Positions 1 to 64,000 of a DNA stretch of 64,000 nucleotides are shown here, piece after piece. This DNA is from a virus (lineage: Duplodnaviria; Heunggongvirae; Uroviricota; Caudoviricetes), in the IMG/VR virus record IMGVR_UViG_3300031760_000006, positions 91,127 to 155,126 of that record; one strand, given 5' to 3'. A program made the position numbers and the translations under genes. Below the pieces are notes generated by a model. The model saw nothing but the letters and a program-made list of their open reading frames with translations, ran no database searches and was not told the DNA's origin. The first letter of the stretch is position 1, and every line of letters begins with the position of its first letter.

Positions 1-58
1 CAGAATTCGCACATGTCACAACAAGTTGGCATGTTAAGTCCTTTTACAATAAATGCCA

Positions 59-376
59 TTATTCTTCCTCCTGTTCTAAAACCGTTGGTGCGTGTTCAAT
101 ATCGATTATCGGTATAGCAATATCTCCATTTGGCAAATGATAATATTTACTTTTCATTCTATCCGTTAATAACCTATCCGCATCAATCATTCTCCCGTGT
201 GGTGGCAATTCGATGAGTGGACACCAACCATTTATTTTTTTGGGATTTAAAACATCCCTCTTTGTTAGTCCGCAAAAACAATCACCCGGGTCTCCGTTCC
301 ATGTTTTGTAGCAAACATAAGCCATGCATTCTTCACAGCTCTTAGGCATCTCCATGCCTTTAACTATCACACTCAT
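59..376 (-). CDS. small Cys-rich protein, first member of the tandem paralog array. It has an internal RMIDADRLL segment and an acidic EEE tail.
   Basis: ORF of 105 aa. The RMIDADRLL segment and the C-terminal EEE match the neighbouring paralogs. The stop overlaps the next gene. Confidence 0.4.
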   Translation of the reverse strand: MSVIVKGMEMPKSCEECMAYVCYKTWNGDPGDCFCGLTKRDVLNPKKINGWCPLIELPPHGRMIDADRLLTDRMKSKYYHLPNGDIAIPIIDIEHAPTVLEQEEE

Positions 377-557
377 TCTCTATTCTCCTATTCCAAATCT
401 TTACAATCTGTTCCATTTTTGCAGTTGGTGTACTCACACCGCATCCTAGACAAGTTATGTACCACTTAGGAAAATCATAAAGTTTTTTTGAAAATCTCTC
501 GTCCTCATACACATGAGCCGCACATCCACAAAATGGACATGGCTTTAATTTATTCAT
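360..557 (-). CDS. zinc-ribbon protein, possibly Lar-family restriction-alleviation-like
   Basis: 65 aa. An N-terminal KPCPFCG motif plus CLGCG resemble the small Lar-family zinc-ribbon proteins. Recalled from memory, not searched. Confidence 0.35.
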   Translation of the reverse strand: MNKLKPCPFCGCAAHVYEDERFSKKLYDFPKWYITCLGCGVSTPTAKMEQIVKIWNRRIENECDS

Positions 558-880
558 TCCCTATTGCCCCGTTCAGCATCTTCAATAGAACTAATTTCAA
601 TGTAACGAATCTCATCAAGATTATAAAAACCTATCCACTGTTTTTCAAAAATTACTACAAAGTATTTACCATCATACCGATAGTCAGTGTACTCGTCTGG
701 TGCATAGTGACAAACTTCTCCGTTTTTAAAATCAATTGTTATCCATTTTTCTTCGCTCATATCTTTCTCCTTATTTGTTGTAATTGTTGGCTGTCTTTCT
801 ATGAATTCTAGGATGTCATCGCAATAATCCATTGAGCGAATAATGTCCATCCATAAAGCATTAGCATCAATCAATCTCAT
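554..880 (-). CDS. hypothetical protein, MRLIDA-type paralog
   Basis: 108 aa. The N-terminus MRLIDANALWMDI is shared with the ORFs at 1398..1655 and 2716..3030. Confidence 0.4.
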   Translation of the reverse strand: MRLIDANALWMDIIRSMDYCDDILEFIERQPTITTNKEKDMSEEKWITIDFKNGEVCHYAPDEYTDYRYDGKYFVVIFEKQWIGFYNLDEIRYIEISSIEDAERGNRE

Positions 881-950
881 ATTTTTCTCACCTCAACTGC
901 AAATTTATCAAATACTTCTTGTAAGGCATCTGCTCTTCCATCTTCTTTTC

Positions 951-1109
951 CTATTGAATAACCAACATCATAACCTTTTTCCAAATATCTTCGTAATCCT
1001 CAGATGGTAAATTTTTCAAAATGTCTGCGTACCAACTTGGATAATGTGCTTCAGGTGGTTCGCTCATGATTGTATCAATAGTTTTCTTCTTGTTAATTAA
1101 CTTACTCAT
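951..1109 (-). CDS. small hypothetical protein, start trimmed to an internal Met
   Basis: The track ORF 951..1202 overlaps 1106..1420 by 97 nt. The internal start MSKLINKK gives a 4-nt ATGA overlap, as in the rest of the array. Confidence 0.25.
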   Translation of the reverse strand: MSKLINKKKTIDTIMSEPPEAHYPSWYADILKNLPSEDYEDIWKKVMMLVIQ

Positions 1110-1420
1110 AATACACCTTCTCTCATATCTGCTCCGCAGTTCCAACAAAAACTTGCCTTTACTCCTATAGCTGTTGTCATATGCTTGCCACATTCGGAAC
1201 ATATATGCGTTACCGCTCCATCATACTCATCACAATATATCCAATGTCCTTTCTTACGTTCTGGTTCAATTTCTTGCAATGGACAATTAGCATACTGTTC
1301 TTCCCAATCCCATGAAGTATCAATCTCTTGTATTAACACACAATCGTCATCGCCATTACACATGGGGCAATGTAAGCAATGATTCGGCTTTTCCATATCA
1401 ATCTGTATCATTCTGTTCAC
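1106..1420 (-). CDS. zinc-ribbon paralog with EPERKKGHWI and CWNCGADMREG motifs
   Basis: 104 aa. Contains CxxC...CxxC, and the C-terminal GADMREG motif is shared with four neighbours. Confidence 0.45.
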   Translation of the reverse strand: MNRMIQIDMEKPNHCLHCPMCNGDDDCVLIQEIDTSWDWEEQYANCPLQEIEPERKKGHWIYCDEYDGAVTHICSECGKHMTTAIGVKASFCWNCGADMREGVL

Positions 1421-1655
1421 CTCTCATATCCGCACCGCAGTTGGGGCAGAAGTCATACAAGTCAATCGCCTGCTCCATACAGACAGAACAGTAATTCCAT
1501 GCTCCATCTATACCATCACTCTTATCTATCCACTTCCCCTTCTTGCGTTCAGGCTCAATGGTGGGTTGTATTTCCACCCAATGCTGAAACTTTCCATCAC
1601 TCAAATGGTAATGTTCAATATCGTTCATGAGTTTATCCGCATCAATCAATCTCAT
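1398..1655 (-). CDS. zinc-ribbon paralog with MRLIDADKL N-terminus, EPERKKGKWI and CPNCGADMRGE
   Basis: 85 aa. Shares both the N-terminal and C-terminal modules of the family. Confidence 0.45.
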   Translation of the reverse strand: MRLIDADKLMNDIEHYHLSDGKFQHWVEIQPTIEPERKKGKWIDKSDGIDGAWNYCSVCMEQAIDLYDFCPNCGADMRGEQNDTD

Positions 1656-2071
1656 TCCTCTTCACCTTCTTCCTGATATGGTGATGGGAGTGGTTGCCAT
1701 GCGAGGACTTCTCTACTACAGTTTACTCTTTGGTTATCATATGAAAGCAACCATGTTCCATAAAAATAGCATCCTTGCTCTACTATTATTGTTTCACTGC
1801 GATTCGTTTTGCTTTGTTGCTTTACCGTGCATAAAACTTCAACATTATCTTCTTCAGGCAACCTCTCACTACATGGAATCCAACCGCTCGGAGATTCCGA
1901 AGAGTTATCTGTTGCCCTGATATGGTTTACCATAATAGCAACTACGGCATCGAGATCAACAAGCACCATATCGTCACCTTCAAACAGCTTGTATGTCTGT
2001 AATCTTTTAATTTCGTCAATCATGTCTTGGATATCATCAAAATCTGCTTTTACTGGAATTTCAAGTTTCAT
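1652..2071 (-). CDS. hypothetical protein in the paralog array, acidic EEE tail
   Basis: 139 aa. Translationally coupled, with 4-nt overlaps on both sides. Confidence 0.4.
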   Translation of the reverse strand: MKLEIPVKADFDDIQDMIDEIKRLQTYKLFEGDDMVLVDLDAVVAIMVNHIRATDNSSESPSGWIPCSERLPEEDNVEVLCTVKQQSKTNRSETIIVEQGCYFYGTWLLSYDNQRVNCSREVLAWQPLPSPYQEEGEEE

Positions 2072-2337
2072 TCTTCTTCACCTTCTCTCATGTCCGCTCC
2101 GCAATGTGAACAGAAATTTTGACCTTGATAATATCTCCATTCTCCACACTTGTCACATTCAAAATGTTGCCCTCGATTGTCGTTTATAAGAATCCACTTC
2201 CCCTTCTTCCGTTCAGGTTCTATTTGTTCAGAAAGATAGCGATACTCGCACTTTTCATATTTTTCCGTTCTTGTACAGTTGCCATCAAACTGAAAACGAC
2301 AATAATGAAATCCGCATTGTGGCAAGTCAATCCTCAT
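2068..2337 (-). CDS. zinc-ribbon paralog with EPERKKGKWI and CSHCGADMREGEEE
   Basis: 89 aa. Carries the family motifs. Confidence 0.45.
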   Translation of the reverse strand: MRIDLPQCGFHYCRFQFDGNCTRTEKYEKCEYRYLSEQIEPERKKGKWILINDNRGQHFECDKCGEWRYYQGQNFCSHCGADMREGEEE

Positions 2338-2723
2338 TCATCTTCACCTTCTCTCATATCCGCTCCGGTGTATGACACCATCTTTGAATCACAGAAAGGA
2401 CAAGTTTTGAAATCCTCTATAAAATCAATGTTGTCCAAGCCGTAAAAATCATAATACCAAGGAATGAAACCGCCACACTCTGAACAGTACCATCCATCTT
2501 GTCCTGACTTTTCTCCGTATATCCACTTCCCCTTCTTCCGTCCCTCTTTCCTCCCTCTCTCATAAGCTATCTTCCACAGCTTGTCTGAGAAGGTGGAGAG
2601 GTCAGTGGATGCGGATGGCAAATCATTAATCCACACTTCAACGTCTTCCGTATCCCATATCTGTAACTGGCTTTTACTGTGAAGGTCATCAATAGCATAA
2701 TCTCTATCAATCAAATCACTCAT
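2334..2723 (-). CDS. paralog with EGRKKGKWI and GADMREGEDE; start moved to MSDLIDRDYAIDDL
   Basis: The track ORF 2334..2819 overlaps the next gene by 104 nt. The internal Met gives the family-typical N-terminus and an 8-nt overlap. Confidence 0.4.
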   Translation of the reverse strand: MSDLIDRDYAIDDLHSKSQLQIWDTEDVEVWINDLPSASTDLSTFSDKLWKIAYERGRKEGRKKGKWIYGEKSGQDGWYCSECGGFIPWYYDFYGLDNIDFIEDFKTCPFCDSKMVSYTGADMREGEDE

Positions 2724-3030
2724 CTGTTCTCCTTTTTGCCCTACTACAAAAATCATTCGGATATTGATACCTTCCATACCATTCTGCCATGTTGCAATAT
2801 CCATCAATAACACCTGCATATGACCTATAGTGCTTGCAATCCTTGCATCGGATGATTTCAGGTTCTGTGTATGGCAGTTGTTCTAGACCTTCGTATACAT
2901 CATCAACCACGAATACTTCATTCTTCGGAAATGTTTTATCTGTATCACAAAGTGTCAACTCTGTTGAAGTATATCTATCCAATGTATTCAACATTCTGAT
3001 GACCGCATTTATATCAATCAGTCTGCTCAT
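2716..3030 (-). CDS. Cys-rich paralog with MSRLIDINAV N-terminus and LPYTEPEIIRCKDCKHY motif
   Basis: 104 aa. The CKDCKH motif is shared with 3298..3672 and 3703..3972. Confidence 0.4.
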   Translation of the reverse strand: MSRLIDINAVIRMLNTLDRYTSTELTLCDTDKTFPKNEVFVVDDVYEGLEQLPYTEPEIIRCKDCKHYRSYAGVIDGYCNMAEWYGRYQYPNDFCSRAKRRTDE

Positions 3031-3301
3031 CCGCTATCCTTTCCCATTCATGGCAAAAACCCTCTTCGTCTGTTTCACCGTCCCAATTAAGGCAGTGCCA
3101 ATACGTTTCACTTCTGCCGTATTTGTCCAAATTGATATGACATCGACTCCATTTGCATTCTCTACAATAATGTCGCTCTAGCTCTGCGGATGGTACACTA
3201 TATAAAATATCCTCCGCAATTCCATCACCAAGGCTTTCACCTCTTACGATTGTATTTGCAATTGCGTCTATCGCATCCTGTTTATAGATCAATTCACTCA
3301 T
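3014..3301 (-). CDS. Cys/His-rich paralog with MSELIYKQDAIDAI N-terminus
   Basis: 95 aa. The N-terminal module is shared with 3298..3672 and 3703..3972. Confidence 0.4.
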   Translation of the reverse strand: MSELIYKQDAIDAIANTIVRGESLGDGIAEDILYSVPSAELERHYCRECKWSRCHINLDKYGRSETYWHCLNWDGETDEEGFCHEWERIADEQTD

Positions 3302-3672
3302 TCTTCTTTACCTCTCGATTCTACACAATGACAAAATCCTTCATCTGTCGTCCAATCGTGAATGATGTTGTTTGTATCAAAATAACCATCACCTTCATCA
3401 ATCTCTATCCATTCTTCGTAGTACATGGGGCAATCATTACTCTCTCTGTGCTTGCAGTTTTTACAATGGATAATTTTTGGTTCTGCGGATGGCAGAGTAG
3501 ATAATACATAGTGTTCGGGACACATGATTACCTGCTCATCTTGTGGAGCGTTGTAAACGAATTCGCTTTTATCACAATCATTTCCACAAACAGAACATAT
3601 TGCATCTATCGCATTCTGTCTATAAATCAAATCACCCATTCTGTTCACCTCTCTCCGTTTGGGCAAAACCAT
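3298..3672 (-). CDS. Cys-rich paralog with LIYRQNAIDAI and LPSAEPKIIHCKNCKH motifs
   Basis: 124 aa. Carries family motifs. Confidence 0.4.
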   Translation of the reverse strand: MVLPKRREVNRMGDLIYRQNAIDAICSVCGNDCDKSEFVYNAPQDEQVIMCPEHYVLSTLPSAEPKIIHCKNCKHRESNDCPMYYEEWIEIDEGDGYFDTNNIIHDWTTDEGFCHCVESRGKEE

Positions 3673-3702
3673 CCATAGCCGTGATATTCTGGTGGTATAT
3701 TA

Positions 3703-3972
3703 CTATCTACAACATTCAATGTTTCCACTGACCTTCCTTCCCCACTTGCAGTCCTTGCATCTTACAATTTCTGGCTGTGCGGATGGTAGATTCGCTAACG
3801 CAATCCTAATCTCCTTATTGCACTTTAGTATTGCGTCTACTTCAAGAATATCATTGTATACTTCGTCTTCCGTTTCGGGGTCGTAATGACTATCGCAGCC
3901 ACTCATGATTGCATCACATACTTCCTTAACTAAATCAATCGCATCCTGTTTATAAATCAATTCACTCATCAT
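3703..3972 (-). CDS. Cys-rich paralog with MMSELIYKQDAIDLV and LPSAQPEIVRCKDCKWG motifs
   Basis: 89 aa. Carries family motifs. Confidence 0.4.
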   Translation of the reverse strand: MMSELIYKQDAIDLVKEVCDAIMSGCDSHYDPETEDEVYNDILEVDAILKCNKEIRIALANLPSAQPEIVRCKDCKWGRKVSGNIECCR

Positions 3973-4252
3973 TCTTCACCCACGGCATATACTCAGCCAG
4001 CCTTGACACAAACCCCATAAGAGTCTCTCTCTGCTCGTCAGTGCAATCTAGTAAACAGTCAATATAACTTGCCATACGAATAAATTCTCTCTTTAAGCTT
4101 AGACAATTTTCAATAGATGCAGCAGATAAAGCATCCATCACCGTTTCCGCAATTTTATAAGCTTTTGTTAGAGACATATCTTCTATTTCCATGAACAATT
4201 CTTCGCCCATTATTTCTATAGCGGTCTTATCCTTATCAATCAAAATCTTCAT
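3962..4252 (-). CDS. hypothetical protein
   Basis: 96-aa ORF in the operon context. Confidence 0.35.
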   Translation of the reverse strand: MKILIDKDKTAIEIMGEELFMEIEDMSLTKAYKIAETVMDALSAASIENCLSLKREFIRMASYIDCLLDCTDEQRETLMGFVSRLAEYMPWVKNDE

Positions 4253-4262
4253 ATGTACCTCA

Positions 4263-4469
4263 CTATTTATATTCGATTCTGTTATTTATCCAATTCTTAG
4301 AATTATTATTTCTCCAAGTTTTCTTCTTTTTATATCTAATACAATCCCAACCACCAAAAAAAGGATGGGTAATTAAATAGCCGAATTCAGAACAGACATA
4401 TCTGACAAATCCTTCTTTTAATAATTTTGTGTCTGTTGTACAGTTTTGACATGATGAACAGTGTTTCAT
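4263..4469 (-). CDS. small Cys-rich (zinc-ribbon-like) protein
   Basis: 68 aa. Contains CSSCQNC and several further Cys residues. Confidence 0.3.
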   Translation of the reverse strand: MKHCSSCQNCTTDTKLLKEGFVRYVCSEFGYLITHPFFGGWDCIRYKKKKTWRNNNSKNWINNRIEYK

Positions 4470-4966
4470 ATTTTCTCCTCTTTAAAATCGTAATAAACAA
4501 TCGGCTTCCCAATTTTTCGGGCATAATTAACAGTTAACCATGTACCGCCAACTTCTACTCCATCCCATACGGCAAGAAGTAAATCGCAGTTATCTACCAT
4601 GTACTTATCTCTGAACCAGTAAACTCTTTTGCCAGTATATGCTTCTGAGATAAATTTGATGTCTTTTGCTTTGCTAAGTATTTTTTGTTCTTCTTGATGA
4701 AAAAAGTTTTTTCTGTATGGATAACAGCAAATTAAAGGAATGTCTTTTTCAACGGCTACTTGTGCAAAAATTTGGTCAGCACCTTGTGCCATGCCCGAAA
4801 TGGCTTCTGTACATTTGTGCTTGTCGAGTTGTAAAGATAACCACTGTTTGATGTTTTCTTGTTGGTTTTTTAATCGGTTGGGTCTGTGACCTGTCACTGC
4901 TATTTTCATATATTCTCCTCTTTTATTTAACAAGACTATAAAACGTAAGTCTTTTACCATCTCCAA
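4466..4966 (-). CDS. SLOG-superfamily YpsA-like protein (DUF1273-like)
   Basis: The N-terminal region MKIAVTGHRPNRL...GMAQGADQIFAQVA...LLLAVWDG matches the YpsA/DUF1273 pattern (TG.KP, GxxxGAD/E, LLLxYD). Recalled from memory. Confidence 0.45.
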   Translation of the reverse strand: MEMVKDLRFIVLLNKRGEYMKIAVTGHRPNRLKNQQENIKQWLSLQLDKHKCTEAISGMAQGADQIFAQVAVEKDIPLICCYPYRKNFFHQEEQKILSKAKDIKFISEAYTGKRVYWFRDKYMVDNCDLLLAVWDGVEVGGTWLTVNYARKIGKPIVYYDFKEEKI

Positions 4967-5129
4967 TTTTTCTCATTTCACTTTTAATATCATACCCTTT
5001 TTCTCTTAAAACAAAAATTTGTGCAGCTAATCTGGTACAATCAAGATATTTAAATGCTTCAACACTTGAGATAGTATCATGGGTTTTCATGTATTCAAGA
5101 ACTCTTTCAATCTGTGTAGCTTTTTTCAT
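4923..5129 (-). CDS. small winged-helix/HTH DNA-binding protein
   Basis: 68 aa with a helix-turn-helix-like core. It sits directly downstream of a consensus promoter. Confidence 0.35.
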   Translation of the reverse strand: MKKATQIERVLEYMKTHDTISSVEAFKYLDCTRLAAQIFVLREKGYDIKSEMRKIGDGKRLTFYSLVK

Positions 5130-5206
5130 ATTATTTCTCCTTTACATTTTAATTTAATTAATTATAACAAACAAAAAATATTTCCCGGACTCAAACCTCA
5201 TTAGGC

Positions 5207-5235
5207 ATTATACCACATTAAATTAAATTTGTCAA
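5207..5235 (-). promoter_or_regulatory. sigma70-type promoter TTGACA-17-TATAAT with TG-extended -10
   Basis: The minus strand reads TTGACAaatttaatttaatgtggTATAAT, upstream of the gene at 4923..5129. Confidence 0.6.
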
Positions 5236-5243
5236 TACCTTGC

Positions 5244-7523
5244 TTAAAACGATAGAACAGGATGTGCAACCTCATGTAGACATTCGATTAGATGCGTTTG
5301 CTTTTGAGTAACACCTTCTTGAGCGACTGCGTATCTAAAAGCACCAGTTTGTGCAATGACATGACAATATTCTTTTGCTCTTGTGATACCAGTATAAAGC
5401 AGCTCTCTTGTTAACAAAGCATAAGAACCAAAATCGAGAGCAAAAATGACTCTCTTGCATTCAGAACCTTGAAATTTATGAACGGTAATCGCATATCCTA
5501 ATTCAATACTACCCCAATATTTCTTTTCAACATAAACAGTTCCAATTCCTAAGAAATCAATAATCATATATTCTTTATCTTCTATCCATTTATATTGCCT
5601 TAAGATACCAATATTACCATTATAAATAGGTGGAGAAGTCTTATAGTTATTATTAATGTTCATTACTTTGTCGCCTTCTCTAAGAATATAAGAGCCATTA
5701 ATACCTTTTAGCACTTCTTCTCTTTTACCGTTTTTAGCAGGGTTATACAATTCTTGCAAGGCATTATTTAAATCATAACACGATGCTTGATTACCTTTTT
5801 TACGAGGAGATAAAACCTGTACATTCATAATATTAAAATCAGGTTTTTCTAACTCTTTTTTGAATGCTTCAACAACTTTATGATAGGTATTAGAAGCATC
5901 AGAAAAACATGAATATTTTACATCTTTTAATTCTCCTCTAACAACATCTCCTGCCCATCCTTTATTAATTATTTGTTGACCATGACGAATTGCTATAGAA
6001 TCAGTTACAATCGCACTCTTCTTGGCTTGTCTATGAATTTGTGTTAATTTAACCACTGGTATTTCACCCGAATGAATCATATCATAAGCAACATTGCAAG
6101 TGCCTATACTTTCTAACTGACCAATATCTCCTAAACAAATTATTTTACTACCACTAGGAATCGCTCTAAGCAAATTATAAAATAGCTGTCCATCTACCAT
6201 TGAAATCTCATCCAAGATATAAATCTCATATGGTAATTGTCTTTCATCATGATAATAAAACATACCTTTGTCAGGTGTCCCTACAGGATATCTTAATAAC
6301 CTATGAATTGTGTATCCTTCTTGACCTGTAATTTCACTTAGTCGTGAAGCAGCTCTACCAGATAAAGCACACTGAACGAAAGAATATCTTTTTAATACTG
6401 CAATCATTGCTGAAACAACTGTACTTTTACCCACACCAGCAAGTCCATGAATCACTACTACATTGTTATCCAATGTAGATTTGATACCCATTTTTTGTTC
6501 GTCTGTATAATCCCATCCCTGTCTACTTTCTAATCTTTTGATTGTTTCCTTCCAATCACTAGGAGAAAGCACTTCTGACTCGGCATCACGAATACGAATT
6601 AGTTCCTTTGCTATTTTTTCTTCAATAACTCTATAACGCTTTAAGCCAATTCTTTCTGTTTTAGAATCTATCCATAGTCTTTCTTTAATATAATTTAATG
6701 CATTAGTGATATTCTCATCCGGGATTTCTTCTCCCAACGTATCTAAAATTGCTCCTAAGAGTTCATCATTAGTAATCCAAGAACATCCGTTTTCTGCACG
6801 AACTCTTAAGTAATAAAGAATATAAGCAGATACTCTTATTTCTCCATATTTTTCTATTCCACTGGATAAAGCAACTTCATCCGCTCTATTCCAACCAATA
6901 CCATTTATATCATTACATAATACATACGGATTATCTTTTACTTTTTCGACTACAAGCAATGGATTCTTGTATCTCTCCATAAGTCGCTCTACCATTCGAT
7001 TTGTTAAATTAAATTCACTTAATTCAGTAAAGATAACTATCAAATCTTTTTTACTATTAAAACGGTCAATCCAATTTGTTGCGGTTTTTATGCCGCATCC
7101 TTTTATTTGTACTAAACTACCTACGTCACCTTTTTCAAGTAAATCAAATGGATCGGGGTATGCGTCATACATTGTTTCAACTTGTCGAACCGTAAATAGC
7201 GATTCTAAAAATTTTCTTTTGCTGATATCATCATTTAAATTGTAGGCAGGATATGAGGAAATCAAATTGTATTGGTCTCCCCATTTCCTGTCTTCAACAT
7301 GATAAGCTTTAATCTTTATCATATCTCCTACTTTAGGTTCAGGCATTTCTCCCTTAATAACCGCACGATTATTATAATCAGTAATTACTTCTCCTTCAGT
7401 TATGTTGTGAGGAGTTACTACTAAAATTCCCCAACCATCTCTATAAAAACGAACGATATCAATTTCACAAGTCATTTTAATGATGTCTTCATCTATATCG
7501 TTATTTATTCTTGAATCTATCAT
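5244..7523 (-). CDS. SF1 RecD/Pif1-like DNA helicase
   Basis: Walker A motif GLAGVGKST, a DExx-like ILDEISMV, and the C-terminal AITVHKFQGSE motif typical of the RecD/TraA family. Confidence 0.75.
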   Translation of the reverse strand: MIDSRINNDIDEDIIKMTCEIDIVRFYRDGWGILVVTPHNITEGEVITDYNNRAVIKGEMPEPKVGDMIKIKAYHVEDRKWGDQYNLISSYPAYNLNDDISKRKFLESLFTVRQVETMYDAYPDPFDLLEKGDVGSLVQIKGCGIKTATNWIDRFNSKKDLIVIFTELSEFNLTNRMVERLMERYKNPLLVVEKVKDNPYVLCNDINGIGWNRADEVALSSGIEKYGEIRVSAYILYYLRVRAENGCSWITNDELLGAILDTLGEEIPDENITNALNYIKERLWIDSKTERIGLKRYRVIEEKIAKELIRIRDAESEVLSPSDWKETIKRLESRQGWDYTDEQKMGIKSTLDNNVVVIHGLAGVGKSTVVSAMIAVLKRYSFVQCALSGRAASRLSEITGQEGYTIHRLLRYPVGTPDKGMFYYHDERQLPYEIYILDEISMVDGQLFYNLLRAIPSGSKIICLGDIGQLESIGTCNVAYDMIHSGEIPVVKLTQIHRQAKKSAIVTDSIAIRHGQQIINKGWAGDVVRGELKDVKYSCFSDASNTYHKVVEAFKKELEKPDFNIMNVQVLSPRKKGNQASCYDLNNALQELYNPAKNGKREEVLKGINGSYILREGDKVMNINNNYKTSPPIYNGNIGILRQYKWIEDKEYMIIDFLGIGTVYVEKKYWGSIELGYAITVHKFQGSECKRVIFALDFGSYALLTRELLYTGITRAKEYCHVIAQTGAFRYAVAQEGVTQKQTHLIECLHEVAHPVLSF

Positions 7524-10500
7524 CCTTGTGTCCTTTCTTGCTGAATTACTAAATCTCTTCCATTAACTTCTTTGATTAAGTTTACTGTATGTTTGTAAAT
7601 TGTATCTTTATAAACCATTGGAATAAATTGGTCACCTCTACGAATACCTGCAATCATAATTAAATTTCCACGTTTTAACCAACTATCCTCTATTTTTTTC
7701 TTTTTGTCTGTTTCGGGGTCTACAACAGATATAATTTTGTTGTAAAAACTATAATGCCCCTTGTTGAATTTAACATTAACAGGCCCATATTTGGTCAATA
7801 AAGTAACCATAGAATGAAAGTTGTCTGCTTTAAGAACAGTTCCCGCAATACGAGAAATCTTATGTTTAGGAATCTGCTTTCTTTCTCCGTCTATCCAACG
7901 AGTATAATAATCATATGGTTCTGGCTCTTCAGGTAACTCAAAATAATTAACTACACCGTATTTTTCTTCGTTTATATGTTCTAACTCATGTTCTGAATCA
8001 TAATAACAGAGCGATTCCATTGACCAATGAGGAAGAGTTCCACTAGCATATTGATTCCATATTTGTGCATAAAGAGCGTCATTATATTTATCCAATGCCG
8101 TCTCCATCCATTCTTTAAAAGGAAGAAGTTCTTTATCAACAGCTTTTTTGAATTGCTTTTCTGATATGATATAAAAACCATTTTTAGCATCAACTACGCC
8201 AGCTTCTTCTTCATTTGGAAAAAACTTTTGAAAATATGGTTGTGAGGTACTATCTAGAATATAAAACCTGTCATGGTAACCTTTCTTCGGAATCTTTTTA
8301 CGTTTTGAATCAATGTAATTTTTATAAAAACCTTCATCATCTAAGATGTATTCTTTTAAGTTAAGTAAATCTAACAAAACATAATATTTTTCAGGTACGA
8401 TTCCTAACTCTTTCATTTTGTTTAATTGTGCCATTGTCAGCTTCTTACAAGGACGAAAAAGATATTTTCTAAGATACCAATCCATAGTTTCTGTTCTATC
8501 TTTAGAATGCAACTCTGTAAAACAGCCGCCTTTAATTAATTGAATCATTCTTGATGGTGAAACAATTTTTGTATCAATCATCCTTTTTGCAAAATCTTCA
8601 ATAGATTTATAAGGACGATTGGCTATAATTGTTTGCGTTAGTTCTGTGTTAATACCGTTAATACCTTTCAAACCAAAGATGATTCGATTATTCGGTATAT
8701 CAGGTTTAAAACCAAAATCTGCTTCATTAATCAAGGGCATTGTTACATTTACGGATTCTTTTTGAACAGAAGCTATAGCTACTCCCATCTTACCATAATC
8801 TGTAGAATCGTTTGATTCTTCATCAAGAGAACCTGAATCTACTACAAGATTGGCTGTCTGCCAATAAATAGGATTATATTTATAAGAAAGATTAAGTTCT
8901 TGCAAACCTACTATTGAATAAGCAAGTGTATGACTTGAATTAAAACCATATCCACGAGAAGTAGCGATTAATGTATTCCAAACATAATCACATAAATTTT
9001 TACTACATCCGTTTTCTTTTGTGACTTGGAAGAATTCTTTTGTCAATTGGTCATACTCTTTTGGATTCTTTTTAGCAATACTTTTTCTTAATCTGTCTGC
9101 CCAAGAAAGAGAAAAGCCACCACACTCAGGTAACTGAACCAATCTCATAAATTTTTCTTGTGTCTCGCAAATGCCATAAGAAGATTTTAAAATTGGTTCA
9201 AGAATTTTCTGTTCCTCTTTTGTTAATCCTGCGTCATCCATCTCTTGATACCATTCGTTGATATCGTTTTTAAATCTGGCAAATTTATTTAAGGGTGTTT
9301 CAGCACCTTTTTCTTGTGACATCAATCGAATAACAGAGTTAATAGTAGCTAAATCATCTACGGAATGCGGTTTTGCTAAAGCCAAAGCTTGTTTGCCACT
9401 TTCTTTTTCCATCTGAAACAGAGATAAAACTTTATGATTCCAAAGAAGTTTCCACATATCTTCATTATCACGTTCAAGAGTGTAAACCCCTATGTATTTT
9501 TCATATGTGTCTCTCAAACTCCCTTGCCATTTAATTACATTATCTTTTAATAAAAGCATTAAAGTTTCATAAATTTTATCTAAGGCATCAATACATAACA
9601 AATCAATTTTAATTAATGAAACATCTTCACAGCCATGTAAATCAAACTGGGTGATTACGTCACCTGCTTTGGTTCTCATTAAAGCGGTAGATTCAGTAAA
9701 CGGCTCATCAACTATAATTACTCCTCCAGCATGACTTCCCACATTGCTGACCAAACCTTCAATCTTTTGAGCAGCCTCCCATAAATCAGGATGTGCGTCC
9801 ATAGACCGCTTAAATTCGGGGGAAGGAGCATAATCTTCATTTCCGTAATACATTGTGGATAAAGAACGAGCAATTCCTCTGTCCGAAATAACCAAAGAAG
9901 CAATGTAAGAAGCAGTATTGTTATCTATACCAAGACCTCTCGCCGCAGTTAGAATTGCCGCTTTAGGTTTTTCTGTTGATAAAGTCATTACTTTACATAC
10001 CCTATCTTCACCATAAGTATCCTTTAAAGCTTGGATAACCTTATCTCTCATACAAGACATGATGTCTACATCAATATCCAAAACAGACACACGTTCAGGA
10101 TTCATAAATCTCCAAGGAAATGTTTGCGTTTTCTCTCTCATCGGATTAATTTGCGTTATATTAAGCATATTCAATAAACAGAACCCAACACCTGAACCTC
10201 GTCCGGGGTCTACTAAAGTTCCAGTTTTCCAAGCAATATCAACATAATCCGCAACTTGCATTAAATAAGCAGACCATCTTACTTTATTTTTTTCGGACGA
10301 TTGCTTAATATAATCTAAACATTCGTTTATTTTTTCAAAAGCCTGTTCCGTTCTGTAAAACGGGTCTTTATCCATTCTTTTAAGAATGTCACGAATCATA
10401 TGTCTGTCCGAATCATATTCTGAATGAAAGAAAAAATCTAATAACTCAACTTTGTCTTTATATTTCTGAAACAATCTTTTATCAGGTTCTTCTTTATTCA

Positions 10501-11434
10501 AAGGAATATAAGGAATATGTAACGGCTTAGTCAGTTCATAATCTTCAACCATATTATAAATCAATATGGTATTATTGATTCCCTTCTGAACCGCTTCTTC
10601 CCCTAAATACTCATCCATATATGAATGAATCTCTTCTTCAGACATCACATAAGTTGTTGCATAAAATTCATCAACTTCTCTATCTCCGTCTTGAGAATTG
10701 AGATAAGTTCTATGAATATCTCTGTCTTCTTTTTTTAGATAGTGAGCATCAGTAGTAATAATATATGGTGTATTTGTTACTTCTGATAACTCAACGAGTT
10801 TTAAATTAACGTAAATCTGCTCGAGCTGTTCAGATGGTTGCATTTCTAAAAAGAAATATCCTTCTCCAAACCATTCGTTCATAGTATCAATCCAAGTGAT
10901 AATACTGTTCCAAACATCTTCTGTTGCATGGTCTTTGTATTCCAGTAATCTCCTCGGAATAGCCCCACCCAAACAAGCGGTACTTCCTACTATATGCCCT
11001 TTGTATTTTTGAAGCATTTCAGCCAAATCACTATAATAAGTAGGAACTCTATACATCACATGCATAAAAGCATTATCAACCCAAGCTTTAGAACTCAACT
11101 CCCTTATTCCTTTATGTCCTTCAGCATCAAGAGCAATAAGAATGAAATGCGGATAATAATTATTGCCAATATTATCCGCAGTTACATTCTCAGGACATAA
11201 ATAAATTTCATTACCTAAAGCAACTTTAAAACCTTCCCAGCCATTTTTATGTTTAATGGAGTTATAATACTTTAACGCATTAAGATGAGAAGTAATAGAT
11301 TCGTGTTCTGTTATTACTATCCCCTTATGTCCCAATTCATGAGAATATTCTATTAAATCGGGAACTTTATTAATGGAATCTCTTAATCTTAAATTGGAGC
11401 CTTCATCAGTATGATTATGACAACCAAAAAACAT
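7520..11434 (-). CDS. DNA polymerase III alpha-like (DnaE-family, C-family) replicative polymerase with N-terminal PHP domain
   Basis: 1304 aa. The N-terminus FFGCHNHTDEGSNLRLRDS is a PHP HxH motif. The size and architecture fit a polIII alpha catalytic subunit. Confidence 0.65.
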   Translation of the reverse strand: MFFGCHNHTDEGSNLRLRDSINKVPDLIEYSHELGHKGIVITEHESITSHLNALKYYNSIKHKNGWEGFKVALGNEIYLCPENVTADNIGNNYYPHFILIALDAEGHKGIRELSSKAWVDNAFMHVMYRVPTYYSDLAEMLQKYKGHIVGSTACLGGAIPRRLLEYKDHATEDVWNSIITWIDTMNEWFGEGYFFLEMQPSEQLEQIYVNLKLVELSEVTNTPYIITTDAHYLKKEDRDIHRTYLNSQDGDREVDEFYATTYVMSEEEIHSYMDEYLGEEAVQKGINNTILIYNMVEDYELTKPLHIPYIPLNKEEPDKRLFQKYKDKVELLDFFFHSEYDSDRHMIRDILKRMDKDPFYRTEQAFEKINECLDYIKQSSEKNKVRWSAYLMQVADYVDIAWKTGTLVDPGRGSGVGFCLLNMLNITQINPMREKTQTFPWRFMNPERVSVLDIDVDIMSCMRDKVIQALKDTYGEDRVCKVMTLSTEKPKAAILTAARGLGIDNNTASYIASLVISDRGIARSLSTMYYGNEDYAPSPEFKRSMDAHPDLWEAAQKIEGLVSNVGSHAGGVIIVDEPFTESTALMRTKAGDVITQFDLHGCEDVSLIKIDLLCIDALDKIYETLMLLLKDNVIKWQGSLRDTYEKYIGVYTLERDNEDMWKLLWNHKVLSLFQMEKESGKQALALAKPHSVDDLATINSVIRLMSQEKGAETPLNKFARFKNDINEWYQEMDDAGLTKEEQKILEPILKSSYGICETQEKFMRLVQLPECGGFSLSWADRLRKSIAKKNPKEYDQLTKEFFQVTKENGCSKNLCDYVWNTLIATSRGYGFNSSHTLAYSIVGLQELNLSYKYNPIYWQTANLVVDSGSLDEESNDSTDYGKMGVAIASVQKESVNVTMPLINEADFGFKPDIPNNRIIFGLKGINGINTELTQTIIANRPYKSIEDFAKRMIDTKIVSPSRMIQLIKGGCFTELHSKDRTETMDWYLRKYLFRPCKKLTMAQLNKMKELGIVPEKYYVLLDLLNLKEYILDDEGFYKNYIDSKRKKIPKKGYHDRFYILDSTSQPYFQKFFPNEEEAGVVDAKNGFYIISEKQFKKAVDKELLPFKEWMETALDKYNDALYAQIWNQYASGTLPHWSMESLCYYDSEHELEHINEEKYGVVNYFELPEEPEPYDYYTRWIDGERKQIPKHKISRIAGTVLKADNFHSMVTLLTKYGPVNVKFNKGHYSFYNKIISVVDPETDKKKKIEDSWLKRGNLIMIAGIRRGDQFIPMVYKDTIYKHTVNLIKEVNGRDLVIQQERTQG

Positions 11435-11446
11435 TTTTCACCTCGT

Positions 11447-12463
11447 TTAAAAGACCAACTTTCGTTTTGTTTTGTTCGCTTTATCTTTCTTCTTTGTTTC
11501 GACCTCTATTATACCACAATTATTTAATTTAATCAACCTTTTTTCTTTTTCAGCGTCAGCGTTAAATATCTTATTCGTTTTAAAAGTTTTATTTGTCGGT
11601 GTCCAGAGCGAATAATAATCACATTCATGCTTATATGTAGTGGCATTTGGATTAGTAGCACTAAAATTGCACCAGTGACATAAAGGACACGGTTTAGGAT
11701 TCCAAACTCCTTCTTTTTCCATCAAATCAATAGAGTCAAGTATCTTTTCAATTGCTTTTATCAATCGTTTTTCCCAACCTCTGGTTAAAGCATATTGGTG
11801 TTCATCAATCAAAATAAATCGGTACATACTCTCAACAGGTAACGTACCAAACTCATTTAAAATCGCCAAACAATATATTCCAAACTGAAGTGAAGTACTC
11901 AACTTTGATTGGTCATAAACTTTTTTTGATGTTTTGTAATCAATTACTTTAAAGTCGTTTTCTCGTTTATCTACCCGGTCTATAAATCCATGAATAATAC
12001 ACCTGTTGTTCCACACAAATTCAAAACTATGCTCAAATAAAAACGGTGTCCAATTATCTGTCTCCATCTCCGTATGAACAACATCATCAAAAATTTTCAT
12101 TTTTTGGTCATAGTTCATACCTGATGCATTGTCTTTGGCGTACCATTCTTCCCAGTATTTCTTTTTTAGTTCTTTTGTTCCTAATAAACCATCAGCACCG
12201 TAGATTTCTATGTTCTTTAAAAAATCATAATCTACTTCATCTTGTAACATCTTGCCTTTCATTTCCAATACATAATGACATAACGAACCAAGTTCCAGAG
12301 CAATACTTGTATCATTCGTTCTCATTTTCCCATTGTATTTTTTATCATATTGAAAAGGACAAGTCTTAAACACTTCCATCTTACTGTATGAAAATGTAGG
12401 TAATATCTTTTTATCTTCTTTTGTTACTTTTCTAATATATGGTTTTAAAATTTCTTCATTCAT
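11447..12463 (-). CDS. PD-(D/E)XK exonuclease with C-terminal Cys cluster (Cas4/RecB-nuclease-like)
   Basis: 338 aa. A Cys near the N-terminus (TCPFQY) plus CPLCHWCNF...C fit a Cas4-like Fe-S nuclease. Confidence 0.5.
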   Translation of the reverse strand: MNEEILKPYIRKVTKEDKKILPTFSYSKMEVFKTCPFQYDKKYNGKMRTNDTSIALELGSLCHYVLEMKGKMLQDEVDYDFLKNIEIYGADGLLGTKELKKKYWEEWYAKDNASGMNYDQKMKIFDDVVHTEMETDNWTPFLFEHSFEFVWNNRCIIHGFIDRVDKRENDFKVIDYKTSKKVYDQSKLSTSLQFGIYCLAILNEFGTLPVESMYRFILIDEHQYALTRGWEKRLIKAIEKILDSIDLMEKEGVWNPKPCPLCHWCNFSATNPNATTYKHECDYYSLWTPTNKTFKTNKIFNADAEKEKRLIKLNNCGIIEVETKKKDKANKTKRKLVF

Positions 12464-12754
12464 CTAATAAGCCTCCAGTGGGTACATAATAATTGGATAA
12501 CCCGATCCGTATCTAAAAGATGAATTATAAGAAATAAAATCAGCGGCCTCTTCATATGTCATATTTTCGAAATCTACCAAATATTCGACCATTTTTTCAT
12601 AATCATAAACTGCTTCATTATCTATAGTAACGCCAATTAAAGCGGTATCATAAGATGGGTCACTGAAAATTATTACATCTTCAAATCCAGCATCAATAAT
12701 AATATCACTAGCTTTAACAGGCTGATTGATTAAGTTTTTCTTTTCATCGGTCAA
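12464..12754 (-). CDS. hypothetical protein
   Basis: 96-aa ORF, tightly packed between the nuclease and the primase. Confidence 0.35.
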   Translation of the reverse strand: MTDEKKNLINQPVKASDIIIDAGFEDVIIFSDPSYDTALIGVTIDNEAVYDYEKMVEYLVDFENMTYEEAADFISYNSSFRYGSGYPIIMYPLEAY

Positions 12755-13923
12755 CTAGTTTCATCCTCTCTGTAAAATTTCTCTATAATATCATCCATCG
12801 TAATGGTTATCTTATTTTCTAGTAACTCAAGTAACACTTCTTTCCCCTTATCCGTTGGAGAATCTTTATACTCTAACTTATTTTCGGTATCTAAAACCAA
12901 ACTAATTTTAAATTGCAAAACATATGGCTCAATTTTCTTTAAGAGTTTTTGATAATACGCTTCTGCCTCAAACGAATGCGGGTCATGATACTCTTTATCA
13001 AAAGCAATAATTATCTCTCCCACTTCTAATTTTTGTAATATTTTTATTTGTGTTTTTGTAATATTACTTCCGCAACAAGCCACGACAAAAGAATCTTCGC
13101 CAAAATAAGAATAAGCTTGTAAGCAGCTTTTTTCGCCTTCTACAAGCATTACTTTTCTCATTTTTCGTACATTCTCTTGGACTACATTTAATCCATAAAG
13201 ATTATTTCCCAAAGCATGAGATAATGTCTTACCCTGAATTACTGCGGGAACATATTTGCCTATTGTTTCTATGTCTTTCTTATCTAAATATCTTAATCGC
13301 AATCCTATTAACCTATCATTAATATCATAATGGGGAATAGTGATTGCGTCATGTTCGCCCCAATAACCGATTCCAAATCTTCCAAGTGCTTCTCTTGAAA
13401 TATTATCATTCAACCATATTTCGTGAGGACGATAATCAAATATCTCTAATACGTTTGGATTAATTTCACTTAATACTGGAACAGGATATTCTTTTTTATT
13501 TAAATATTTAGAAATATTTTTTATCCAAGTAACATCTGATTCTTCAGTTTCATCAATAATAGTTTTGTCACCTTTAATCAAATGCCCGGTCATTTGGGCT
13601 ATTTGATAAAGAGCTTTATACCAAGTCATTACTTTTCCTTGCACTCTTTTTGCCCTAATGTACAGTTCTATTATTCCAAAACTTTCAGAACAACCTGAAT
13701 AACAATGAAAGGTTCTTCCTTTGTAACCTTTTAATTCGTTTGGTTCGTGATAATAATATAATTTGTAACTATTATTTTCATCAGGAAGATTGTGACAGAT
13801 AGTTTGAAAAATCATATTCCCTTCTCTATCTGTCTTTGGTTCTCCTGACCCCAATGACATCACTATTTTTTTTATGTCCTCTTTTGTTAAAGAATCTAAT
13901 ATTGCTTTTTTATTTAAATACAT
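12751..13923 (-). CDS. DNA primase (DnaG-like: CHC2 zinc finger plus TOPRIM)
   Basis: The ICHNLPDE...FHCYSGC segment is a zinc-finger-like motif. LVEGEKSCLQ...VVACCGSN fits a TOPRIM domain. Confidence 0.55.
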   Translation of the reverse strand: MYLNKKAILDSLTKEDIKKIVMSLGSGEPKTDREGNMIFQTICHNLPDENNSYKLYYYHEPNELKGYKGRTFHCYSGCSESFGIIELYIRAKRVQGKVMTWYKALYQIAQMTGHLIKGDKTIIDETEESDVTWIKNISKYLNKKEYPVPVLSEINPNVLEIFDYRPHEIWLNDNISREALGRFGIGYWGEHDAITIPHYDINDRLIGLRLRYLDKKDIETIGKYVPAVIQGKTLSHALGNNLYGLNVVQENVRKMRKVMLVEGEKSCLQAYSYFGEDSFVVACCGSNITKTQIKILQKLEVGEIIIAFDKEYHDPHSFEAEAYYQKLLKKIEPYVLQFKISLVLDTENKLEYKDSPTDKGKEVLLELLENKITITMDDIIEKFYREDETS

Positions 13924-13936
13924 GATGTCACCGCCT

Positions 13937-15634
13937 CTAGAATATAAATTTACTTGGTTTATTATTTGGTTTTATATTTTCTTCTATATCTATTTCTTCT
14001 TTTATATCTTCGTTTACTTTCTTATCTTCTGTTTCATTCTCTTCTTGAGACGTATCTATTTTTTTATCTGCTGTAGTGATTGGTACTGAATATTCCTGTA
14101 CTAATTTTTTGACAGCGGTTGCCTTAGTAATATCTATGTTAATGACATGAGTTATATCATAGTCAGTAATAAACAATGGCTTCTCAGTCATAGTACCTAA
14201 ATCAACTTTACTCCAAATAATAATTCGAGTATACTTACCTCTTCTTACTTTATAAATCCAGTAAGCCATATTCGGAGTCTCCATTCCAATAAATTTTTGT
14301 CTTATTGGTTGAAGTTTTTTTAATTCGCTTGGGCTAGGTTCTACAGTAATTGCTCCAACATCCAATTTATTAGCTAAAGCTTTGCTACCTTGTAAAAGAT
14401 TTGCATCTTTATGTGTTGAAGCAATTGTTTCTGAATTAACTTGAGAAGCAGTTAAAATAAACACATTTAATTTTTCAGCAATAGCTTTAAGTTCCGTTGC
14501 AAAAACTAAAAGCATCTGGTATTCTTTTAAGCCGCCACCTGACTTATTATTTATTTCAGACATCAATCTTAATGAACTATGAATATAATCAAAGATAAAA
14601 TACTGCACACCATATTGACGATTATATTTCTTTATAATATTAGTAATATCTGTGATACTAAAATCAGGAATGTGTTCTATAAACAAAGGACTATCTTCAA
14701 TATATCCAATAGATTTAACAACTCTTTCTTTTTCTTCTTTTGTAAGAGTACCGTTCAAAATTGATGCTTCATTTACTTTACTTACCGCAGACATAAATAA
14801 AGTCTGAATTTCATCAGGCGGCATTTCTGTTGTGATATATAACGTAGGTTCGGAAAAGCCTGTGTAAATATAATCGTTTTCATCATCTGACCAAACATAT
14901 GGAACAGCCATTGTACAAGCATCACCTGCGGCTAGTCTTGATTTACCATAACCAGATGGAGCAGAACGCATATATAATTTTCCTAATCTCGCACCTCTTA
15001 CAATCGAATTAAAAAATTCGTTATTCAATGGTAATCCAATATCAGGCTCTTCCTCAAAAGAATCAAGCAACTCTAACATACCTTCCCCAGCTTGAATACC
15101 AACACTCAACGTATTTGTGCAATATCTCATATTGGGAGTAATAACCATTTTGCTTTCAACCCGTTCTACAATTTCTTGCAAACTCATTTCATCAAAAGCA
15201 AATTTCTCTTCGGGATGCATTGTTACTTTTTGTGGGTCATAGATACAACGAGTATCAAAACCTTCTTTTTCATAATACCGAAGCAATCCTAACTTACGCA
15301 ACGAACGATAATATGTAGGATAGTTCTCCACCTTTACCGCTTGAGAAAGAGATAATAAGATTCCTAATCCAGTTGCTTTGGTAAAAACTGCATACTGTTC
15401 AGGAAAAGCAGATAAATATCCATCTACTGCTACGGCATCAATATTTTCAGCACCTTGATTCCACAGGTTAAAGATTGCCGCATAGGACATTTTATAAAAA
15501 GAATCTGTTTCAAAATCATCTTCTGAAAGCGGATAATCTACGTTATCTATTAAAGAGTTATCCGCTAATAAACATCCAAGAACTTGTCCCATCAGAGCAG
15601 TGTCTGATAGTCCTTTCAATTCTGCTACGTTCAT
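13937..15634 (-). CDS. DnaB-like replicative DNA helicase
   Basis: The N-terminus (VLGCLLADNSLID) resembles DnaB. Walker A motif SAPSGYGKS. FILTASQVNSE resembles the DnaB C-terminal motif. Confidence 0.6.
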   Translation of the reverse strand: MNVAELKGLSDTALMGQVLGCLLADNSLIDNVDYPLSEDDFETDSFYKMSYAAIFNLWNQGAENIDAVAVDGYLSAFPEQYAVFTKATGLGILLSLSQAVKVENYPTYYRSLRKLGLLRYYEKEGFDTRCIYDPQKVTMHPEEKFAFDEMSLQEIVERVESKMVITPNMRYCTNTLSVGIQAGEGMLELLDSFEEEPDIGLPLNNEFFNSIVRGARLGKLYMRSAPSGYGKSRLAAGDACTMAVPYVWSDDENDYIYTGFSEPTLYITTEMPPDEIQTLFMSAVSKVNEASILNGTLTKEEKERVVKSIGYIEDSPLFIEHIPDFSITDITNIIKKYNRQYGVQYFIFDYIHSSLRLMSEINNKSGGGLKEYQMLLVFATELKAIAEKLNVFILTASQVNSETIASTHKDANLLQGSKALANKLDVGAITVEPSPSELKKLQPIRQKFIGMETPNMAYWIYKVRRGKYTRIIIWSKVDLGTMTEKPLFITDYDITHVINIDITKATAVKKLVQEYSVPITTADKKIDTSQEENETEDKKVNEDIKEEIDIEENIKPNNKPSKFIF

Positions 15635-16242
15635 TCTCCCTCCTTAATAGATGAAATATCAATCTTTTTACATTTTCTTTTTCTTCTTTTGGGGTTTATT
15701 GTAACAGTTCGAGATTGATATAATTGTGAAGTATCTATTGATTCCATTTCTTTTTCGATGCTTTCAATACTATTAAAGTATCTTTCGGTTTCCGAATAAT
15801 AATATGGAATCAAACCTATTACATTATCAGTTAAAACCTTCTGTAAAATTTCATTTAAGTAAATTAATGTGTTATGCATTTTCTTATATGTAAATTCATA
15901 TTTTCTGATATAGTCTTCCGTTAACGCATACATTTTTACAGGTAAGTTATCTTCATTAAGTATTGTTCTAATGTAATTGTAATAGGCTTTTTTCTCTTGA
16001 TATTCTTGTTCTGATAATGCTTTTTTTGGTTCTCGTCTTTCGGGCTTTGGTATCTTTTGTTTTTCTTTTTTCTTTTTTGCTTCTTTTTCTTTTTTCTTTT
16101 CTGAATTCATTTGCTTTGTGACATTAACCGCAATATCAAAACATTTTCTATGATAAGTTCGTCCTTTATATTCTATTGAGGGAGCGTCTCTTTCGATTCG
16201 CTCCCCACAATATGGACATTTCTTTAAAGCACCTCTAGCCAA
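15631..16242 (-). CDS. hypothetical protein with N-terminal zinc ribbon (KKCPYCGERI) and a Lys/Glu-rich basic central region
   Basis: 203 aa. The sequence AT[AAAGAA]n low complexity encodes a KKKEKEAKKKKEKQK segment. Confidence 0.35.
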   Translation of the reverse strand: MARGALKKCPYCGERIERDAPSIEYKGRTYHRKCFDIAVNVTKQMNSEKKKEKEAKKKKEKQKIPKPERREPKKALSEQEYQEKKAYYNYIRTILNEDNLPVKMYALTEDYIRKYEFTYKKMHNTLIYLNEILQKVLTDNVIGLIPYYYSETERYFNSIESIEKEMESIDTSQLYQSRTVTINPKRRKRKCKKIDISSIKEGE

Positions 16243-16272
16243 TTATCTCAGCTCCTATAATGCTCATTATTC

Positions 16273-17271
16273 TTAAAGTCCTAATTCAGCTACCTTATCC
16301 TTAAGATTGTCAAGAATAATAACCATCGCATCTAACTGTCGTTTTGTACACTCGGTTACCTTACGTCCCGGCCCAAGAGTATCTTCAACGATTTCTGTTA
16401 ACTCCTCCATATGGTCTGCTTCAGCCATTTTCTGACCGTAAACCATTAATTCTTCCATAACTTTGTCATAATCATATTTCTCTGTAGTATTCTGTGCTTT
16501 CTGTTCCTGATAAGAGATTGCTTCTACACCAGTTTTATCCACTAAACCCTGAATACCAACATTGATAGCATCTTCTAAAGCAGCGGCTGACCACTCAGGA
16601 AGATAAGTCGGGGTTGTATCAAAACGAGAACGTGCAAAGTATCTGTCGGTTTCTGCTAAATAAGCTGAAGAAGGAATTACCTTGCCATCTTCATCAACAC
16701 CATTAGACTCAACATAAATTACATAATCAACCCAATCAATAATAGGATTAATAGACCTTTTATCTCCCTTGGGGGTAATCTTTCCATCCTTTTCCTGTGC
16801 ATGAGCAATGAATACTACCGTATAATCACAAGAAAGAAGAGTGTTAACAAGCTTAAAAAATTCCTTTTCATAAGCCTGATAAAGATTTACCTTACCGCCT
16901 TCAACGGTATCACCAAGAGTTAACGCACCCTGTCCAATTACATTCTGAATGTACTCCTGACATAAAAGAGCGGTTGCATAAACCTCATCAATAATGATAG
17001 TATCGTACATTTCTCTTGCCTTTTTTACTGTCGCAGGACTAGTAAACTGCTTAACGATTTTCTTAATATCACTCCATGAATTAACACGAATATAGGAAAC
17101 ACCTACAGTCGCATTAAGACCACTCTCTGAAGCAATAACAAAAGGCTTTGACATCTTAACTGCCTGAGATGTCTTGCCCACGGAGTTACCCCCGTAGACA
17201 AGAATTGATTTACCAGTTAAACCGCTTGAAACTTTACTAATCTGTGGATTAAAAATATCTACAATTGCCAT
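16273..17271 (-). CDS. RecA-like/AAA ATPase of the replication-recombination module (Sak4-like)
   Basis: Walker A motif VYGGNSVGKTSQ. Sits between the helicase and the SSB-like gene. Confidence 0.45.
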   Translation of the reverse strand: MAIVDIFNPQISKVSSGLTGKSILVYGGNSVGKTSQAVKMSKPFVIASESGLNATVGVSYIRVNSWSDIKKIVKQFTSPATVKKAREMYDTIIIDEVYATALLCQEYIQNVIGQGALTLGDTVEGGKVNLYQAYEKEFFKLVNTLLSCDYTVVFIAHAQEKDGKITPKGDKRSINPIIDWVDYVIYVESNGVDEDGKVIPSSAYLAETDRYFARSRFDTTPTYLPEWSAAALEDAINVGIQGLVDKTGVEAISYQEQKAQNTTEKYDYDKVMEELMVYGQKMAEADHMEELTEIVEDTLGPGRKVTECTKRQLDAMVIILDNLKDKVAELGL

Positions 17272-17350
17272 AATTACTCCTTTTATATTATTTAATTTGC
17301 TTTGCCTTACTTTAATTTAGTTTGTTATTAATACTGTTTTATACTTTTAT

Positions 17351-18241
17351 TTAAAATCCAGCACTCATTGTGAGCTTTCTACCACGAGAAGCGGCACTAG
17401 GCTTAGAAGAAGCTCCAACATTACCTGAAGCCTTTTCAGCATCGATTTTATTCTGTCTTTCCTGAATAGCGGCATTGATAACTGCGGGGTCGTATGGTGC
17501 TTTTTCGGTAATACCTTCAGCATAAGCTTCGCTTGCACCAGTAATAACCAATTCATTCTTAAAACTAACTGTCTTTTCAATTTTGGGCTTACCAATTGCA
17601 ACCGGGATTTCCTTGGTAACTTCAACACGATTATTAACTACATCTCCATAAAAGCAGACTGTCTGCTGTGGAGCAAATACACTGGATACTGCATCAGCGA
17701 TATTATCATCTTCAGGAGCGACCAATTCAATCGGCTCAATTCCATTAAATGTAGGTAACCAACCTTTAACAATTACCCTTCCTGTCTCCATTCCTTCCTT
17801 GTCTACCTCGGGACGAATTCCAGAAATAAACAATTCAATAGAAAACTCGGCTCTTGGATTTGCGTTCTCACGATTATTAATTCTGTTGAAGAAATTGGAG
17901 CGGTATCCAACAAACTCTCCACCATTTCTACCACGGTAGGGATTAACATCTCCTGTTACTCTAATGTAATCTGCCTCTTCTGCCCCAACATCTGCAATTG
18001 ACTTGTATTCATTCATCACTGTAACCAATCCAGCATAAGCCTTATTTTCAGTTCCACGATTTGTCTTCTCTTTACAGATTACAGAAAAGCGAACAAAATT
18101 ATCTTCGCTTGTTTTTACTGTAAGAGACCCTCTGATAGAATTAATTCCATCATCACCTCTAACGATATTCAAGTCTTTTTCACTTACATATCCTTCTACT
18201 ACTACTTTTGCATCTGCCTGTCTTAAATTTGTATCTGCCAT
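17351..18241 (-). CDS. putative single-stranded DNA-binding protein (OB-fold)
   Basis: 296 aa. Placed next to the ATPase in the replication module. No canonical acidic DDIPF tail, so the call is weak. Confidence 0.25.
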   Translation of the reverse strand: MADTNLRQADAKVVVEGYVSEKDLNIVRGDDGINSIRGSLTVKTSEDNFVRFSVICKEKTNRGTENKAYAGLVTVMNEYKSIADVGAEEADYIRVTGDVNPYRGRNGGEFVGYRSNFFNRINNRENANPRAEFSIELFISGIRPEVDKEGMETGRVIVKGWLPTFNGIEPIELVAPEDDNIADAVSSVFAPQQTVCFYGDVVNNRVEVTKEIPVAIGKPKIEKTVSFKNELVITGASEAYAEGITEKAPYDPAVINAAIQERQNKIDAEKASGNVGASSKPSAASRGRKLTMSAGF

Positions 18242-18258
18242 ATTTGTTCTCCTTTTAA

Positions 18259-18474
18259 TTAATAAGAATAAAACCTTGTATCGTTATTTATATCTAAGCC
18301 TTCATCATAATAATATTGGACGACAACTGGACAATTACATTCTTTACATTTTACTAGCTTCGTGCTATAACCGTATCCTTTTTCATCCCAATAAATATCA
18401 TTATAATTAAAGCTAAATACCTGTTTACATTTCTTGCATTTAATCTTGTAATTCTGCATATCTTCTGTTCCCAT
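18259..18474 (-). CDS. small zinc-ribbon protein
   Basis: 71 aa. Contains CKKCKQ...CKECNC. Confidence 0.35.
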   Translation of the reverse strand: MGTEDMQNYKIKCKKCKQVFSFNYNDIYWDEKGYGYSTKLVKCKECNCPVVVQYYYDEGLDINNDTRFYSY

Positions 18475-18505
18475 GACTTCCTCCTTTTAGGGAAGGCATA
18501 AGAGG

Positions 18506-18868
18506 CTATTTCTGTTCATTTGTTTCTTTTGTCTTTTTAGAATACTTCTGAGCAATTTTCTCAGCAGCTATCTGTTTGTTTACCTTATAACATAATCTGT
18601 TCCAAATTGAATCCCATCTCTGTAAAGGGAGTCGAGAATCCTTTTTATTCTGCTTAATTATTGCTTCAAGCTGTCGATCCTCATCTTTCCAATTTGCATA
18701 AGGACTTTTCTCATAAGAATAATTTTTTCCTTCTTCCCGGCGTTTGGCAAATCGTTCTAACCTTTTCTGATGTCTTTTCTGTTTTTTCTCTTTATTAATT
18801 CCTCTTCTGTTCTCTTGTTTATATCTTTCGTATCTCTTTTTGTTGCTAGGGTTTTTAATCTTTGCCAT
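18506..18868 (-). CDS. highly basic small protein (Lys/Arg-rich)
   Basis: 120 aa. Downstream of a consensus promoter at 18948..18976. Confidence 0.4.
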   Translation of the reverse strand: MAKIKNPSNKKRYERYKQENRRGINKEKKQKRHQKRLERFAKRREEGKNYSYEKSPYANWKDEDRQLEAIIKQNKKDSRLPLQRWDSIWNRLCYKVNKQIAAEKIAQKYSKKTKETNEQK

Positions 18869-18947
18869 AAAATCTCCTTTTATTTATATTTAATTTAATT
18901 AGTTACCACATTCCCACTATCAGGTCGCTCTTGACCTGAACAATGAC

Positions 18948-18976
18948 ATTATATCACATATTTTTAATTTTGTCAA
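18948..18976 (-). promoter_or_regulatory. sigma70-type promoter TTGACA-17-TATAAT (TG-extended)
   Basis: The minus strand reads TTGACAaaattaaaaatatgtgaTATAAT. Confidence 0.55.
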
Positions 18977-19005
18977 GTACTCAATTTTTGTTTCACTTAA
19001 GCGAT

Positions 19006-19365
19006 TCAAACAGGTGTATTCACATATGGTTTTTCAATTCTCTTCCAAGCAATTACTTTATACTTATCACTAAACGGGAGCGATCCGCATACTAAAGACC
19101 ACCATGTTCCGTTCCAATATAAATCCTCAATAGATTTATCTCCATTTTTTCTATTTAAAACTGTAGTCTTATATCTTCCCGACTTCTTTGGAACAGAGCC
19201 ATCAGTCATCCAATCTATATCAACTACTTCTTCTACTTCATCAAGAAGTCTTGCAACTTCCTTTTTCCATTCTTTTAAAAAAGCATTTAATTTCTGCTCT
19301 TCAAGCATTTTATAAACTGTTTCTGTTGTTAAGATATCAAGATTTTTTCTTAGTTCGTTTACCAT
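19006..19365 (-). CDS. hypothetical protein
   Basis: 119-aa ORF. Confidence 0.4.
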   Translation of the reverse strand: MVNELRKNLDILTTETVYKMLEEQKLNAFLKEWKKEVARLLDEVEEVVDIDWMTDGSVPKKSGRYKTTVLNRKNGDKSIEDLYWNGTWWSLVCGSLPFSDKYKVIAWKRIEKPYVNTPV

Positions 19366-19383
19366 GTGTAATCTCCTTTTGAT

Positions 19384-19917
19384 TTATTTATAATAAATTA
19401 ATTGGTTGTTTTGTTTTGCTAAAAATAATTTCTTCAACACTCTTGGCTGATATTTCTGAACTCGTTCAACATTAACCATTTCATTTTTTATTTTTCTTCT
19501 TTCAGCTAAAATATCTTTTCTCATCTTAATAATCATATAACCTTCTGAAGCTGAAAAGGTATTAAATTCTATAAAATGGTCAATATCTGTTAGCTCTTTA
19601 TCTAACTGGGATAATTTATCCTTTAATTTATCTTTTCTTACAATCATGCTTTGCTTTGAATTAATCTCCTCAATTGAAATTACATTGTCATGATTGTTAT
19701 TTTTAATTGCGGGTCTTTTCTCTTTCTTTTTTTCTTCTTTTTCAATTACTCGCAATCCTTTATTACGATAATTTTTAGGAAGATTCATCAATACATTATC
19801 TGCTTTAGTCTTAGTTATAAAACGTGTGGCTAAATTGCCATCTCTAGTAATATGAAAAGTATTTGTTTCTTTTCCCGCTAGATAATCTTCATTCTCGCTT
19901 TTTATAATGTAACACAT
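19384..19917 (-). CDS. hypothetical protein
   Basis: 177-aa ORF. Confidence 0.4.
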   Translation of the reverse strand: MCYIIKSENEDYLAGKETNTFHITRDGNLATRFITKTKADNVLMNLPKNYRNKGLRVIEKEEKKKEKRPAIKNNNHDNVISIEEINSKQSMIVRKDKLKDKLSQLDKELTDIDHFIEFNTFSASEGYMIIKMRKDILAERRKIKNEMVNVERVQKYQPRVLKKLFLAKQNNQLIYYK

Positions 19918-19942
19918 GATATACCTCCTTTAGCATTTTTAA

Positions 19943-21916
19943 TTACCTCACCATTTCTAAAAACTCATTCTCAGAAATAATCTGAACACCAAGTTCCTTT
20001 GCCTTCTTATTTTTTCCTGAAGTGGAATTTACATCGTTATTAATAAGATATGAAGTTTTTTTAGTGACTGAACCAGTTACCTTCCCACCTAAAGATTCAA
20101 TCAATTCTTTGACCTCTTCTCGATTCTTAAAACGATTTACTTTTCCAGTTACTACAAAAATCTTTCCTGAAAGATTAATAGAGTTATTCTCTTTTGCTTT
20201 ATCAACCTCTTTAAATTTCATATATCTAGCAAGATTGCTAATTTCTGCCTTTCTCTCTGTGGTAAAGTACTTCTTAATACTGTTATTCATTTCACTTCCA
20301 AAATTAGGAAGTACAAGCCAGTTATACCCATTAATAACTGCGTCCCAAAATGCACAAAATTCATATTTAAAATGCTTTGCAATTTCCTTACTAGCAGTTC
20401 TTCCAATCAACGGAATACTAAGTGAATAAATAAAACGGTCTAACGAACATTCTTTTGAAGATTCAATTGCCTTGAAAATATTTCTAGCACTCTGCGTTCC
20501 AAAACCGGGCATATTAATGATGTCTCTTTTATGCTGTGATAAATTATAAATATCTTCAAAACTGTTTAACCATTTTTTATCCATAAATTTCTTAATGGTT
20601 TCTTCAGACATACCTTTAATATCCATAGCATTTTTACTACAGAAGTGAACTAACTTTCCAAGTAATTTTCCTTGACAATCAGGTGAACAACAAATCAAAA
20701 CATCTGTTCCATTGTCATTAATTGTTGTAGTCCTCCCACCACAGATAGGGCATTTTCTAGGTACTTCAAATGCATTTTCTGGGTTCTCTTTCTTTACACT
20801 GTTTCTAATTTGAGGAATGATTTGATTTGCCTTGTAAACAGTTATCTTCTGTCCTTCATAAGGAGTTCCAAGTAAAGAGTTCATAACAGAGATATTATGT
20901 AAACTGGCTCTAGATACTTCCGTACCTTCAAGTTCAACGGTTTCGAAAACAGCAGTGGGACACAAGCTACCTGTTTTACCCATTGTCCATTCAATATTTA
21001 ATAAGGAAGTTTCTGCGTCTTCATCTTTTGGTTTCCATGCAATCCCGTTATTAAAATGATGTCCTGTTTTGCCTAATGATTTACCATAAGCAATATTATC
21101 ATACTTCCATACTACACCATCACAAGGCGTCTCACAAATTTCTGCGGCTTTGATAACTGCTTCATTCTCATTATTAATTTCTGTTTCTGACAAATCTTTT
21201 TTCTTAAGACTAACAAAATAAACCGTATTAAAACCAAGTTCTAAAGCTTCATTTAAATTATCTGTCATTGAATTACTTCTGCCACCTTCAATAACATCCC
21301 AAACTAAAAATGACAATTTGCGTTCCTTTACAATTTTTGTATCTAAAGAAGCAAGAGTACCAGCCGCAAGATTTCTCGGATTTTTAAATTCTCCTGTTTT
21401 ATTTATTGCTTCAAAATCATGATAATGTATTATTGCTTCTCCATCCACAATATAAGTTCCCTTCTTATTAATATGAAGGGGTACATTTTTAAACTGCTTT
21501 ATATGCTCAGTAATATCATTACCTTTTTCACCATTACCTCTAGTCTCCGCAGATACAAGTTCCCCATTTTTATACATAATAGAAACAGTTAATCCATCTG
21601 CCTTTACACTAATACACATATCTTTACCTTTAATAAAATTAATCAATTCTCTTGCGGAATGACATTTATCCAAGCTTAGCATCAGATGGTTATGAGTAAC
21701 TTCAGGTAAATAATTTAATGTTGTAGTTCCCACGTTAATAGTAGGAGAGTTACTAAGGGTTATTCCTGTTTCTTTTTCTAATCTCTGAAGTGCCTCAAAC
21801 CGTTTATCATATTCTGCATCAGACATAATAGGAACGCCAGTATTGTAATAATAATAATTTGCGTTATTTAAAGAATTAATTAATTTTCTCATTTGTTTGT
21901 TATTTAAATCCATCAT
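19943..21916 (-). CDS. ligA: NAD-dependent DNA ligase
   Basis: Adenylation site VKADGLTVSIMY (KxDG). Also MLSLDK, GTEVSRASLHN, the Cys4 zinc motif CPICGG...C..C, and a C-terminal BRCT-like region. 657 aa. Confidence 0.85.
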   Translation of the reverse strand: MMDLNNKQMRKLINSLNNANYYYYNTGVPIMSDAEYDKRFEALQRLEKETGITLSNSPTINVGTTTLNYLPEVTHNHLMLSLDKCHSARELINFIKGKDMCISVKADGLTVSIMYKNGELVSAETRGNGEKGNDITEHIKQFKNVPLHINKKGTYIVDGEAIIHYHDFEAINKTGEFKNPRNLAAGTLASLDTKIVKERKLSFLVWDVIEGGRSNSMTDNLNEALELGFNTVYFVSLKKKDLSETEINNENEAVIKAAEICETPCDGVVWKYDNIAYGKSLGKTGHHFNNGIAWKPKDEDAETSLLNIEWTMGKTGSLCPTAVFETVELEGTEVSRASLHNISVMNSLLGTPYEGQKITVYKANQIIPQIRNSVKKENPENAFEVPRKCPICGGRTTTINDNGTDVLICCSPDCQGKLLGKLVHFCSKNAMDIKGMSEETIKKFMDKKWLNSFEDIYNLSQHKRDIINMPGFGTQSARNIFKAIESSKECSLDRFIYSLSIPLIGRTASKEIAKHFKYEFCAFWDAVINGYNWLVLPNFGSEMNNSIKKYFTTERKAEISNLARYMKFKEVDKAKENNSINLSGKIFVVTGKVNRFKNREEVKELIESLGGKVTGSVTKKTSYLINNDVNSTSGKNKKAKELGVQIISENEFLEMVR

Positions 21917-21943
21917 TCTTATCTCCTTTATATTTTGTTTTGT

Positions 21944-22240
21944 TTATACACAATCAAAAGTAATAAAATCTTTATTTGAAAAATGTATTACTATTGCTTC
22001 TGTTTCTTTATATACCGTATCTTCATTATTGATACAAACACTAAGTTCTCCATCCGAATTCCAAAAAAGAAAATGGTCTCCTTTGGAATCACTTGCACAA
22101 GAAAAGTCCCAAGAATTAATTGTCAATCTAAAATTTCGATTCTTTTCATAATCGAAAACCTGAACAACAATCTTCTTATCATCAGCTGTAGCTAAAAAAT
22201 CAATTAATTCTTTTATCTTTTCGTTATTAGGCATAATCAT
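21944..22240 (-). CDS. hypothetical protein
   Basis: 98-aa ORF preceded by a TATAAT-like element and a hairpin. Confidence 0.35.
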   Translation of the reverse strand: MIMPNNEKIKELIDFLATADDKKIVVQVFDYEKNRNFRLTINSWDFSCASDSKGDHFLFWNSDGELSVCINNEDTVYKETEAIVIHFSNKDFITFDCV

Positions 22241-22315
22241 TCTCCTTTACTTATTATGTTATTATATTTTAGTTTTTAATTTAATTTACTAGTATCTAAA
22301 GAGGATTACTCCTCT

Positions 22316-23236
22316 TTATTTTATTAAGTAATCTTGATATTTTCTTTTAAAAATAGATGGGATAATATTACATCCATATTGATGTTCAACTTCAAATAAG
22401 TACCGATTGATATATTCTTCTCCTGTAATGCCACGTTCTTTTGCCTTGATATTAACCATATGAATTTTTCCTGATTCAATAATGGTATTAATCGTATGCC
22501 ATTTACCAATTCCAATATAATCCAGCACTCTTACCATCAAATGATAAATTTTTCTTCCTTTAGAAAACTCACTAAATTGTCTAGCAGGTGGTACAAATCT
22601 AACAACTGTATCACTAGGTATATAAGGCAGTATCCTGTTTGAGCCAAATTTCAAAGGAATATACTGGTCTTCAACTATACTCTCTTCCGCTAAATTTATT
22701 AGTTCCCTTGAAACAAAAACTGTTCGGTCAGAAAGAGTCACAGTTTGATTTTCAATATCAAAATCTTCCATTCTAAGATTGGTTAAATCAGAATAATCTT
22801 TGTTCCTTCCAACCTCAAAGAAATACAAGATTACAAATTTATCCCTAGCATTTGGCAAAATACGAGATAAACTAATTAATTCTTCTCTTGAAATAATACT
22901 GTTATCCATTGCCATTTTGTTAAGACAACTATAAATCGCATCCATAGATACTTCAAGATAATGGTTTTGTCCATCCGGGACTAAATTCTGTTCTAAGCAC
23001 CATTGAGTATATAAAGAATAAGCAGAGTTCCGTACATTCAAAGCATCAAAGGAACGTAAATTAAACAACTTGTAACATTCCATTATCTCAAAAGCAGTAA
23101 ACTGAGACAAATCTTTTTGTTTCTCTTCTTCATATTTTTCCATGTAATTAAACAATCTCTTTAAATAATTATTAGCGACTATTGTCGTTTCTTCTTTTGC
23201 GTTGATATATCTTTCCTTTTGCTCTTGATTAAACAT
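22316..23236 (-). CDS. hypothetical protein, possibly a degenerate tyrosine-recombinase-like protein
   Basis: 306 aa. Weak resemblance to an integrase SAM-like N-terminus and an HxxxR...Y pattern near the C-terminus. Not secure. Confidence 0.2.
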   Translation of the reverse strand: MFNQEQKERYINAKEETTIVANNYLKRLFNYMEKYEEEKQKDLSQFTAFEIMECYKLFNLRSFDALNVRNSAYSLYTQWCLEQNLVPDGQNHYLEVSMDAIYSCLNKMAMDNSIISREELISLSRILPNARDKFVILYFFEVGRNKDYSDLTNLRMEDFDIENQTVTLSDRTVFVSRELINLAEESIVEDQYIPLKFGSNRILPYIPSDTVVRFVPPARQFSEFSKGRKIYHLMVRVLDYIGIGKWHTINTIIESGKIHMVNIKAKERGITGEEYINRYLFEVEHQYGCNIIPSIFKRKYQDYLIK

Positions 23237-23237
23237 T

Positions 23238-24518
23238 TTAAATCACCTCCTCAATCAATTTACAAAAATCTTCTTTTAAAGATTTAGTTACTTGTTTTCT
23301 TTTTACCTTTCTATTATCAATTCTAGATAAATTATTTAAAACGTGTTCTACTGTCTCTCCTAGTTTTTTTGATTCCGTTTTATCAGAATTTAAGAAGTAA
23401 TTAAAAGTACATAATACTCCAAGCAATTCTGCATAAGAATATTTCTTGGTAAAATATTTCTCATCATATTCAGTTAATAAGTTAAAGCATTCCGTTAAAT
23501 GTTTTTCAATTCGAACAACTTCTTTCATTTTATTTTTATTTGTAACATCAGTAAAGTAAAGAGATTTTATTATCATTGCCATTTCAGCAAAAGGAATGTT
23601 CCCTTCATTCCTACTAATAGTTCCCTTAATATTACATCTTGAATCTTCATTTAATCTGGTGACGGTCATAACAGCGGTATCATCGACATTAAAAGAATCA
23701 GAATTAATCTTAGACATCTTTGTCTTTTGGTCTTTTTGGAAGATATATCTCTGAGCTTTCTCTTGATTATAATTAGTAATTCTCAATTCCATTTCATAAT
23801 TAAAATCAGGATTCAAATCCATAATCTGAGATAAAGCTATGTACCGATGATACCCATCAATAATATCAAAAGTTTTTAAAGATTTGATAATCAATCGACA
23901 GGTATCATCATCATAATAGAAATCTGCTTCGCTTTCAAAAGGTATGTTTAATGTTAAATCATCAGAAATATAAGTTCCGTTCTTAAAAGCATTAGATATC
24001 TCTTTTATTGCTTTTCTATTTAACTTTATTTTGAAAAACTCTTTATCACCACGAATTATCTTTTGCATTGTTCGTTGAGTATTTTCGTTATAAGCTATGA
24101 GTTGATTCTTTCTTAATTCCATTAATGTCTTAGCATCAATTCTGCCAATCCACTGGTCATTATTAATATTACTAACTCGAATCATTTTAAAGACCAATGG
24201 GAATTTAATGGAAGAGGTTTTATATTTTGCCTTTGAATATGTTTCAATTTCTATTTCGGAAAAATATGATTTAGTTATATTTTTAGCTTCGAGCGTTTTA
24301 ACGCATCCTTGGAATAAAATGAAGAGAATAAATTCAGAAGCTTCTGATAACGATTGTCTTTTGCCTATGTAATCTGCGGTCAAAGACCGGGGGATGTTGT
24401 AGTTGGTAAAGCAATAGTTACAGATAGCTTCTGTTTTCTCTTTGTCTAAGTTAATATTTGTTAAATGGGTTTGTATATTGTTTTCAAGTGACGCCCTGTC
24501 TTTTAACATTGGACTCAT
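23238..24518 (-). CDS. ParB/Srx-fold (DGQHR/DndB-like) domain protein
   Basis: The motif FDIIDGYHRYIAL matches the DGxHR signature of ParB-nuclease/DGQHR domains. 426 aa. Confidence 0.4.
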   Translation of the reverse strand: MSPMLKDRASLENNIQTHLTNINLDKEKTEAICNYCFTNYNIPRSLTADYIGKRQSLSEASEFILFILFQGCVKTLEAKNITKSYFSEIEIETYSKAKYKTSSIKFPLVFKMIRVSNINNDQWIGRIDAKTLMELRKNQLIAYNENTQRTMQKIIRGDKEFFKIKLNRKAIKEISNAFKNGTYISDDLTLNIPFESEADFYYDDDTCRLIIKSLKTFDIIDGYHRYIALSQIMDLNPDFNYEMELRITNYNQEKAQRYIFQKDQKTKMSKINSDSFNVDDTAVMTVTRLNEDSRCNIKGTISRNEGNIPFAEMAMIIKSLYFTDVTNKNKMKEVVRIEKHLTECFNLLTEYDEKYFTKKYSYAELLGVLCTFNYFLNSDKTESKKLGETVEHVLNNLSRIDNRKVKRKQVTKSLKEDFCKLIEEVI

Positions 24519-24567
24519 CTCCTTTCTATTTAAATTTTATTATAATTTAATCTGTTAAAAAAGTCAA

Positions 24568-25554
24568 TTAAATATTAATTAATGCACCCATAATTGCGGA
24601 TGCTTCTTCCGTTTTATTTTTCTGACCTCTAATATACCTTTCTGTTGTTGTAGGACTTGCATGACTCATACATTCCTGTACGAAATAAATATCTTTTGTA
24701 GCATTGTATAACTGTGTTCCATACGTTGCTCTAAGTTTATGAGGAGTAATATTTTTTCCTTCAATATTTTCACCATATTTTTTAACGAGTTTATAAATTG
24801 CGGCCTGACTCATACGCTTTTTATTATTCGAAATAAACAATGCAGTTTCTTCTACATTTTCTAATAATTCTTTTCTTTTTACTGCCCATTCTTTAATCAA
24901 ATAAATAGTTTTTGAATTTAATTTATGCTCTTTTATTTTTCCACCTTTCTCTATAATTGTTAATACTTCTTTTTGAAAGTCAATATTAGACACATCTAAT
25001 TTAAATAAAGCCGCACATCTAATACCAGTGTTTAAAAAAATCGCCATTATAGCTTTATCTCTTTCTTTCCAATTTTTTTGTCTATTTTTAGCTCGGTTTG
25101 TTCCAACACCTGTTTCAATATTAGTTAAGAATTTTAATATTTCATCTTCTTCTAAAAAAGCTTTTTCTCTTTTTTGCATTGTTTCAATATTTTCTTTAAA
25201 TTTAGGTCTTTCAATATACTGCATATAATCTCGCTCACAAAATTCATTTGCCTTCAAATATTTTGAAAACTTTTTTAAAGCAGAATAACATAAAATTTGA
25301 TAAGATGAAGTAGTATCACATAATCCACTTAAAAAATAAGTATAATCATCGAACTCTATATTTCGATAATCTTTGTTAATTTTCTTTAAGAAGTTAGCGG
25401 TTACTTGAACATAATCATAGATTGTTGTTGGAGCAAGAGACGAACTTAAATAATATTTAAAGCTTTTTAAAATCTTTTCATTTTCATTATTATTATCAAT
25501 TAATAAATCTGCTTTTTTTCTATAAATATCTTTATAATAATTAATTCCATTCAT
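24568..25554 (-). CDS. tyrosine recombinase / phage integrase
   Basis: The C-terminal HKLRATYGTQL...SHASPTTTERYIRG carries the R..HxxR..Y catalytic pattern. Confidence 0.75.
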   Translation of the reverse strand: MNGINYYKDIYRKKADLLIDNNNENEKILKSFKYYLSSSLAPTTIYDYVQVTANFLKKINKDYRNIEFDDYTYFLSGLCDTTSSYQILCYSALKKFSKYLKANEFCERDYMQYIERPKFKENIETMQKREKAFLEEDEILKFLTNIETGVGTNRAKNRQKNWKERDKAIMAIFLNTGIRCAALFKLDVSNIDFQKEVLTIIEKGGKIKEHKLNSKTIYLIKEWAVKRKELLENVEETALFISNNKKRMSQAAIYKLVKKYGENIEGKNITPHKLRATYGTQLYNATKDIYFVQECMSHASPTTTERYIRGQKNKTEEASAIMGALINI

Positions 25555-25569
25555 AATAATGAAACCTCC

Positions 25570-25797
25570 TTATATTATTCCTTCAAGATTATCTATAATA
25601 TCTTGCATTGTATCACAACTTTCATTTAAGGTTTCTATTGCTTCTTCAGATTGCTCCCCAATTATTGAAGATTGTAAATTTTCTGGAATTGACTCAAACG
25701 CCTCTTCTTCTTCATCTCTTACTTCTTCTATTTGACTAACAATAATATTTAAGTTGGTAATAATATGATTTATTTTTTTTCTTCTAACATTATTCAT
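25570..25797 (-). CDS. small acidic protein
   Basis: 75-aa ORF. Confidence 0.35.
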   Translation of the reverse strand: MNNVRRKKINHIITNLNIIVSQIEEVRDEEEEAFESIPENLQSSIIGEQSEEAIETLNESCDTMQDIIDNLEGII

Positions 25798-26374
25798 TTA
25801 TCATTCCTCCATATAATAAATATTCTTTCTTAGTAATTTGCTCCATTTTTTCAGGTTCTGTTTGAATTTGGCTATCAAAAAAACCTAACCAATAATAAAT
25901 TCCATTGTCTATAATATTACTATTTTGAATATGTTTTGAAGCAGGAATATGTCTTGTAGCTTCTAATTGATAAAACCGACCAGTATCAATTTCTATCCCT
26001 ATATAAACTAAACATAAATACCAATCTCCTACTTGTTTTTGATTTATTGTTGTAATTATTTTTCCTTTTTTCTCTTTATTTTTTATTTTTTGCCATTCTA
26101 TTTTTCTTTTTTCGTGGGATATATTTAAAAATATTTCTGAAATATTATCTGCACTTACAATTAATAAATCCCCATTTTTATCATGTAACATCGCACAAGG
26201 CTTATCATTGTTAACATAATAAGATTTTCCTTTAGAATCATAATAAATAAATCCATTATTGCTCATTGCTTTCTTTTTACTTTTTTTTGCAATTTTACGA
26301 TTATTATTATTATCAGCAGTTTGCCAAAATATTATAAAAATTATAGCTACAATAAAAAGAATTATTTGTATCAC
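25790..26374 (-). CDS. membrane-anchored hypothetical protein (N-terminal TM helix)
   Basis: The N-terminus MIQIILFIVAIIFIIFW is hydrophobic. 194 aa. Confidence 0.4.
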   Translation of the reverse strand: MIQIILFIVAIIFIIFWQTADNNNNRKIAKKSKKKAMSNNGFIYYDSKGKSYYVNNDKPCAMLHDKNGDLLIVSADNISEIFLNISHEKRKIEWQKIKNKEKKGKIITTINQKQVGDWYLCLVYIGIEIDTGRFYQLEATRHIPASKHIQNSNIIDNGIYYWLGFFDSQIQTEPEKMEQITKKEYLLYGGMINE

Positions 26375-26390
26375 CCCCGTATTTTTATTT

Positions 26391-26612
26391 TTATATTATA
26401 ATTTTTCCTTCAATAAACTTCCTAGTACAACAACACCTCGGACACCACAAATCTTTAATATGTCCTCTCTTTCTCTGTTTACCTTTCGGTCTTGGCAATG
26501 GCATAATCATTCCACATTCAGGACAAACAAAATTTGATATTAAATAAGCTTTCCTCTTGTGCAAACTACATTCCTCCTCTAACATATTACCACAAATTTG
26601 CTTTTTTGTCAA
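26391..26612 (-). CDS. small zinc-ribbon protein
   Basis: Contains CPECG...CPRCCC. Confidence 0.35.
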   Translation of the reverse strand: MTKKQICGNMLEEECSLHKRKAYLISNFVCPECGMIMPLPRPKGKQRKRGHIKDLWCPRCCCTRKFIEGKIII

Positions 26613-26693
26613 TTGTTTTTTTAATTTAGTGAACTATAATTTGTTTTGATTCGTGTCCTTAGAATCCTACCACCAAGGACACGAACCTATTCC

Positions 26694-26942
26694 TCAATAC
26701 ACAGCATTAATCAAAAATAACTCATCAATATTTTCTCCTCCGTTAATGACAGCATATTTTTTTTCACCATCAATAAAAGAAGAACGATTATCATTTAAAT
26801 GTTCTAATAATTTTTTACGGTAAATATAAGCCAGCTTTTCTTTCGCCTCGTTTTCTTCTTCGTCTGTAAAAACATAAGCTTTTGGCTCGGTAATGTTGTT
26901 ATAATGCATCACAATTTTCATTTCACTATTACCTCCAAACAC
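26694..26942 (-). CDS. hypothetical protein
   Basis: 82-aa ORF. Confidence 0.35.
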   Translation of the reverse strand: MFGGNSEMKIVMHYNNITEPKAYVFTDEEENEAKEKLAYIYRKKLLEHLNDNRSSFIDGEKKYAVINGGENIDELFLINAVY

Positions 26943-27026
26943 ATGTTCTTGTAGTTATCTACAAGTGTTATACCATATGTTGTAGGTAATTTCAAGCAGA
27001 AAATACAAACATTTGTTTGGCTTTTA

Positions 27027-27461
27027 TCAAGCTCCCTTAACCCAGTAATTACCAACGCATCCACCATATTTAACACAATCCCAAATATCATAATTCTTTC
27101 CATCTTTTACAACAGATAAATGATTTGCCATATTAATGATATAAGTACCTTTCTTATGCGTTTTTACAAAATCAGCGACCGTATATTTAGTTCCGTCTGA
27201 ATGCTTTAACTGTGGTTTTTTAACCCAGCCTTTCTTTTCAAGAAATCTTTCAATTCCTTTTTTATCATTTAATGCGTAACCAGTTTCACACATTAATTTT
27301 GCTGTATCCATCACTACCTCGTTATAAGGCATATCCAAAGCTAAACTAAAAGCCCTGAATACACAGTCGGTTGTGATCCTGTTTCTCGGATTTGCGTTAT
27401 AAAGAACAAATGTATCTGTATCTGGGTATTTCTCTCTACGAGTTCTTCTTTTTCTTGGCAT
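27027..27461 (-). CDS. hypothetical protein with a Cys...His pattern reminiscent of a papain-fold (CHAP/NlpC-like) peptidase
   Basis: Start trimmed to MPRKRR, which has an AAGGAGA RBS. DCVFRAF and NHLSVV are the candidate catalytic Cys and His. Weak. Confidence 0.3.
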   Translation of the reverse strand: MPRKRRTRREKYPDTDTFVLYNANPRNRITTDCVFRAFSLALDMPYNEVVMDTAKLMCETGYALNDKKGIERFLEKKGWVKKPQLKHSDGTKYTVADFVKTHKKGTYIINMANHLSVVKDGKNYDIWDCVKYGGCVGNYWVKGA

Positions 27462-27471
27462 ATACTTCTCC

Positions 27472-27846
27472 TTAAAATCCGAAACTGGTTTTTGTTTTGA
27501 TAATTGCTTCCTTTGCATCATCGGTTAAAACAACCGTAAACGCTTTGCTTTCTCTTTTTACATCATCCCTTTCTACTGAACGTAAATCCCAACCAGAAGA
27601 TTTACGTTCAATCATATACTGGGTACTCATTGGCCTTCCTTTGTATGCATTGGGGAAATTCTCAGCATGATGGTCAATAAAAGCCTTGATTCCAACCATA
27701 TGCATTTTAGGGATGTCTAATTCACGTTCCAAACATTTAATGTCTTTTACGATTGTTTTATAATCAATAGTACGAACTCTTGCTCTGCCTTCTGCCTTAG
27801 TAATAAATTCTTCAATCTTCTCTTTATTGGACTCTCTAATAATCAT
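27472..27846 (-). CDS. hypothetical protein
   Basis: 124-aa ORF. Confidence 0.4.
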   Translation of the reverse strand: MIIRESNKEKIEEFITKAEGRARVRTIDYKTIVKDIKCLERELDIPKMHMVGIKAFIDHHAENFPNAYKGRPMSTQYMIERKSSGWDLRSVERDDVKRESKAFTVVLTDDAKEAIIKTKTSFGF

Positions 27847-27862
27847 TTGCGTTCCTCCTTTA

Positions 27863-28372
27863 TTATTTGTTATTCTTTAATTTAAACACTTCATCTCGTG
27901 CATCTTCAAGTTTCTGCTCGTTTTCTTCAATATATTTATTGTAACGGTCTAAATCCTCTTTAAGTTTATCAATCTTTTTCTGAACTTCGGCAATGTCATC
28001 GTTGTACCATTTAATGCTTCGCTTACTATAAAATATTGTTCTTCTTAAATCTCCATAGTGACTATTAGGTACACATCTATCAAGGTAATTTCTTTTACAT
28101 TTTAAGAAATTCACAAAATCTACTTTCTTAAAATCGTATGTCTTAATAGGAGAACCCCAGTTAAACAGCATCTTTTTATTAGTGCTGTATCCCTTGCTGA
28201 AACAAACCATTTTTCCTGTTTCATTATTTTTTACTGACCAGCAATCATAATCACTATAATCAGAATTAAATACAGTATATCCAAGCTGCTCTAAAATTTC
28301 CTTATATTTAGGTTCCCTTTTGAGTTTAGTGCTGATTGTCTTGTAAATCATTTCATTAATTGTTAATGCCAT
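27863..28372 (-). CDS. hypothetical protein
   Basis: 169-aa ORF. Confidence 0.4.
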   Translation of the reverse strand: MALTINEMIYKTISTKLKREPKYKEILEQLGYTVFNSDYSDYDCWSVKNNETGKMVCFSKGYSTNKKMLFNWGSPIKTYDFKKVDFVNFLKCKRNYLDRCVPNSHYGDLRRTIFYSKRSIKWYNDDIAEVQKKIDKLKEDLDRYNKYIEENEQKLEDARDEVFKLKNNK

Positions 28373-28453
28373 AGTATTATCTCCTTTTCATTTAATATTA
28401 TTTCTTATTACTATCCCACCTTTGGGAGCAATTTTTGGTTCACATCTTTTCAA

Positions 28454-28744
28454 TTAATTTCGCTTATAAAGATACGCCTTTTGAAGTTCATCCCAAGCTT
28501 TGGACATCAATTTTGCATATTCATAAACCATCATACAATGCTCGTAATCATTTCTCTCTGGAATTTTCCTAGTTCTACTTTCAATAGAATCAAGTATCTT
28601 TTTCATCGACTCGCATGAATTAACAATATGGATTTTGCTATTTCTTGTAAGTCTTTCATACCGGGGCAGGTCAGCTTCTTCCTGTAAAGATAAATTCCTA
28701 ATTCCATAATATTCAGATATGTTTTTTATTTCTCTTTTTAACAT
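28454..28744 (-). CDS. hypothetical protein
   Basis: 96-aa ORF. Confidence 0.35.
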   Translation of the reverse strand: MLKREIKNISEYYGIRNLSLQEEADLPRYERLTRNSKIHIVNSCESMKKILDSIESRTRKIPERNDYEHCMMVYEYAKLMSKAWDELQKAYLYKRN

Positions 28745-28814
28745 TGTTTCACACCCCCTTTAATTAAATTATACCCGTTCCATCGGTATACTTTATATGC
28801 CTTCGTTACTGCCA

Positions 28815-29228
28815 TTACTCTTCACCTTCCTTTTCATAAGGACAATATCCATGACAATCACAACAAGTACAATCATCATTTTCATTATCCCCTAAGTACT
28901 TTTCTACATCGTCATAATCCATATAATTTTCAATATATAATAAAATATCATCTGATAAATTCGCCTCTGCTATTTCTAAAAGTTCTGCATAATCAGCAAC
29001 ACTACCAGCTAAGATACCAAACAGATATTCCTTAATACCATAATCTTTATGGTATAAATATACATCATAAATTTTTCCATGCGTATTAATGTAAGTAAAG
29101 ATTTCCATGAAGAATCCTTCAAGGCTTAATTCATAAGTATCAACTGAAGTAAACACTTTGTCTTTGATTACAACATTCATATTCATCATAATTATTACCT
29201 CTCTTTTTATGATTATTATTAATAACAA
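28815..29228 (-). CDS. hypothetical protein with C-terminal Cys cluster (CTCCDCHGYC)
   Basis: 137-aa ORF. Confidence 0.35.
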   Translation of the reverse strand: MLLIIIIKREVIIMMNMNVVIKDKVFTSVDTYELSLEGFFMEIFTYINTHGKIYDVYLYHKDYGIKEYLFGILAGSVADYAELLEIAEANLSDDILLYIENYMDYDDVEKYLGDNENDDCTCCDCHGYCPYEKEGEE

Positions 29229-29428
29229 GCTTTGTAACTATTAATTCCATTCTTATACAGGTAACTCTCACATCCGCTTAAAGTTCCTTGATACATAATT
29301 TCGCTTTTACCAAATCTCTTAGTATCGGCAATTACAAAGAATGACTGCTTATACCTGATTCCACACCATAAGTTTGTAATCTTGCAATTGGTCATTCCAT
29401 AACAATTAATTCTTTTTGTTGCTTTCAT
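29219..29428 (-). CDS. small Cys-containing protein
   Basis: 69 aa. A promoter and a good RBS lie upstream. Confidence 0.35.
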   Translation of the reverse strand: MKATKRINCYGMTNCKITNLWCGIRYKQSFFVIADTKRFGKSEIMYQGTLSGCESYLYKNGINSYKACY

Positions 29429-29446
29429 AACATTACTCTCCTTTCT

Positions 29447-29475
29447 ATCATATATTATTTAATTTAGTTTGTCAA
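29447..29475 (-). promoter_or_regulatory. sigma70-type promoter TTGACA-17-TATGAT
   Basis: The minus strand reads TTGACAaactaaattaaataataTATGAT, followed by AGAAAGGAG and an ATG. Confidence 0.5.
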
Positions 29476-29969
29476 GATACAAAAGGCACATAAGCCATAA
29501 TCATATTATTCTTAATCAACACATCATATCCCATTTCTCTTATAAAATCTTCGTACCATTTTCTTTTACAGTTTCTCTGATATTGGTCTTTACCTGTTGC
29601 CCGACCAATGCCAGTTCTATCTCCCTCATACACTGTAAAGATTGCGGCAGAACCGGGACGAACACAATCATCAATTACTTCTTTTAATATCTCATCTTCT
29701 TTAATTACATTTAATACGTTTGAGCAGATAACATAATCTGCATCATTAAGCTGCTCTAAAGCTATTTCATTATTAGTTTCTGTTTGATTATATTTATCAT
29801 AACCAAACCACTGGATGTTATGTTCCTTTGCCCAGTTTTGAATATGGTCAGTATAACGACCGCATCCATAATCAATTACTTTGCAATCATTAAACGGGAA
29901 GACATTATAAACTCTTGGTAATTTTTTTGAGTTGATTGAAGTGTTCTTTGAAGTAAAAGTTTGATTCAT
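29472..29969 (-). CDS. small class-I SAM-dependent methyltransferase
   Basis: VIDYGCGRYTD is a motif I GxGxG analogue. CSNVLNVI follows downstream. 165 aa. Confidence 0.5.
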   Translation of the reverse strand: MNQTFTSKNTSINSKKLPRVYNVFPFNDCKVIDYGCGRYTDHIQNWAKEHNIQWFGYDKYNQTETNNEIALEQLNDADYVICSNVLNVIKEDEILKEVIDDCVRPGSAAIFTVYEGDRTGIGRATGKDQYQRNCKRKWYEDFIREMGYDVLIKNNMIMAYVPFVS

Positions 29970-30002
29970 ATTTCTCTTCCTTTCTTTTTTTGTTATGTTT
30001 AC

Positions 30003-30458
30003 TTACTCTTCTTCTTCAACTTCTTTAGCATACATTTCTTTTGCATATTCAATCTCTGCTTCATGGTCATTAATAAAATCTTCCAGCATGTAGTTTTCTA
30101 CATACCATTTCACGAAATCCTCTTCGTTTTCCATCTCTTCAACAATTTCCTGCTCATAATAAGAATAAATTGTTCCACCTCTTATTCCAAAATAATCAGC
30201 GGTTGTTTCAAAATATTCATCTATCATTTCTACTAATTCCATTGGTTCGTAATGTTTGAACATCTCGTTAAACTCGTAATCACCAAGTTCAACATATGTC
30301 TCCTGCCCTTCATTAGCAAGCCATTCGTTATACTCGTCTATCATATCTGCATCGGCCACAAATTCATTTTCCTTAATATAATCAATAATTGCATCCTCAT
30401 CTAATTCAAATCCACATGCAAAGCTCATTAATTCTGTAGCCATAATTGTATTCATCAT
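30003..30458 (-). CDS. highly acidic protein, paralog A (DEDAIIDYI motif)
   Basis: 151 aa with about 30% Asp and Glu. Shares the DDAIIEY motif with the next two ORFs. Confidence 0.45.
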   Translation of the reverse strand: MMNTIMATELMSFACGFELDEDAIIDYIKENEFVADADMIDEYNEWLANEGQETYVELGDYEFNEMFKHYEPMELVEMIDEYFETTADYFGIRGGTIYSYYEQEIVEEMENEEDFVKWYVENYMLEDFINDHEAEIEYAKEMYAKEVEEEE

Positions 30459-30560
30459 AATTTAATCTCCTTTTCTTTTTTGATAAGTAAAAGGCTACCG
30501 ATTAATTATCAGTAGCCTTTTGTTTTTGTTTATTTAATTTATTTAATCAATTGTAAGTTA

Positions 30561-31052
30561 TTAATATGCCCAGTCCTCATCCTCTTCATCTTCCCTTTCG
30601 AGAATTTCATTTGCCGTTTCAATTTCTTCATGATAAGTAGTATTAAACTCCTCAAGAAGACAACATTCACAAATGAAATCGGCAAGAAAATCTCTATCTC
30701 CTTCCATTTCTTCAAGAATGTAATCGCTATCGCAAGAACAGATTGCATTATACATATCAATATAATAATACTCGTCATTAATATCAAAATCACGGTCTAA
30801 AGCATTGATGATTTCACTTGGAGTATAATTACTAAATTCATAATCCAGCTGTTCCATTTCACAATAAGTGTTCTGACCACACCGTTTTAAATATTCATTA
30901 TAATCATCAATATAATCTTCGTTAAGCGAATACATCTGGTAATCAATCATATACTCAATAATTGAATCCTCAGTAATTTCTCCACAATCTGCGTAATCAT
31001 TAACCAATACTCTTACCATTTCCATATCTACATTATCATTCTTATAAGTCAT
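30561..31052 (-). CDS. highly acidic protein, paralog B (TEDSIIEYMIDY motif)
   Basis: 163 aa. Acidic, with several Cys residues. Confidence 0.45.
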   Translation of the reverse strand: MTYKNDNVDMEMVRVLVNDYADCGEITEDSIIEYMIDYQMYSLNEDYIDDYNEYLKRCGQNTYCEMEQLDYEFSNYTPSEIINALDRDFDINDEYYYIDMYNAICSCDSDYILEEMEGDRDFLADFICECCLLEEFNTTYHEEIETANEILEREDEEDEDWAY

Positions 31053-31323
31053 AAGTAAGCTCCTTTTCTTTATTTAAAAAAGTATTTGCAAGTTCGATTT
31101 CTATCGAATGAACGTCTTTAAATAAACCAAGATAATTATCACGCACATAATCATATATAAAATGCCTAAAGCATTTATGTATACCTGTTAAATCCAAATC
31201 TTTTTTAATAAGGTATTCAATAATTGCATCATCATCAAGTTCAGGAACAATCCCTGTAAAAGGGCGTTTATATTCATTAACAAATATTATTAAATCAAAT
31301 ATTAATCTCAAATCAAAATGCAT
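31042..31323 (-). CDS. paralog C (LDDDAIIEYLI motif)
   Basis: 93-aa ORF. Confidence 0.4.
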   Translation of the reverse strand: MHFDLRLIFDLIIFVNEYKRPFTGIVPELDDDAIIEYLIKKDLDLTGIHKCFRHFIYDYVRDNYLGLFKDVHSIEIELANTFLNKEKELTYDL

Positions 31324-31338
31324 GGTTACTTTATCACC

Positions 31339-31551
31339 TCATTCCTGATTCTCAATTGTCTGTTCAATAACATCGAGAAGTTCTTCCGTTGTGTAGTTTT
31401 CAAAAAAGGCTCGTATTGTGTCATTATCACATCTCTTAACATGACTTCTAATTCCGTGTTCCGTTACAAACAATGCAACCGCCATATCACCAGTTAAAAC
31501 CTCAACCATCATTTTCTGCAAAAAGTTCAACTTGTATGTTACATCTCTCAT
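31339..31551 (-). CDS. hypothetical protein
   Basis: 70-aa ORF. Confidence 0.35.
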   Translation of the reverse strand: MRDVTYKLNFLQKMMVEVLTGDMAVALFVTEHGIRSHVKRCDNDTIRAFFENYTTEELLDVIEQTIENQE

Positions 31552-31746
31552 TTAAATCACCCCTCTTTCAATATCCCTTAACGCCTGTTTCCAAATCTTT
31601 CTTTCTTTTGCCTTGCTTAAGTTGCCTACATTTTTAACCTCCAGTTTCCATAAACTCTTTGTATACTGACGTTTCAAGGTTTCCCGGGCATTTTCATATG
31701 CGAGTCTTAATGCTTCTTCTTCTTTTCTTCTCTTGTTATGTCTCAT
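31552..31746 (-). CDS. small basic protein
   Basis: 64-aa ORF. Confidence 0.3.
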   Translation of the reverse strand: MRHNKRRKEEEALRLAYENARETLKRQYTKSLWKLEVKNVGNLSKAKERKIWKQALRDIERGVI

Positions 31747-31768
31747 TTTTTATCTCCTTTCTTTTAAT

Positions 31769-33046
31769 TTAAACTACTTTACATCTTGTCAATACAGTCT
31801 GTTTTACATCCTTAAATTCGGAATGCTGTTTAACAGTTCCTTTTAAAGTCTTTACAATGATTTCATCTTCATCATTGCCAATCCATTTACTTGCCTTCCA
31901 GATAAAGACATTGCCTTCTTTATCTTTAAACTTATACATATAAGTGTAACCCCATTGAGTTTCCCAAGAGGTTAACAATCTAGCATCTGCTACATCAACA
32001 GAGATTCTTTCACCAATCTCTCCAATGTAATCAGATTTCTGTTCCAGTTCCATTTCTCTTTTTCTGCGTTCTGCTCTGATTCTTAACTCTGCCTGATAAG
32101 CAAGTTCTTTATCATAAGCGGTCATCAGAGAACAAGCAAGACCTAAATGCTTTGCGTTGACATAATCACTAGAACAAACTACTTTTAAGTTATTCATGTA
32201 GTTGTTGTCTTTCTCTTGTGTTCTTACCCACGCAAGAGCATCATCAACGAACTGTTCATTTTTTTTGTAGTTGTAGTTCATGTCAGTTAATTTTTTACGC
32301 CAAGCATAAACCTCTTTATCCGACCACATATATGGTTTTCTGTTCTCTTCAATCATCATGGAAAGCCATGCCATATCATAAGTCGCATCAGGCTCTTGCG
32401 ATTTTCTGTAACCAAATTTGTTACACCATTCTTTACAGTGCATCAAATATCTTTTTAAGTTGTAATAAGTTTCATGGCGAGAACCCTCATAAGGAGCTTC
32501 ACCTTCAATTAATTCATTGAACATGCTCATGTATGCCGCAACTCCAGCCGCATCAAATCCGTGAGTGAAATCTTTTAAGCAAGACCTGCCTACCTGTTTA
32601 AATTCGTTTGTGTTTATGTTGCGGATAATATAAGTATCTTTCCTTCTTCTGTTTGTTTTGCAATGTTCGCAAACAGGCTCTGCATCATAGTACCTCTCAG
32701 GTACTTCAACACCCTCTGCATAACCATTAATGATGTTACCATCTGAGGTATGCTCAAGAGTTGCAACAAACTCCCAATCATTCACGATTGCCTTGCCATT
32801 CACATGGATAACAATCTGTTTAATGACTTCCTTTTCACCAAGTTTGTTTTCAATCGTTGTATACTCTTCACCAATTTTCTTGTAGGTAAAGTCACAACCA
32901 TATTTGTTACACTTGTTGCGGATACGAGTAAGTTTCTTCTCGAGGCGATTCATGTTGCCTTCGTAAATGCGGAAGATGTTGTCTTTCTTTTTCTCTGTTG
33001 TTGCGTTTGTTACTTCGTTTGTCTTATTTGTTACTTCCATAACCAT
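31769..33046 (-). CDS. hypothetical protein
   Basis: 425-aa ORF with no recognised motifs. Confidence 0.45.
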   Translation of the reverse strand: MVMEVTNKTNEVTNATTEKKKDNIFRIYEGNMNRLEKKLTRIRNKCNKYGCDFTYKKIGEEYTTIENKLGEKEVIKQIVIHVNGKAIVNDWEFVATLEHTSDGNIINGYAEGVEVPERYYDAEPVCEHCKTNRRRKDTYIIRNINTNEFKQVGRSCLKDFTHGFDAAGVAAYMSMFNELIEGEAPYEGSRHETYYNLKRYLMHCKEWCNKFGYRKSQEPDATYDMAWLSMMIEENRKPYMWSDKEVYAWRKKLTDMNYNYKKNEQFVDDALAWVRTQEKDNNYMNNLKVVCSSDYVNAKHLGLACSLMTAYDKELAYQAELRIRAERRKREMELEQKSDYIGEIGERISVDVADARLLTSWETQWGYTYMYKFKDKEGNVFIWKASKWIGNDEDEIIVKTLKGTVKQHSEFKDVKQTVLTRCKVV

Positions 33047-33082
33047 TCTCCCTTCTACTAATTTAATTTATTCATTTACCAA

Positions 33083-33274
33083 TTAGCAATATACAGTATA
33101 AATTTCTACATACAACTCTCCCATGTCATAAGGGTTGGCAAAGATAACTTCGCAGTTCAGAAATTTATCTTCGATTTCACTTGCTTCAAAAATACCAATC
33201 TGTTCCTGTTCTTCGTTCCAAAGGTTAACTTCTACATCACTTCTAAACACATCTAATAAATCTGCTAATAACAT
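33083..33274 (-). CDS. small hypothetical protein
   Basis: 63 aa. A promoter lies upstream. Confidence 0.3.
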   Translation of the reverse strand: MLLADLLDVFRSDVEVNLWNEEQEQIGIFEASEIEDKFLNCEVIFANPYDMGELYVEIYTVYC

Positions 33275-33305
33275 AAATATCTCCTTTGCTTTGTAGTGCT
33301 TATTT

Positions 33306-33334
33306 AGTATAAATCAATTCTAATAATTTGTCAA
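33306..33334 (-). promoter_or_regulatory. sigma70-type promoter TTGACA-17-TATACT
   Basis: The minus strand reads TTGACAaattattagaattgattTATACT. Confidence 0.5.
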
Positions 33335-33365
33335 CATTATTTATAATATTTAATTTAATTTGTTA

Positions 33366-34184
33366 TTAATGATAAGACAAAACAACACTCTGAACATCCT
33401 CATCACAATTTGCTTGCTTAAAGGATGAACATCCTTTATTTTCAGCTTTGCACTCGGAACAATTACCGCTACAGAAGTAAGCGTGTTTCAATCTCGTTTC
33501 ACTTGCAGTGGTAGTTCCATCTGCGTATAAGATATGACTCTCTGGTAAATGATGTGGATTATCCAAAGTCATTCCTTCAAACCCGCTAAGTAACGGATGA
33601 ATACCGTCCTCAAATTTATCTGAACCAGTTTCTCTTTCTTTTTCATCAAGGTAAGCGTTGCACCCACTATGATTTTTAGTGAAGAAGATAATATCTGTAT
33701 TCGGAAGTTTCTTTTTTAACTGGTCAACGAAGAAGAAATCCGTATCTGCAAGGTCACCACCTACATTGATTCGAAGTTCTTCAACTCCTAATCGGATACA
33801 CTCTTCGTATACCTGTTGCCAAAAGATTTCAGGAAAGAGAAGATGCAAAGCTGAATTCCTTGCACGGTCATTCTGTACCGCTGGCTGAAAACATACATTA
33901 TGAATATCGTAGCAATCAAGCCTACACCCTTCACAATTAGGACAATCAGCCACAGGAATCAAACTAACTGTGTAAACAGTTTTACCTGTTTTTGAATTCC
34001 CTTTCTGAAGAACAATTCTGTACATCTCTCCGTTTCGAAGTCGTATTATATATCCTTCACGAAGTTTAAGCATCTGCCCTACTCGCTTCTGAACGGTTTT
34101 CATAGACCGCTTTTTCTTTTTCTTCGGCATGATGCTTAAAGCGAATTCCTTAATGTTCATTTTGATTAAACTAAGTTTTAACAT
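33366..34184 (-). CDS. hypothetical protein with CPNCEGCRLDC cysteine cluster (possible Fe-S or zinc binding)
   Basis: 272 aa. Has a Cx2Cx2Cx3C cluster plus a C-terminal CSGNCSEC. Confidence 0.4.
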   Translation of the reverse strand: MLKLSLIKMNIKEFALSIMPKKKKKRSMKTVQKRVGQMLKLREGYIIRLRNGEMYRIVLQKGNSKTGKTVYTVSLIPVADCPNCEGCRLDCYDIHNVCFQPAVQNDRARNSALHLLFPEIFWQQVYEECIRLGVEELRINVGGDLADTDFFFVDQLKKKLPNTDIIFFTKNHSGCNAYLDEKERETGSDKFEDGIHPLLSGFEGMTLDNPHHLPESHILYADGTTTASETRLKHAYFCSGNCSECKAENKGCSSFKQANCDEDVQSVVLSYH

Positions 34185-34223
34185 AATTTATTCTCCTTTT
34201 CTTTTAAATTTGTTTTTTATTTT

Positions 34224-34265
34224 CCACCAAAAAGGAGACCCGAATCTTGTATTCGAGTCTCCTTT
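34224..34265 (-). terminator. Rho-independent terminator downstream of 34302..35342
   Basis: A 14-bp stem (aaaggagacccgaat/attcgagtctccttt) is followed on the minus strand by a TTTTT run. Confidence 0.5.
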
Positions 34266-34301
34266 CTTACCCCACTCTCGCTTACTAATCGAGAGAATAT
34301 C

Positions 34302-35342
34302 TTACCATCTTCCCTTCTTACTACCATAGATGACGTCCATCTTGGCATAGAAGTCAAAGCGATTCTCTTCGATTACTTCCTTCATTAAGCCAAGGAATTT
34401 GTAACCACCGAATCCACAGCAATGTGCGAAGTCAGTAAAGTAATCTTCCCTTCCGCAATACTGCTGTCTTGCAAGTTCAAGATTTCTCTTGCTCCCCTGA
34501 CCACCCTGACGAAGAACACATCCATGATTCAGAATCATGTTCTCTAAGGTGTAGTAAGCACCACTTGCCTTGAAAGCCTCAACCCAAGCTACGGACTTCT
34601 TAGTATCTCTTGGCAAGTTGATAGTGCAATCACGGAAGGACTTAAATGCAATATACATCTTCTTATAATCATCCTTCGTTCTAGCTGTGGCAAAATTATA
34701 CATTGCCATGTTCATATTAGGTACTAACTCATTTCTAATAAATTCCCTAATATGGATACCTCTACTACATCTTCCGTAAGTTACATTATCTCCCTTTCTA
34801 ACTGCGGGGTAAACCCAACCATAATTGCCATAATAACCCCTACTAATCTTCTTCTCAAGATATGCTACTGTCTCTGCCTGAATATCACGCATAATTGCGG
34901 TTACAACCAACGGATTAAAGAATCCCTTCCTGATTTCAAACTCATCAGGGTCTCTCTTCTGCATCTTAACGAGTGTTCTCAACTCATCTTCCGTTGTCTT
35001 AAGGACATACTTGATGTCCTTATCCTTGAGATATCCATTGTATCCTCCTTCATGATTCAAGGCACGGAACATCTGTGCCATTACCCAACGGCGATACTTA
35101 CCGGGGTAATTAATAGTTCCCTGATTAAGAATACTCTGCTTGAGTTCTTCAAGATTAATTCCGTTGATATAAACAATGGAATCCTTAATCTCTACGTTTG
35201 CTCCTGTCTCAACGAGCATCTTAAGTGTATTCTCTCTGTCTGTGCTGGGTTTATTTGCCTTTCTCATAGCGGTATCCTCCTTTGTGTTGTTTGTATTTGC
35301 GGTGGTGTTAATTGTTACATTAATATTCATTTCTTTTCTCAT
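34302..35342 (-). CDS. hypothetical protein
   Basis: 346-aa ORF. Confidence 0.45.
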   Translation of the reverse strand: MRKEMNINVTINTTANTNNTKEDTAMRKANKPSTDRENTLKMLVETGANVEIKDSIVYINGINLEELKQSILNQGTINYPGKYRRWVMAQMFRALNHEGGYNGYLKDKDIKYVLKTTEDELRTLVKMQKRDPDEFEIRKGFFNPLVVTAIMRDIQAETVAYLEKKISRGYYGNYGWVYPAVRKGDNVTYGRCSRGIHIREFIRNELVPNMNMAMYNFATARTKDDYKKMYIAFKSFRDCTINLPRDTKKSVAWVEAFKASGAYYTLENMILNHGCVLRQGGQGSKRNLELARQQYCGREDYFTDFAHCCGFGGYKFLGLMKEVIEENRFDFYAKMDVIYGSKKGRW

Positions 35343-35379
35343 AATATTTATCTCCTTTTTAATTTAATTTTGCTTTTTG

Positions 35380-35928
35380 TTAATAACCTAAAATCCATTC
35401 TCTCAAGAGAATTAAATCTTTATCCCTTGGACTTACCCAATACCAATGTTTGGGATTCTTCCAATACATTTTATCTGTTACAATTGCACAAACAATGTAT
35501 CCTTCAAGAATAGCCTGTGCAAGTGAACGTGATTCACCAACAACGAATTCCTTATCTGTCAGTTCATCATTCGTTTTAGCTTTGAAATAACTTCTCTTGC
35601 AATTCTTATCAGGGCGAGAAGTTTTAAATATCTCATAGTTGCTTTCAATGATTTCATAAGGGTCTCTATTAGATAAGTTTATGGTGTATCCATTCTGTAT
35701 CACCCCTTCCTTAATTAAGTATTTTTTATTCACTTTAATAGTTCTTTTTTTTATGTTGATATAAAACGGTTTCTCTTGCGATACTTCATCAAATAAAGTA
35801 TCCATAACATCTTTTACTTCTCTTGCTTCTTTCATTTTGTTCCCTTCTTTCTTAGTACTAAAGACATTGATTTTTTCTTTATTTGTTTGATGAAAGTACC
35901 TGCGGCTCACGAATTGAACAGCTTCCAT
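35380..35928 (-). CDS. hypothetical protein immediately downstream of the hairpin-cassette array
   Basis: 182-aa ORF. The true start may be the internal MKEAREV. Confidence 0.4.
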   Translation of the reverse strand: MEAVQFVSRRYFHQTNKEKINVFSTKKEGNKMKEAREVKDVMDTLFDEVSQEKPFYINIKKRTIKVNKKYLIKEGVIQNGYTINLSNRDPYEIIESNYEIFKTSRPDKNCKRSYFKAKTNDELTDKEFVVGESRSLAQAILEGYIVCAIVTDKMYWKNPKHWYWVSPRDKDLILLREWILGY

Positions 35929-36019
35929 GTAAGTGGCTGGAATGTCTGACCAAGATATTCCAGCGACAAGTGGAAGCCAAGTCGTGGGCAGCAGGTATGT
36001 CTAAATTATTTGTCTTCTC

Positions 36020-36600
36020 GTACTTTTCACATACTAAAAGCTTGATGTTATTTCTTTATGCGGTTGATACCTTACTCCAGACGGCCCTGACGTACCGGGC
36101 GTCTGAAAGTAACCATCTCCATCAGACGCCAGGTACGTCAGGGCCGTCTGGAGTTGGTTGAATTGTTTGCTTTCTCGTATGTGTTTTTTGCCTTTTGCCT
36201 TTCACTTTTATTTCTTTTTTGGCTCGACTTCTCTTAATTTAAGTATACTAAAAGCTTGATTTTTTCTTTATAGGATTGATATCGTTCCCGGATCCCGCCT
36301 ACGGGCTGGTTCAGGAAAGAGACATCGCATCCTGAACCAGCCCGTAGGCGGGATCCGGGATGAGATGCTAATTCTTTGCTTTCTCGTACACTTCGACCAA
36401 ATACTAAAAGCTTGATGTTTTCTTTATTTGCTTGATACATATACAGCAGCTCGTGAGGCGACCCTCCTAAATCGGGTGTCCCCGACTGCTGCGGATTTAG
36501 AGTGTCAACGATGAATGGCAGCAGTCGGGTTCCCCGATTGGAGGGACGCCTCACGAGCTGCTGTAGAGGTTGAAACTCTTTGCTTTCTCGTATTTAGTCT
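36020..36600. repeat. three tandem cassettes with conserved flanks (ATACTAAAAGCTTGATG...TTGATAC at 5' on the plus strand, TTGCTTTCTCGTA at 3'), each holding a different GC-rich long hairpin
   Basis: Hairpin stems run 36075..36153 (about 32 bp, one mismatch), 36286..36360 (31 bp, perfect) and 36443..36564 (about 47 bp, imperfect). The flanking repeats recur at about 36031, 36246 and 36411. Confidence 0.8.
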
Positions 36601-36620
36601 TTCTTTCTTTTTTCTTTTTT

Positions 36621-38033
36621 TTAAGCGGCGATTCCTGCATTCACCTCCATTTCTCTTACAATCGCCTTATATAACTCTGGATGAGTTTTTAAGTTCTTTT
36701 GCATACATAATGGAGAGTAGTAATTCTCAATATGCTTTACTTTTTTCTTGTTATAATGGCTGTTACCATATCTGTTATAAATTTTTGTTCCGTCTTTTAA
36801 TTCAAAGGGTTTGTTACTATTAGGTCTGTAAATCACAACTCCTTCGTCATAAGGTTCGTAACCAATTCCTGCAATATCTTTATGATTTGTCTTGCAAGAT
36901 TTGATACAATCCATGATGAATTCGTTTATTCTTTTTAAATCTTCTTCACAGTTGACAATTGGAAGAATACTTGTTGCCCAAGAATATTCTCCGTTTCCAA
37001 TATAAAGGATTCGATTGACTGCGTTGACTGCCCCCTTCATTGAGATTTTTTTCTTAAGAGTAGCTTCTTTTATCTGTTCTCTTAATTTCTCTAATCTCTT
37101 TCTTGAAATTGTTATTTTACTTCCTTTTATTGAGAATCCTAAGAACGTAATCCATCCGTTTTCATAAACAGATTCAACCTTCTTCGGATTCAATGTTAAT
37201 CCAAAACTCATAAGTCTTGCCTTGAGATAGCCCAAAGCATACTCATGATTCTTACAAACAAAGAGAATGTCATCTGAATAACGAACATACTGTCCGTTGC
37301 AGATTTTGTTCATTTCTTCATCCATGTCATAAAGAAGCACATCAGCTAACCAAGAAGCTACTGCACAGCCTTGCTTTAAAGACTGATAACGATGAACTAA
37401 TTCACCATCAATATAACAAGTATCTTGATGATAATATTTCCTTAAGATTGTGATGATACAAGACTTTCCAAATTCCCTTTCGAATCTGTCAAAGATTGCA
37501 TCAATAAACTCAATAGGTACTGAGTCAAAGTATTTAGAAAGGTCTGCTTTCGCTCCAATCTTTCTTCCTTTTTTAATTTGTCTTCTCTGTTTTCTATTGA
37601 GTTCTTCAAATCTTTTTCTTCTGAATATTTTTTTACTGCCGTGAATAATCCATTTAGATACTTTCACGACAATTTTACCAGTTCCAATTCCCTTCTGATA
37701 AGACAAGCAATGAGGACTTATCCAACCTCCTGCCTTAAGTGTTATAGTGAACAAAGCATTCGTTATAACACTGAGGAATATTCTGTCTTGTCCAGAATTA
37801 ATAAACACTTTCCTGAATTCTCCGGGCTTGTCTTTTGGTATCTGTTGTACATCTGGAATACCAATTGTATACTGTTCCAAGACAGCTTTTTCAAAAATCT
37901 CTTCCGCTCTGTATTCAGGGTTGGAGATTTTATTTAAGATTCCTTGGGGAATCTCTTTTATAATTGCTCCTGTGCGTAAGGCTTCTTCCCAATAAGAATA
38001 TTTTTTGCATTCCTCAAGAAGAATATCTGCCAT
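36621..38033 (-). CDS. reverse transcriptase (retron / DGR / group II-like RT domain; subclass undetermined)
   Basis: RT motifs RKVFINSGQDRIF (1), SYQKGIGTGK (2), KADLSKYFDSVP (3), LKQGCAVASWLADVLL (4), YVRYSDDILFV (5, YxDD), GLTLNPKKV (6) and TFLGFSI (7). Confidence 0.85.
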   Translation of the reverse strand: MADILLEECKKYSYWEEALRTGAIIKEIPQGILNKISNPEYRAEEIFEKAVLEQYTIGIPDVQQIPKDKPGEFRKVFINSGQDRIFLSVITNALFTITLKAGGWISPHCLSYQKGIGTGKIVVKVSKWIIHGSKKIFRRKRFEELNRKQRRQIKKGRKIGAKADLSKYFDSVPIEFIDAIFDRFEREFGKSCIITILRKYYHQDTCYIDGELVHRYQSLKQGCAVASWLADVLLYDMDEEMNKICNGQYVRYSDDILFVCKNHEYALGYLKARLMSFGLTLNPKKVESVYENGWITFLGFSIKGSKITISRKRLEKLREQIKEATLKKKISMKGAVNAVNRILYIGNGEYSWATSILPIVNCEEDLKRINEFIMDCIKSCKTNHKDIAGIGYEPYDEGVVIYRPNSNKPFELKDGTKIYNRYGNSHYNKKKVKHIENYYSPLCMQKNLKTHPELYKAIVREMEVNAGIAA

Positions 38034-38085
38034 GCTTTCTCACTCCTTTCTTTTGTTTTTTGCTTTGGTTAATTAACTCCACAGA

Positions 38086-38121
38086 GTACCCAACTTTGTA
38101 TTTATTTCAGTTGGGTACTCA
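38086..38121. repeat. perfect 12-bp inverted repeat GAGTACCCAACT / AGTTGGGTACTC (copy 1 of a GTACCCAAC...GTTGGGTAC family)
   Basis: Intergenic, between the RT start and the upstream gene, flanked by TTAATTAA. Confidence 0.6.
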
Positions 38122-38142
38122 AGCAATTAATTAAATTGTTTT

Positions 38143-38421
38143 TTATTCGTCTTCGTCTTCAACCATCGCTTTCAATACATTATACAGTTCTTCCAGTTCC
38201 TCTCCTGTGAATCCAATACACTTCACAGGAATCTCTCCCTCTCCGTTGGGGTTTTTCTTCCATGTCTGGAAGTAGTACTTTTCAGCGTTTTCGTTGTACT
38301 TTCCGTAAGTCAGGCGAACATCTCCCTTCTTACCGAATCTTGCACATTCTTCTTCCATGTGGTAGACGATATTTCTCTTGTTGTTTTTCTTTTCGGTTGT
38401 GTTTGATTTTTTAATAGCCAT
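38143..38421 (-). CDS. hypothetical protein
   Basis: 92-aa ORF. Confidence 0.4.
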   Translation of the reverse strand: MAIKKSNTTEKKNNKRNIVYHMEEECARFGKKGDVRLTYGKYNENAEKYYFQTWKKNPNGEGEIPVKCIGFTGEELEELYNVLKAMVEDEDE

Positions 38422-38439
38422 AGTTTGTTCTCCTTTGCT

Positions 38440-38766
38440 TTAATTTATTTTTATTATTTTGTAATTTACTTCTGAACCGTTTCCATCAGTAATAAAATCT
38501 AATACATTAGGAATGGTTTCAGTCAAATTATTAAATTTCTCTTGAATCAGGTAGTCGAACAATATCTGCCCACCATCTTCTTCATCTACTTTACCTTCGA
38601 CTATATCTTCAATGAGAGTCGTTTCATTATAGATATAATACATAAGGTAATCAACCATTCCTCTTTCCATGTCTTCCATTAACAAATTACTTCCGTTACC
38701 TTCTGCGATGTAGATGAAAATATGTTCGTTTGGAAGATGAATTAATACATCATCAAGAAAAGTCAT
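38440..38766 (-). CDS. hypothetical acidic protein
   Basis: 108-aa ORF. Confidence 0.4.
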   Translation of the reverse strand: MTFLDDVLIHLPNEHIFIYIAEGNGSNLLMEDMERGMVDYLMYYIYNETTLIEDIVEGKVDEEDGGQILFDYLIQEKFNNLTETIPNVLDFITDGNGSEVNYKIIKIN

Positions 38767-39136
38767 ACTGCATCTCCTTCCAGTTTAAATCTTTGTCTGC
38801 TTTGTATTTCAATTCTAACTGCATTACATAAAATCTATAATGCTCATCACTGTTCATTGCCTCGTTTAATTTATCAATAATCACCTTCTCTCTTCTTTCG
38901 AACTCGGCAAGGCAATCTTTCTTTTTATTATGCCATGAGGTAACAGCCATGCCAGAAGCAATATCTGTTACTTTATAATGATTATCTACTTTGGCAATTC
39001 CGAATCGCCAAGTAGCATCGTTTTCGTCATCTACTTTAAAAACAGTTCCGCTTACCTTGGTGAAATGGTAATTAGAACCAAGGTTTTTGTAAAAACAAGT
39101 GATGTAGAAATCACCTTTCTTTTTGTCGTAAATCAT
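38753..39136 (-). CDS. hypothetical protein
   Basis: 127-aa ORF. Confidence 0.4.
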   Translation of the reverse strand: MIYDKKKGDFYITCFYKNLGSNYHFTKVSGTVFKVDDENDATWRFGIAKVDNHYKVTDIASGMAVTSWHNKKKDCLAEFERREKVIIDKLNEAMNSDEHYRFYVMQLELKYKADKDLNWKEMQYDFS

Positions 39137-39151
39137 ATTTTTACTTCCCTT

Positions 39152-39478
39152 CTACGAAATTCTGTTACCGTTGATTTCGATGCCGCCATACCATGATAAA
39201 ATATCATCAAATACATCATCGCAACCTTTTGCGTCTTCTGTTTTTATATCTCGAATGATGTTTCCATCTTCGCTGATAATCATCAAAGAGTGGCGAATGT
39301 TTTCTATTTCCTTCGTCATCACCGTAAACCTGCTTATTTCTGCCCACCCCCAATAAGCGAAAGAATACTTTCTATCATATAATGTAATTGTAGATATGAA
39401 TTCGGGGGTTGGCATTGTCCAGTCTAATTCTTTGAAATCTTCAGGTGTTAATACTAACCCGATTATTCCATAGTACAT
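39152..39478 (-). CDS. hypothetical protein
   Basis: 108-aa ORF. Confidence 0.4.
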   Translation of the reverse strand: MYYGIIGLVLTPEDFKELDWTMPTPEFISTITLYDRKYSFAYWGWAEISRFTVMTKEIENIRHSLMIISEDGNIIRDIKTEDAKGCDDVFDDILSWYGGIEINGNRIS

Positions 39479-39506
39479 AATTTACCTCCCTTTCAGGAGA
39501 CCGTCA

Positions 39507-40445
39507 TTAGACGGCCTCCTTCATCATTGCGTATGCCTTGTCAATCAATGCGTTACCGTCAATCGTTTTCATAAAACGATTCTCGGCGAAGTTCTTTGTC
39601 TTTCTGAATGGAATGGTATGCGTTGCAAAGTCGCTTACAGCGTTCACGAACCTGTAAGCAGATTTTTCAATGTCTACCAAATCCGGGGCTTCATGATAAC
39701 GAATCCGTAATTCGTTTCTCATGTCCTCGATTCTGCGAATCTTGGTCTGAGAAGTTTCGGTTTCGCTTAAAGGAATGAGCATGTTAATATACTCATCTAC
39801 CTTGTCATCAGTTAAAGTCATCAACTTTAACTCGCCGAATTCTTCATGGAGTTCTTCCATATAAGCATCAGCATTAATCAGTGTTCGTTTCGCTTCTTCA
39901 AGTTTGCCTTTGATGTCACCGACATGAACACAAGACCATTTACGGTCAGCAGACTTTAAAGCAAGATTAAGTGTATTCTGACATACCACTCTGATAGGAG
40001 TGATTGCCACGTTAATAGCTCCCTTACCGTCATGAGAGTTTGTGAATACAAGATATGGTGACACTCTCTCACCTGTAATCAATCTGTCTTCCATCTTAGC
40101 AAGCATCCAAATTCGTTTGCCTGAAGCAAGTGAGCCAGCCGTTTCATACTTGACCCCTTCACCAAGAAGAGCATCAGTGAATTCGAATGCTTCGATGTTC
40201 TGTACAATTCTGTATCTGTCAGTTACCATTCCAAGTACCTGTCTATCAATGTCTCTGATGTTTGCCTTGAATCCCGGGATTAAAGTTTCGTTGTCAGTAT
40301 AAACATCTGACTGGATTACCTTCCAGTCAAGACCTGCATAAATGATTGCGTCTTTAGAAGTGGGTGCGTATTCAATACTAGTTCCAAGTCCATGCCATGG
40401 TGTTTCTCTTCCTACAAAAAACATACTTTCTACATTAGCTGCCAT
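39507..40445 (-). CDS. phage/plasmid-like protein of unknown function (DUF932-like)
   Basis: The N-terminal FFVGRETPWHGLG...AGLDWKV resembles the DUF932 family N-terminus. Recalled from memory. Confidence 0.4.
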   Translation of the reverse strand: MAANVESMFFVGRETPWHGLGTSIEYAPTSKDAIIYAGLDWKVIQSDVYTDNETLIPGFKANIRDIDRQVLGMVTDRYRIVQNIEAFEFTDALLGEGVKYETAGSLASGKRIWMLAKMEDRLITGERVSPYLVFTNSHDGKGAINVAITPIRVVCQNTLNLALKSADRKWSCVHVGDIKGKLEEAKRTLINADAYMEELHEEFGELKLMTLTDDKVDEYINMLIPLSETETSQTKIRRIEDMRNELRIRYHEAPDLVDIEKSAYRFVNAVSDFATHTIPFRKTKNFAENRFMKTIDGNALIDKAYAMMKEAV

Positions 40446-40513
40446 AATTTTTTTTCTCCTTTACTTTTTTATTTGCTTTTATTTTGCTTGTTTGTTTTGT
40501 TGTTGCTATTTAA

Positions 40514-40975
40514 TTAAAACAGATATAAATCAACAGGGAGTGTAATATCTCCTTTTTCGTTCTGAATATAAGCATTAACAATATCAAGAAAAGTATCTCT
40601 AATGCCTTCAAAAATATCATTGTCTTTTGCATCTTCCCTTATTTCATCTTCTGGTTCTTCATCAGGCAAGCCTTCAGATAACCACCAGAAAAAGTAATCT
40701 GCGTGTTTAAGGTCACGAACAAATTTGTCCATTCCCTTGAGAGATTTGATTCTCTCTTCTACTTTGTCCCAGACTTTAGTTCCCTTGACCGTGTTCCAAT
40801 TCTTGTGAGTGACTCTCACAGAATCGTAATTACCTGTGAAAAATAATGCTTTTGCTACTTCCTCGGCTTTTGTCTTGGAAGGATATGAACCAAACACTCT
40901 TTCTTCAAATGAGTGCTTTGGTTCGTGGGTATAAGTTCTGTTGTTTCCTGCTATCACGTTATATTCTCTTGCCAT
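40514..40975 (-). CDS. hypothetical protein
   Basis: 153-aa ORF. Confidence 0.4.
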   Translation of the reverse strand: MAREYNVIAGNNRTYTHEPKHSFEERVFGSYPSKTKAEEVAKALFFTGNYDSVRVTHKNWNTVKGTKVWDKVEERIKSLKGMDKFVRDLKHADYFFWWLSEGLPDEEPEDEIREDAKDNDIFEGIRDTFLDIVNAYIQNEKGDITLPVDLYLF

Positions 40976-40989
40976 AATTATTCTCCCTT

Positions 40990-41709
40990 CTAGGCAGCTT
41001 TTGCCTTGATAACTTCAATTAACTCGTGACATTGTTCAAGCCATGTCTTAAATCCAATCTCATCTTTAATGGCTTGAAGCATTTCCTCGTCAGTTTCAAT
41101 ATAATCGCAAACAGTGAACTGCTCGTTGTCTTCTTCTCTGCTTACTGTGATGTAGTCTTCAAATATATTGGTATCACAGTAATAATGTTTTCCTTGCAGT
41201 TCTACAAGGTTTGTCTTTGTCAGATAAATGCACTCGTAAAACTCATCCATACTATTAAAGAAATACCATAAATGGTCAGTGTAATTACCTCTGACATCTC
41301 CATAGCGATGCACCATCAAAGCAATGATGACACCACCTGAAGTGTTCCATGCCTTAAAATCAAAATGGTTTGATACAGGTGAAGACCAGTTATAGGAGTT
41401 ATCTCCCTTGTAACAATTCGGAGATTCAATATAACCCTGTTCAACTAAACGATCCAATACTACATCAAACTCCGTTGTTTCCCAATTTGTTTCACTGGGG
41501 TCTACTTTAGTGATAGACTCTTTGAACTCGTATTCTTTGAGTTCTGTGAGAAGGTTAATAATATCAATTGTGTAGTTGTCTACATCGCTTGGTAAGGTGG
41601 TTGGTTGACCAAAAATCCTTACATTTGCTCCTCTTAAATCTTGGATTTCTTTAATTACTTCCTTTGTTGTAGCCATAATTATTCTCCTTCCTTTGTGACG
41701 AGAAGCCAA
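40990..41709 (-). CDS. hypothetical protein
   Basis: 239-aa ORF. Confidence 0.45.
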   Translation of the reverse strand: MASRHKGRRIIMATTKEVIKEIQDLRGANVRIFGQPTTLPSDVDNYTIDIINLLTELKEYEFKESITKVDPSETNWETTEFDVVLDRLVEQGYIESPNCYKGDNSYNWSSPVSNHFDFKAWNTSGGVIIALMVHRYGDVRGNYTDHLWYFFNSMDEFYECIYLTKTNLVELQGKHYYCDTNIFEDYITVSREEDNEQFTVCDYIETDEEMLQAIKDEIGFKTWLEQCHELIEVIKAKAA

Positions 41710-41846
41710 AGCCCCTCGTCTTTATAGATTCTTTCACGGTATTCATTTGCCTCTTTAAAAGTGGCAAAGTGTAACTCTTCCATGTAGTTACCCAAGTGAA
41801 CGACATACATTGCTTTATCACTTCCTTTCTTCGCCTTTGATTTTAT

Positions 41847-42275
41847 TTAATTTGCGTTGTACTTTTTCTTTATAGCCTTGAGTTCTGCATTGCTAATTAT
41901 CTTTGCTCTGTATAACATCTCCGCATAAGGAATAGCCTGACAATTATCTGTATCCAAAAGACTTTGTAAATAATTGATTTCATGCTTTCTCTTTTGTTCT
42001 GCTACTTGCTTTTTCTTTTCTCTCGTTCTCTTTTTCCCTGTATCGTAATCAAGGGAAGCCGCAAAGTACATTGCAGAATGTGGCGATGGATTTAATTCCT
42101 CGCTTAGTTCAAGCTTTCCCTTGACTTCGTAGATGGAGACATCAGATAACCTGTCTCCTGAACAATCGCAAGCCCACCGAAAAGCCTTGAATTTGGCTTC
42201 CGTGTAGTTTGCGGCTTCGATTTCGGTATTTGCGGAATAAGGAAAAGAATTCATTATTAATAAATATTTTTTCAT
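41847..42275 (-). CDS. hypothetical protein
   Basis: 142-aa ORF. Confidence 0.4.
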   Translation of the reverse strand: MKKYLLIMNSFPYSANTEIEAANYTEAKFKAFRWACDCSGDRLSDVSIYEVKGKLELSEELNPSPHSAMYFAASLDYDTGKKRTREKKKQVAEQKRKHEINYLQSLLDTDNCQAIPYAEMLYRAKIISNAELKAIKKKYNAN

Positions 42276-42307
42276 GATGTATCATCCTTTCTCTTGTTTT
42301 TATTTGC

Positions 42308-42370
42308 TTAATTAACAGTTACTGATGTACCCAACATTTAATTGTTGGGTACACGGATAACGGTTAATTA
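42308..42370. repeat. copy 2 of the imperfect inverted repeat TTAATTAACAGTTACTGATGTACCCAAC(loop)GTTGGGTACACGGATAACGGTTAATTAG
   Basis: Intergenic at an operon junction. Shares about 26-bp arms with the copy at 44951..45029. Confidence 0.6.
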
Positions 42371-42396
42371 GTTTCTGTTGTTTCTGTGTTTGTTAC

Positions 42397-43053
42397 TCAT
42401 CCGATGTTCATTAACTCACCTACTTTCTTTACCTCGTTTGCCTCGTTTGCCTCGACTTTCGCTTTCTGTTCTCTTTTCCAGTTTGCAAATTCCCTTGCAG
42501 GAAGTACACATACTTCTTCGGGATATCCTTTTTTCTTTCTGTTATAATATGTAGATGACCCTTTTGCAGGAGCGGATTTTCCATAACCACCTGAACGAAC
42601 AGGTGTAGTCAGTGCGTCTTTAAGATTCCATTTGAGTATGTGTATTCTACCCTTAAATGTTGTTACCTTAATTCCGTACCAATCACACATATCTGTGATA
42701 GTAGCAAACCAATTCCCTTCATGGTCTTGGATTGCTTTTGCGTTAGAGTAACTTAAGATGTTTCTAACCCCGGTTCCGTTGGGGTCGGCGATTATCTTAC
42801 CGTTAGTGGCGATTGCCATAGCTGACAGGAAGTTATGCACCTCAATATGTCTCTTGAAATCGTTATCTTCCTTCTCTGCGGTTTCCTGTAAATCATCGTT
42901 TACCTCATGCAGTTCCCTTGTAAGGGTTGCAATCTGCTGTTCAATTTCAAACTTCCTTGTTCTCAGCCGTGGTGCTTTCTCTCCCTTTCTGCGTGGGAAT
43001 GTATCCATAGTTGCGGGTGTGAAGTTCATGTTCATAGCTGTTGTGTTCATCAT
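42397..43053 (-). CDS. hypothetical protein
   Basis: 218-aa ORF. Confidence 0.4.
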   Translation of the reverse strand: MMNTTAMNMNFTPATMDTFPRRKGEKAPRLRTRKFEIEQQIATLTRELHEVNDDLQETAEKEDNDFKRHIEVHNFLSAMAIATNGKIIADPNGTGVRNILSYSNAKAIQDHEGNWFATITDMCDWYGIKVTTFKGRIHILKWNLKDALTTPVRSGGYGKSAPAKGSSTYYNRKKKGYPEEVCVLPAREFANWKREQKAKVEANEANEVKKVGELMNIG

Positions 43054-43113
43054 AATTTTTATTCCTCTCTTTCTTTTATATGGGTTATTTATTTTTTAAT
43101 TTAGTTTTATATT

Positions 43114-43320
43114 TTACCTTTGGCTTGCAAGATAAATAGCTTTGTTTGGCATTATGCTAATTCTTTCTAGCTCTTTTATAAGAGCGTGAAATTCTTTTGT
43201 GTTGTGTTTATTTTCTTTTAACAAAAGACTTAGAGAATTGAGATAATCATTTCTCAATTCTCTAAGCGATTTCGATGTCATATTATTTACCTCCTTTTTG
43301 TTCGTGTATAGGAACTGCAC
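43114..43320 (-). CDS. small hypothetical protein
   Basis: 68-aa ORF. Confidence 0.3.
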   Translation of the reverse strand: MQFLYTNKKEVNNMTSKSLRELRNDYLNSLSLLLKENKHNTKEFHALIKELERISIMPNKAIYLASQR

Positions 43321-43543
43321 TTCCTAACTCAACATGTACTTCTTTTTGAATCGTACTAAGAGTTTCTAGCATTTCGCAAGTTTCTTCACTACTTATGTTA
43401 TTGTCTGCACCATACTGATCTATTAAGTTCCCTAAAAACATTAAAAAACCATCTTTAGAAAAAAATTTAATTTCTGTATAAAAATCAGAAAACATTAAAT
43501 TTTCTGCTTTTATTATTTCAGACATCATTTTAAAATCTAACAT
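43283..43543 (-). CDS. small hypothetical protein
   Basis: 86-aa ORF. Confidence 0.3.
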   Translation of the reverse strand: MLDFKMMSEIIKAENLMFSDFYTEIKFFSKDGFLMFLGNLIDQYGADNNISSEETCEMLETLSTIQKEVHVELGSAVPIHEQKGGK

Positions 43544-43731
43544 ATTTTATCTTCCTTTCTATTTTTCTATAGTGTTAAGAACAGCCCAAGCTGTAGCAAC
43601 CAATACCACAGCGATTCCCAAAGGAATTCCCTTACTTCCATAGCAGAGAGGGATAAGCATCCCTCCTACTATTGAAAGGCAGATTGACAGTGTTTCTAGA
43701 ATCTGTGCTGGCTTACTCTGTTTTTTCATTT

Positions 43732-44646
43732 TTATTTCCTTTCTTGTTCTATTTCTTTAATACCTTCTTCGAACATTTCTTGGTCTTTGTCAGACCATTT
43801 ACGAATACCTTTTGCGTATTCTTCTGCTCGAATTTCTTTATATTCCAATTCAGGTTCAAGAGGATAAGCAATCACACCTTTAGCAAAATAGTAATCTCTT
43901 TTCTCTTGGAAAGACGAATTAGCATTAATAGAAGTTGAAGATACAAGTTTATAAGCTACTTCTTTACGTTTCTCTTTTAATTTTTTATCCTGAGATTCAG
44001 GGAATTGTGTAAAAGAACGAAGTAAAGAAGTATCTAAATCTATTATATTTTCTTTATTTTTTATTTCTTTCTCTTCTTCACCCCCTTGCGAAGCACCAAA
44101 GGACATATTATACTTGTTAGACAATTTTGGTAGTGACGGACAATTCTGTCGGACGAAATTGTCTACCCTAGACAATTCTGTCGGACAGTTTTGTCTACCC
44201 CCGACAATATTGTCGGACGAAATTGTCGGACGAAATTGTCTACCCCCGACAATATTGTCTACCCCCCTAGACAATTCTGTCGGACGAAATTGTCTACCCC
44301 CGACAATATTGTCTACCCCCTCATTTAGCTTGGAGAGGTTAGGACGTATAATTCTGTCTTTCGTGTCTGCACCTTCACGGCGATAACTCATTTTTAACAG
44401 TTCCTTTGTTTCAAGGTCTGTTAAATAACGAGTTATATTACGTTCGCTTACACAAAGGATTCGTGCCAAGTATCCGTTGCTAGGACAGCAGAATCCTTTC
44501 CTTTCTGACATGGCAAGGAGTTTTGCGAAAAGCATTATTTCCTTGCCATTTGTTATTTTGATTTCATTTAATGCATGGATTAATTCTGTGTCGATTAAAA
44601 TGAAATCAGTGTTTTCATTTGCGTTTGCATTTGTATTATTATCCAT
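43732..44646 (-). CDS. putative replication initiator / replisome-organizer-like protein with origin iterons inside its coding sequence
   Basis: The N-terminal winged-helix-like region (LARILCVSERNITRYL) resembles DnaD/replisome organizers. The central peptide repeats NIVGGRQFRPT are encoded by DNA iterons. Confidence 0.45.
   Translation of the reverse strand: MDNNTNANANENTDFILIDTELIHALNEIKITNGKEIMLFAKLLAMSERKGFCCPSNGYLARILCVSERNITRYLTDLETKELLKMSYRREGADTKDRIIRPNLSKLNEGVDNIVGGRQFRPTELSRGVDNIVGGRQFRPTISSDNIVGGRQNCPTELSRVDNFVRQNCPSLPKLSNKYNMSFGASQGGEEEKEIKNKENIIDLDTSLLRSFTQFPESQDKKLKEKRKEVAYKLVSSTSINANSSFQEKRDYYFAKGVIAYPLEPELEYKEIRAEEYAKGIRKWSDKDQEMFEEGIKEIEQERK
44120..44330. repeat. iteron array: 6–7 copies of ...GACAATTCTGTCGGACGAAATTGTCTACCC... 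containing the palindrome GACAATATTGTC
   Basis: TTGTCTACCC occurs six times. There are nested 12–30 bp direct and dyad-symmetric repeats. Confidence 0.75.
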
Positions 44647-44692
44647 AATTATCCCCCTAGTATTTTGCTTGATTTAATTTAATTAGTTACGG

Positions 44693-44721
44693 ATTTTACC
44701 ACAACTATTTAATTTTGTCAA
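44693..44721 (-). promoter_or_regulatory. sigma70-type promoter TTGACA-17-TAAAAT (TG-extended)
   Basis: The minus strand reads TTGACAaaattaaatagttgtggTAAAAT, upstream of the initiator gene. Confidence 0.5.
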
Positions 44722-44740
44722 GTAAAGCTAGGGATAAGAA

Positions 44741-44974
44741 TCATCTCCCTTCTTCTCTTGCTTTGGCTCTTTCTCTGAGCCAGTTGTTGAACATTTCCTT
44801 TGCCTGCTCGTCATTACAAGCGGGCAATTGTTTTTCAAAGTAACCATCAATGAGGATATAGTATCCCCATTTATCTGTAGCTAAAGAGGCGAAACATTTT
44901 CTTGCCAGTTCTTTCATGTTCTCATCTCCTTTTCTTTCCTTGTTTGCCTTGTTAACAGTTATTGATACACCCAA
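44741..44974 (-). CDS. small hypothetical protein
   Basis: 77-aa ORF. Confidence 0.3.
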   Translation of the reverse strand: MGVSITVNKANKERKGDENMKELARKCFASLATDKWGYYILIDGYFEKQLPACNDEQAKEMFNNWLRERAKAREEGR

Positions 44975-45029
44975 CCATCGAATATTAATTCCGTTGGTTT
45001 CGGGGTTGGGTGTACGGATAACTATTAAC
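44951..45029. repeat. copy 3 of the inverted-repeat family (GTTAACAGTTATTGATACACCCAACC ... GGTTGGGTGTACGGATAACTATTAAC)
   Basis: Arms are near-identical to copy 2, with a longer loop. Confidence 0.55.
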
Positions 45030-46065
45030 GATATTCATCGAGTTTAATGAGAAATTCTGTATCAAGTTCTCTTAAGAGAGAGCCTAAATAACGATTCGAA
45101 GACAGATTTCTAGTTACCTCGAACAAAGGAATTATTTCGTTTCTCTTTGTTTCGGTATAGAAGATATACATTTCCTCATGATGTAAAGAATCGTATTCTT
45201 CTCTTACAAAGATTCCACCTTTCATTTCTGTAATATCAAACCAAGCAGGAATCCTTTCTGTAGCTACATTTACTTCATAACCATATTCTTCAGAAATAAC
45301 CTTGACTACTTCAAACAAAGGTTTTACTTTGTCTTCCTTCTTTTTCATGGCATAAATAAGACTATGAAGAGAAACATATTCGGAATCATAGTCGTCTTCG
45401 CTAAAAGGGTCATAGTCATCATCATCGGTTATTGTCATTAAATCTAATAACTGATTTCTGTTGGTGCAAAATTTAAAACGGTCTTTGTAAACTGAATATC
45501 CTTTAGCTTTAAGTTGTAGATATTCGTCTACGAGTTCTTCAAGAGAGACATCGTTGATGTCTTCATAATATTCTTCAAGGAATTCTTTTTCTCTTGCTTC
45601 ATCTTCTACAAGGGAATCGAAATACTTTTTCAGTTCCCTTGCAGAAACTTTGTTCTGTTCCATTCCCTTGTTAGTGTCAGGATACCATTCCTTATGGAAT
45701 GTTTTGTTATGTTCACTCCATCTACTGGAAAGAACACAACGAGTTCCTGCGTTCTCGGGTCTCTTGGCAAGATATAAAGAAGACTTGCCTTTGGTTTTAT
45801 TGAGTTTTTTATTTCTCTTCTTTGCGTTCTGTTTTCCGTGATGCCTGTTTCTGCTATCACTTCTATCTTTCACAGTAAAAGTGTTTGCCTCAATCCAAGC
45901 GTTTTCACGTTCAAGTTTAGCAAAAGCTTTTTTCACGATGTCGTTTTCTGTCAGTTTTACTTCTCTTTCGGGAAGTCCTAAATCTTTTCTTAATTTAGAC
46001 TCTCCGAATTTAGAGAACTGAGAATCAATCTTTTCCATAAAAACTTCTTTTGCAAAATCACTCAT
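45025..46065 (-). CDS. hypothetical protein
   Basis: 346-aa ORF. Confidence 0.45.
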   Translation of the reverse strand: MSDFAKEVFMEKIDSQFSKFGESKLRKDLGLPEREVKLTENDIVKKAFAKLERENAWIEANTFTVKDRSDSRNRHHGKQNAKKRNKKLNKTKGKSSLYLAKRPENAGTRCVLSSRWSEHNKTFHKEWYPDTNKGMEQNKVSARELKKYFDSLVEDEAREKEFLEEYYEDINDVSLEELVDEYLQLKAKGYSVYKDRFKFCTNRNQLLDLMTITDDDDYDPFSEDDYDSEYVSLHSLIYAMKKKEDKVKPLFEVVKVISEEYGYEVNVATERIPAWFDITEMKGGIFVREEYDSLHHEEMYIFYTETKRNEIIPLFEVTRNLSSNRYLGSLLRELDTEFLIKLDEYR

Positions 46066-46333
46066 TTTTATCTCCCTTCTGTTTTTGCTTTTTATTTTTA
46101 TTTGCCTTGGTGGGCAGAGGTCGCCTGTTACCTTAAAGGCATATTAAGCTCACATCTCAGCAAACAAGACAAACGATTTAACCAACCATTTTCATTTGCC
46201 TTGTTTGCTGAGGATGGGTTTAATGGGAACAAGGATTTAAGGGGGTGGACTATTCAGAAAATCATTTTTTTTAAAAATTTTGAGAATGAATTTCGGCCAG
46301 TCTATTTAATAAGCAAGAATAGATAAAGAAGCT

Positions 46334-46648
46334 TTAATAATAAAAATTTATTGTTAAATCTTCTTTTTTAGTTTCTTTATAATATTTGATTTTTTCAATG
46401 ATTTCTTTTATATTCATCATCTCATAGTTTCCATCACAGAAATCACAATGACCTTTTTCGTTTAATTCTCCGAAGCCCCCACAGCAAGGGCAGAAGGAAA
46501 AATCCGCAGAGGTATCGTATGATACTCTATATTTACCGCCTTTACATCTCTTAAAGATGGTGTAATCAATGTAATGACCTCCATTATTATGAAGACCGTT
46601 AATGTAATCTGTCCTGTCTTCCACTATAATTTTTACTGGCTGTTTCAT
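46334..46648 (-). CDS. Cys-rich hypothetical protein (FCPCCGGFG...CDFCDG)
   Basis: 104-aa ORF. Confidence 0.4.
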   Translation of the reverse strand: MKQPVKIIVEDRTDYINGLHNNGGHYIDYTIFKRCKGGKYRVSYDTSADFSFCPCCGGFGELNEKGHCDFCDGNYEMMNIKEIIEKIKYYKETKKEDLTINFYY

Positions 46649-46655
46649 AATATAT

Positions 46656-46725
46656 CCTCCTTCTTAATAAAATGAAAAGAGGAACAATGTTTGATTGTTT
46701 TAAATCGAATCAAATCATTGTTCCT
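46656..46725 (-). terminator. Rho-independent terminator downstream of 46733..47023
   Basis: A 10-bp stem (aggaacaatg/cattgttcct) with an internal sub-hairpin is followed on the minus strand by CTTTTCATTTT. Confidence 0.45.
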
Positions 46726-46732
46726 TAGGTTA

Positions 46733-47023
46733 CTAATCACTTATCCAGTCAGGGACATCCCAATCATCCATTCCTGCATAAGTAATATCAGTGCTTTTAA
46801 GCATTTTGTCTAATGTCTTATAGGCAAAAGTGTTTTGATGATTCCAGTAGGATTTATGCACGGTAAACGCATCTACTACGCATACTACTTTATCACCTTG
46901 CCTCTCATATCCTCCACTTTCGAGGATACGCATAAAGATGTATGCTTGTCGTTGTTTTTTGGGTGTAAGATACCAATCTTTCGCCCAAATATCGACAAAC
47001 ACACTCTTACCATCTGAAGTCAT
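46733..47023 (-). CDS. hypothetical protein
   Basis: 96-aa ORF. Confidence 0.4.
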   Translation of the reverse strand: MTSDGKSVFVDIWAKDWYLTPKKQRQAYIFMRILESGGYERQGDKVVCVVDAFTVHKSYWNHQNTFAYKTLDKMLKSTDITYAGMDDWDVPDWISD

Positions 47024-47054
47024 GACTTATCACCTCCTTCATAATGGTTAAAAC

Positions 47055-47130
47055 GAATGTCAGGTTTCGAACCTGATGCCTAACCTTAAGGATTAGTTGG
47101 GGTCACCAAACATAATACAAAATACCACAT
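47055..47130 (-). ncRNA. tRNA-like element (good T-arm TCAGG-TTCGAAA-CCTGA, possible anticodon arm). No clean acceptor stem found by eye.
   Basis: The minus strand reads ggtgaccccaactaatccttaaggttaggcatcaggttcgaaacctgacattcgtt. Confidence 0.2.
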
Positions 47131-48266
47131 ATTGGCAGAAAATGCTATCAATATGCGGTATTAACATATTATGTGCTTGCCGTGGATAGTATCTTTACTG
47201 TGTACTATCCCATTCGTTAACTGATAAGTTGATATTATCCCCTAAGATATTTATAGACTTGTGGTGCTGATATTTTAAGCGTCCAAGTCTTTGTAACACA
47301 TGACAGCCCTCTCAATACTACAGTCATTAAACAGACGTCATGCATGGACTTTCACCATAGGATTCAGAGTAATAGATAATTATATCATTATACTCCACTT
47401 TTCCCGTCATAAGCGTTACCTCATGATATACCGCATCCACCATTGCAGTACGTTCTTTTCACCTGAGTAGCTTCCTCACCCTGACGTTTTGATTCCGCTC
47501 TAATCGACTCTGACCCACCTCACCACAAGGTAGTCTCCTCCGAAAAACGGGTGGTTGGGATTGTACTTAGGTCATAGCTAGAATATAATCCTAGTCATAA
47601 CAGTACATTCCTCGGATAATCCCCTGCGACTTAACGCAAACATTCCTCATCGACCATACGCAAGGTCATTCGGAGCTTTCAAAACATAATGCTCGTATAC
47701 TAAGAGTTTTCAAGGCTCATGCGGTATACAACATCGCAGATTTACTCACAACCTACTAGTCCTGTTTCAGCCTCAGAATATTCCTGATGTTTTTCACCAG
47801 TGTTATCTAGGGACTTCTCCACAGTATCTACGAATTTCACGTAGACCCTCAGGAATCCTATTTGTTCCAAGATACGTGTTTCTGGCGGTAAAATATACCT
47901 ATAGTTCTGCAAAGCAGTCCTATGGCGTTTTATATTGATGCATCGTTGCGATTGTCCACTATGGCTTAACAGAGTATTCCACGTTGCGGATTTTCACGGT
48001 ACAATACACCCCTACAAGACGCTATGTCTAGCCAAAGCCAGTCATGCCCGCTTGGTGTACACAATATCTCCCCATACGTCTCCCCATGCTTCACGGAGTC
48101 CAGTGTTAATGGGCTACCAGTGCCGTCTACCGTAGACGGTGAGTCTCTCACATGCGTATGGTATTGTCAAGGTACGAACTTAGCCTAGTATCTCAAGATA
48201 AACTTCTACCCAGTTTGGTAGGGAGTCCTAGATTCCACAATCCTATATGAGTGCGTTAACACGGTG

Positions 48267-48354
48267 GTCGTAACCAGAATCACTCACTTGGTGCCACAGT
48301 TCGTACCATATATTAGTCGTAACCAGAATCACTCACTTGGTGCCACAGTTCGTA
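48267..48354. repeat. 40-bp direct repeat GTCGTAACCAGAATCACTCACTTGGTGCCACAGTTCGTAC, two copies with a 48-bp period
   Basis: Identical copies lie at 48267..48306 and 48315..48354. Confidence 0.8.
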
Positions 48355-48542
48355 CTAATCTTACACTCGGAGATGTATCCCCAAGGACATAGTATATCCC
48401 ATGATATTCAGCTAAAACTCAACTGTGGTCAGTTGATACGAGCCGTTGGGAGTCGAACCCATATAGCCACCTATTGGCACGGTCGCAGACTAGGGATTGT
48501 GGGTCTATGGTATTGTTATAGTTGTGGGTCTGGTGTATAGTC

Positions 48543-49220
48543 CTACTTCGCCTTCTTCTCCCACTTCTTCACCTTAAAGGTGAACTTACGTGGTGTGATA
48601 GCCTTGGCTTCAATCATGAAGTCAATGGCATCACGGAGTAAGCCGTCTCTCCATGTAGCATAAGTCTGAGCTGTCCGCAGGATACCTCTCTGATACCTCT
48701 GCTTGCGTGTAGAGTTCTTCTTGCCCATGAAAGCTACAAGTGCCTGCACGGTCTCGATGTGTGCTTCTACACCGTTCTGCTCAAGCCAGTTTGCCAGTGC
48801 GACTACCAGTTTGGTGCTGTCCAAGCTATCAATGTACTCCACGTAGGCGTTATACATCTCACGGTTCACCAGTGCCTGTCCGTCTTTCAAGCGGTCATTC
48901 TTCACCTTTTGAGCGGCCTGTTTAGCGGTCTTGTACTCCTCGATGTCCGCATAGAGCTTGGTATTTTCTTTCCGCAAGTCCAGTATGGTCGCATTCCTCA
49001 CGATAGTCTTCTTCTCCTCGAGTTTGGCGATGTCGGCGTTATTCTGCTCAATCATGCCCTTGCGGTTCGCAATGGAGTTGTTGATTTCATTCAGGGTATC
49101 ATCCAGCTCCAGAATGGCATTGGCATATTTGCCGAGGGTTACACAGAACCCCTTTGCATCCTTACGGTTGAAGTCACACTTGCCAGTCTTGATTTCGCTA
49201 ATTGTTGTGTATGTTGTCAT
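48543..49220 (-). CDS. coiled-coil hypothetical protein. GC content is visibly higher than in the rest of the window.
   Basis: Start moved to MTTYTT, which has an AGGAGG RBS. 225 aa. Confidence 0.45.
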   Translation of the reverse strand: MTTYTTISEIKTGKCDFNRKDAKGFCVTLGKYANAILELDDTLNEINNSIANRKGMIEQNNADIAKLEEKKTIVRNATILDLRKENTKLYADIEEYKTAKQAAQKVKNDRLKDGQALVNREMYNAYVEYIDSLDSTKLVVALANWLEQNGVEAHIETVQALVAFMGKKNSTRKQRYQRGILRTAQTYATWRDGLLRDAIDFMIEAKAITPRKFTFKVKKWEKKAK

Positions 49221-49325
49221 AATAATCCTCCTATTCTGGGGGCATCCCCCTATGCATATTGTGTGTTTTATTATGACCCACAATCCCTCAATGGTCGTTT
49301 GAGTACCCGACAGTAGAAACTTTAG

Positions 49326-49499
49326 TTAAAGTTAAAAATCTTATCAGCTTCCTTTAATTCATTGATATACTCATCAACAATTTTTTCACTCGCAATTGCC
49401 AAAAGACGGTTTTTAAGTTTAACGTAATCCGTTGGCTCTCCCTCGTGTTCGCAAGCGTGTTCTAATATGATAGCATCCATTTCCCATGTAGTCATTTCA
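49326..49499 (-). CDS. small hypothetical protein (57 aa, below the track cutoff)
   Basis: Translated by hand as MTTWEMDAIILEHACEHEGEPTDYVKLKNRLLAIASEKIVDEYINELKEADKIFNFN. Confidence 0.25.
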
Positions 49500-49896
49500 A
49501 TCCCCCCCTAAAAAATCGGTCGGGTGCTCAAATGACCATTGAGTCCTAGCCCGTATGAAATTACCAAGGTACAAGGCGACCGTTTCGGTCTTGGTTTTCA
49601 GTTTCGGTCGAAAGGCTGTTGTCTTTCGACTTGACCCTCTTATACACGATATAAATGAAAAGGCAAATCTTTTTTGAAAGCCTCAAAACCCGCATAAACA
49701 GTGGCTCTTTAAGGTAAAACAAACTATAATTTGTTTGACTTTAGAGGGGGCTGCTTTCAACCCCGAAAGACCCTTTAAACAAGCCACTCTTGGGATGCGG
49801 TCTGCTTCTACACTGACTAAAAAATCAATTCGCAATATTAATCGTTTTTTAACCAATCTCATCTTAAAATTCTTAATCTTTACCCTCATCCATAAC

Positions 49897-49983
49897 TTAT
49901 CCACAATTTATCCACAATTCCACCAACTCCCCATCTCCCCACCGCACTTGACAAAAATCGATTTTTGTGGTATACTATCCACA
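49897..49983. promoter_or_regulatory. cluster of three DnaA boxes: TTATCCACA at 49897..49905 and 49908..49916, cTATCCACA at 49975..49983
   Basis: All three are exact matches to the DnaA box consensus TTATNCACA. The third overlaps the promoter -10 region. Confidence 0.6.
49948..49976 (+). promoter_or_regulatory. sigma70-type promoter TTGACA-17-TATACT (TG-extended) for the rightward arm
   Basis: TTGACAaaaatcgatttttgtggTATACT. A CCACACCAA x3 repeat lies in the 5' UTR. Confidence 0.6.
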
Positions 49984-50079
49984 ACGTCAAACTACGACTA
50001 TTTAATTTCGTTCGTTTGCTACGTTCCCAAACCACACCAACCCACACCAACCACACCACGAAAGGAAGGTGACATTCCA

Positions 50080-50496
50080 ATGTCCAACGCAACCCTTAGA
50101 CTTATAACCCAGCCATCGGATACCCTTCATTTAATGGATATCCCCTATGACACAACCTATGTAGCCATTAGACCCCGTTATGAAGACCCAGTAGAAGACT
50201 CTGAAACAGATTCCACCACAGATTCCACACCAACCCTTACCCACTACGAAATCCAAGTCGGGCCACCAACTGACTTTACTAAAATCTGGGTTATGGCTAC
50301 TTACTCCTCTCTTGAAATAGCTACTTATGCTTTTGACTTAATGTTACAAACCGCTTTTAATAATGAAGAAATGTTTTTTCAGTTTCCGACTGAAGACGCT
50401 ATTTTAGAATTTATTGAAGCAGAACAGGAACTAGAACAGGAATCAGAACAGGAACAGAAGCTGGAACAAAAGCAAGCTAACAAATACCTTAATTAA
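50080..50496 (+). CDS. hypothetical protein with acidic EQELEQESEQEQKLEQKQ C-terminal repeat
   Basis: Start at MSNATLRL with a GGAAGGTGA RBS. The track ORF begins further upstream. Confidence 0.45.
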   Translation: MSNATLRLITQPSDTLHLMDIPYDTTYVAIRPRYEDPVEDSETDSTTDSTPTLTHYEIQVGPPTDFTKIWVMATYSSLEIATYAFDLMLQTAFNNEEMFFQFPTEDAILEFIEAEQELEQESEQEQKLEQKQANKYLN

Positions 50497-50578
50497 ATAA
50501 CAGCCGGGGGGGTTATTAAAAACTTCATCGAGAATTACTTTGTTAATTGCATCTTTACCTTATATAAAAGGAGAAAAA

Positions 50579-50941
50579 ATGTCTCAAACTCAAACAAAAA
50601 CTCAAACAAAAACTCAAACAAAAACTCAGACCCAAACAACAGAACAACTAACAGAACAATTAACCACACCACTACTAACCAAAAACCAAACCCTTTACTT
50701 CGCACGAATCCTACCACCATCATTCAACCTCTACGAACTTAAAATTCGCACCGTAGCAGATACTTATTTCGTAGGAACAGACAAACGAACCAAACACGCT
50801 TTCTTATTCTCTTATCATGATATAGGTAAATCCGTATTTCTAAATCGTTCTGATGCTTTGGAATTGGTTAAGAAAGCCGAAGCTAGATATAAGGAAGAAC
50901 ATAAGGACGATGTCGTTAATGATGAAGAAGAATGGCTTTGA
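50579..50941 (+). CDS. hypothetical protein with N-terminal QTKT tandem repeat
   Basis: AAAGGAGA RBS. A 12-nt tandem DNA repeat (aaactcaaacaa, about 3.5 copies) encodes the repeat. Confidence 0.45.
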   Translation: MSQTQTKTQTKTQTKTQTQTTEQLTEQLTTPLLTKNQTLYFARILPPSFNLYELKIRTVADTYFVGTDKRTKHAFLFSYHDIGKSVFLNRSDALELVKKAEARYKEEHKDDVVNDEEEWL

Positions 50942-51049
50942 ACGGCTTTAATTCTTTTCTTGTTAATTTATAACTAATTAAATTAAATATCAATCAATTA
51001 TTTACATTATTTACATTATTTATATTATTTATTAAAAGGAGAAATTCAC

Positions 51050-51319
51050 ATGATTATTGAGAACAAAAAAATTTACAAATCCGATGACGGAAAAGAATTC
51101 AACACAGAAGAAGCTTGCTTATATTATGAAAAGACACTTGCCGAAAAACGTAAAGCAGAACGTGAACGTAAACTCAAGGCAGAGAAAAAACAGAAAGACT
51201 ACGAGGCTATTGTAGACTCTATCAAGAAATTCAACAAAGAATACAACACAAATCATCGCCTTTGGATTGATGATACAGCTGCTACTGCTACAGAACTGTT
51301 TGATTTGTTATTTAAATAA
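51050..51319 (+). CDS. small protein, member of the YxxDGKEFxxxEEC paralog family
   Basis: The N-terminus KIYKSDDGKEFNTEEAC is shared with 55407..55775 and 58218..58589. Confidence 0.45.
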   Translation: MIIENKKIYKSDDGKEFNTEEACLYYEKTLAEKRKAERERKLKAEKKQKDYEAIVDSIKKFNKEYNTNHRLWIDDTAATATELFDLLFK

Positions 51320-51344
51320 AGAAATAAGAAAAAGGAGAATTCAC

Positions 51345-51815
51345 ATGATTAACATACTTAAAATGCCAAAACCCGACTATCGACATAAAACTGATACGAC
51401 ATACACAAAACCAATTAACCGAGAAGTGACCTGTGATGAGTGTGAAGCCATTCTCTCCTACGAATCCATCGCTGACACTCATGTCGGAGAATTCGGAGCG
51501 AGATATATCACCTGTCCTTACTGTGACAACGAAATCTTAACAGAAGAAGAAGGCATTACTGTCACCGTAGACAATTTGGAAGAAGAATATTTCACTGACT
51601 TTACCAAAGGTGTAGAGATTGACTTTGACAAGGTAAAAAAGTGGATTGAAATTGCGGTAAAATACCTTGAACAAAACCATGATGAAAGCTATTACTTCTC
51701 TTCTTCTGGAAACACTTTTGTTTGCGTATTTCGTGGCGATGGAGATGAATGCGATTATTTCGTGCTTTGGTGTCCTTATGGTTACAAAGAAGTCGAGTTA
51801 AAACAGAGATTTTAG
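51345..51815 (+). CDS. zinc-ribbon hypothetical protein (CDECEA...CPYCDN)
   Basis: Start at MINILK with an AAAAGGAGAA RBS. Confidence 0.45.
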   Translation: MINILKMPKPDYRHKTDTTYTKPINREVTCDECEAILSYESIADTHVGEFGARYITCPYCDNEILTEEEGITVTVDNLEEEYFTDFTKGVEIDFDKVKKWIEIAVKYLEQNHDESYYFSSSGNTFVCVFRGDGDECDYFVLWCPYGYKEVELKQRF

Positions 51816-52047
51816 TAGGTAAATTATGAACATTGTATTTTATTTTATTGTAATTTTAATTGCTATCTTGTTGTGGGCATTGCTAGGTTTTGTATTCATT
51901 CCATTGGGCAAGTTCCTTTATAAACTAATCAAAGACCCAGTGGACATCATGATGCAAAATAGTGAAGACAACAAGGATAACGAAAATAAATAAATAAAAA
52001 CAAATAAAAACAAACAAAATAATAAAAAAAAATAAGGAGAATAATAA

Positions 52048-52908
52048 ATGAAAAAAGGATTAATCGGTGGAATTAGTTTAGCGGTCATCATTCTTTTTAC
52101 TCTCATCAGCTTAATCATTTGCACAGAGAGAATCCCAGTAGGATACGTTGGCGTTGTTTACAGCATGTCAGGCGGTGTCAAAGATGAAACCTTATCTCAG
52201 GGATGGCATATCATTAGCCCAACTAAGAAGATTAAGTTATTCACTATCAGCAACGAACAGTTACTCTTAACCAAAGACAAGAGAGAAGGCAGTGATTCAG
52301 ACGAATCATTTAGAGTATCTACTTCTGATGACGCATCACTTGCCATCTCTTTTCAGATGTCCTACAGATTTAATCCAGCTAAAGTCGTAAATACTTATAA
52401 GCGATTCAAAGGAATGGACGGCGAAGACATTGTCAATCAGCGTGTAAGAACTGTTCTTAAATCTAAGATTTCTGAAATCACTACTAACTATTCTCTTATG
52501 GACATTTACTCAGGCAATCGAGCCGAAATTAACGATAAAATTACGGAATACTTAGACAAGGAATTTGACGAGGAATTTGGAATCGAAGTGATTGATGCTT
52601 CTATTATTGATGCTCATCCCGACAAACAGCTCAAGAAAGCAATTAACAACAGAATTGAAGCACTTCAGAAGAAACAGCAAGCACAGGCAGAGCAGGAAAC
52701 TGCAAAGGTTGAAGCAGGAACTAAATTGATTCAGGCACAGAATGAGGCAGATATTAAAATTACAAAAGCAAAAGCCGAAGCTGAAGCAAATACTATTATC
52801 TCCGCTTCTATTACTAATGAATTAATTAAGATGACTGAGGCAGAAGCTAGAAAGAAGCATGGATGGGTTACCACACAGGGTGTCAGTGCTGTTGTGACAG
52901 ATAAATAG
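52048..52908 (+). CDS. SPFH/band-7 (stomatin/prohibitin/HflKC-like) membrane protein
   Basis: Has an N-terminal TM helix, a PVGYVGVV...SQGWHII SPFH core, and a C-terminal Ala/Glu/Lys/Gln-rich coiled coil. Confidence 0.7.
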   Translation: MKKGLIGGISLAVIILFTLISLIICTERIPVGYVGVVYSMSGGVKDETLSQGWHIISPTKKIKLFTISNEQLLLTKDKREGSDSDESFRVSTSDDASLAISFQMSYRFNPAKVVNTYKRFKGMDGEDIVNQRVRTVLKSKISEITTNYSLMDIYSGNRAEINDKITEYLDKEFDEEFGIEVIDASIIDAHPDKQLKKAINNRIEALQKKQQAQAEQETAKVEAGTKLIQAQNEADIKITKAKAEAEANTIISASITNELIKMTEAEARKKHGWVTTQGVSAVVTDK

Positions 52909-52927
52909 GAGGAAATAAGGAGAGTAA

Positions 52928-53245
52928 ATGAGTTGGTTTTATAAGGTAGAACCAAAATATAAAAAATGCACAAAAGAGGAACTGATAGAATATTTAAGAA
53001 AATATCCTAGAACATTTCATAGTGATGTTTTTATGGGTTGTGTTTCTTATTATGATTTTTCAACAGCTCCCTATTGGCCTGAAGCCTTAATGATTGCACA
53101 GTACAGCATAGAATATGGAGAATCTGATTGGAGAATATGTACAAATGCAGAAGAGGTATTTGATTCACGCATCGCCAATCGATGGGAAAAGTATGAAAAT
53201 GGAAAATGGATTAAAACTATTGATGGAAAGGAAATAAAGGAATAA
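52928..53245 (+). CDS. hypothetical protein
   Basis: 105-aa ORF with a GGAGG RBS. Confidence 0.4.
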   Translation: MSWFYKVEPKYKKCTKEELIEYLRKYPRTFHSDVFMGCVSYYDFSTAPYWPEALMIAQYSIEYGESDWRICTNAEEVFDSRIANRWEKYENGKWIKTIDGKEIKE

Positions 53246-53249
53246 ATAA

Positions 53250-54563
53250 ATGAGTTATTGTGCTTACATCACGACAATAAATAGCATCAGTAAGCACCCT
53301 AATGCCGACCGTCTTCAGATAGTAGAAGTATTTGGTCTTCATGTTATTGTTGATAATTCTTACTACAAAGGACAAAGAGTTGTTTACTTCCCTGTTGATG
53401 GTCAGCTAGATTTAGGTTTTGCTGATGAAAATAATTTGATTAGAAAAAAAGATGAAAATGGTAATAATATTGGCGGTTACATGGATGCTAATAAAAGAAA
53501 TATTACTGCCATTAAATTACGAGGAGAAAAGTCAGAAGGATTATTACTTCCTATTGAATCTCTGTCTAAATATACTGATATCACTAAATTAAATGATGGT
53601 GATACAATTACCATCTTGGGTGACGTTGAAATATGTAAGAAATATATCCCAAGAACGAATAGAAGAATAAGAAATGGTAACAACAATCGCAAAAATAAGA
53701 AACACCATGTAGATGTAGCTCCATTATTTGAGCGTCATGTTGAAACAGAACAGCTTGCATATCATTTGAGTGATTTTTATGTTGGTGACCAAATTCAGAT
53801 TACGCTTAAAATGCATGGTACATCACAAAGGACTGGCTATCTTCCTGTGCTACAGGGGTATAAAAGAACTATTCTTGATAAGCTGTTCCGTAGAGAAGGT
53901 AAGCCAATTTATGAATATGGGTATGTTCATGGAACAAGACGTACTGTATTAGACAATTTTGATAACGGGTATTATGGTAATGATTCGTTCCGCAAGCCTT
54001 CGGCAGAATTCTTCGAAGGAAAGCTTCATAAAGGTGAAACTGTTTATTATGAAGTAGTTGGTTATGTTAATGAAACTACGCCAATTATGCCGTCTGGAAA
54101 CAATAAGAAAGTTGGAAAAGATTTTGTCAAACAATATGGTGATACCACTACATTTAATTATAGTTGTGGTAAAGGACAATCTGATTTTTATGTGTATAGG
54201 ATGACAATGACTAACGAAGATGGAGATGTTTTTGAATACTCTCCTCACCAAATTAAATACCGTTGCGAACAAATGGGTTGTAAATATGTCCCAGTCTTTA
54301 TGGAATCTTTTATTCCAAATGGTACAATTGTTAGTGCTGGTGAATGGGTAAAACGATGTGCTGAAGAGTATTATGACGGAGCAGACCCAATAGGTAAAAA
54401 TCACATTAGAGAAGGTGTTGTCATAAGAATTGTTAACTGCCCCAAGTTTACGGCATATAAACACAAGAATTTCAATTTTAAATTATTGGCTGGAATTATT
54501 ACGGACAACTTGAAGGATTCGCAGATTGAGAAAATGTCAGAAGATTTGTTAAGTGAAATTTAA
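53250..54563 (+). CDS. Rnl2-like ATP-dependent RNA ligase fused to an N-terminal tRNA-binding (EMAP/Myf-like OB) domain
   Basis: SKHPNADRLQIVEVFG resembles the tRNA_bind signature. Motif I is KMHGTS (Rnl2 type KxHGxN). Motif IV is EGVVIR. Motif V is YKHKNFNF. Confidence 0.6.
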   Translation: MSYCAYITTINSISKHPNADRLQIVEVFGLHVIVDNSYYKGQRVVYFPVDGQLDLGFADENNLIRKKDENGNNIGGYMDANKRNITAIKLRGEKSEGLLLPIESLSKYTDITKLNDGDTITILGDVEICKKYIPRTNRRIRNGNNNRKNKKHHVDVAPLFERHVETEQLAYHLSDFYVGDQIQITLKMHGTSQRTGYLPVLQGYKRTILDKLFRREGKPIYEYGYVHGTRRTVLDNFDNGYYGNDSFRKPSAEFFEGKLHKGETVYYEVVGYVNETTPIMPSGNNKKVGKDFVKQYGDTTTFNYSCGKGQSDFYVYRMTMTNEDGDVFEYSPHQIKYRCEQMGCKYVPVFMESFIPNGTIVSAGEWVKRCAEEYYDGADPIGKNHIREGVVIRIVNCPKFTAYKHKNFNFKLLAGIITDNLKDSQIEKMSEDLLSEI

Positions 54564-54594
54564 AATAAAATTTAATAAAGAAAAGAGATTTAAA

Positions 54595-54756
54595 ATGATT
54601 AAATTAATTATTGTATTTATTATTGGTTCGTTTTGTGGAGTATTTTTAATCGCCCTTTGTTACAACAGTAAAGTAAGCGAAGAAATCTACGCTGATGTAA
54701 TAAGTAAATTGGAATCAGAAAATAATGATTTAAATAAGGAGAATTCTAATGAATAA
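54595..54756 (+). CDS. small membrane protein
   Basis: The MIKLIIVFIIGSFCGVFLIALCY region is hydrophobic. ATG start with an RBS. The track ORF began at a GTG codon. Confidence 0.3.
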   Translation: MIKLIIVFIIGSFCGVFLIALCYNSKVSEEIYADVISKLESENNDLNKENSNE

Positions 54757-55348
54757 AAAAAGACAGAAATTATTTAATGTTCACATCGTAACTCCCAGTC
54801 ACCCCGCTTTTGAAAAAGCCGAAAAACATCTTGTTGATTATCACACTCATGGCTTGGAAAAATTAGGTTTAAAAAATGTATGTATGTTTTATGATTGTGG
54901 AAACGATGATTTAAAAGTCTCTTCTTATGGAACAACAAGAAATACTGTTTCACGCAAAAGTGTTGAATTATTTTATGATGTCATTGACATGATGATAGAT
55001 GGAGAAAAATTTGAACCGTACCATGTTCATTTTTTAGACGACCCTATAGATGGCACTTACAAGAGGTTTTGGCTCATTGAAAACGAAGATAGTGACAGCA
55101 ACGAGATACGATTAAGAATTATGCCTTTATCTGATGATGTTAATGATTTTGTACCTTATGAAATTACAGAAATTGAAAAAGTAATTACTATTTATGAATC
55201 TTGGATTGATGGTGTAGGTATAATCCCCGAAGGTTTAACTAAACAGGATATTGTTGAAAGAATTGAAGAATTAACTAATAGAACACCTGATGCCTTACTT
55301 GAATACATTAGCTTTCTTAAGTTTATTGAAATGGGAAACGCAATTTAA
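54749..55348 (+). CDS. hypothetical protein
   Basis: 199-aa ORF. Confidence 0.45.
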   Translation: MNKKRQKLFNVHIVTPSHPAFEKAEKHLVDYHTHGLEKLGLKNVCMFYDCGNDDLKVSSYGTTRNTVSRKSVELFYDVIDMMIDGEKFEPYHVHFLDDPIDGTYKRFWLIENEDSDSNEIRLRIMPLSDDVNDFVPYEITEIEKVITIYESWIDGVGIIPEGLTKQDIVERIEELTNRTPDALLEYISFLKFIEMGNAI

Positions 55349-55406
55349 ATTTGATTATTAAAAACTAAAAACTAAAAAAACTGAATAAGTTAAACGAGGT
55401 AAACAA

Positions 55407-55775
55407 ATGAAAATAAGAACAATCTACATCGCCAATGACGGCGAAGAATTCGACTCAAAAGAGGAATGTAAAGCTCATGAGGAACTCATTGCTCCACCAA
55501 GCAGTGAGTCTCTCTTCATGGCAGATAAAGACCTTAATGTAGTTAAAAACACCGGGAATAATGTAGAATCTAAAGCTTATTATATCCAAATAAAAGACCA
55601 AAAAGCTATTGATTGGTTGGCTTGGGTAAGTGAAGAATGGGGCTGCTCTGTTCCTAATAAAATCGGTTGTTTTTATTATGTCGATGGATGGTCTGAGGAC
55701 GGCTGGAATGACATTCAAGAAAAATTCGATGCTGTAAATAAAATCAAAGAAATATTTAAACTGAAGAACAAATGA
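55407..55775 (+). CDS. paralog family member (YIANDGEEFDSKEEC ... WGCSVPNKIGCF)
   Basis: Shares N-terminal and C-terminal motifs with 58218..58589. Confidence 0.45.
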   Translation: MKIRTIYIANDGEEFDSKEECKAHEELIAPPSSESLFMADKDLNVVKNTGNNVESKAYYIQIKDQKAIDWLAWVSEEWGCSVPNKIGCFYYVDGWSEDGWNDIQEKFDAVNKIKEIFKLKNK

Positions 55776-55788
55776 AAGGTTATAACAA

Positions 55789-56301
55789 ATGAAAGGTTAT
55801 AAAGTATTTAACTCCGACTGGACTTGTCGAGGATTTCAATACGAAGTTGGAAAAACATATGAAATGTATGAAACACCAATAATATGTGAAAAAGGTTTTC
55901 ATTTTTGTACAGAATTAAAGAACTGTTTTAATTATTATCCATTTCGTTTTCTTAAAATAAAGATTGCAGAAGTAGAAGCACTTGGCGATTGTTATAATAA
56001 AGATGGTGAAAAATACTGTACAAATAAAATCAAAATTATTCGAGAGATTCCTATTAATAATTTAGAACTAGTTGTTGAACATAAAGTTTTGAGAATGTTT
56101 AGTCTAATAGAATATAATGTCGGAGAAATTGTTGATAGTTCTTGTAAAAATATTGTCTATTCTGATTTTCCAATGCTTGAAGAAAGGGTAACAGTATTGT
56201 CTAAATTGCGTTACCCTAATTACCATTGGATGTATAAAGTACAAGCTTATGTAATTACAGATGTAAAAATTAAAGAGGAGAACGAGGATGAAGGGATATA
56301 A
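55789..56301 (+). CDS. hypothetical protein, tandem paralog 1 (MKGYKVFNSDWTCRGFQYEVGKTYEM)
   Basis: The first 26 aa are identical to the next ORF. Confidence 0.5.
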   Translation: MKGYKVFNSDWTCRGFQYEVGKTYEMYETPIICEKGFHFCTELKNCFNYYPFRFLKIKIAEVEALGDCYNKDGEKYCTNKIKIIREIPINNLELVVEHKVLRMFSLIEYNVGEIVDSSCKNIVYSDFPMLEERVTVLSKLRYPNYHWMYKVQAYVITDVKIKEENEDEGI

Positions 56302-56746
56302 GGTATTCAATTCTGATTGGACTTGTCGAGGTTTTCAGTATGAAGTTGGCAAGACATATGAAATGAATAAAATGCCAGTAATCTGCGAATGCGGCTTTCA
56401 TTTTTGCACAGACCCAAAAGACTGCTTCAGATATTATCAATTTTGGGACGATGTTAAAATTGCCGAGATTGAAGCACTAGGCGACATCGACAGAGAACAC
56501 ATGAGCGGTAAATATTGCACGAACAAAATAAAAATAATAAGGGAATTATCTTTAAAAGATGCAAAAATAGAGACTGAAACTATAAGAGTAAATCCAATAC
56601 TTTTTTTAGTCAATTATAATATAATTTTACATCCACCATTGGCTTGTCCAGCAAAACTAGAAGAACATACTTTTATAAATCCAAAAGATGTCAGTTATGT
56701 AAAACTAGAAGTAATCAAATCTATTACTTTTTCGGAGGAAGAATAA
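56288..56746 (+). CDS. hypothetical protein, tandem paralog 2
   Basis: Same N-terminal 26 aa. The conserved KYCTNKIKIIRE block is present. Confidence 0.5.
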   Translation: MKGYKVFNSDWTCRGFQYEVGKTYEMNKMPVICECGFHFCTDPKDCFRYYQFWDDVKIAEIEALGDIDREHMSGKYCTNKIKIIRELSLKDAKIETETIRVNPILFLVNYNIILHPPLACPAKLEEHTFINPKDVSYVKLEVIKSITFSEEE

Positions 56747-57538
56747 ATGGCATTTAATGACGAACTTGGCAACAGAATGAAACAAAATTATGAAACAATT
56801 TCTAAAACAAGATTAATTCGTAGAACACCAGTAGCCATTCGCATTGATGGTAAAGCTTTTCACACTTTTACTAGAGGTTTTAAAAAGCCATTTGATGATA
56901 TTCTTATCAAATCAATGCAAGAGACCATGAAATATCTTTGTGAGAATATTCAAGGCTGTGTACTTGGTTATACACAGTCAGATGAGATTACATTAATTCT
57001 ACAGGACTACAAAACTTTTGAGACTCAAGCTTGGTTTGATTATGAAGTCCAGAAGATGTGCAGCGTTTCGGCATCAATGGCAACGATGGTTTTTAACAAA
57101 AAGTTTAAAGAGATGGCTTATTGTTTTGTTGATGAAAATGAAGATAATGATAGTATTTGTAATTACTGTGACACTTTAATGAAAGCCGTAGAAAAAGGAG
57201 CAATGTTTGACTCTCGCTGTTTCAACATTCCTAAAGAAGAGGTAACCAATCTACTATTTTGGCGACAGCTTGACGCATCCCGAAATTCCGTTCAGATGGT
57301 TGGTCGTGCTAATTTTTCTCATAAAGAATTACATGGTAAAAACTCCTCTCAGATTGATGAGATGTTATTAGCAAAAGGAATTGATTTTCATACATACCCT
57401 ACACATCAAAAACGTGGTTCTTGTTGTATTAAAGATAAAGATGGACATTGGTTTGTTGATAATGAGATTCCTATGTTTAAAGGCGAAGGTAGAGAATATA
57501 TTGAGAAATTGATTAATTGTGAGGAGGTAACAGCATGA
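56747..57538 (+). CDS. Thg1-like protein (tRNA-His guanylyltransferase family, 3'-5' nucleotidyltransferase)
   Basis: AIRIDGKAFHTFTRGFKKPFDD and GYTQSDEITLIL match the Thg1/TLP palm motifs. Confidence 0.75.
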   Translation: MAFNDELGNRMKQNYETISKTRLIRRTPVAIRIDGKAFHTFTRGFKKPFDDILIKSMQETMKYLCENIQGCVLGYTQSDEITLILQDYKTFETQAWFDYEVQKMCSVSASMATMVFNKKFKEMAYCFVDENEDNDSICNYCDTLMKAVEKGAMFDSRCFNIPKEEVTNLLFWRQLDASRNSVQMVGRANFSHKELHGKNSSQIDEMLLAKGIDFHTYPTHQKRGSCCIKDKDGHWFVDNEIPMFKGEGREYIEKLINCEEVTA

Positions 57539-58038
57539 AAACCCTGTTAAATGAGAACACGCCAGAATTTCAGAAGATTTACAAAGAGTGGCAAGAATAT
57601 GTTACACATATAAAAACTATTGAAGAATTTAATGATTTCTTTAATGATTTAATGAATAATTATTATTTTGATTACGGAACGCAATGTAGAGCAATAGGAT
57701 TATTAGCTGCAGCTGCCGCTTGGCTTGGTGCTAATACTGAACTTATCACTGGGTTTCAAGCAAGTTGTGCAATGTGGGAATTCATTCGGAATTGGATTTA
57801 TATAGATAACAAAACAGGATTAAAAATGGTGGATTATGACAATATGCTTTACCCTCAATACGAATATAAATTTGACAAAACAATATCCCCTGAAACTTGG
57901 AGTGCCTTACAGAACGAAGCCAGCAGAAAACTTCAAGAATCAAGTGGGTTTGTTCATCCAGATGTTGAGGAGCATTGGAAAAGCATTGTTGATGGAAAAG
58001 TGCCTTTTGGTTACAAAGTAAAAAATGAGGAGAATTGA
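57535..58038 (+). CDS. hypothetical protein
   Basis: 167-aa ORF with a 4-nt overlap to the Thg1-like gene. Confidence 0.45.
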   Translation: MKTLLNENTPEFQKIYKEWQEYVTHIKTIEEFNDFFNDLMNNYYFDYGTQCRAIGLLAAAAAWLGANTELITGFQASCAMWEFIRNWIYIDNKTGLKMVDYDNMLYPQYEYKFDKTISPETWSALQNEASRKLQESSGFVHPDVEEHWKSIVDGKVPFGYKVKNEEN

Positions 58039-58039
58039 T

Positions 58040-58234
58040 ATGGCTAAATTCAGAGAAACACCTTGTATCTATTACATTTGCAAAGGCGAATGCGAAAAGA
58101 ACCGTGACGCATCTTACAAAGGTTACTGTCAGAAGTGCGACAAGTATACTCCCAGAGCTAAGATGAAACATAAAAACCGTAAGAAAGAATATAACGAGAA
58201 ACAGCGAGGTAATATTAATGGAAAGGATTATTAA
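58040..58234 (+). CDS. small basic Cys-rich protein
   Basis: Start at MAKFRETP, 7 nt after a GAGGAG RBS. Confidence 0.35.
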   Translation: MAKFRETPCIYYICKGECEKNRDASYKGYCQKCDKYTPRAKMKHKNRKKEYNEKQRGNINGKDY

Positions 58235-58589
58235 GTATATTGCTTCTGATGGTAAAGAATTTAGTGACGCAAATGAATGTATGAATTATGACATTAATCT
58301 TTTTAAACCAAATGAAGATGAGTTGGTTTTATTAGATGTATCTGCAAATGTTCTTCCTATATCTTTCCAAAACGTCTGTGACTGTGAGTATATGTCGATT
58401 AAAAGCCACAAGGCTTTGAAATATGTAGAAATGATTGGCGAAGAGTATGGTTTTGCCGTGCCAGATAAATGCGGTAACTTTTTTTGTGATGACACATCGC
58501 CTAGCTGGTGGTCTGATGTTAAAAAAATATTTGACGATGCTTTAAAAATTGCAAAGGCTTTTGGGGTAAAGATTAATGAAGAAAAGTAG
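58218..58589 (+). CDS. paralog family member (KYIASDGKEFSDANEC ... YGFAVPDKCGNF)
   Basis: Shared motifs with 55407..55775 and 51050..51319. Confidence 0.45.
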   Translation: MERIIKYIASDGKEFSDANECMNYDINLFKPNEDELVLLDVSANVLPISFQNVCDCEYMSIKSHKALKYVEMIGEEYGFAVPDKCGNFFCDDTSPSWWSDVKKIFDDALKIAKAFGVKINEEK

Positions 58590-58767
58590 AAAATCAAGGT
58601 ACGCTACGAAAGAAGAAGTTAGAGAAGTTATCAAGAAATGGGAAAAATCTGATAAGAAGATGAGTGATAAAGATATATCCATACTTGTTTACTGTGCCAA
58701 GGGTTGGTATGCAGACAGAGAATATTCATCTTGGGATTCTGGAGATGATGGAGCTTTCACAGGTTAG
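58576..58767 (+). CDS. small hypothetical protein
   Basis: 63-aa ORF. Confidence 0.3.
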   Translation: MKKSRKSRYATKEEVREVIKKWEKSDKKMSDKDISILVYCAKGWYADREYSSWDSGDDGAFTG

Positions 58768-58775
58768 GGGGATAT

Positions 58776-59717
58776 ATGAATATAAAACCAAAATTAATCA
58801 TGCTATGCGGATTAAGCGGTAGTGGCAAATCAACCTATGCTAGAGATTTAATAAAACGTAAAAAACCCAACGATGATTCGGATGATGCAAATAACACTTT
58901 CCTCTTCTCTTCTGATGATTTGAGACAGGAATTATTTGGTGATGTCAATGACCAATCACATAATCAGGAATTGTTTCAAGAGCTTCGTCGCAGAATTAAA
59001 GATTGTCTCAGAAAAGGCAACAATGCAATATATGACGCAACCAATATTAAGTCAAAACTAAGAATTGCTTTCTTGAATGAGTTAAAAAACATTGATTGCT
59101 TCAAGTCTTGTCACATCATTTACCGTCCTTATAATGAGTGTTTACTAATGAATCGTGGTCGAACAAGAAGTGTGCCAGACTATGTAATCACAAGACAGTA
59201 TATGAATTGGTACACGCCTTGGTATTTCGAAGGCTGGGATGAAATCAAATGGATAGGTGATGATACGTTTTCTTGTTACTTTGCAAATGAGATAGCAAAA
59301 TATAATAATTTTTTACAGCATAATCATCATCATGAATTGACACTTGGACAGCATTGTTTTGAAGCCAAAGAAATAGTTGCGATGAATGTAGAAGATAATT
59401 TAAACTTGACAATTGCTGCTTGGTTACATGATATTGGCAAACCTTTTACGAAAACTTTCAAAGATTCTAAAGGCAATCCAACTAAGGATGCCCATTATTA
59501 CCAGCATCATTGTGTAGGTGCTTATGATGCACTTGGATTGTATTATGGAAGAAATCCAGAAGTTAACAAAATAAAGATATCTGCTTATATCACATACCAC
59601 ATGCATCCTTATTTTTGGAAAAATCCAAAGACAGAAGCAAGATATAGAAAACGATGGGGTAATGAATTTTTTAATGACATCATGTTGTTGCACGAAGCAG
59701 ATAAATTGGCACATTAG
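58776..59717 (+). CDS. P-loop polynucleotide-kinase-like domain fused to HD-superfamily phosphohydrolase
   Basis: Walker A motif LCGLSGSGKST. The C-terminal HD motif is LHDIGK, with His residues upstream. Confidence 0.55.
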   Translation: MNIKPKLIMLCGLSGSGKSTYARDLIKRKKPNDDSDDANNTFLFSSDDLRQELFGDVNDQSHNQELFQELRRRIKDCLRKGNNAIYDATNIKSKLRIAFLNELKNIDCFKSCHIIYRPYNECLLMNRGRTRSVPDYVITRQYMNWYTPWYFEGWDEIKWIGDDTFSCYFANEIAKYNNFLQHNHHHELTLGQHCFEAKEIVAMNVEDNLNLTIAAWLHDIGKPFTKTFKDSKGNPTKDAHYYQHHCVGAYDALGLYYGRNPEVNKIKISAYITYHMHPYFWKNPKTEARYRKRWGNEFFNDIMLLHEADKLAH

Positions 59718-59725
59718 GAGGAGTT

Positions 59726-60169
59726 ATGAGTAATTTTGTTACTGTCTACAAGTGTCCTTTTAAAGAAGAATGCACAGAGGTGTATACACTTAGGTATTTT
59801 GGTGATAATTGTGTTAGAAATAGATGTTGTTGCATATTGGAGGTTGACTTAGACCATGAAAACCGTCCAAAAACGGCAGAAAATTTTTTAAAAAGTGTAC
59901 TAGAGTATTATGGCGACAATTTGACCAAAGACGAGAAAAACTACATAGAATACTGCGTACATAAATTCTATAAAAATCTAAAAGGAGAAAACATGAATAA
60001 TAAAAAGAAAATCACCTTTACAATAGAAGCTGACGATTTTGATTCGGTTGATAGCATCGAGGTTAATTTCAAAGACAAAAACAGCTATGACCATTTAACT
60101 ACAAAAACAACTTACGATGAGAATGGCAGACCTGTTCGCATGGTAAGTGAATACGCAAACGAGGAGTAA
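59726..60169 (+). CDS. hypothetical protein
   Basis: 147-aa ORF. Confidence 0.4.
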   Translation: MSNFVTVYKCPFKEECTEVYTLRYFGDNCVRNRCCCILEVDLDHENRPKTAENFLKSVLEYYGDNLTKDEKNYIEYCVHKFYKNLKGENMNNKKKITFTIEADDFDSVDSIEVNFKDKNSYDHLTTKTTYDENGRPVRMVSEYANEE

Positions 60170-60171
60170 AT

Positions 60172-60405
60172 ATGAGCAACAAAATTATTAAAGATAGAAT
60201 CTTAGAAACAGATAAAGTCGATGCCGACAATTTAAACAACGAACTACTCAGAATCACTGTCGGTAATCGTACTATGGACTTTAACGAATCAACTTTCCCA
60301 TACGCTATCAAAATCATTGTAAACCACTGGCTTGATAGAAAGCGGTTTAAAGCTGGTTATTGGAAGAAATGGGAACGAGCAAGAAAGAATAACGGAGGAA
60401 ATTAA
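60172..60405 (+). CDS. small hypothetical protein
   Basis: 77-aa ORF. Confidence 0.35.
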   Translation: MSNKIIKDRILETDKVDADNLNNELLRITVGNRTMDFNESTFPYAIKIIVNHWLDRKRFKAGYWKKWERARKNNGGN

Positions 60406-60406
60406 A

Positions 60407-60604
60407 ATGAGAAATCCGAATAGATTAGACGCCTTTTACGATGAATTTAGAGAGTTACATAAAGAATGTTTTCCAGATTGGCGATTTGGTCAGTTAATTA
60501 TTAATTTTTTTAGTTCCTTTAATAGTGACCCTTGGTTTTATGAAGAAGATAAAATGTTGAAATTATTTAAAGATTATTGCAATAAATATGGGAGATTACA
60601 ATGA
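60407..60604 (+). CDS. small hypothetical protein
   Basis: Start at MRNPNRLD with a GGAGG RBS. Confidence 0.35.
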   Translation: MRNPNRLDAFYDEFRELHKECFPDWRFGQLIINFFSSFNSDPWFYEEDKMLKLFKDYCNKYGRLQ

Positions 60605-60798
60605 GGTTGTGGACTAAGTGCGACAGATGCGGAAAATACATTGCTGTAAATTTAGACCGTGGAGCAAAGAACGATGTTTATAAAGTTTCTTGCAATGACG
60701 TAGAACTTGCTACTCTTTGTGTTACTTGTCATCAGTATTTAAATAACTGGCTTAAAGGTCGTGGAGACTACGGAGTTATAAGAGTTGAAGATAATTAA
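60601..60798 (+). CDS. small zinc-ribbon protein (CDRCGKY...CVTCHQY)
   Basis: 65-aa ORF. Confidence 0.35.
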   Translation: MRLWTKCDRCGKYIAVNLDRGAKNDVYKVSCNDVELATLCVTCHQYLNNWLKGRGDYGVIRVEDN

Positions 60799-60985
60799 AA
60801 GGAGAAATACGGTAACATGAAATCTGATTTTATAATAAACGAATATGAATTTAAAGCGGTGATTACTGGTAAAATCATCGGCGAAAGCTACATAGATGCA
60901 TTAGAAAATATGTTTATCCCCGGCATGATGACTGAGGTAAATAAAGTAAAGCTTAAAGAGATTGATAAAGTTGGAGAAAATATAA

Positions 60986-61291
60986 ATGATTAATTATAAA
61001 TTTAGTTTCAAAGATACTTTAGAACGAGAAAAGCATATGGTGTTTACAAGTGATATGTCAGAACGAACAATGAAAGCATTGGCTCACCATGATAATGTCA
61101 TTAAAGCGTTAGAAAAACAAATACCTAAGAGACCTATTTGGGAAGGTGACGGATATTCTGACGGAGAGATGGTTTATGACACATGGTATTGTCCTAATTG
61201 CGATTATGGTTTTGATGAAGATGAGCCTCACTGGTTTTGTCCAGTGTGCGGACAGGCAATTGATTGGAGCGAAGAAGGAGGCGACAAATGA
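60986..61291 (+). CDS. zinc-ribbon protein (WYCPNCDY...WFCPVCGQ)
   Basis: 101-aa ORF. Confidence 0.4.
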   Translation: MINYKFSFKDTLEREKHMVFTSDMSERTMKALAHHDNVIKALEKQIPKRPIWEGDGYSDGEMVYDTWYCPNCDYGFDEDEPHWFCPVCGQAIDWSEEGGDK

Positions 61292-61506
61292 GAAAAGAAG
61301 ATGTTGTTTTTCATGAAGACGATGAATATGTTGTAATGGAAGAAGACGGATGGAAGATTTTACTATGTGTAAATCATTTTAAATGCATGTTTGGATACGA
61401 TGTAGAAAATCCCAATGGTGGTAGCTACGGTTTGTATACATGGGATATCTATGAAGCAATTGAAAAATTAAATGAATTAAAAAAGGAATATAAGAATGAA
61501 AGATAA
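61264..61506 (+). CDS. small hypothetical protein
   Basis: 80-aa ORF. Confidence 0.3.
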   Translation: MERRRRRQMRKEDVVFHEDDEYVVMEEDGWKILLCVNHFKCMFGYDVENPNGGSYGLYTWDIYEAIEKLNELKKEYKNER

Positions 61507-62617
61507 TAATCATAATAATGGTAAAAAAATAATATACCTAGATTCGGCGGCAACAACTAAACCAACTCCTCAAGTGATAAACGATTTTGTTTGGGCATCT
61601 AAAAACTGTTGGTATAATCCATCTGCTATTTATCAAGGCGGTGTTGAAGCGAGAACACTAATAGAAAATGCTCGTAAAATTTGTGCCGAAAGCATTAATT
61701 GCTCCCCAGAAGAGATTTATTTTACATCTGGCGGTACTGAAAGTAATAATTGGGCATTAGCAGACATTAAAACGTACTGCTCATGGATAGAACATCCAAG
61801 TGTTTATGACAACTGCTATTATTCGTTATTTAAAGTTGATGAACATGGTTTTATTTACAAAGGTGGTTTATATAGCACTGAAGAAGATGATGTTGTAAGT
61901 ATCCAATTGGCAAACAATGAGATAGGCACTATACAGGACATCGAATCAATATCTAAAATAGTTCATGATGCAAATGCTATTCTTCATGTTGATGCTGTAC
62001 AGGCTTATATGCATATTCCAATTGACGTAAAAGAATTGGGCATTGATATGATGAGTGTATCTGGACATAAATTCGGAGCATTAAAAGGGACTGGTTTTTT
62101 ATATGTAAATAAACATATTAATTTTGAACCAATGTTACTTGGTGGCCATCAAGAGATGAATATGAGAGCTGGCACAGAGAATGTTGCAGGAATTTACGCA
62201 ATGGGTAACAGAGTAAAGTACATCATGGAACATGGTTACAATGTAGTTCATGTGGCAAATATCACTCGTAAACTTAGCAAAGCTATTTACGAAAAATGCG
62301 GTGACTTATGTGAGATAATTGCTAACGGTGCTGAAGATACTAAATGGCGGTTGCCTAACAATCTAAGTCTCACCTTCCGAGGAATCAATGCAGAAGCTCT
62401 TTTGATTATGTTATCCGAACAAGGTATCTATTGTAGTGCTGGTTCTGCTTGCAGTGCCGGGTTGCCCGAGCCGAGCCGTGTGCTTAAAGCGATTGGATTA
62501 AGTGATGAAGATGCTAAGAGTACTTTAAGATTTACAGTTACTGAAGATTTGACTGATGAAGATATTGATTATGTTGCTGATACATTGAAACGATTGATTC
62601 CAATGGCTAAAAAATAA
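61496..62617 (+). CDS. cysteine desulfurase (class V PLP aminotransferase, NifS/IscS-like)
   Basis: The N-terminus YLDSAATTKP matches. FTSGGTESNNWAL matches. The PLP-lysine motif is SVSGHKFGALKGTGFLYV. Confidence 0.8.
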   Translation: MKDNNHNNGKKIIYLDSAATTKPTPQVINDFVWASKNCWYNPSAIYQGGVEARTLIENARKICAESINCSPEEIYFTSGGTESNNWALADIKTYCSWIEHPSVYDNCYYSLFKVDEHGFIYKGGLYSTEEDDVVSIQLANNEIGTIQDIESISKIVHDANAILHVDAVQAYMHIPIDVKELGIDMMSVSGHKFGALKGTGFLYVNKHINFEPMLLGGHQEMNMRAGTENVAGIYAMGNRVKYIMEHGYNVVHVANITRKLSKAIYEKCGDLCEIIANGAEDTKWRLPNNLSLTFRGINAEALLIMLSEQGIYCSAGSACSAGLPEPSRVLKAIGLSDEDAKSTLRFTVTEDLTDEDIDYVADTLKRLIPMAKK

Positions 62618-62678
62618 TATTATTATCACACTAAATTAAATTTATCACTAGAATTTATTACTTATCAAGGGGTGGACA

Positions 62679-64000
62679 ATGGGAAAATATGGTTACAAAA
62701 TACACAACTATGCCGCAGGTTCTATTTACGAGAAAATGACAGGTGTTCGTGAAATTTACGATTGCAAAGACGCTATGCTCACAAACAGTCTATTTTTAGA
62801 CTACATAAAAACATTACCAGATTTTGAAGCAATTAACGATGAGTCCACTCGTGATATTATCTGTATTGAGTTTAATTACGGTTCTAGAACTTACGAACAA
62901 GAAAAGAAGCATTTAGAAAAATTAATTAAAGAAACTGAATTAGATACTAAACGTACTGAAGATAAAAAGGCGGCACGATTAGAACGGCTACATGAATTGT
63001 TAGATTCGTGTGAAACCAATAAGGATAAATACGACAAAAAATCTGCCGCCGAAATTCGTAAAATCTTCTACAACGAAGGCGTGACCATCGAGTATAAGCA
63101 CGTTAATAAGTTTAAGAAAGAGACATTTACTTATATTAATTATAAGATGCTCTATCGTACTCCCGGCAAGGCGAAAAAAGGTAGCTGTATGTTTATCAAG
63201 GATTCCCTGTATGAGAAGGCTAGAAATTTTTTATACATGGGAATCCAGTTGCCTGAGAAGAATGCTCCCATTGTCGAAATTGGTGCTTACTCTTCCCTCG
63301 CAACTTCTACTATTATTGATAAGATACAGATAAAACCAGAAGAGATTCTCATTGTTGAAGATGTAGATTCAGTTTTTAAAACAAAGGTAGTATCTGTAGA
63401 ATTGGATGAAGATAAATGGTGTCAGGCGGTAACAAGAAACGATTACACGGTTAAGAATACTCTTTTTGATGGTCAGGCATTAATTGATTCTTCTATCTTT
63501 CCTGATTGGGGCAATGGGTACGTTTTATTAAGACAGCACTTTTTTAAAGCCGCTGCTTTTTGCTCCCATATTCAGAAGTTTTTTAAAGACTATTATGGTG
63601 ATGATTACGAAACTGCCACTGTTAAAGATATGTGGGGTCGAGAAATACCTGTTAAAAATATTAAGTTTATAACTACTGACAATGCTATCAAATGGCTTAA
63701 GTTTGACATTAGCTTTAACTATTGGAGTGAATGGGTAAGATTAAACGGTAGCTATTTCGGTATTGTTAAAACAGCTCATCCAAGTAAATTAGGCGATGTC
63801 CAGCGTATGAGTTATCAAATGATAAATGCGTTAGATATTGACACAATGGATAAAGTTGTTGAAACATCTGTTGATTATATTCACAGTCTTAAAAAAGATA
63901 ATGATGTCTTCTTAGACTATTTAGATAAAAATAAGAACTTTTCTAATGATTATGAAGCATTGGTCGCTTTAGTTCATCAAGATAGGGATTTTCTTAGAAG
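62679..64000 (+). CDS. large hypothetical protein, 5' partial view. The ORF continues past the window end.
   Basis: The frame is open from ATG 62679 to 64000 (more than 440 codons, no stop when read by hand). RBS AAGGGG. Absent from the track because it is incomplete. Confidence 0.45.
   Translation, partial: MGKYGYKIHNYAAGSIYEKMTGVREIYDCKDAMLTNSLFLDYIKTLPDFEAINDESTRDIICIEFNYGSRTYEQEKKHLEKLIKETELDTKRTEDKKAARLERLHELLDSCETNKDKYDKKSAAEIRKIFYNEGVTIEYKHVNKFKKETFTYINYKMLYRTPGKAKKGSCMFIKDSLYEKARNFLYMGIQLPEKNAPIVEIGAYSSLATSTIIDKIQIKPEEILIVEDVDSVFKTKVVSVELDEDKWCQAVTRNDYTVKNTLFDGQALIDSSIFPDWGNGYVLLRQHFFKAAAFCSHIQKFFKDYYGDDYETATVKDMWGREIPVKNIKFITTDNAIKWLKFDISFNYWSEWVRLNGSYFGIVKTAHPSKLGDVQRMSYQMINALDIDTMDKVVETSVDYIHSLKKDNDVFLDYLDKNKNFSNDYEALVALVHQDRDFLR

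Follow-up and report, generated by a model that had tools for sequence, protein, structure and literature searches.

A promoter with an array of DnaA-box repeats, a candidate operator for host DnaA, at the arm junction of an SPbeta-like rumen phage

A strong rightward promoter at the point where the two gene arms of a temperate, SPbeta-like phage from the rumen diverge is overlapped by one DnaA-box-like site and preceded by a tandem array of others. We read this element as a promoter-specific operator module, most likely bound by the DnaA protein of the host (presumed to be a Firmicute of the rumen), and from its motifs and geometry we would give this reading a probability of about one-half. 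Its most likely role is that of a transcription switch rather than a replication start. Throughout, the window denotes the whole 64-kb stretch of phage DNA that was analyzed.

Organization of the boxes and the promoter

The upstream array consists of a decayed copy and two perfect boxes in the same 11-bp register (Table 1), which Tandem Repeats Finder delimits as 2.9 copies with a period of 11 bp (49888-49919); an AT-rich tract (49821-49885) lies directly 5' of it. As DnaA boxes we accepted 9-mers matching TTATCCACA or the stringent form TTWTNCACA, and two perfect copies (beginning at 49897 and 49908) were found. A first-pass annotation of the region had counted three perfect boxes; the count holds for these two, whereas the third, box 3, has a C at position 1 that places it outside the stringent form. 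Box 3 does sit on the -10 region as that annotation had it, covering the final two bases of the hexamer and extending through the predicted start site, so that the arrangement typical of DnaA-repressed promoters, i.e., a box over the core promoter or start, is present. From spacing alone, transcription is predicted to start at ~49983-49984, which places the array of the window at about -97 to -67. The hexamer TTGTGG (49965-49970) is repeated in inverted orientation as CCACAA (49979-49984), with 8 bp between the two.

The promoter combines TTGACA, a 17-bp spacing, TRTGn, and a TATAAT-like hexamer, i.e., the sigma-A/sigma-70 type with a -16 element. In a promoter scan it was the top-ranked site across 46 to 52 kb (11/12 hexamer matches and a TG before the -10), which bears out the consensus sigma70 promoter annotated earlier. 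The window has at least nine promoters of this family (TTGACAAA...TGTGGTATAAT), among which this one alone is a strong plus-strand member and alone carries boxes. Long ORFs are almost all on the minus strand to the left of ~49500 and on the plus strand to its right, and the AT skew flips at ~49.8 kb; the arms thus diverge here, as had been noted. To call this a divergent control region is nevertheless too strong, since the rightward promoter is the only one identified and no convincing leftward promoter was found in 49500-49990; a leftward promoter formed from the reversed boxes was rejected for want of a conserved -10.

Table 1. Sequence features of the control locus and two genes discussed in the text (window coordinates)
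Feature	Position	Strand	Details
MrpR/YopR homologue, full-length	22319-23236	-	Pfam MrpR_N_CB, 1.3e-13; 25% identity over 282 aa, E 2e-15
Lambda-O/DnaD-like initiator gene	43735-44646	-	Iterons inside gene
Decayed in-register box TCATCCATA	49886-49894	+	7/9 match; followed by 2-bp gap AC
Distal box TTATCCACA	49897-49905	+	Perfect DnaA-box consensus, read directly; followed by gap AT
Proximal box TTATCCACA	49908-49916	+	Perfect in the window, read directly from the sequence
C-rich spacer between array and -35	49917-49947	+	G-runs on the bottom strand; without DnaA-trios
Sigma-A/sigma-70 promoter	49948-49976	+	-35 TTGACA (49948-49953), 17-nt spacer, -10 TATACT (49971-49976)
18-bp palindrome ACAAAAATCGATTTTTGT in promoter spacer	49951-49968		Perfect; inverted-repeat scan
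-16 TRTG element, TGTG	49966-49969	+	Gram-positive type; within promoter
Box 3 CTATCCACA	49975-49983	+	8/9 match; end of -10 to predicted start site
Predicted hairpin at transcript 5' end	49983-50025	+	13 pairs, interrupted
Leader repeat AACCACACC	50027-50059	+	G-poor, C/A-rich; x3.1 at 50030-50058 (Tandem Repeats Finder)
Shine-Dalgarno AAGGAAGGTGA	50062-50072	+	Ahead of ATG 50080
First rightward gene	50080-50496	+	ATG at 50080; 138-aa acidic protein, 27 D/E vs 7 K/R

A chance origin of the box features, which are real, is unlikely. The 9-mer shared by the boxes, TATCCACAA, occurs four times in the window versus 0.82 expected, a number reached in 0 of 100 shuffles; only one copy is outside the control locus, at 9853 within a coding sequence (the window covers 64 kb, with ~91 kb of the genome beyond it). 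Clusters within 100 bp of at least three boxes, each with no more than one mismatch, arose in 2 of 300 shuffles, and clusters of at least two perfect boxes in 1 of 300. The apparent coincidence in these figures is inflated by the choice of the finding for its likeness to a known motif, and the two perfect copies represent a single tandem duplication rather than independent events.

Conservation in related lineages

Through the first rightward protein we found 13 related lineages, all of them close kin (~83-95% nucleotide identity in the gene) and hence amounting to few independent observations. All 13 retain the -35 and -10 hexamers and the TGTG, which are still intact in three lineages (L027, L028, and L031) where the promoter spacer has been replaced. 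Box 3 is likewise invariant in 13/13, but it lies inside a block that is invariant anyway (-10 to ~+55), so that its conservation is no specific evidence. The upstream array is present in 9/13 lineages in one to three copies, with the distal box perfect, the proximal boxes weaker, and a constant gap of 2 bp; it is missing from four (L021/L023, L025, and L026), in which the promoter is intact. Conservation of the boxes, which the first-pass annotation had itself proposed to look for, is therefore found for box 3 throughout and for the array in part.

Within the nine array-bearing lineages, the constraint is on particular parts of the array. The distal 13-mer ACTTATCCACAAT is identical in 9/9, with all nine box positions invariant, and the proximal box is 67 bp from box 3 in every case (68 in L032), including L028, where a single perfect box is still at this distance. 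In relatives the proximal box begins with CC, CT, or TC followed by ATCCACA, around the invariant core ATCCACAAT; as its positions 1-2 vary (TT, TC, CC, and CT) and the 2-bp gap AT is fixed, the conserved unit is ATCCACAAT and not TTATCCACA. Across the aligned rows, 0 of the 22 columns in ACTTATCCACAAT plus ATCCACAAT are variable versus ~10 of 30 in the adjoining spacer (Fisher estimate, ~0.002), and this constancy of the box cores beside a varying spacer points to selection. L030 has an additional decayed box copy at the position of the decayed copy of the window. Other 11-bp tandem repeats, TTTTCCCAAC, occur close by in L030, L034, and L038, and the array coincides exactly with a mosaic junction, the similarity of the relatives to the window beginning at 49885-49921.

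Several other candidates for a signal in this region were discarded. Against an operator role for the spacer palindrome, L027, L028, and L031 have other sequence in its place and L038 has one mismatch in it. Curved DNA from phased A-tracts does not fit a unit that has ATCC, not ATTT, in most lineages. A plasmid-partition centromere like R1 parC, in which 11-bp repeats surround a promoter, would need more repeats, and there are no ParM/ParR-like genes downstream. An ORF on the minus strand (49683-49904) that a single metagenome record annotates, with its start within the distal box, has an indel and poor conservation in L032.

Searches by other routes did not widen the set of relatives. Deposited phage genomes gave no match in DNA searches at either near or distant range, and neither of the two genes that flank the control region recovered relatives from IMG/VR; IMG/VR relatives obtained through the RNA ligase (L001-L018) have only this gene and a Thg1-like gene in common with the window phage and show neither synteny nor box clusters. 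Exact-pattern scans with the leader found nothing in viral contigs or genomes and only a near-identical JGI contig in metagenomes. The region of SPbeta examined has no cluster comparable to the box array.

The leader and the first rightward gene

The 78-nt leader contains 7 G. Its predicted 5' hairpin is near-invariant in relatives, the three substitutions being confined to a bulge, the internal loop, and the pair that closes the loop, where a mismatch results; folding of the whole leader was not significant (z-score, -0.85). The threefold leader repeat annotated earlier is present as described, and its copy number and sequence differ among relatives. Rfam searches of the region recovered no family above threshold, with a single weak match (Clostridiales-3; E = 0.039). 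The first rightward protein has no Pfam, PHROG, PADLOC, or PDB-sequence match, and its AlphaFold model (pLDDT 70) has no structural match. The long rightward operon includes RNA-repair genes.

Replication genes and origin signals of the phage

The left arm is filled with replication genes. The phage encodes a DnaB-type helicase, a primase-like Toprim protein, and a DnaE polymerase, and SPbeta YorL is the closest match to its DNA polymerase (39% over the full length). The gene for the lambda-O/DnaD-like initiator contains ~11 copies of a 12-bp palindromic iteron (44131-44320) and an AT-rich tract (44040-44075), which together make the expected origin of the phage and lie 5.6 kb away from the boxes. 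The cumulative GC-skew minimum lies at ~51.6 kb, ~1.6 kb to the right of the boxes, and the switch in skew goes with gene orientation; the skew test proposed earlier thus does not place an origin at the boxes. DnaA-trios were sought as at least three trios (3'-GAT-5', minimally NAN, with a period of 3) some 13 bp away from the better box; the Ts of the 49917-49947 segment (49918, 49919, 49928, 49934, and 49936) do not follow a period of 3. The families listed for the ORFs of the window (98 ORFs; 25 of 43 and 25 of 39 matching families) include no DNA-binding protein of the DnaA-domain-IV, OmpR, or XRE type. A protein-profile scan of genomes gave no match naming a host.

A promoter operator with DnaA as the candidate binder

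The suggestion of the first-pass annotation that the boxes repress or time the rightward transcription unit is the best-supported reading, with DnaA as a candidate for the protein that binds them. The operator would have two parts, namely, box 3 as a fixed site over the -10/+1 junction in every lineage and, upstream, a modular array of a perfect DnaA-box consensus with zero to two weaker boxes in the same orientation, separated by 2-bp gaps. The perfect distal box would nucleate DnaA binding, DnaA-ATP would fill the weaker neighboring boxes cooperatively towards the promoter, and RNA polymerase would be blocked once box 3 is occupied. The output of the rightward operon would then be set by the free active DnaA of the host, that is, by its replication or growth state. 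That the binder is DnaA, that it represses, and that the module has this physiological meaning we infer from the motifs and their placement. Box 3 is 67 bp, or ~6.4 helical turns, from the proximal box and hence on a different face of the helix. This counts against the reading, as do the four lineages that function without the array and the lack of a comparable cluster in the SPbeta region examined.

A more far-reaching version, which we offer only tentatively, is that the assembly logic of DnaA at origins has been moved onto a promoter, so that free host DnaA-ATP gates the whole rightward operon, the array being a portable module that is gained, expanded (1-3 copies), or swapped for a second promoter.

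Alternative explanations

The main alternative, possible if rather unlikely, is that the ATCCACAAT units are operators of a phage-encoded or other host regulator and that their match to the DnaA box is coincidental. A conserved unit of ATCCACAAT, as opposed to the 9-mer box, favors it, since such a pattern is equally compatible with another protein that reads ATCCACAAT, and an 11-bp period of direct repeats is likewise characteristic of winged-helix response regulators. OmpR-type and XRE-type regulators are not among the families listed for the window ORFs, and the lead candidate is the full-length MrpR/YopR homologue encoded by the phage along with the YorL-like polymerase. Having a tyrosine-recombinase fold, it could bind across the -10 at the inverted pair TTGTGG-N8-CCACAA, whose 8-bp spacer is the geometry of a recombinase core site, and also at the upstream direct repeats. 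The left half of this pair, however, is explained by the -16 TRTG element and reads CTGTGA or CTGTGT in L027/L028; a CRP- or Rex-like palindrome (TTGTG-N10-CACAA) was rejected because its left half is the same variable promoter element. SPbeta MrpR represses promoters through a short repeated element of 15 bp that is found at 10 promoters (PMC10516654), whereas the motif considered here is at one locus only in 64 kb. The SPbeta element, which we derived from the SPbeta genome as AAAAAATATGTATAT (nine matches were located in the 50 kb of SPbeta examined), is moreover dissimilar and unrelated to the boxes and lies outside core promoters. Such a regulator also requires that a 9/9 DnaA consensus at the distal site of nine lineages be pure coincidence.

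We regard as improbable that the array is neutral slippage of an 11-mer that chances to repeat the start-site sequence and that the promoter alone is functional. The copy number of 0 to 3 among close relatives, the decayed copy, the location exactly on the mosaic junction, the nearby TTTTCCCAAC repeats in three lineages, and the intact promoters of array-less lineages would all follow from it. Against this, the box cores have no substitution in nine lineages while about one-third of the spacer columns vary, the single-copy lineage L028 retains both a perfect box and the 67-bp distance, and finding the same 9-mer again within 100 bp is itself improbable.

That DnaA at the arm junction aids opening or helicase loading, in the manner of oriC or of the auxiliary boxes of P1, F, and pSC101, is an origin-like role of the kind first proposed and is suggested by same-orientation tandem boxes with the stronger upstream, by the AT-rich tract just 5' of them, and by a position at the switch of gene orientation and AT skew beside an arm full of replication genes, but it is very improbable for a phage with its own helicase, primase-like protein, polymerase, and iteron-bearing initiator gene 5.6 kb away, in which the 3' side of the array is a C-rich tract and promoter with neither period-3 trios nor an AT-rich unwinding region, the GC-skew minimum is displaced, and four lineages dispense with the array.

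Returning to the operator for DnaA, its binding there would make a clear case beyond E. coli and lambda of the main host-polymerase promoter of a phage being wired to the replication initiator of its host, with a site geometry copied from replication origins. Phage sensing of host replication status via DnaA would become directly testable, and the natural 0-, 1-, 2-, and 3-box variants are a ready-made allelic series for this. If DnaA does not bind, the element would be an ordinary phage operator and a warning against inferring an origin from an arm junction that carries a perfect DnaA-box match.

Comparison with known systems

DnaA acts as both repressor and activator at promoters (PMC8203912), and in lambda, DnaA boxes have been footprinted near pO and DnaA stimulates transcription from pR (PMC3985674). 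Like such promoters (dnaA autoregulation, nrdAB, and lambda pR/pO), the one described here has consensus boxes on or near a sigma-70-type core promoter, with one over the start region in the position expected for a repressor. Unlike their usually scattered sites, its array is ordered head-to-tail with 2-bp gaps, and its presumed host is a rumen Firmicute and not E. coli, DnaA dependence being a candidate feature.

In the ordering of its sites the array is closer to origins. The low-affinity arrays of E. coli oriC have a consensus box and, after it, weaker boxes in the same orientation with 2 bp between them, which are filled from the high-affinity site (PMC6070618). The same order, with 2-bp gaps and an 11-bp period as in the R1/R4-nucleated arrays, is seen in eight array-bearing lineages, L028 having a single box; the differences are the 1-3 sites, the promoter location, and the absence of an adjoining unwinding element and of an IHF or Fis context. 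The commonest box arrangement in bacterial origins is a tandem pair no more than 3 bp apart in which the upstream box is closer to the consensus (PMC8287927). The pair described here shares this form with the basal unwinding system and departs from it in having a 31-bp C-rich tract and a promoter on its 3' side. Iteron origins with auxiliary boxes (P1 oriR, F, and pSC101 type) have these within a few hundred base pairs of the iterons, as opposed to 5.6 kb.

Among phages, those like T5 keep paired DnaA boxes in a noncoding, nonorigin region, for which a function has only been proposed (bioRxiv 10.1101/866236). Both are conserved boxes in noncoding DNA of a large phage, off the origin and near the earliest-expressed genes. 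The eight T5 boxes, however, are in pairs 3 bp apart within inverted repeats of the terminal repeat, unlike direct boxes with a 2-bp gap that flank a promoter with no visible terminal-repeat context. To the SPBRE/MrpR system of SPbeta the window phage is linked by lineage (an MrpR-family repressor homologue, a YorL-type polymerase, and a syntenic replication module) and differs in that the SPbeta element is at many promoters and the box motif at one promoter in 64 kb. The early promoters of phi29 carry Spo0A boxes, sites for a master regulator of the host by which phage development follows the state of the host, as has been shown experimentally. The regulator and motif are different there, and the idea of placing host-regulator sites on phage promoters is the same.

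Gene content and type of the phage

Long open reading frames (ORFs) lie almost all on the minus strand to the left of ~49.5 kb and on the plus strand to its right, in agreement with the first-pass annotation, which had placed the divergence of a leftward and a rightward arm near the boxes. A module for replication and recombination makes up the left arm. Its DnaE-type polymerase aligns along the entire protein with YorL of Bacillus SPbeta phages, at 39% identity; the module further encodes a DnaB-type helicase, a Toprim protein, RecD2, an NAD ligase, a PD-(D/E)XK nuclease, an AAA_24 protein, two tyrosine-recombinase-family proteins, a UG27 reverse transcriptase, and a lambda-O/DnaD-like initiator. 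The right arm encodes an SPFH protein, an RNA ligase, a Thg1-like enzyme, and a kinase-like AAA_33 protein. The left side of the window also holds a full-length homologue of MrpR/YopR, the SPbeta master repressor, and a separate tyrosine integrase; the phage is probably temperate and SPbeta-like. Identical and related contigs, the longest of 155 kb, come from bovine and rumen metagenomes, and a Firmicute host is suggested by the -16 elements and by the strength of the Shine-Dalgarno sites. The UG27 reverse transcriptase is 42% identical to a Bacteroides phage protein annotated as "tail protein."

Features of the control region and of other parts of the window
Feature	Position	Strand	Remarks
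MrpR/YopR homologue	22319-23236	minus	25% identity, E 2e-15
Tyrosine integrase	24571-25554		
Reverse transcriptase	36624-38033	minus	470 aa; UG27 class of defence-associated reverse transcriptases, E 4.7e-131
Initiator gene	43735-44646	minus	lambda-O/DnaD-like
AT-rich tract	44040-44075		adjoins GACAATATTGTC repeats
GACAATATTGTC repeats	44131-44320		
Family promoters (eight)	44721, 33334, 29475, 26612, 24567, 18976, 11536, 5235	minus	
ORF-free stretch	47060-48540	minus	terminator hairpin 47076-47060
40-nt direct repeat	48267-48306, 48316-48355		perfect
GATTGTGGGTC copies	48494-48534 (two), 49271-49283 (one)		last copy inverted
GC-rich gene	48546-49220	minus	225 aa
25-nt inverted repeat	49287-49311, 49519-49543		92% complementary
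ORF between repeat arms	49325-49495	minus	57 aa
Hairpin-rich segment	49540-49830	minus	long-range helix 49697-49706 with 49782-49791
Decayed box TCATCCATA	49886-49894		in 11-bp register of perfect boxes
Boxes TTATCCACA	49897-49905, 49908-49916		full consensus match
C-rich tract	49917-49947		
-35, TTGACA	49948-49953		17 nt to -10
Palindrome	49951-49968		18 bp, perfect
TGTG	49966-49969		-16 "TRTG" element, usual in Gram-positive promoters
-10, TATACT	49971-49976		
Box 3, CTATCCACA	49975-49983		8/9 match
Leader hairpin	49983-50025		43 nt, interrupted (predicted)
ACTAAATTAAA copy in hairpin loop	50001-50011	minus	
CCACACCAA-type repeat	50027-50059		
Ribosome-binding site AAGGAAGGTGA	7 nt 5' of ATG at 50080		strong

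Several features lie just left of the control region. The ORF-free stretch (~1.5 kb; 44 to 47% GC versus 33% for the genome) is located 3' of the GC-rich gene, contains the 40-nt direct repeat and a tRNA T-arm-like GGGUUCGACUCCC, and gives fold z-scores of -2.8 and -3.7 (20 shuffles each); searches of it returned no Rfam family and no tRNA call, and it is a candidate large structured RNA. The GC-rich gene, which has two copies of GATTGTGGGTC just past its stop and the inverted copy just 5' of its start, may be a mobile insert. In the related lineage L032, both arms of the 25-nt inverted repeat are retained with another gene, of 78 aa, between them; the unit behaves as a swappable cassette. The hairpin-rich segment is ~93% conserved in L032 and has a fold z-score of -1.7; Rfam gives it a weak sub-threshold match to Clostridiales-3 RNA (E 0.039). 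It may represent a small RNA or a leader belonging to the leftward arm.

Boxes, promoter, and leader

The first-pass annotation had read three perfect DnaA boxes overlapping a consensus sigma70 promoter. All three 9-mers are present, but only the upstream two match the DnaA-binding consensus fully; box 3, over the -10 element, deviates at one position. With the decayed copy, the perfect pair forms an array of period 11 and 2.9 copies (Tandem Repeats Finder). The 9-mer common to the boxes, TATCCACAA, occurs 4 times in the window versus 0.82 expected, a count reached in 0 of 100 shuffles, and at least three boxes with at most one mismatch each fell inside 100 bp in 2 of 300 shuffles. Since the two perfect copies amount to one tandem duplication, the independent coincidence is that of the upstream unit plus box 3.

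The promoter itself was borne out: its -35, TGTG, and -10 elements are read directly and are unchanged across 13 related lineages, while the spacer has been swapped in three of them (L027, L028, and L031) and shows a point change in a fourth (L038), which is the signature of a working promoter. The palindrome that occupies the spacer was ruled out as a conserved operator by these same replacements and this mutation. Transcription is predicted to start at ~49983 to 49984, so that box 3 would cover roughly -9 to +1. In a scan of the whole window, promoters with the pattern TTGACAAA...TGTGGTATAAT numbered at least nine; among them, only that at 49948 is a strong plus-strand promoter, and no other has a box after it. 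Directly 5' of its -35 element, the conserved C-rich tract is unusual for a 33% GC genome, and its bottom strand, GGTGGGGAGATGGGGAGTTGGTGG, reads as G-quadruplex-prone. Separately, an AT-rich motif, ACTAAATTAAA, has 25 copies with at most one mismatch in the window versus 7.5 expected, local AT-richness being uncorrected; these are mostly intergenic and oriented with transcription (e.g., 17311, 26620, 29458, and 43095, minus strand; 62630, plus strand), and the motif may belong to the promoter family or be an operator of the MrpR homologue.

The hairpin predicted to open the transcript is nearly invariant, its three substitutions falling in a bulge, an internal loop, and the loop-closing pair (which becomes a mismatch). 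A hairpin at the extreme 5' end is a classic mRNA-stabilizer arrangement in Firmicutes; for the leader as a whole, the fold z-score of -0.85 falls short of significance. The CCACACCAA-type repeat is G-poor (7 G in the 78-nt leader), and differs between lineages in sequence and copy number; its appearance suggests an unstructured spacer or a translation enhancer more than a specific site. The first gene product is a conserved, very acidic 138-aa protein (27 D/E versus 7 K/R) with no detectable relatives of known function.

Conservation in relatives

Relatives gathered via this protein (64 to 100% identity to the query) represent 13 lineages, and they bear out the conservation of the boxes, a check that had been named at the outset: box 3 is identical in every relative, albeit inside a block from the -10 element to ~+55 that is invariant throughout, and the upstream array is found in 9 of the 13 lineages. 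The array has one copy in L028, three in L029 and L027, and two in L032, L030, L034, L038, L031, and the window (plus the decayed copy). It always ends 30 to 31 bp 5' of the -35 element, with 67 to 68 bp between its proximal box and box 3. Every distal unit reads ACTTATCCACAAT, a perfect box; the proximal ones read CC-, CT-, TC-, or TT-ATCCACA (the TT form in the window only), and AT fills the 2-bp gap throughout.

L021/L023, L025, and L026 have no array and carry instead an extended -10, TTGTTATAAT, ~70 bp 5' of the -35 element (L021 to L026), which may be a second tandem promoter. Similarity of the array-less lineages to the window starts at 49921, directly past the array, and only L019, L020, and L032 resemble the window left of ~49885, which places the array on a mosaic junction. 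A second 11-bp tandem repeat, TTTTCCCAAC(C/A), is present in 3 to 4 copies ~60 to 110 bp 5' of the box arrays of L030, L034, and L038; the variable left flank seems prone to 11-bp periodic repeats.

The likely binder

By its sequence, the element is a promoter bearing DnaA boxes, a known kind, with DnaA as the putative binder. We put the probability that host DnaA is the binder and acts on transcription at about 0.5. Of the initial proposal that DnaA represses or times the rightward unit, transcriptional control by the boxes stands as plausible, with the part of DnaA itself more conjectural. In favor of DnaA, all lineages with an array have a perfect consensus at its distal site, and the array is polarized toward the promoter. 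DnaA is known to act as a transcription factor (PMC8203912), and DnaA boxes have phage precedents at lambda pO/pR (PMC3985674) and in the T5-like injection-stop region (bioRxiv 10.1101/866236). The 25 of 43 and 25 of 39 matching families listed for the window's 98 ORFs include no DnaA-like, OmpR-like, or XRE-like DNA-binding proteins, and the confinement of the motif to one promoter better suits a host factor recruited for a single task than a global phage repressor.

It is possible, though rather doubtful, that another regulator binds the boxes, their match to the DnaA-box consensus aside. Several points speak against DnaA: variation falls on box positions 1 and 2, whereas the "gap" does not vary; box 3 starts with C and is out of helical phase with the array; and the phage encodes a candidate binder in its MrpR-type repressor. 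The SPbeta operator, AAAAAATATGTATAT as derived from the genome of SPbeta, is unlike the boxes, a mismatch that is not decisive because the two repressors share only 25% identity.

That the array consists of neutral repeats is improbable. Among the nine lineages with an array, 0 of 22 columns vary in the distal 13-mer plus the proximal 9-mer core, versus ~10 of 30 in the adjacent C-rich spacer (Fisher estimate of ~0.002, from our own calculation, across lineages that are all close, at ~83 to 95% nucleotide identity in the gene, and hence represent few independent events). We infer that the box cores are under selection.

Replication origin

The idea of an origin-like element at the boxes fared poorly. 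The likely phage replication origin is at 44040 to 44320, where ~11 copies of a 12-bp palindrome, GACAATATTGTC, and its variants lie within the initiator gene, which the strong 44721 promoter reads through; an origin inside the initiator gene is the same arrangement as in lambda. Origin box pairs have DnaA-trios and an AT-rich region on their 3' side (PMC8287927); no period-3 pattern was found 3' of the array, where the C-rich tract and then the promoter follow. Four lineages manage without the array. The cumulative GC-skew minimum is not at the boxes but at ~51.6 kb; strongly negative skew from 49.8 to 51.0 kb stems from the C-rich leader and first genes, and AT skew changes sign at 49.8 kb, where gene orientation switches as well, so that skew is inseparable from transcription direction. 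We regard a replication role for the element as very unlikely.

Proposed mechanism

If DnaA is the binder, the distal box would already be bound when DnaA is scarce, and as free DnaA-ATP rose, the weaker neighboring boxes would fill cooperatively toward the promoter. Box 3 at the start site would then be occupied and RNA polymerase blocked at the sole strong promoter that serves an operon of at least 14 kb. The effect might instead be activating while occupancy is low, as has been reported for nrdAB. In the array-less lineages, box 3 alone and the extra upstream promoter would give weaker or different control, and the natural copy-number variants of the array provide an easy test series.

The geometry of the array is unusually origin-like, a further point in favor of DnaA as the binder. 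The commonest arrangement of origin boxes is a tandem pair with a gap of at most 3 bp, the upstream box being nearer the consensus (PMC8287927), and in the low-affinity arrays of E. coli oriC a strong site is followed by weaker same-orientation sites 2 bp apart, which are filled in that order (PMC6070618). The phage arrays resemble these oriC arrays in their strong site, their weaker sites of the same orientation, and their 2-bp gaps.

What the first reader, a model, noticed from the sequence alone, without database searches (positions are those of the whole stretch)
53250..62617. Phage-encoded RNA/tRNA repair and modification cluster: OB-fused Rnl2-like ligase, Thg1-like enzyme, kinase-HD, cysteine desulfurase
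Four enzymes sit within 9 kb on one strand. The first is an RNA ligase with a Rnl2-type motif I (KMHGTS) and motifs IV and V, fused to an N-terminal tRNA-binding OB domain (HPNADRL signature). The second is a Thg1-like 3'-5' nucleotidyltransferase (RIDGKAFHTF...KPFDD, SDE), a family known to repair 5'-truncated tRNAs. The third is a P-loop kinase fused to an HD phosphohydrolase, which could heal ends as in T4 Pnkp but with a different phosphatase fold. The fourth is a NifS-like cysteine desulfurase, which could donate sulfur for tRNA thiolation. Together they look like a counter-defence kit against host anticodon nucleases or tRNA-cleaving toxins, built from components different from the T4 Pnkp/Rnl1 pair. 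I know of no characterised phage Thg1-like protein in this context.
Basis: partly seen in the sequence, partly recalled or inferred. Interest (0 to 1): 0.82.

Follow-up and report, generated by a model that had tools for sequence, protein, structure and literature searches.

The report
Phage RNA-repair gene island
A large uncultured gut phage carries a loose cluster of RNA end-repair genes (a ligase, an end-healing kinase-phosphatase and a "reverse" 3'-5' polymerase, with a sulfur-donating enzyme nearby); this kind of phage kit has already been predicted in the literature but never tested experimentally.

Summary
All four ORFs are real and their domain assignments hold, with one correction. 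The ligase is Rnl5-like (DraRnl/NgrRnl architecture: N-terminal OB, nucleotidyltransferase, no C-terminal domain), not Rnl2-like.

Comparative genomics supports a functional module. Across 29 kinase-HD lineages, the two gene families most often found beside kinase-HD are this ligase (16) and the Thg1-like protein (10–13). They occur in several different gene orders and often abut. Relatives usually add a short RlaP-like nucleotidyltransferase, which this window lacks.

NifS is linked in only about 4 lineages. There it sits immediately upstream of the ligase and downstream of a tRNA gene array.

In the closest relative the kinase-HD cassette is missing.

The most likely function is healing, 5'-end restoration and sealing of broken structured RNA (tRNA), probably as counter-defence.

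Novelty is modest. Thg1–polynucleotide kinase–RNA ligase linkage and a phage repair role were predicted in 2010 and 2021, and ligase+kinase-HD pairs are already annotated in Bacillus phages. This is a new variant of a known, still uncharacterised, kind.

The parts
53250..54563 (+). Rnl5-like ATP-dependent RNA ligase (437 aa). N-terminal OB domain (about residues 1-130, HPNADRL at 16-22), a basic linker, and a nucleotidyltransferase domain. Motifs: I KMHGTS (K187, nt 53808-53825), III YYEVVG (E268), IIIa FYVYRM, IV REGVVIR (E388), V YKHKNFNFK (K404/K406). Only 26 residues follow motif V, so there is no C-terminal domain.
   Evidence: Pfam PF21189 8.5e-7 and PF09414 3.7e-5. PHROG 968 1e-65. Profile A2 versus PDB: NgrRnl 5cot 1.1e-9, T4 Rnl2 0.04. 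NCBIfam TIGR02306 (DraRnl) 9e-17, below its cutoff. Foldseek: NgrRnl 1e-12, T4 Rnl2 3e-5, on a low-confidence model. K187, E268, E388, G389, K404 and K406 are invariant in 53 diverse relatives.
56747..57538 (+). Bacterial-type Thg1-like protein (TLP), a 3'-5' nucleotidyltransferase (263 aa). Catalytic carboxylates lie in RIDG (residues 32-35) and SDE (78-80).
   Evidence: Pfam Thg1 3.6e-31. PHROG 4717 3e-86. PDB 4kgk BtTLP 2e-55 over the full length, versus eukaryotic Thg1 about 1e-5. Motif positions.
58776..59717 (+). Bifunctional Pnk-HD end-healing enzyme (313 aa). The N-terminal 5'-OH polynucleotide kinase has the P-loop GLSGSGKST (12-20) and SSDDLR (D47/R50). The C-terminal HD phosphohydrolase has H193, H218-D219, H244, H275 and D309.
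   Evidence: Pfam AAA_33 7e-18, HD 1.9e-4. PDB sequence match to the CthPnkp kinase 4gp7, 1e-9. NCBIfam bacter_Pnkp 2.4e-12; the HD half resembles tRNA_CCA_actino at 5e-5. AF2 pLDDT 92.8. Foldseek CthPnkp kinase TM 0.76, then PSTK, PNKP, T4 Pnk, Pnkp1. Catalytic residues are invariant in alignments A4 and A7.
58221..59723 (+). Cassette-like indel carrying orf123, orf63 and the kinase-HD gene. It is absent from the closest relative (L003), whose flanks are 85-92% identical.
   Evidence: blastn of L003 against the window. Gene list of L003.
61496..62617 (+). Class I (NifS/IscS-type) cysteine desulfurase (373 aa). PLP lysine in SGHK (K192); catalytic cysteine loop SAGSACS (C319). It is a lineage-restricted accessory of the island.
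   Evidence: Pfam Aminotran_5 4e-59. NCBIfam FeS_nifS 1.7e-92, but 310 bits is below the 530-bit cutoff; IscS and DndA about 1e-62. It lies adjacent to the ligase in L166, L167, L170, L171 and L162 and within 10 kb of kinase-HD in 33 of 80 loci, but in only 4 of 29 lineages.
55789..56746 (+). Two tandem DUF7666 paralogues directly upstream of the TLP (the relative L003 has one copy). Function unknown, and not conserved with the module elsewhere.
   Evidence: Pfam DUF7666 5.8e-30 and 4.8e-35. L003 has a single copy. No hits in the other loci.
52048..52908 (+). SPFH/Band-7 (prohibitin-like) membrane protein upstream of the ligase. It is a conserved neighbour in some relatives and probably not part of the repair chemistry.
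   Evidence: Pfam Band_7 1.2e-28. Same position in L003. Near the TLP in Fusobacterium phage Fnu1. Present in 5 of 75 TLP loci and 10 of 80 kinase-HD loci.

Best explanation
The region is the RNA-repair island of a large (about 150 kb) uncultured phage of gut Clostridia.

Inferred pathway:
1. A host or competitor ribonuclease breaks a structured RNA, most plausibly a tRNA, leaving 2',3'-cyclic-phosphate (or 3'-phosphate) and 5'-OH ends, sometimes with loss of nucleotides.
2. The Pnk-HD protein heals both ends. Its HD domain removes the 2',3'-cyclic or 3'-phosphate to give a 3'-OH. Its P-loop kinase phosphorylates the 5'-OH.
3. The Thg1-like protein uses the 5'-phosphate end and the base-paired opposite strand as template to add back nucleotides missing from the 5' side, polymerising 3'-5'.
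4. The Rnl5-like ligase, a nick-sealing enzyme type that needs a duplex context and an RNA 3'-OH strand, seals the resulting nick.

The cysteine desulfurase is an optional add-on. It may supply sulfur for re-thiolation of repaired or phage-encoded tRNAs (s2U34 or s4U8).

Shown here: the domain identities, intact catalytic residues, and conserved gene linkage.

Inferred: every enzymatic activity, the substrate, the order of steps and the counter-defence purpose.
For: Enzyme identities and intact active sites.

Linkage:
- In Bacillus phage PBC2 and its relatives, the ligase homologue is immediately followed by a full-length kinase-HD homologue (30% identity, E 7e-41).
- In 80 kinase-HD-centred viral loci the ligase lies within 10 kb in 46, mostly under 3 kb away, and abuts in 10.
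- After collapsing to 29 lineages at 50% identity, the ligase is present in 16, the TLP in 13, and both in 7.
- An unbiased ranking of all neighbouring families puts the ligase first and the TLP second.
- Gene order varies while proximity is kept: LIG-RlaP-Kin-TLP, LIG-TLP-RlaP-Kin, TLP-LIG-Kin, Kin-LIG-TLP, and this window's LIG..TLP..Kin..NifS.
- Other recurrent neighbours are recognised RNA-repair parts: RlaP, a short RlaP-like NTase, Rnl1-type ligase, DUF2828/DUF7788 and a calcineurin-like phosphoesterase.
- tRNA arrays lie just upstream of NifS-LIG-RlaP-Kin in several lineages.

Established knowledge:
- TLPs repair 5'-truncated tRNAs in vitro and need a 5'-phosphate (PMC3061083 and PMC4820378 abstracts).
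- Rnl5 ligases seal duplex nicks with an RNA 3'-OH strand (PMC4408790).
- Runella HD-Pnk is a proven HD plus kinase healing enzyme encoded next to a ligase (PMC6097658).
- Thg1-PNK-ligase linkage was predicted to mean tRNA repair (PMC2904730).
Against: - No activity was measured.
- In this window the genes are interspersed with about 16 unknown small ORFs rather than forming a compact operon.
- The closest relative lacks the kinase-HD cassette at this site yet keeps the ligase, TLP and NifS, so the parts are separable.
- About 50 of 75 TLP loci have no partner within 10 kb.
- The window lacks the RlaP-like gene that usually accompanies the module.
- There are no tRNA genes in the 64 kb.
- DraRnl, the founding Rnl5 enzyme, has a DNA-repair phenotype (PMC5397189), so RNA need not be the only substrate.
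- The ligase falls below the curated cutoffs of both Pfam RNA_ligase and NCBIfam TIGR02306, and its structural model is poor.
- The loci are heavily sampled from a few gut metagenomes, so lineage counts are small.
Confidence: 0.6

Rival explanations
1. This is a tRNA maturation and modification island rather than damage repair. The TLP proofreads or completes the 5' ends of phage-encoded tRNAs, as in mitochondrial tRNA 5'-editing or G-1 addition. NifS feeds thiolation of those tRNAs. The ligase and kinase-HD process phage tRNA precursors or introns.
For: tRNA arrays of 7-15 genes lie directly upstream of NifS-ligase-kinase-HD in several lineages, almost always including tRNA-Gln(UUG), a species that is 2-thiolated in bacteria (the thiolation point is my own knowledge). 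The authors of phage Bc431v3 proposed that its Thg1 modifies phage or host tRNAs (PMC3601020).
Against: No tRNA-His was found in any neighbouring array. Most loci, and this 64-kb window, have no tRNA genes nearby. The other recurrent neighbours (RlaP, Rnl1, calcineurin-like phosphoesterase, DUF2828) point to break repair. A healing kinase-phosphatase has no obvious role in ordinary bacterial tRNA maturation.
Confidence: 0.15
2. This is a DNA (or RNA-primed DNA) nick-repair system. Pnk-HD heals 5'-OH/3'-phosphate DNA breaks made by host nucleases, and the Rnl5-like ligase seals nicks whose 3'-OH strand ends in ribonucleotides, supporting phage genome replication or repair.
For: Deleting DraRnl sensitises Deinococcus to ionising radiation and delays genome reassembly (PMC5397189). 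Runella HD-Pnk is described as a DNA/RNA end-healing enzyme (title cited). NAD-dependent DNA ligase and PD-(D/E)XK nucleases recur near kinase-HD.
Against: The phage already encodes an NAD-dependent DNA ligase (19943-21916). The strong TLP, RlaP and Rnl1 linkage and the tRNA-array context are RNA-specific. The kinase is closest to RNA-repair kinases (CthPnkp, Pnkp1, PSTK).
Confidence: 0.1
3. There is no functional coupling. The four genes are independent accessory genes that happen to sit in the same variable early-gene region. NifS is an Fe-S or sulfur auxiliary metabolic gene, or serves DNA sulfur modification.
For: Many unrelated small ORFs are interspersed. Close relatives differ by cassette-like gain or loss of kinase-HD. 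NifS is linked in only 4 of 29 lineages. A DndB-like ORF exists elsewhere in the window, and NifS scores 3.5e-62 against the DndA model.
Against: The ligase and the TLP are the top two families associated with kinase-HD across lineages, with varied gene order and frequent abutting genes. No DndC, DndD or DndE is present in the window, and the DndB-like gene is 38 kb away on the other strand.
Confidence: 0.15

Closest known systems
[quoted passage not shown]
   Same: The architecture matches: a signature N-terminal OB domain, a nucleotidyltransferase domain with motifs I-V, and no C-terminal appendage. It is the best profile and fold match. Phage homologues of DraRnl were already noted.
   Different: The window protein is about 100 residues longer, with a basic linker and an insertion between motifs I and III. 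Motif I is KxHGTS (Rnl2-like) rather than KLDGSS. It scores below the TIGR02306 equivalog cutoff. It belongs to a distinct, very large phage and gut-metagenome subfamily (3538 representatives).
Bacterial Thg1-like proteins (BtTLP, PDB 4kgk), and the Thg1-polynucleotide kinase-RNA ligase neighbourhoods predicted by Anantharaman, Iyer and Aravind 2010
   Same: It aligns full-length to BtTLP at E 2e-55 with conserved catalytic carboxylates. It shows the same predicted association with a polynucleotide kinase and an RNA ligase.
   Different: It is phage-encoded and has an insertion of about 22 residues at 122-152. The partner kinase is fused to an HD domain. The 2010 paper emphasised MACRO partners, which are not seen here.
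Runella slithyformis HD-Pnk, encoded next to a ligase (Munir and Shuman 2017)
   Same: It is a single polypeptide combining an HD phosphoesterase with a 5'-OH polynucleotide kinase, encoded next to an ATP-dependent ligase.
   Different: The domain order is reversed: kinase at the N-terminus and HD at the C-terminus. The Runella ligase partner did not seal standard substrates.
T4 Pnkp + Rnl1 tRNA repair against the PrrC anticodon nuclease; bacterial Pnkp/Hen1
   Same: The logic is the same: a kinase plus a 3'-phosphoesterase heal the ends and an ATP-dependent ligase seals them. The kinase fold is shared (T4 Pnk and CthPnkp hits).
   Different: The phosphatase is HD rather than HAD (T4) or calcineurin-type (CthPnkp). 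The ligase is a nick-sealing Rnl5 type rather than the loop-sealing Rnl1 or Rnl4 type. A 3'-5' polymerase is added. There is no Hen1 methyltransferase.
Ligase + 'polynucleotide kinase' gene pairs annotated in Tsamsa-like Bacillus phages (PBC2, Kirov, Thrax1/3, vB_BcoS-136)
   Same: These are homologous ligase (48-50% identity) and kinase-HD (about 30% identity) genes lying adjacent on the same strand.
   Different: No TLP or NifS was seen within 9 kb of the pair in the one locus inspected, PBC2. Other Bacillus phages (FADO, PK-3) carry both a TLP and a kinase-HD, but far apart.

Membership tests
Rnl5 RNA ligase (DraRnl/NgrRnl) | Signature N-terminal OB domain preceding the nucleotidyltransferase domain | tested here: met
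   Pfam PF21189 8.5e-7, above its cutoff. Profile A2 aligns residues 5-193 to NgrRnl 8-179 at E 1.1e-9.
Rnl5 RNA ligase (DraRnl/NgrRnl) | Covalent nucleotidyltransferase motifs I, III, IIIa, IV and V with the lysine nucleophile | tested here: met
   K187, E268, E388-G389 and K404/K406 are invariant in 53 diverse relatives. 49 of 53 relatives match Pfam RNA_ligase.
Rnl5 RNA ligase (DraRnl/NgrRnl) | No C-terminal appendage after the nucleotidyltransferase domain | tested here: met
   Motif V ends at residue 411 of 437. The definition is taken from PMC4408790.
Rnl5 RNA ligase (DraRnl/NgrRnl) | Reaches the curated equivalog score of NCBIfam TIGR02306 | tested here: not met
   60.9 bits versus a cutoff of 151. 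This is a divergent Rnl5-like subfamily, not an orthologue of DraRnl.
Rnl5 RNA ligase (DraRnl/NgrRnl) | Seals 3'-OH/5'-PO4 nicks in duplexes whose 3'-OH strand is RNA | not testable with these tools
   Requires a biochemical assay.
Rnl2 RNA ligase (T4 Rnl2) | Rnl2-specific C-terminal domain, with closest similarity to the Rnl2 nucleotidyltransferase | tested here: not met
   There is no C-terminal domain. T4 Rnl2 reaches only E 0.04 by profile. By Foldseek it scores 3e-5 over the NTase alone, versus 1e-12 over the full length for NgrRnl.
tRNA_bind (Trbp111/EMAPII-type) OB domain | Pfam PF01588 match above its cutoff | tested here: not met
   E 0.0025, 18.3 bits versus a cutoff of 27, covering residues 84-106 only. 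Fold resemblance is weak, E 0.01-0.5.
Thg1 superfamily, bacterial TLP clade | Thg1 domain with the catalytic Asp (RIDG) and Asp-Glu (SDE), and closer to TLPs than to eukaryotic Thg1 | tested here: met
   Pfam Thg1 108 bits versus a cutoff of 29. BtTLP 2e-55 versus yeast or human Thg1 about 1e-5; the motifs are aligned.
Thg1 superfamily, bacterial TLP clade | Template-dependent 3'-5' nucleotide addition to 5'-truncated tRNA | not testable with these tools
   Requires a biochemical assay.
5'-OH polynucleotide kinase (Pnkp-type P-loop kinase) | P-loop plus the catalytic Asp/Arg motif, and a Pnk-like fold | tested here: met
   GxxxxGK[ST] and SSD47..R50 are invariant. CthPnkp kinase E 1e-9 by sequence; TM 0.76 and rmsd 2.9 A by fold.
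HD phosphohydrolase | H...HD...H...H...D metal-binding residues | tested here: met
   H193, H218-D219, H244, H275 and D309 are invariant in 40 homologues. Pfam HD 22.1 bits versus a cutoff of 22.0, which is borderline.
Runella-type HD-Pnk | N-terminal HD followed by C-terminal Pnk | tested here: not met
   The order here is Pnk (1-160) then HD (185-313).
T4 Pnkp | Kinase fused to a HAD (DxDxT) 3'-phosphatase | tested here: not met
   The C-terminal domain is HD and there is no HAD match.
Class I cysteine desulfurase (NifS/IscS) | Aminotran_5 fold, PLP lysine (SGHK) and the catalytic cysteine loop (SxGSAC) | tested here: met
   Pfam 4e-59. K192 and C319 motifs are present. The best NCBIfam models are NifS and IscS.
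Class I cysteine desulfurase (NifS/IscS) | Reaches an equivalog cutoff (NifS, IscS or DndA) | tested here: not met
   310 bits versus 530 (NifS), 210 versus 643 (IscS), 211 versus 480 (DndA).
Dnd DNA phosphorothioation system | DndA together with DndC, DndD and DndE | tested here: not met
   Only a weak DndB-like ORF at 23238-24518. No DndC, DndD or DndE turned up among the 72 other window ORFs.

The most novel reading that the evidence does not exclude
The conserved Pnk-HD / TLP / Rnl5-like ligase module (with RlaP in relatives) performs templated gap repair of double-stranded RNA stems. After end healing, the reverse polymerase refills nucleotides lost from the 5' side of a break, using the paired strand as template, and hands a duplex nick to a nick-sealing ligase. 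In some lineages the adjacent NifS then restores thio-modification of the rebuilt tRNA.

This would give the first physiological role to both bacterial-type TLPs and Rnl5 ligases. It would also define a repair-plus-remodification counter-defence against nucleases that excise nucleotides from tRNA.
Probability: 0.25. Interest if true: 0.7.

Novelty: new variant of a known kind. Interest (0 to 1): 0.45.

Why it matters
The physiological substrates of Rnl5 ligases are described as unknown in the papers read here. Bacterial Thg1-like proteins are described as of unknown function (PMC5041481 abstract), and their proposed tRNA-repair role rests on in vitro and computational work.

A phage module that repeatedly links these two enzymes to an end-healing enzyme offers a genetic setting in which to find those substrates. 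It could also identify which host nucleases they answer.

The homologous ligase+kinase-HD pair in cultured Bacillus phages, and the NifS-ligase-RlaP-kinase-HD block in cultured Oscillospiraceae isolates, make this testable. The finding itself, however, largely confirms published predictions rather than revealing a new principle.

Tried and rejected
- **Nucleotide similarity.** Megablast of the 9.4-kb region against 50,697 phage records found no match, so no close cultured relative exists.
- **Structured RNAs.** There are no tRNA genes in the window and no Rfam family at gathering score.
- **Transcription signals.** Promoter and terminator counts equal the shuffled expectation, so the scan is uninformative for operon structure.
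- **Ligase versus PDB.** A single-sequence phmmer search found nothing meaningful. A shallow profile gave only E 0.02. A deeper profile built from cluster representatives was needed.
- **Ligase structure.** The AF2 model is poor (pLDDT 61), so TM-scores are low and only the ranking was used.
- **Cellular kinase-HD scan.** The genome-contig scan with the kinase-HD alignment failed for lack of a conserved stretch.
- **Literature gaps.** Burroughs and Aravind 2016 (RNA repair systems) and Munir and Shuman 2017 (HD-Pnk) are not held. Their content is cited only through other papers.
- **Dnd-type DNA sulfur modification as the reason for NifS.** Considered and rejected: there is only a weak DndB-like ORF 38 kb away and no DndC, DndD or DndE.
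- **TLP serving a phage tRNA-His.** Considered and found unsupported: no tRNA-His occurs in any neighbouring array.
- **DUF7666 as a module member.** Rejected: it does not recur in the other loci.

Full report
**Setting.** The window is phage DNA.
- A long minus-strand block (1-49.5 kb) encodes a large DNA polymerase, an exonuclease V-like helicase, a DnaB-like helicase, a primase and an NAD-dependent DNA ligase.
- A plus-strand block from about 49.7 kb to the end holds the finding.
- There is no nucleotide-level match among 50,697 phage records.
- The closest relatives are contigs of 130-176 kb from gut metagenomes. Many are binned into Clostridia MAGs (Oscillospiraceae, Lachnospiraceae), and two come from cultured isolates, Hominicoprocola fusiformis and Dysosmobacter segnis.

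**Observation.** All four ORFs are present as described and the quoted motifs are real. Profile searches support each assignment.
- *Thg1-like protein.* It is unambiguous: Pfam Thg1 3.6e-31 and a full-length match to the Bacillus thuringiensis TLP structure 4kgk at 2e-55. Eukaryotic Thg1 scores about 1e-5, so it belongs to the bacterial TLP clade.
- *Kinase-HD.* The P-loop and the polynucleotide-kinase Asp/Arg motif are invariant, as is a complete HD metal-binding set. A confident model (pLDDT 92.8) has a kinase half that superposes best on the Clostridium thermocellum Pnkp kinase (TM 0.76), followed by PSTK, mammalian PNKP, T4 Pnk and Pnkp1 (sequence level).
- *Desulfurase.* It is a class I NifS/IscS-type enzyme with the PLP lysine and catalytic cysteine loop. 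It is not an equivalog of NifS, IscS or DndA.

**Correction on the ligase.**
- Motif I (KMHGTS) does resemble the Rnl2 version (my own knowledge of T4 Rnl2), but the architecture is that of Rnl5.
- The N-terminal domain matches Pfam's PHA02142 OB-fold above threshold, while tRNA_bind stays below threshold.
- A profile of 53 diverse relatives hits Naegleria NgrRnl at 1.1e-9 across the OB domain, linker and motif I. T4 Rnl2 reaches only 0.04.
- NCBIfam's sole hit is the DraRnl model, below its cutoff.
- Foldseek ranks NgrRnl first over the full length and T4 Rnl2 second over the nucleotidyltransferase only, although the model is weak.
- Nothing follows motif V, as Rnl5 is defined.
- The protein is about 100 residues longer than NgrRnl. 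It belongs to a very large phage and metagenome subfamily.

**Is the grouping meaningful?** In the window itself the four genes are spread over 9.4 kb among about 16 small unknown ORFs, so the window alone proves little. Relatives are more informative.
- In Bacillus phage PBC2 the ligase homologue is followed at once by a full-length kinase-HD homologue. The coordinates show the same adjacency in Kirov, vB_BcoS-136, Thrax1 and Thrax3.
- Among 80 kinase-HD-centred viral loci, HMM searches find the ligase within 10 kb in 46, NifS in 33 and the TLP in 20. Among 75 TLP-centred loci the figures are 13, 8 and 19 (kinase-HD).
- Ligase to kinase-HD gaps are mostly under 3 kb and ten pairs abut.
- Collapsing to 29 kinase-HD lineages at 50% identity leaves the ligase in 16, the TLP in 13, both in 7, NifS in 4, and all four genes in 2.
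- An unbiased clustering of every same-strand ORF within 6 kb of kinase-HD ranks the ligase first and the TLP second.
- The next families are recognised RNA-repair parts: Rnl1-type ligase, RlaP, a calcineurin-like phosphoesterase and DUF2828/DUF7788. A 270-residue family missed by Pfam at default thresholds proved to be a short RlaP-like Polβ nucleotidyltransferase.
- Gene order differs among lineages while proximity is kept. That argues for selection on linkage rather than inherited synteny alone.

**Limits.**
- About 50 of 75 TLP loci show no partner within 10 kb.
- The window lacks any RlaP-like gene.
- The closest relative (ligase 93% identical) keeps SPFH, ligase, DUF7666, TLP and NifS but lacks a clean 1.5-kb cassette carrying orf123, orf63 and kinase-HD. 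The components are therefore separable and mobile.

**NifS.** Its linkage is real but narrow. In one large clade it lies immediately upstream of the ligase, with a 24-bp gap in L166, L167 and L170 and a slight overlap in L171. That clade includes the two cultured isolates. In several lineages a tRNA array of 7-15 genes sits just upstream of it. This places NifS in a tRNA-centred island and makes a thiolation role conceivable, but nothing tests that role. No paper linking a phage cysteine desulfurase to RNA ligases was found.

**Mechanism.** The best reading is a heal, restore and seal pathway for broken structured RNA.
- HD removes the 2',3'-cyclic or 3'-phosphate.
- The kinase phosphorylates the 5'-OH.
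- The TLP, which needs a 5'-phosphate and a paired template, refills the 5' side.
- The nick-sealing Rnl5-like ligase closes the duplex nick.

This draws on established properties of TLPs (PMC3061083 and PMC4820378), Rnl5 ligases and HD-Pnk. All steps are inferred. Rival readings are tRNA maturation, DNA nick repair and mere co-location. They are weighed in the rival-explanations section.

**Prior knowledge.**
- Anantharaman, Iyer and Aravind (2010) reported that bacterial Thg1 genes are most persistently linked to a polynucleotide kinase and sometimes to an RNA ligase. They proposed tRNA repair and suggested a phage Thg1 might counter host defence.
- Iyer et al. (2021) listed Thg1, RlaP, polynucleotide kinases, HD-like phosphatases and RNA ligases as jumbo-phage RNA-repair parts.
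- Phage DraRnl homologues were noted in 2015, and a phage Thg1 gene in 2013.
- The TLP is annotated in 164 phage records and the ligase in 370.
- No experimental study of a phage TLP was found.

**Verdict.** This is a new variant of a known, predicted kind of phage RNA-repair system. Its value is as a route to the unknown physiological substrates of TLPs and Rnl5 ligases.

Noticed in passing
window 23238-24518 (-), flanked by 24568-25554 (-) and 22316-23236 (-): A DndB-like ORF (Pfam DndB 4.5e-7, just above its cutoff) sits between two tyrosine-recombinase-like ORFs (Phage_integrase 6.5e-34; MrpR_N_CB 1.3e-13). No DndC, DndD or DndE is present in the window.
   Followed up: partly
window 36621-38033 (-): A reverse-transcriptase-like ORF (Pfam RVT_1 4.3e-18; PHROG 1423) lies inside the phage replication and early region.
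   Followed up: no
window 55407-55775 (+) and 58218-58589 (+): Two small paralogous ORFs (34% identity, E 4e-20) each sit upstream of one repair gene block: DUF7666 x2 plus TLP, and orf63 plus kinase-HD. The second lies inside the cassette that is absent from the closest relative.
   Followed up: partly
window 55789-56746 (+): There is a tandem duplication of a DUF7666 gene directly upstream of the TLP. The closest relative has a single copy.
   Followed up: partly
L056 8249-9055, L004 13420-14232 and about 46 other loci: A family of about 270 residues lies between the ligase and kinase-HD. Its representative gave no Pfam hit at E 0.001. It is a short divergent RlaP-like Polβ nucleotidyltransferase (hhalign 97%, E 4.5e-11; 16 of 22 members hit Pfam RlaP at E up to 1). 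It is absent from this window.
   Followed up: yes
L140 11452-12300 and 13 other kinase-HD loci (5 lineages): A PAPS-reductase-like (PP-loop) protein recurs near kinase-HD (Pfam PAPS_reduct 3.2e-20). It might be a sulfur- or adenylation-related partner of NifS. It is not present in the window.
   Followed up: no
L004 144-1221, L055 863-4004, L114/L116/L121 about 700-4500, L161 2312-5184, L162 297-3863: tRNA gene arrays (7-15 genes) lie upstream, on the same strand, of the NifS-ligase-kinase-HD block. They almost always include tRNA-Gln(UUG) and never tRNA-His.
   Followed up: partly
proteins P0244, P0248, P0255, P0256, P0261: Ligase-family representatives of about 790-810 residues match the profile in two separated stretches. 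This suggests a large insertion (an intein or a homing-endonuclease-like element) or a fusion within the ligase gene.
   Followed up: no
window 52048-52908 (+): An SPFH/prohibitin-like gene sits immediately upstream of the ligase. The same family lies near the TLP in Fusobacterium phage Fnu1, which also shares an exonuclease V-like gene with the window.
   Followed up: no
L004 14686-15903 and 20297-21350: A distant relative carries a PARP-domain protein between the TLP and kinase-HD. Isochorismatase and phosphoribosyltransferase genes, suggestive of NAD salvage, lie just downstream.
   Followed up: no
window 48001-50000: At the divergence point between the minus- and plus-strand gene blocks, GC is locally raised (0.447 against about 0.33-0.37 elsewhere). 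There is no Rfam hit. The best promoter-like site of the region is at 49948-49976.
   Followed up: no
window 62679-64000 (+): A large ORF downstream of NifS runs off the window end. It matches only PHROG 8308 (unknown function, 3.4e-54) and is conserved in the closest relative as a 563-residue protein with no Pfam domain.
   Followed up: no
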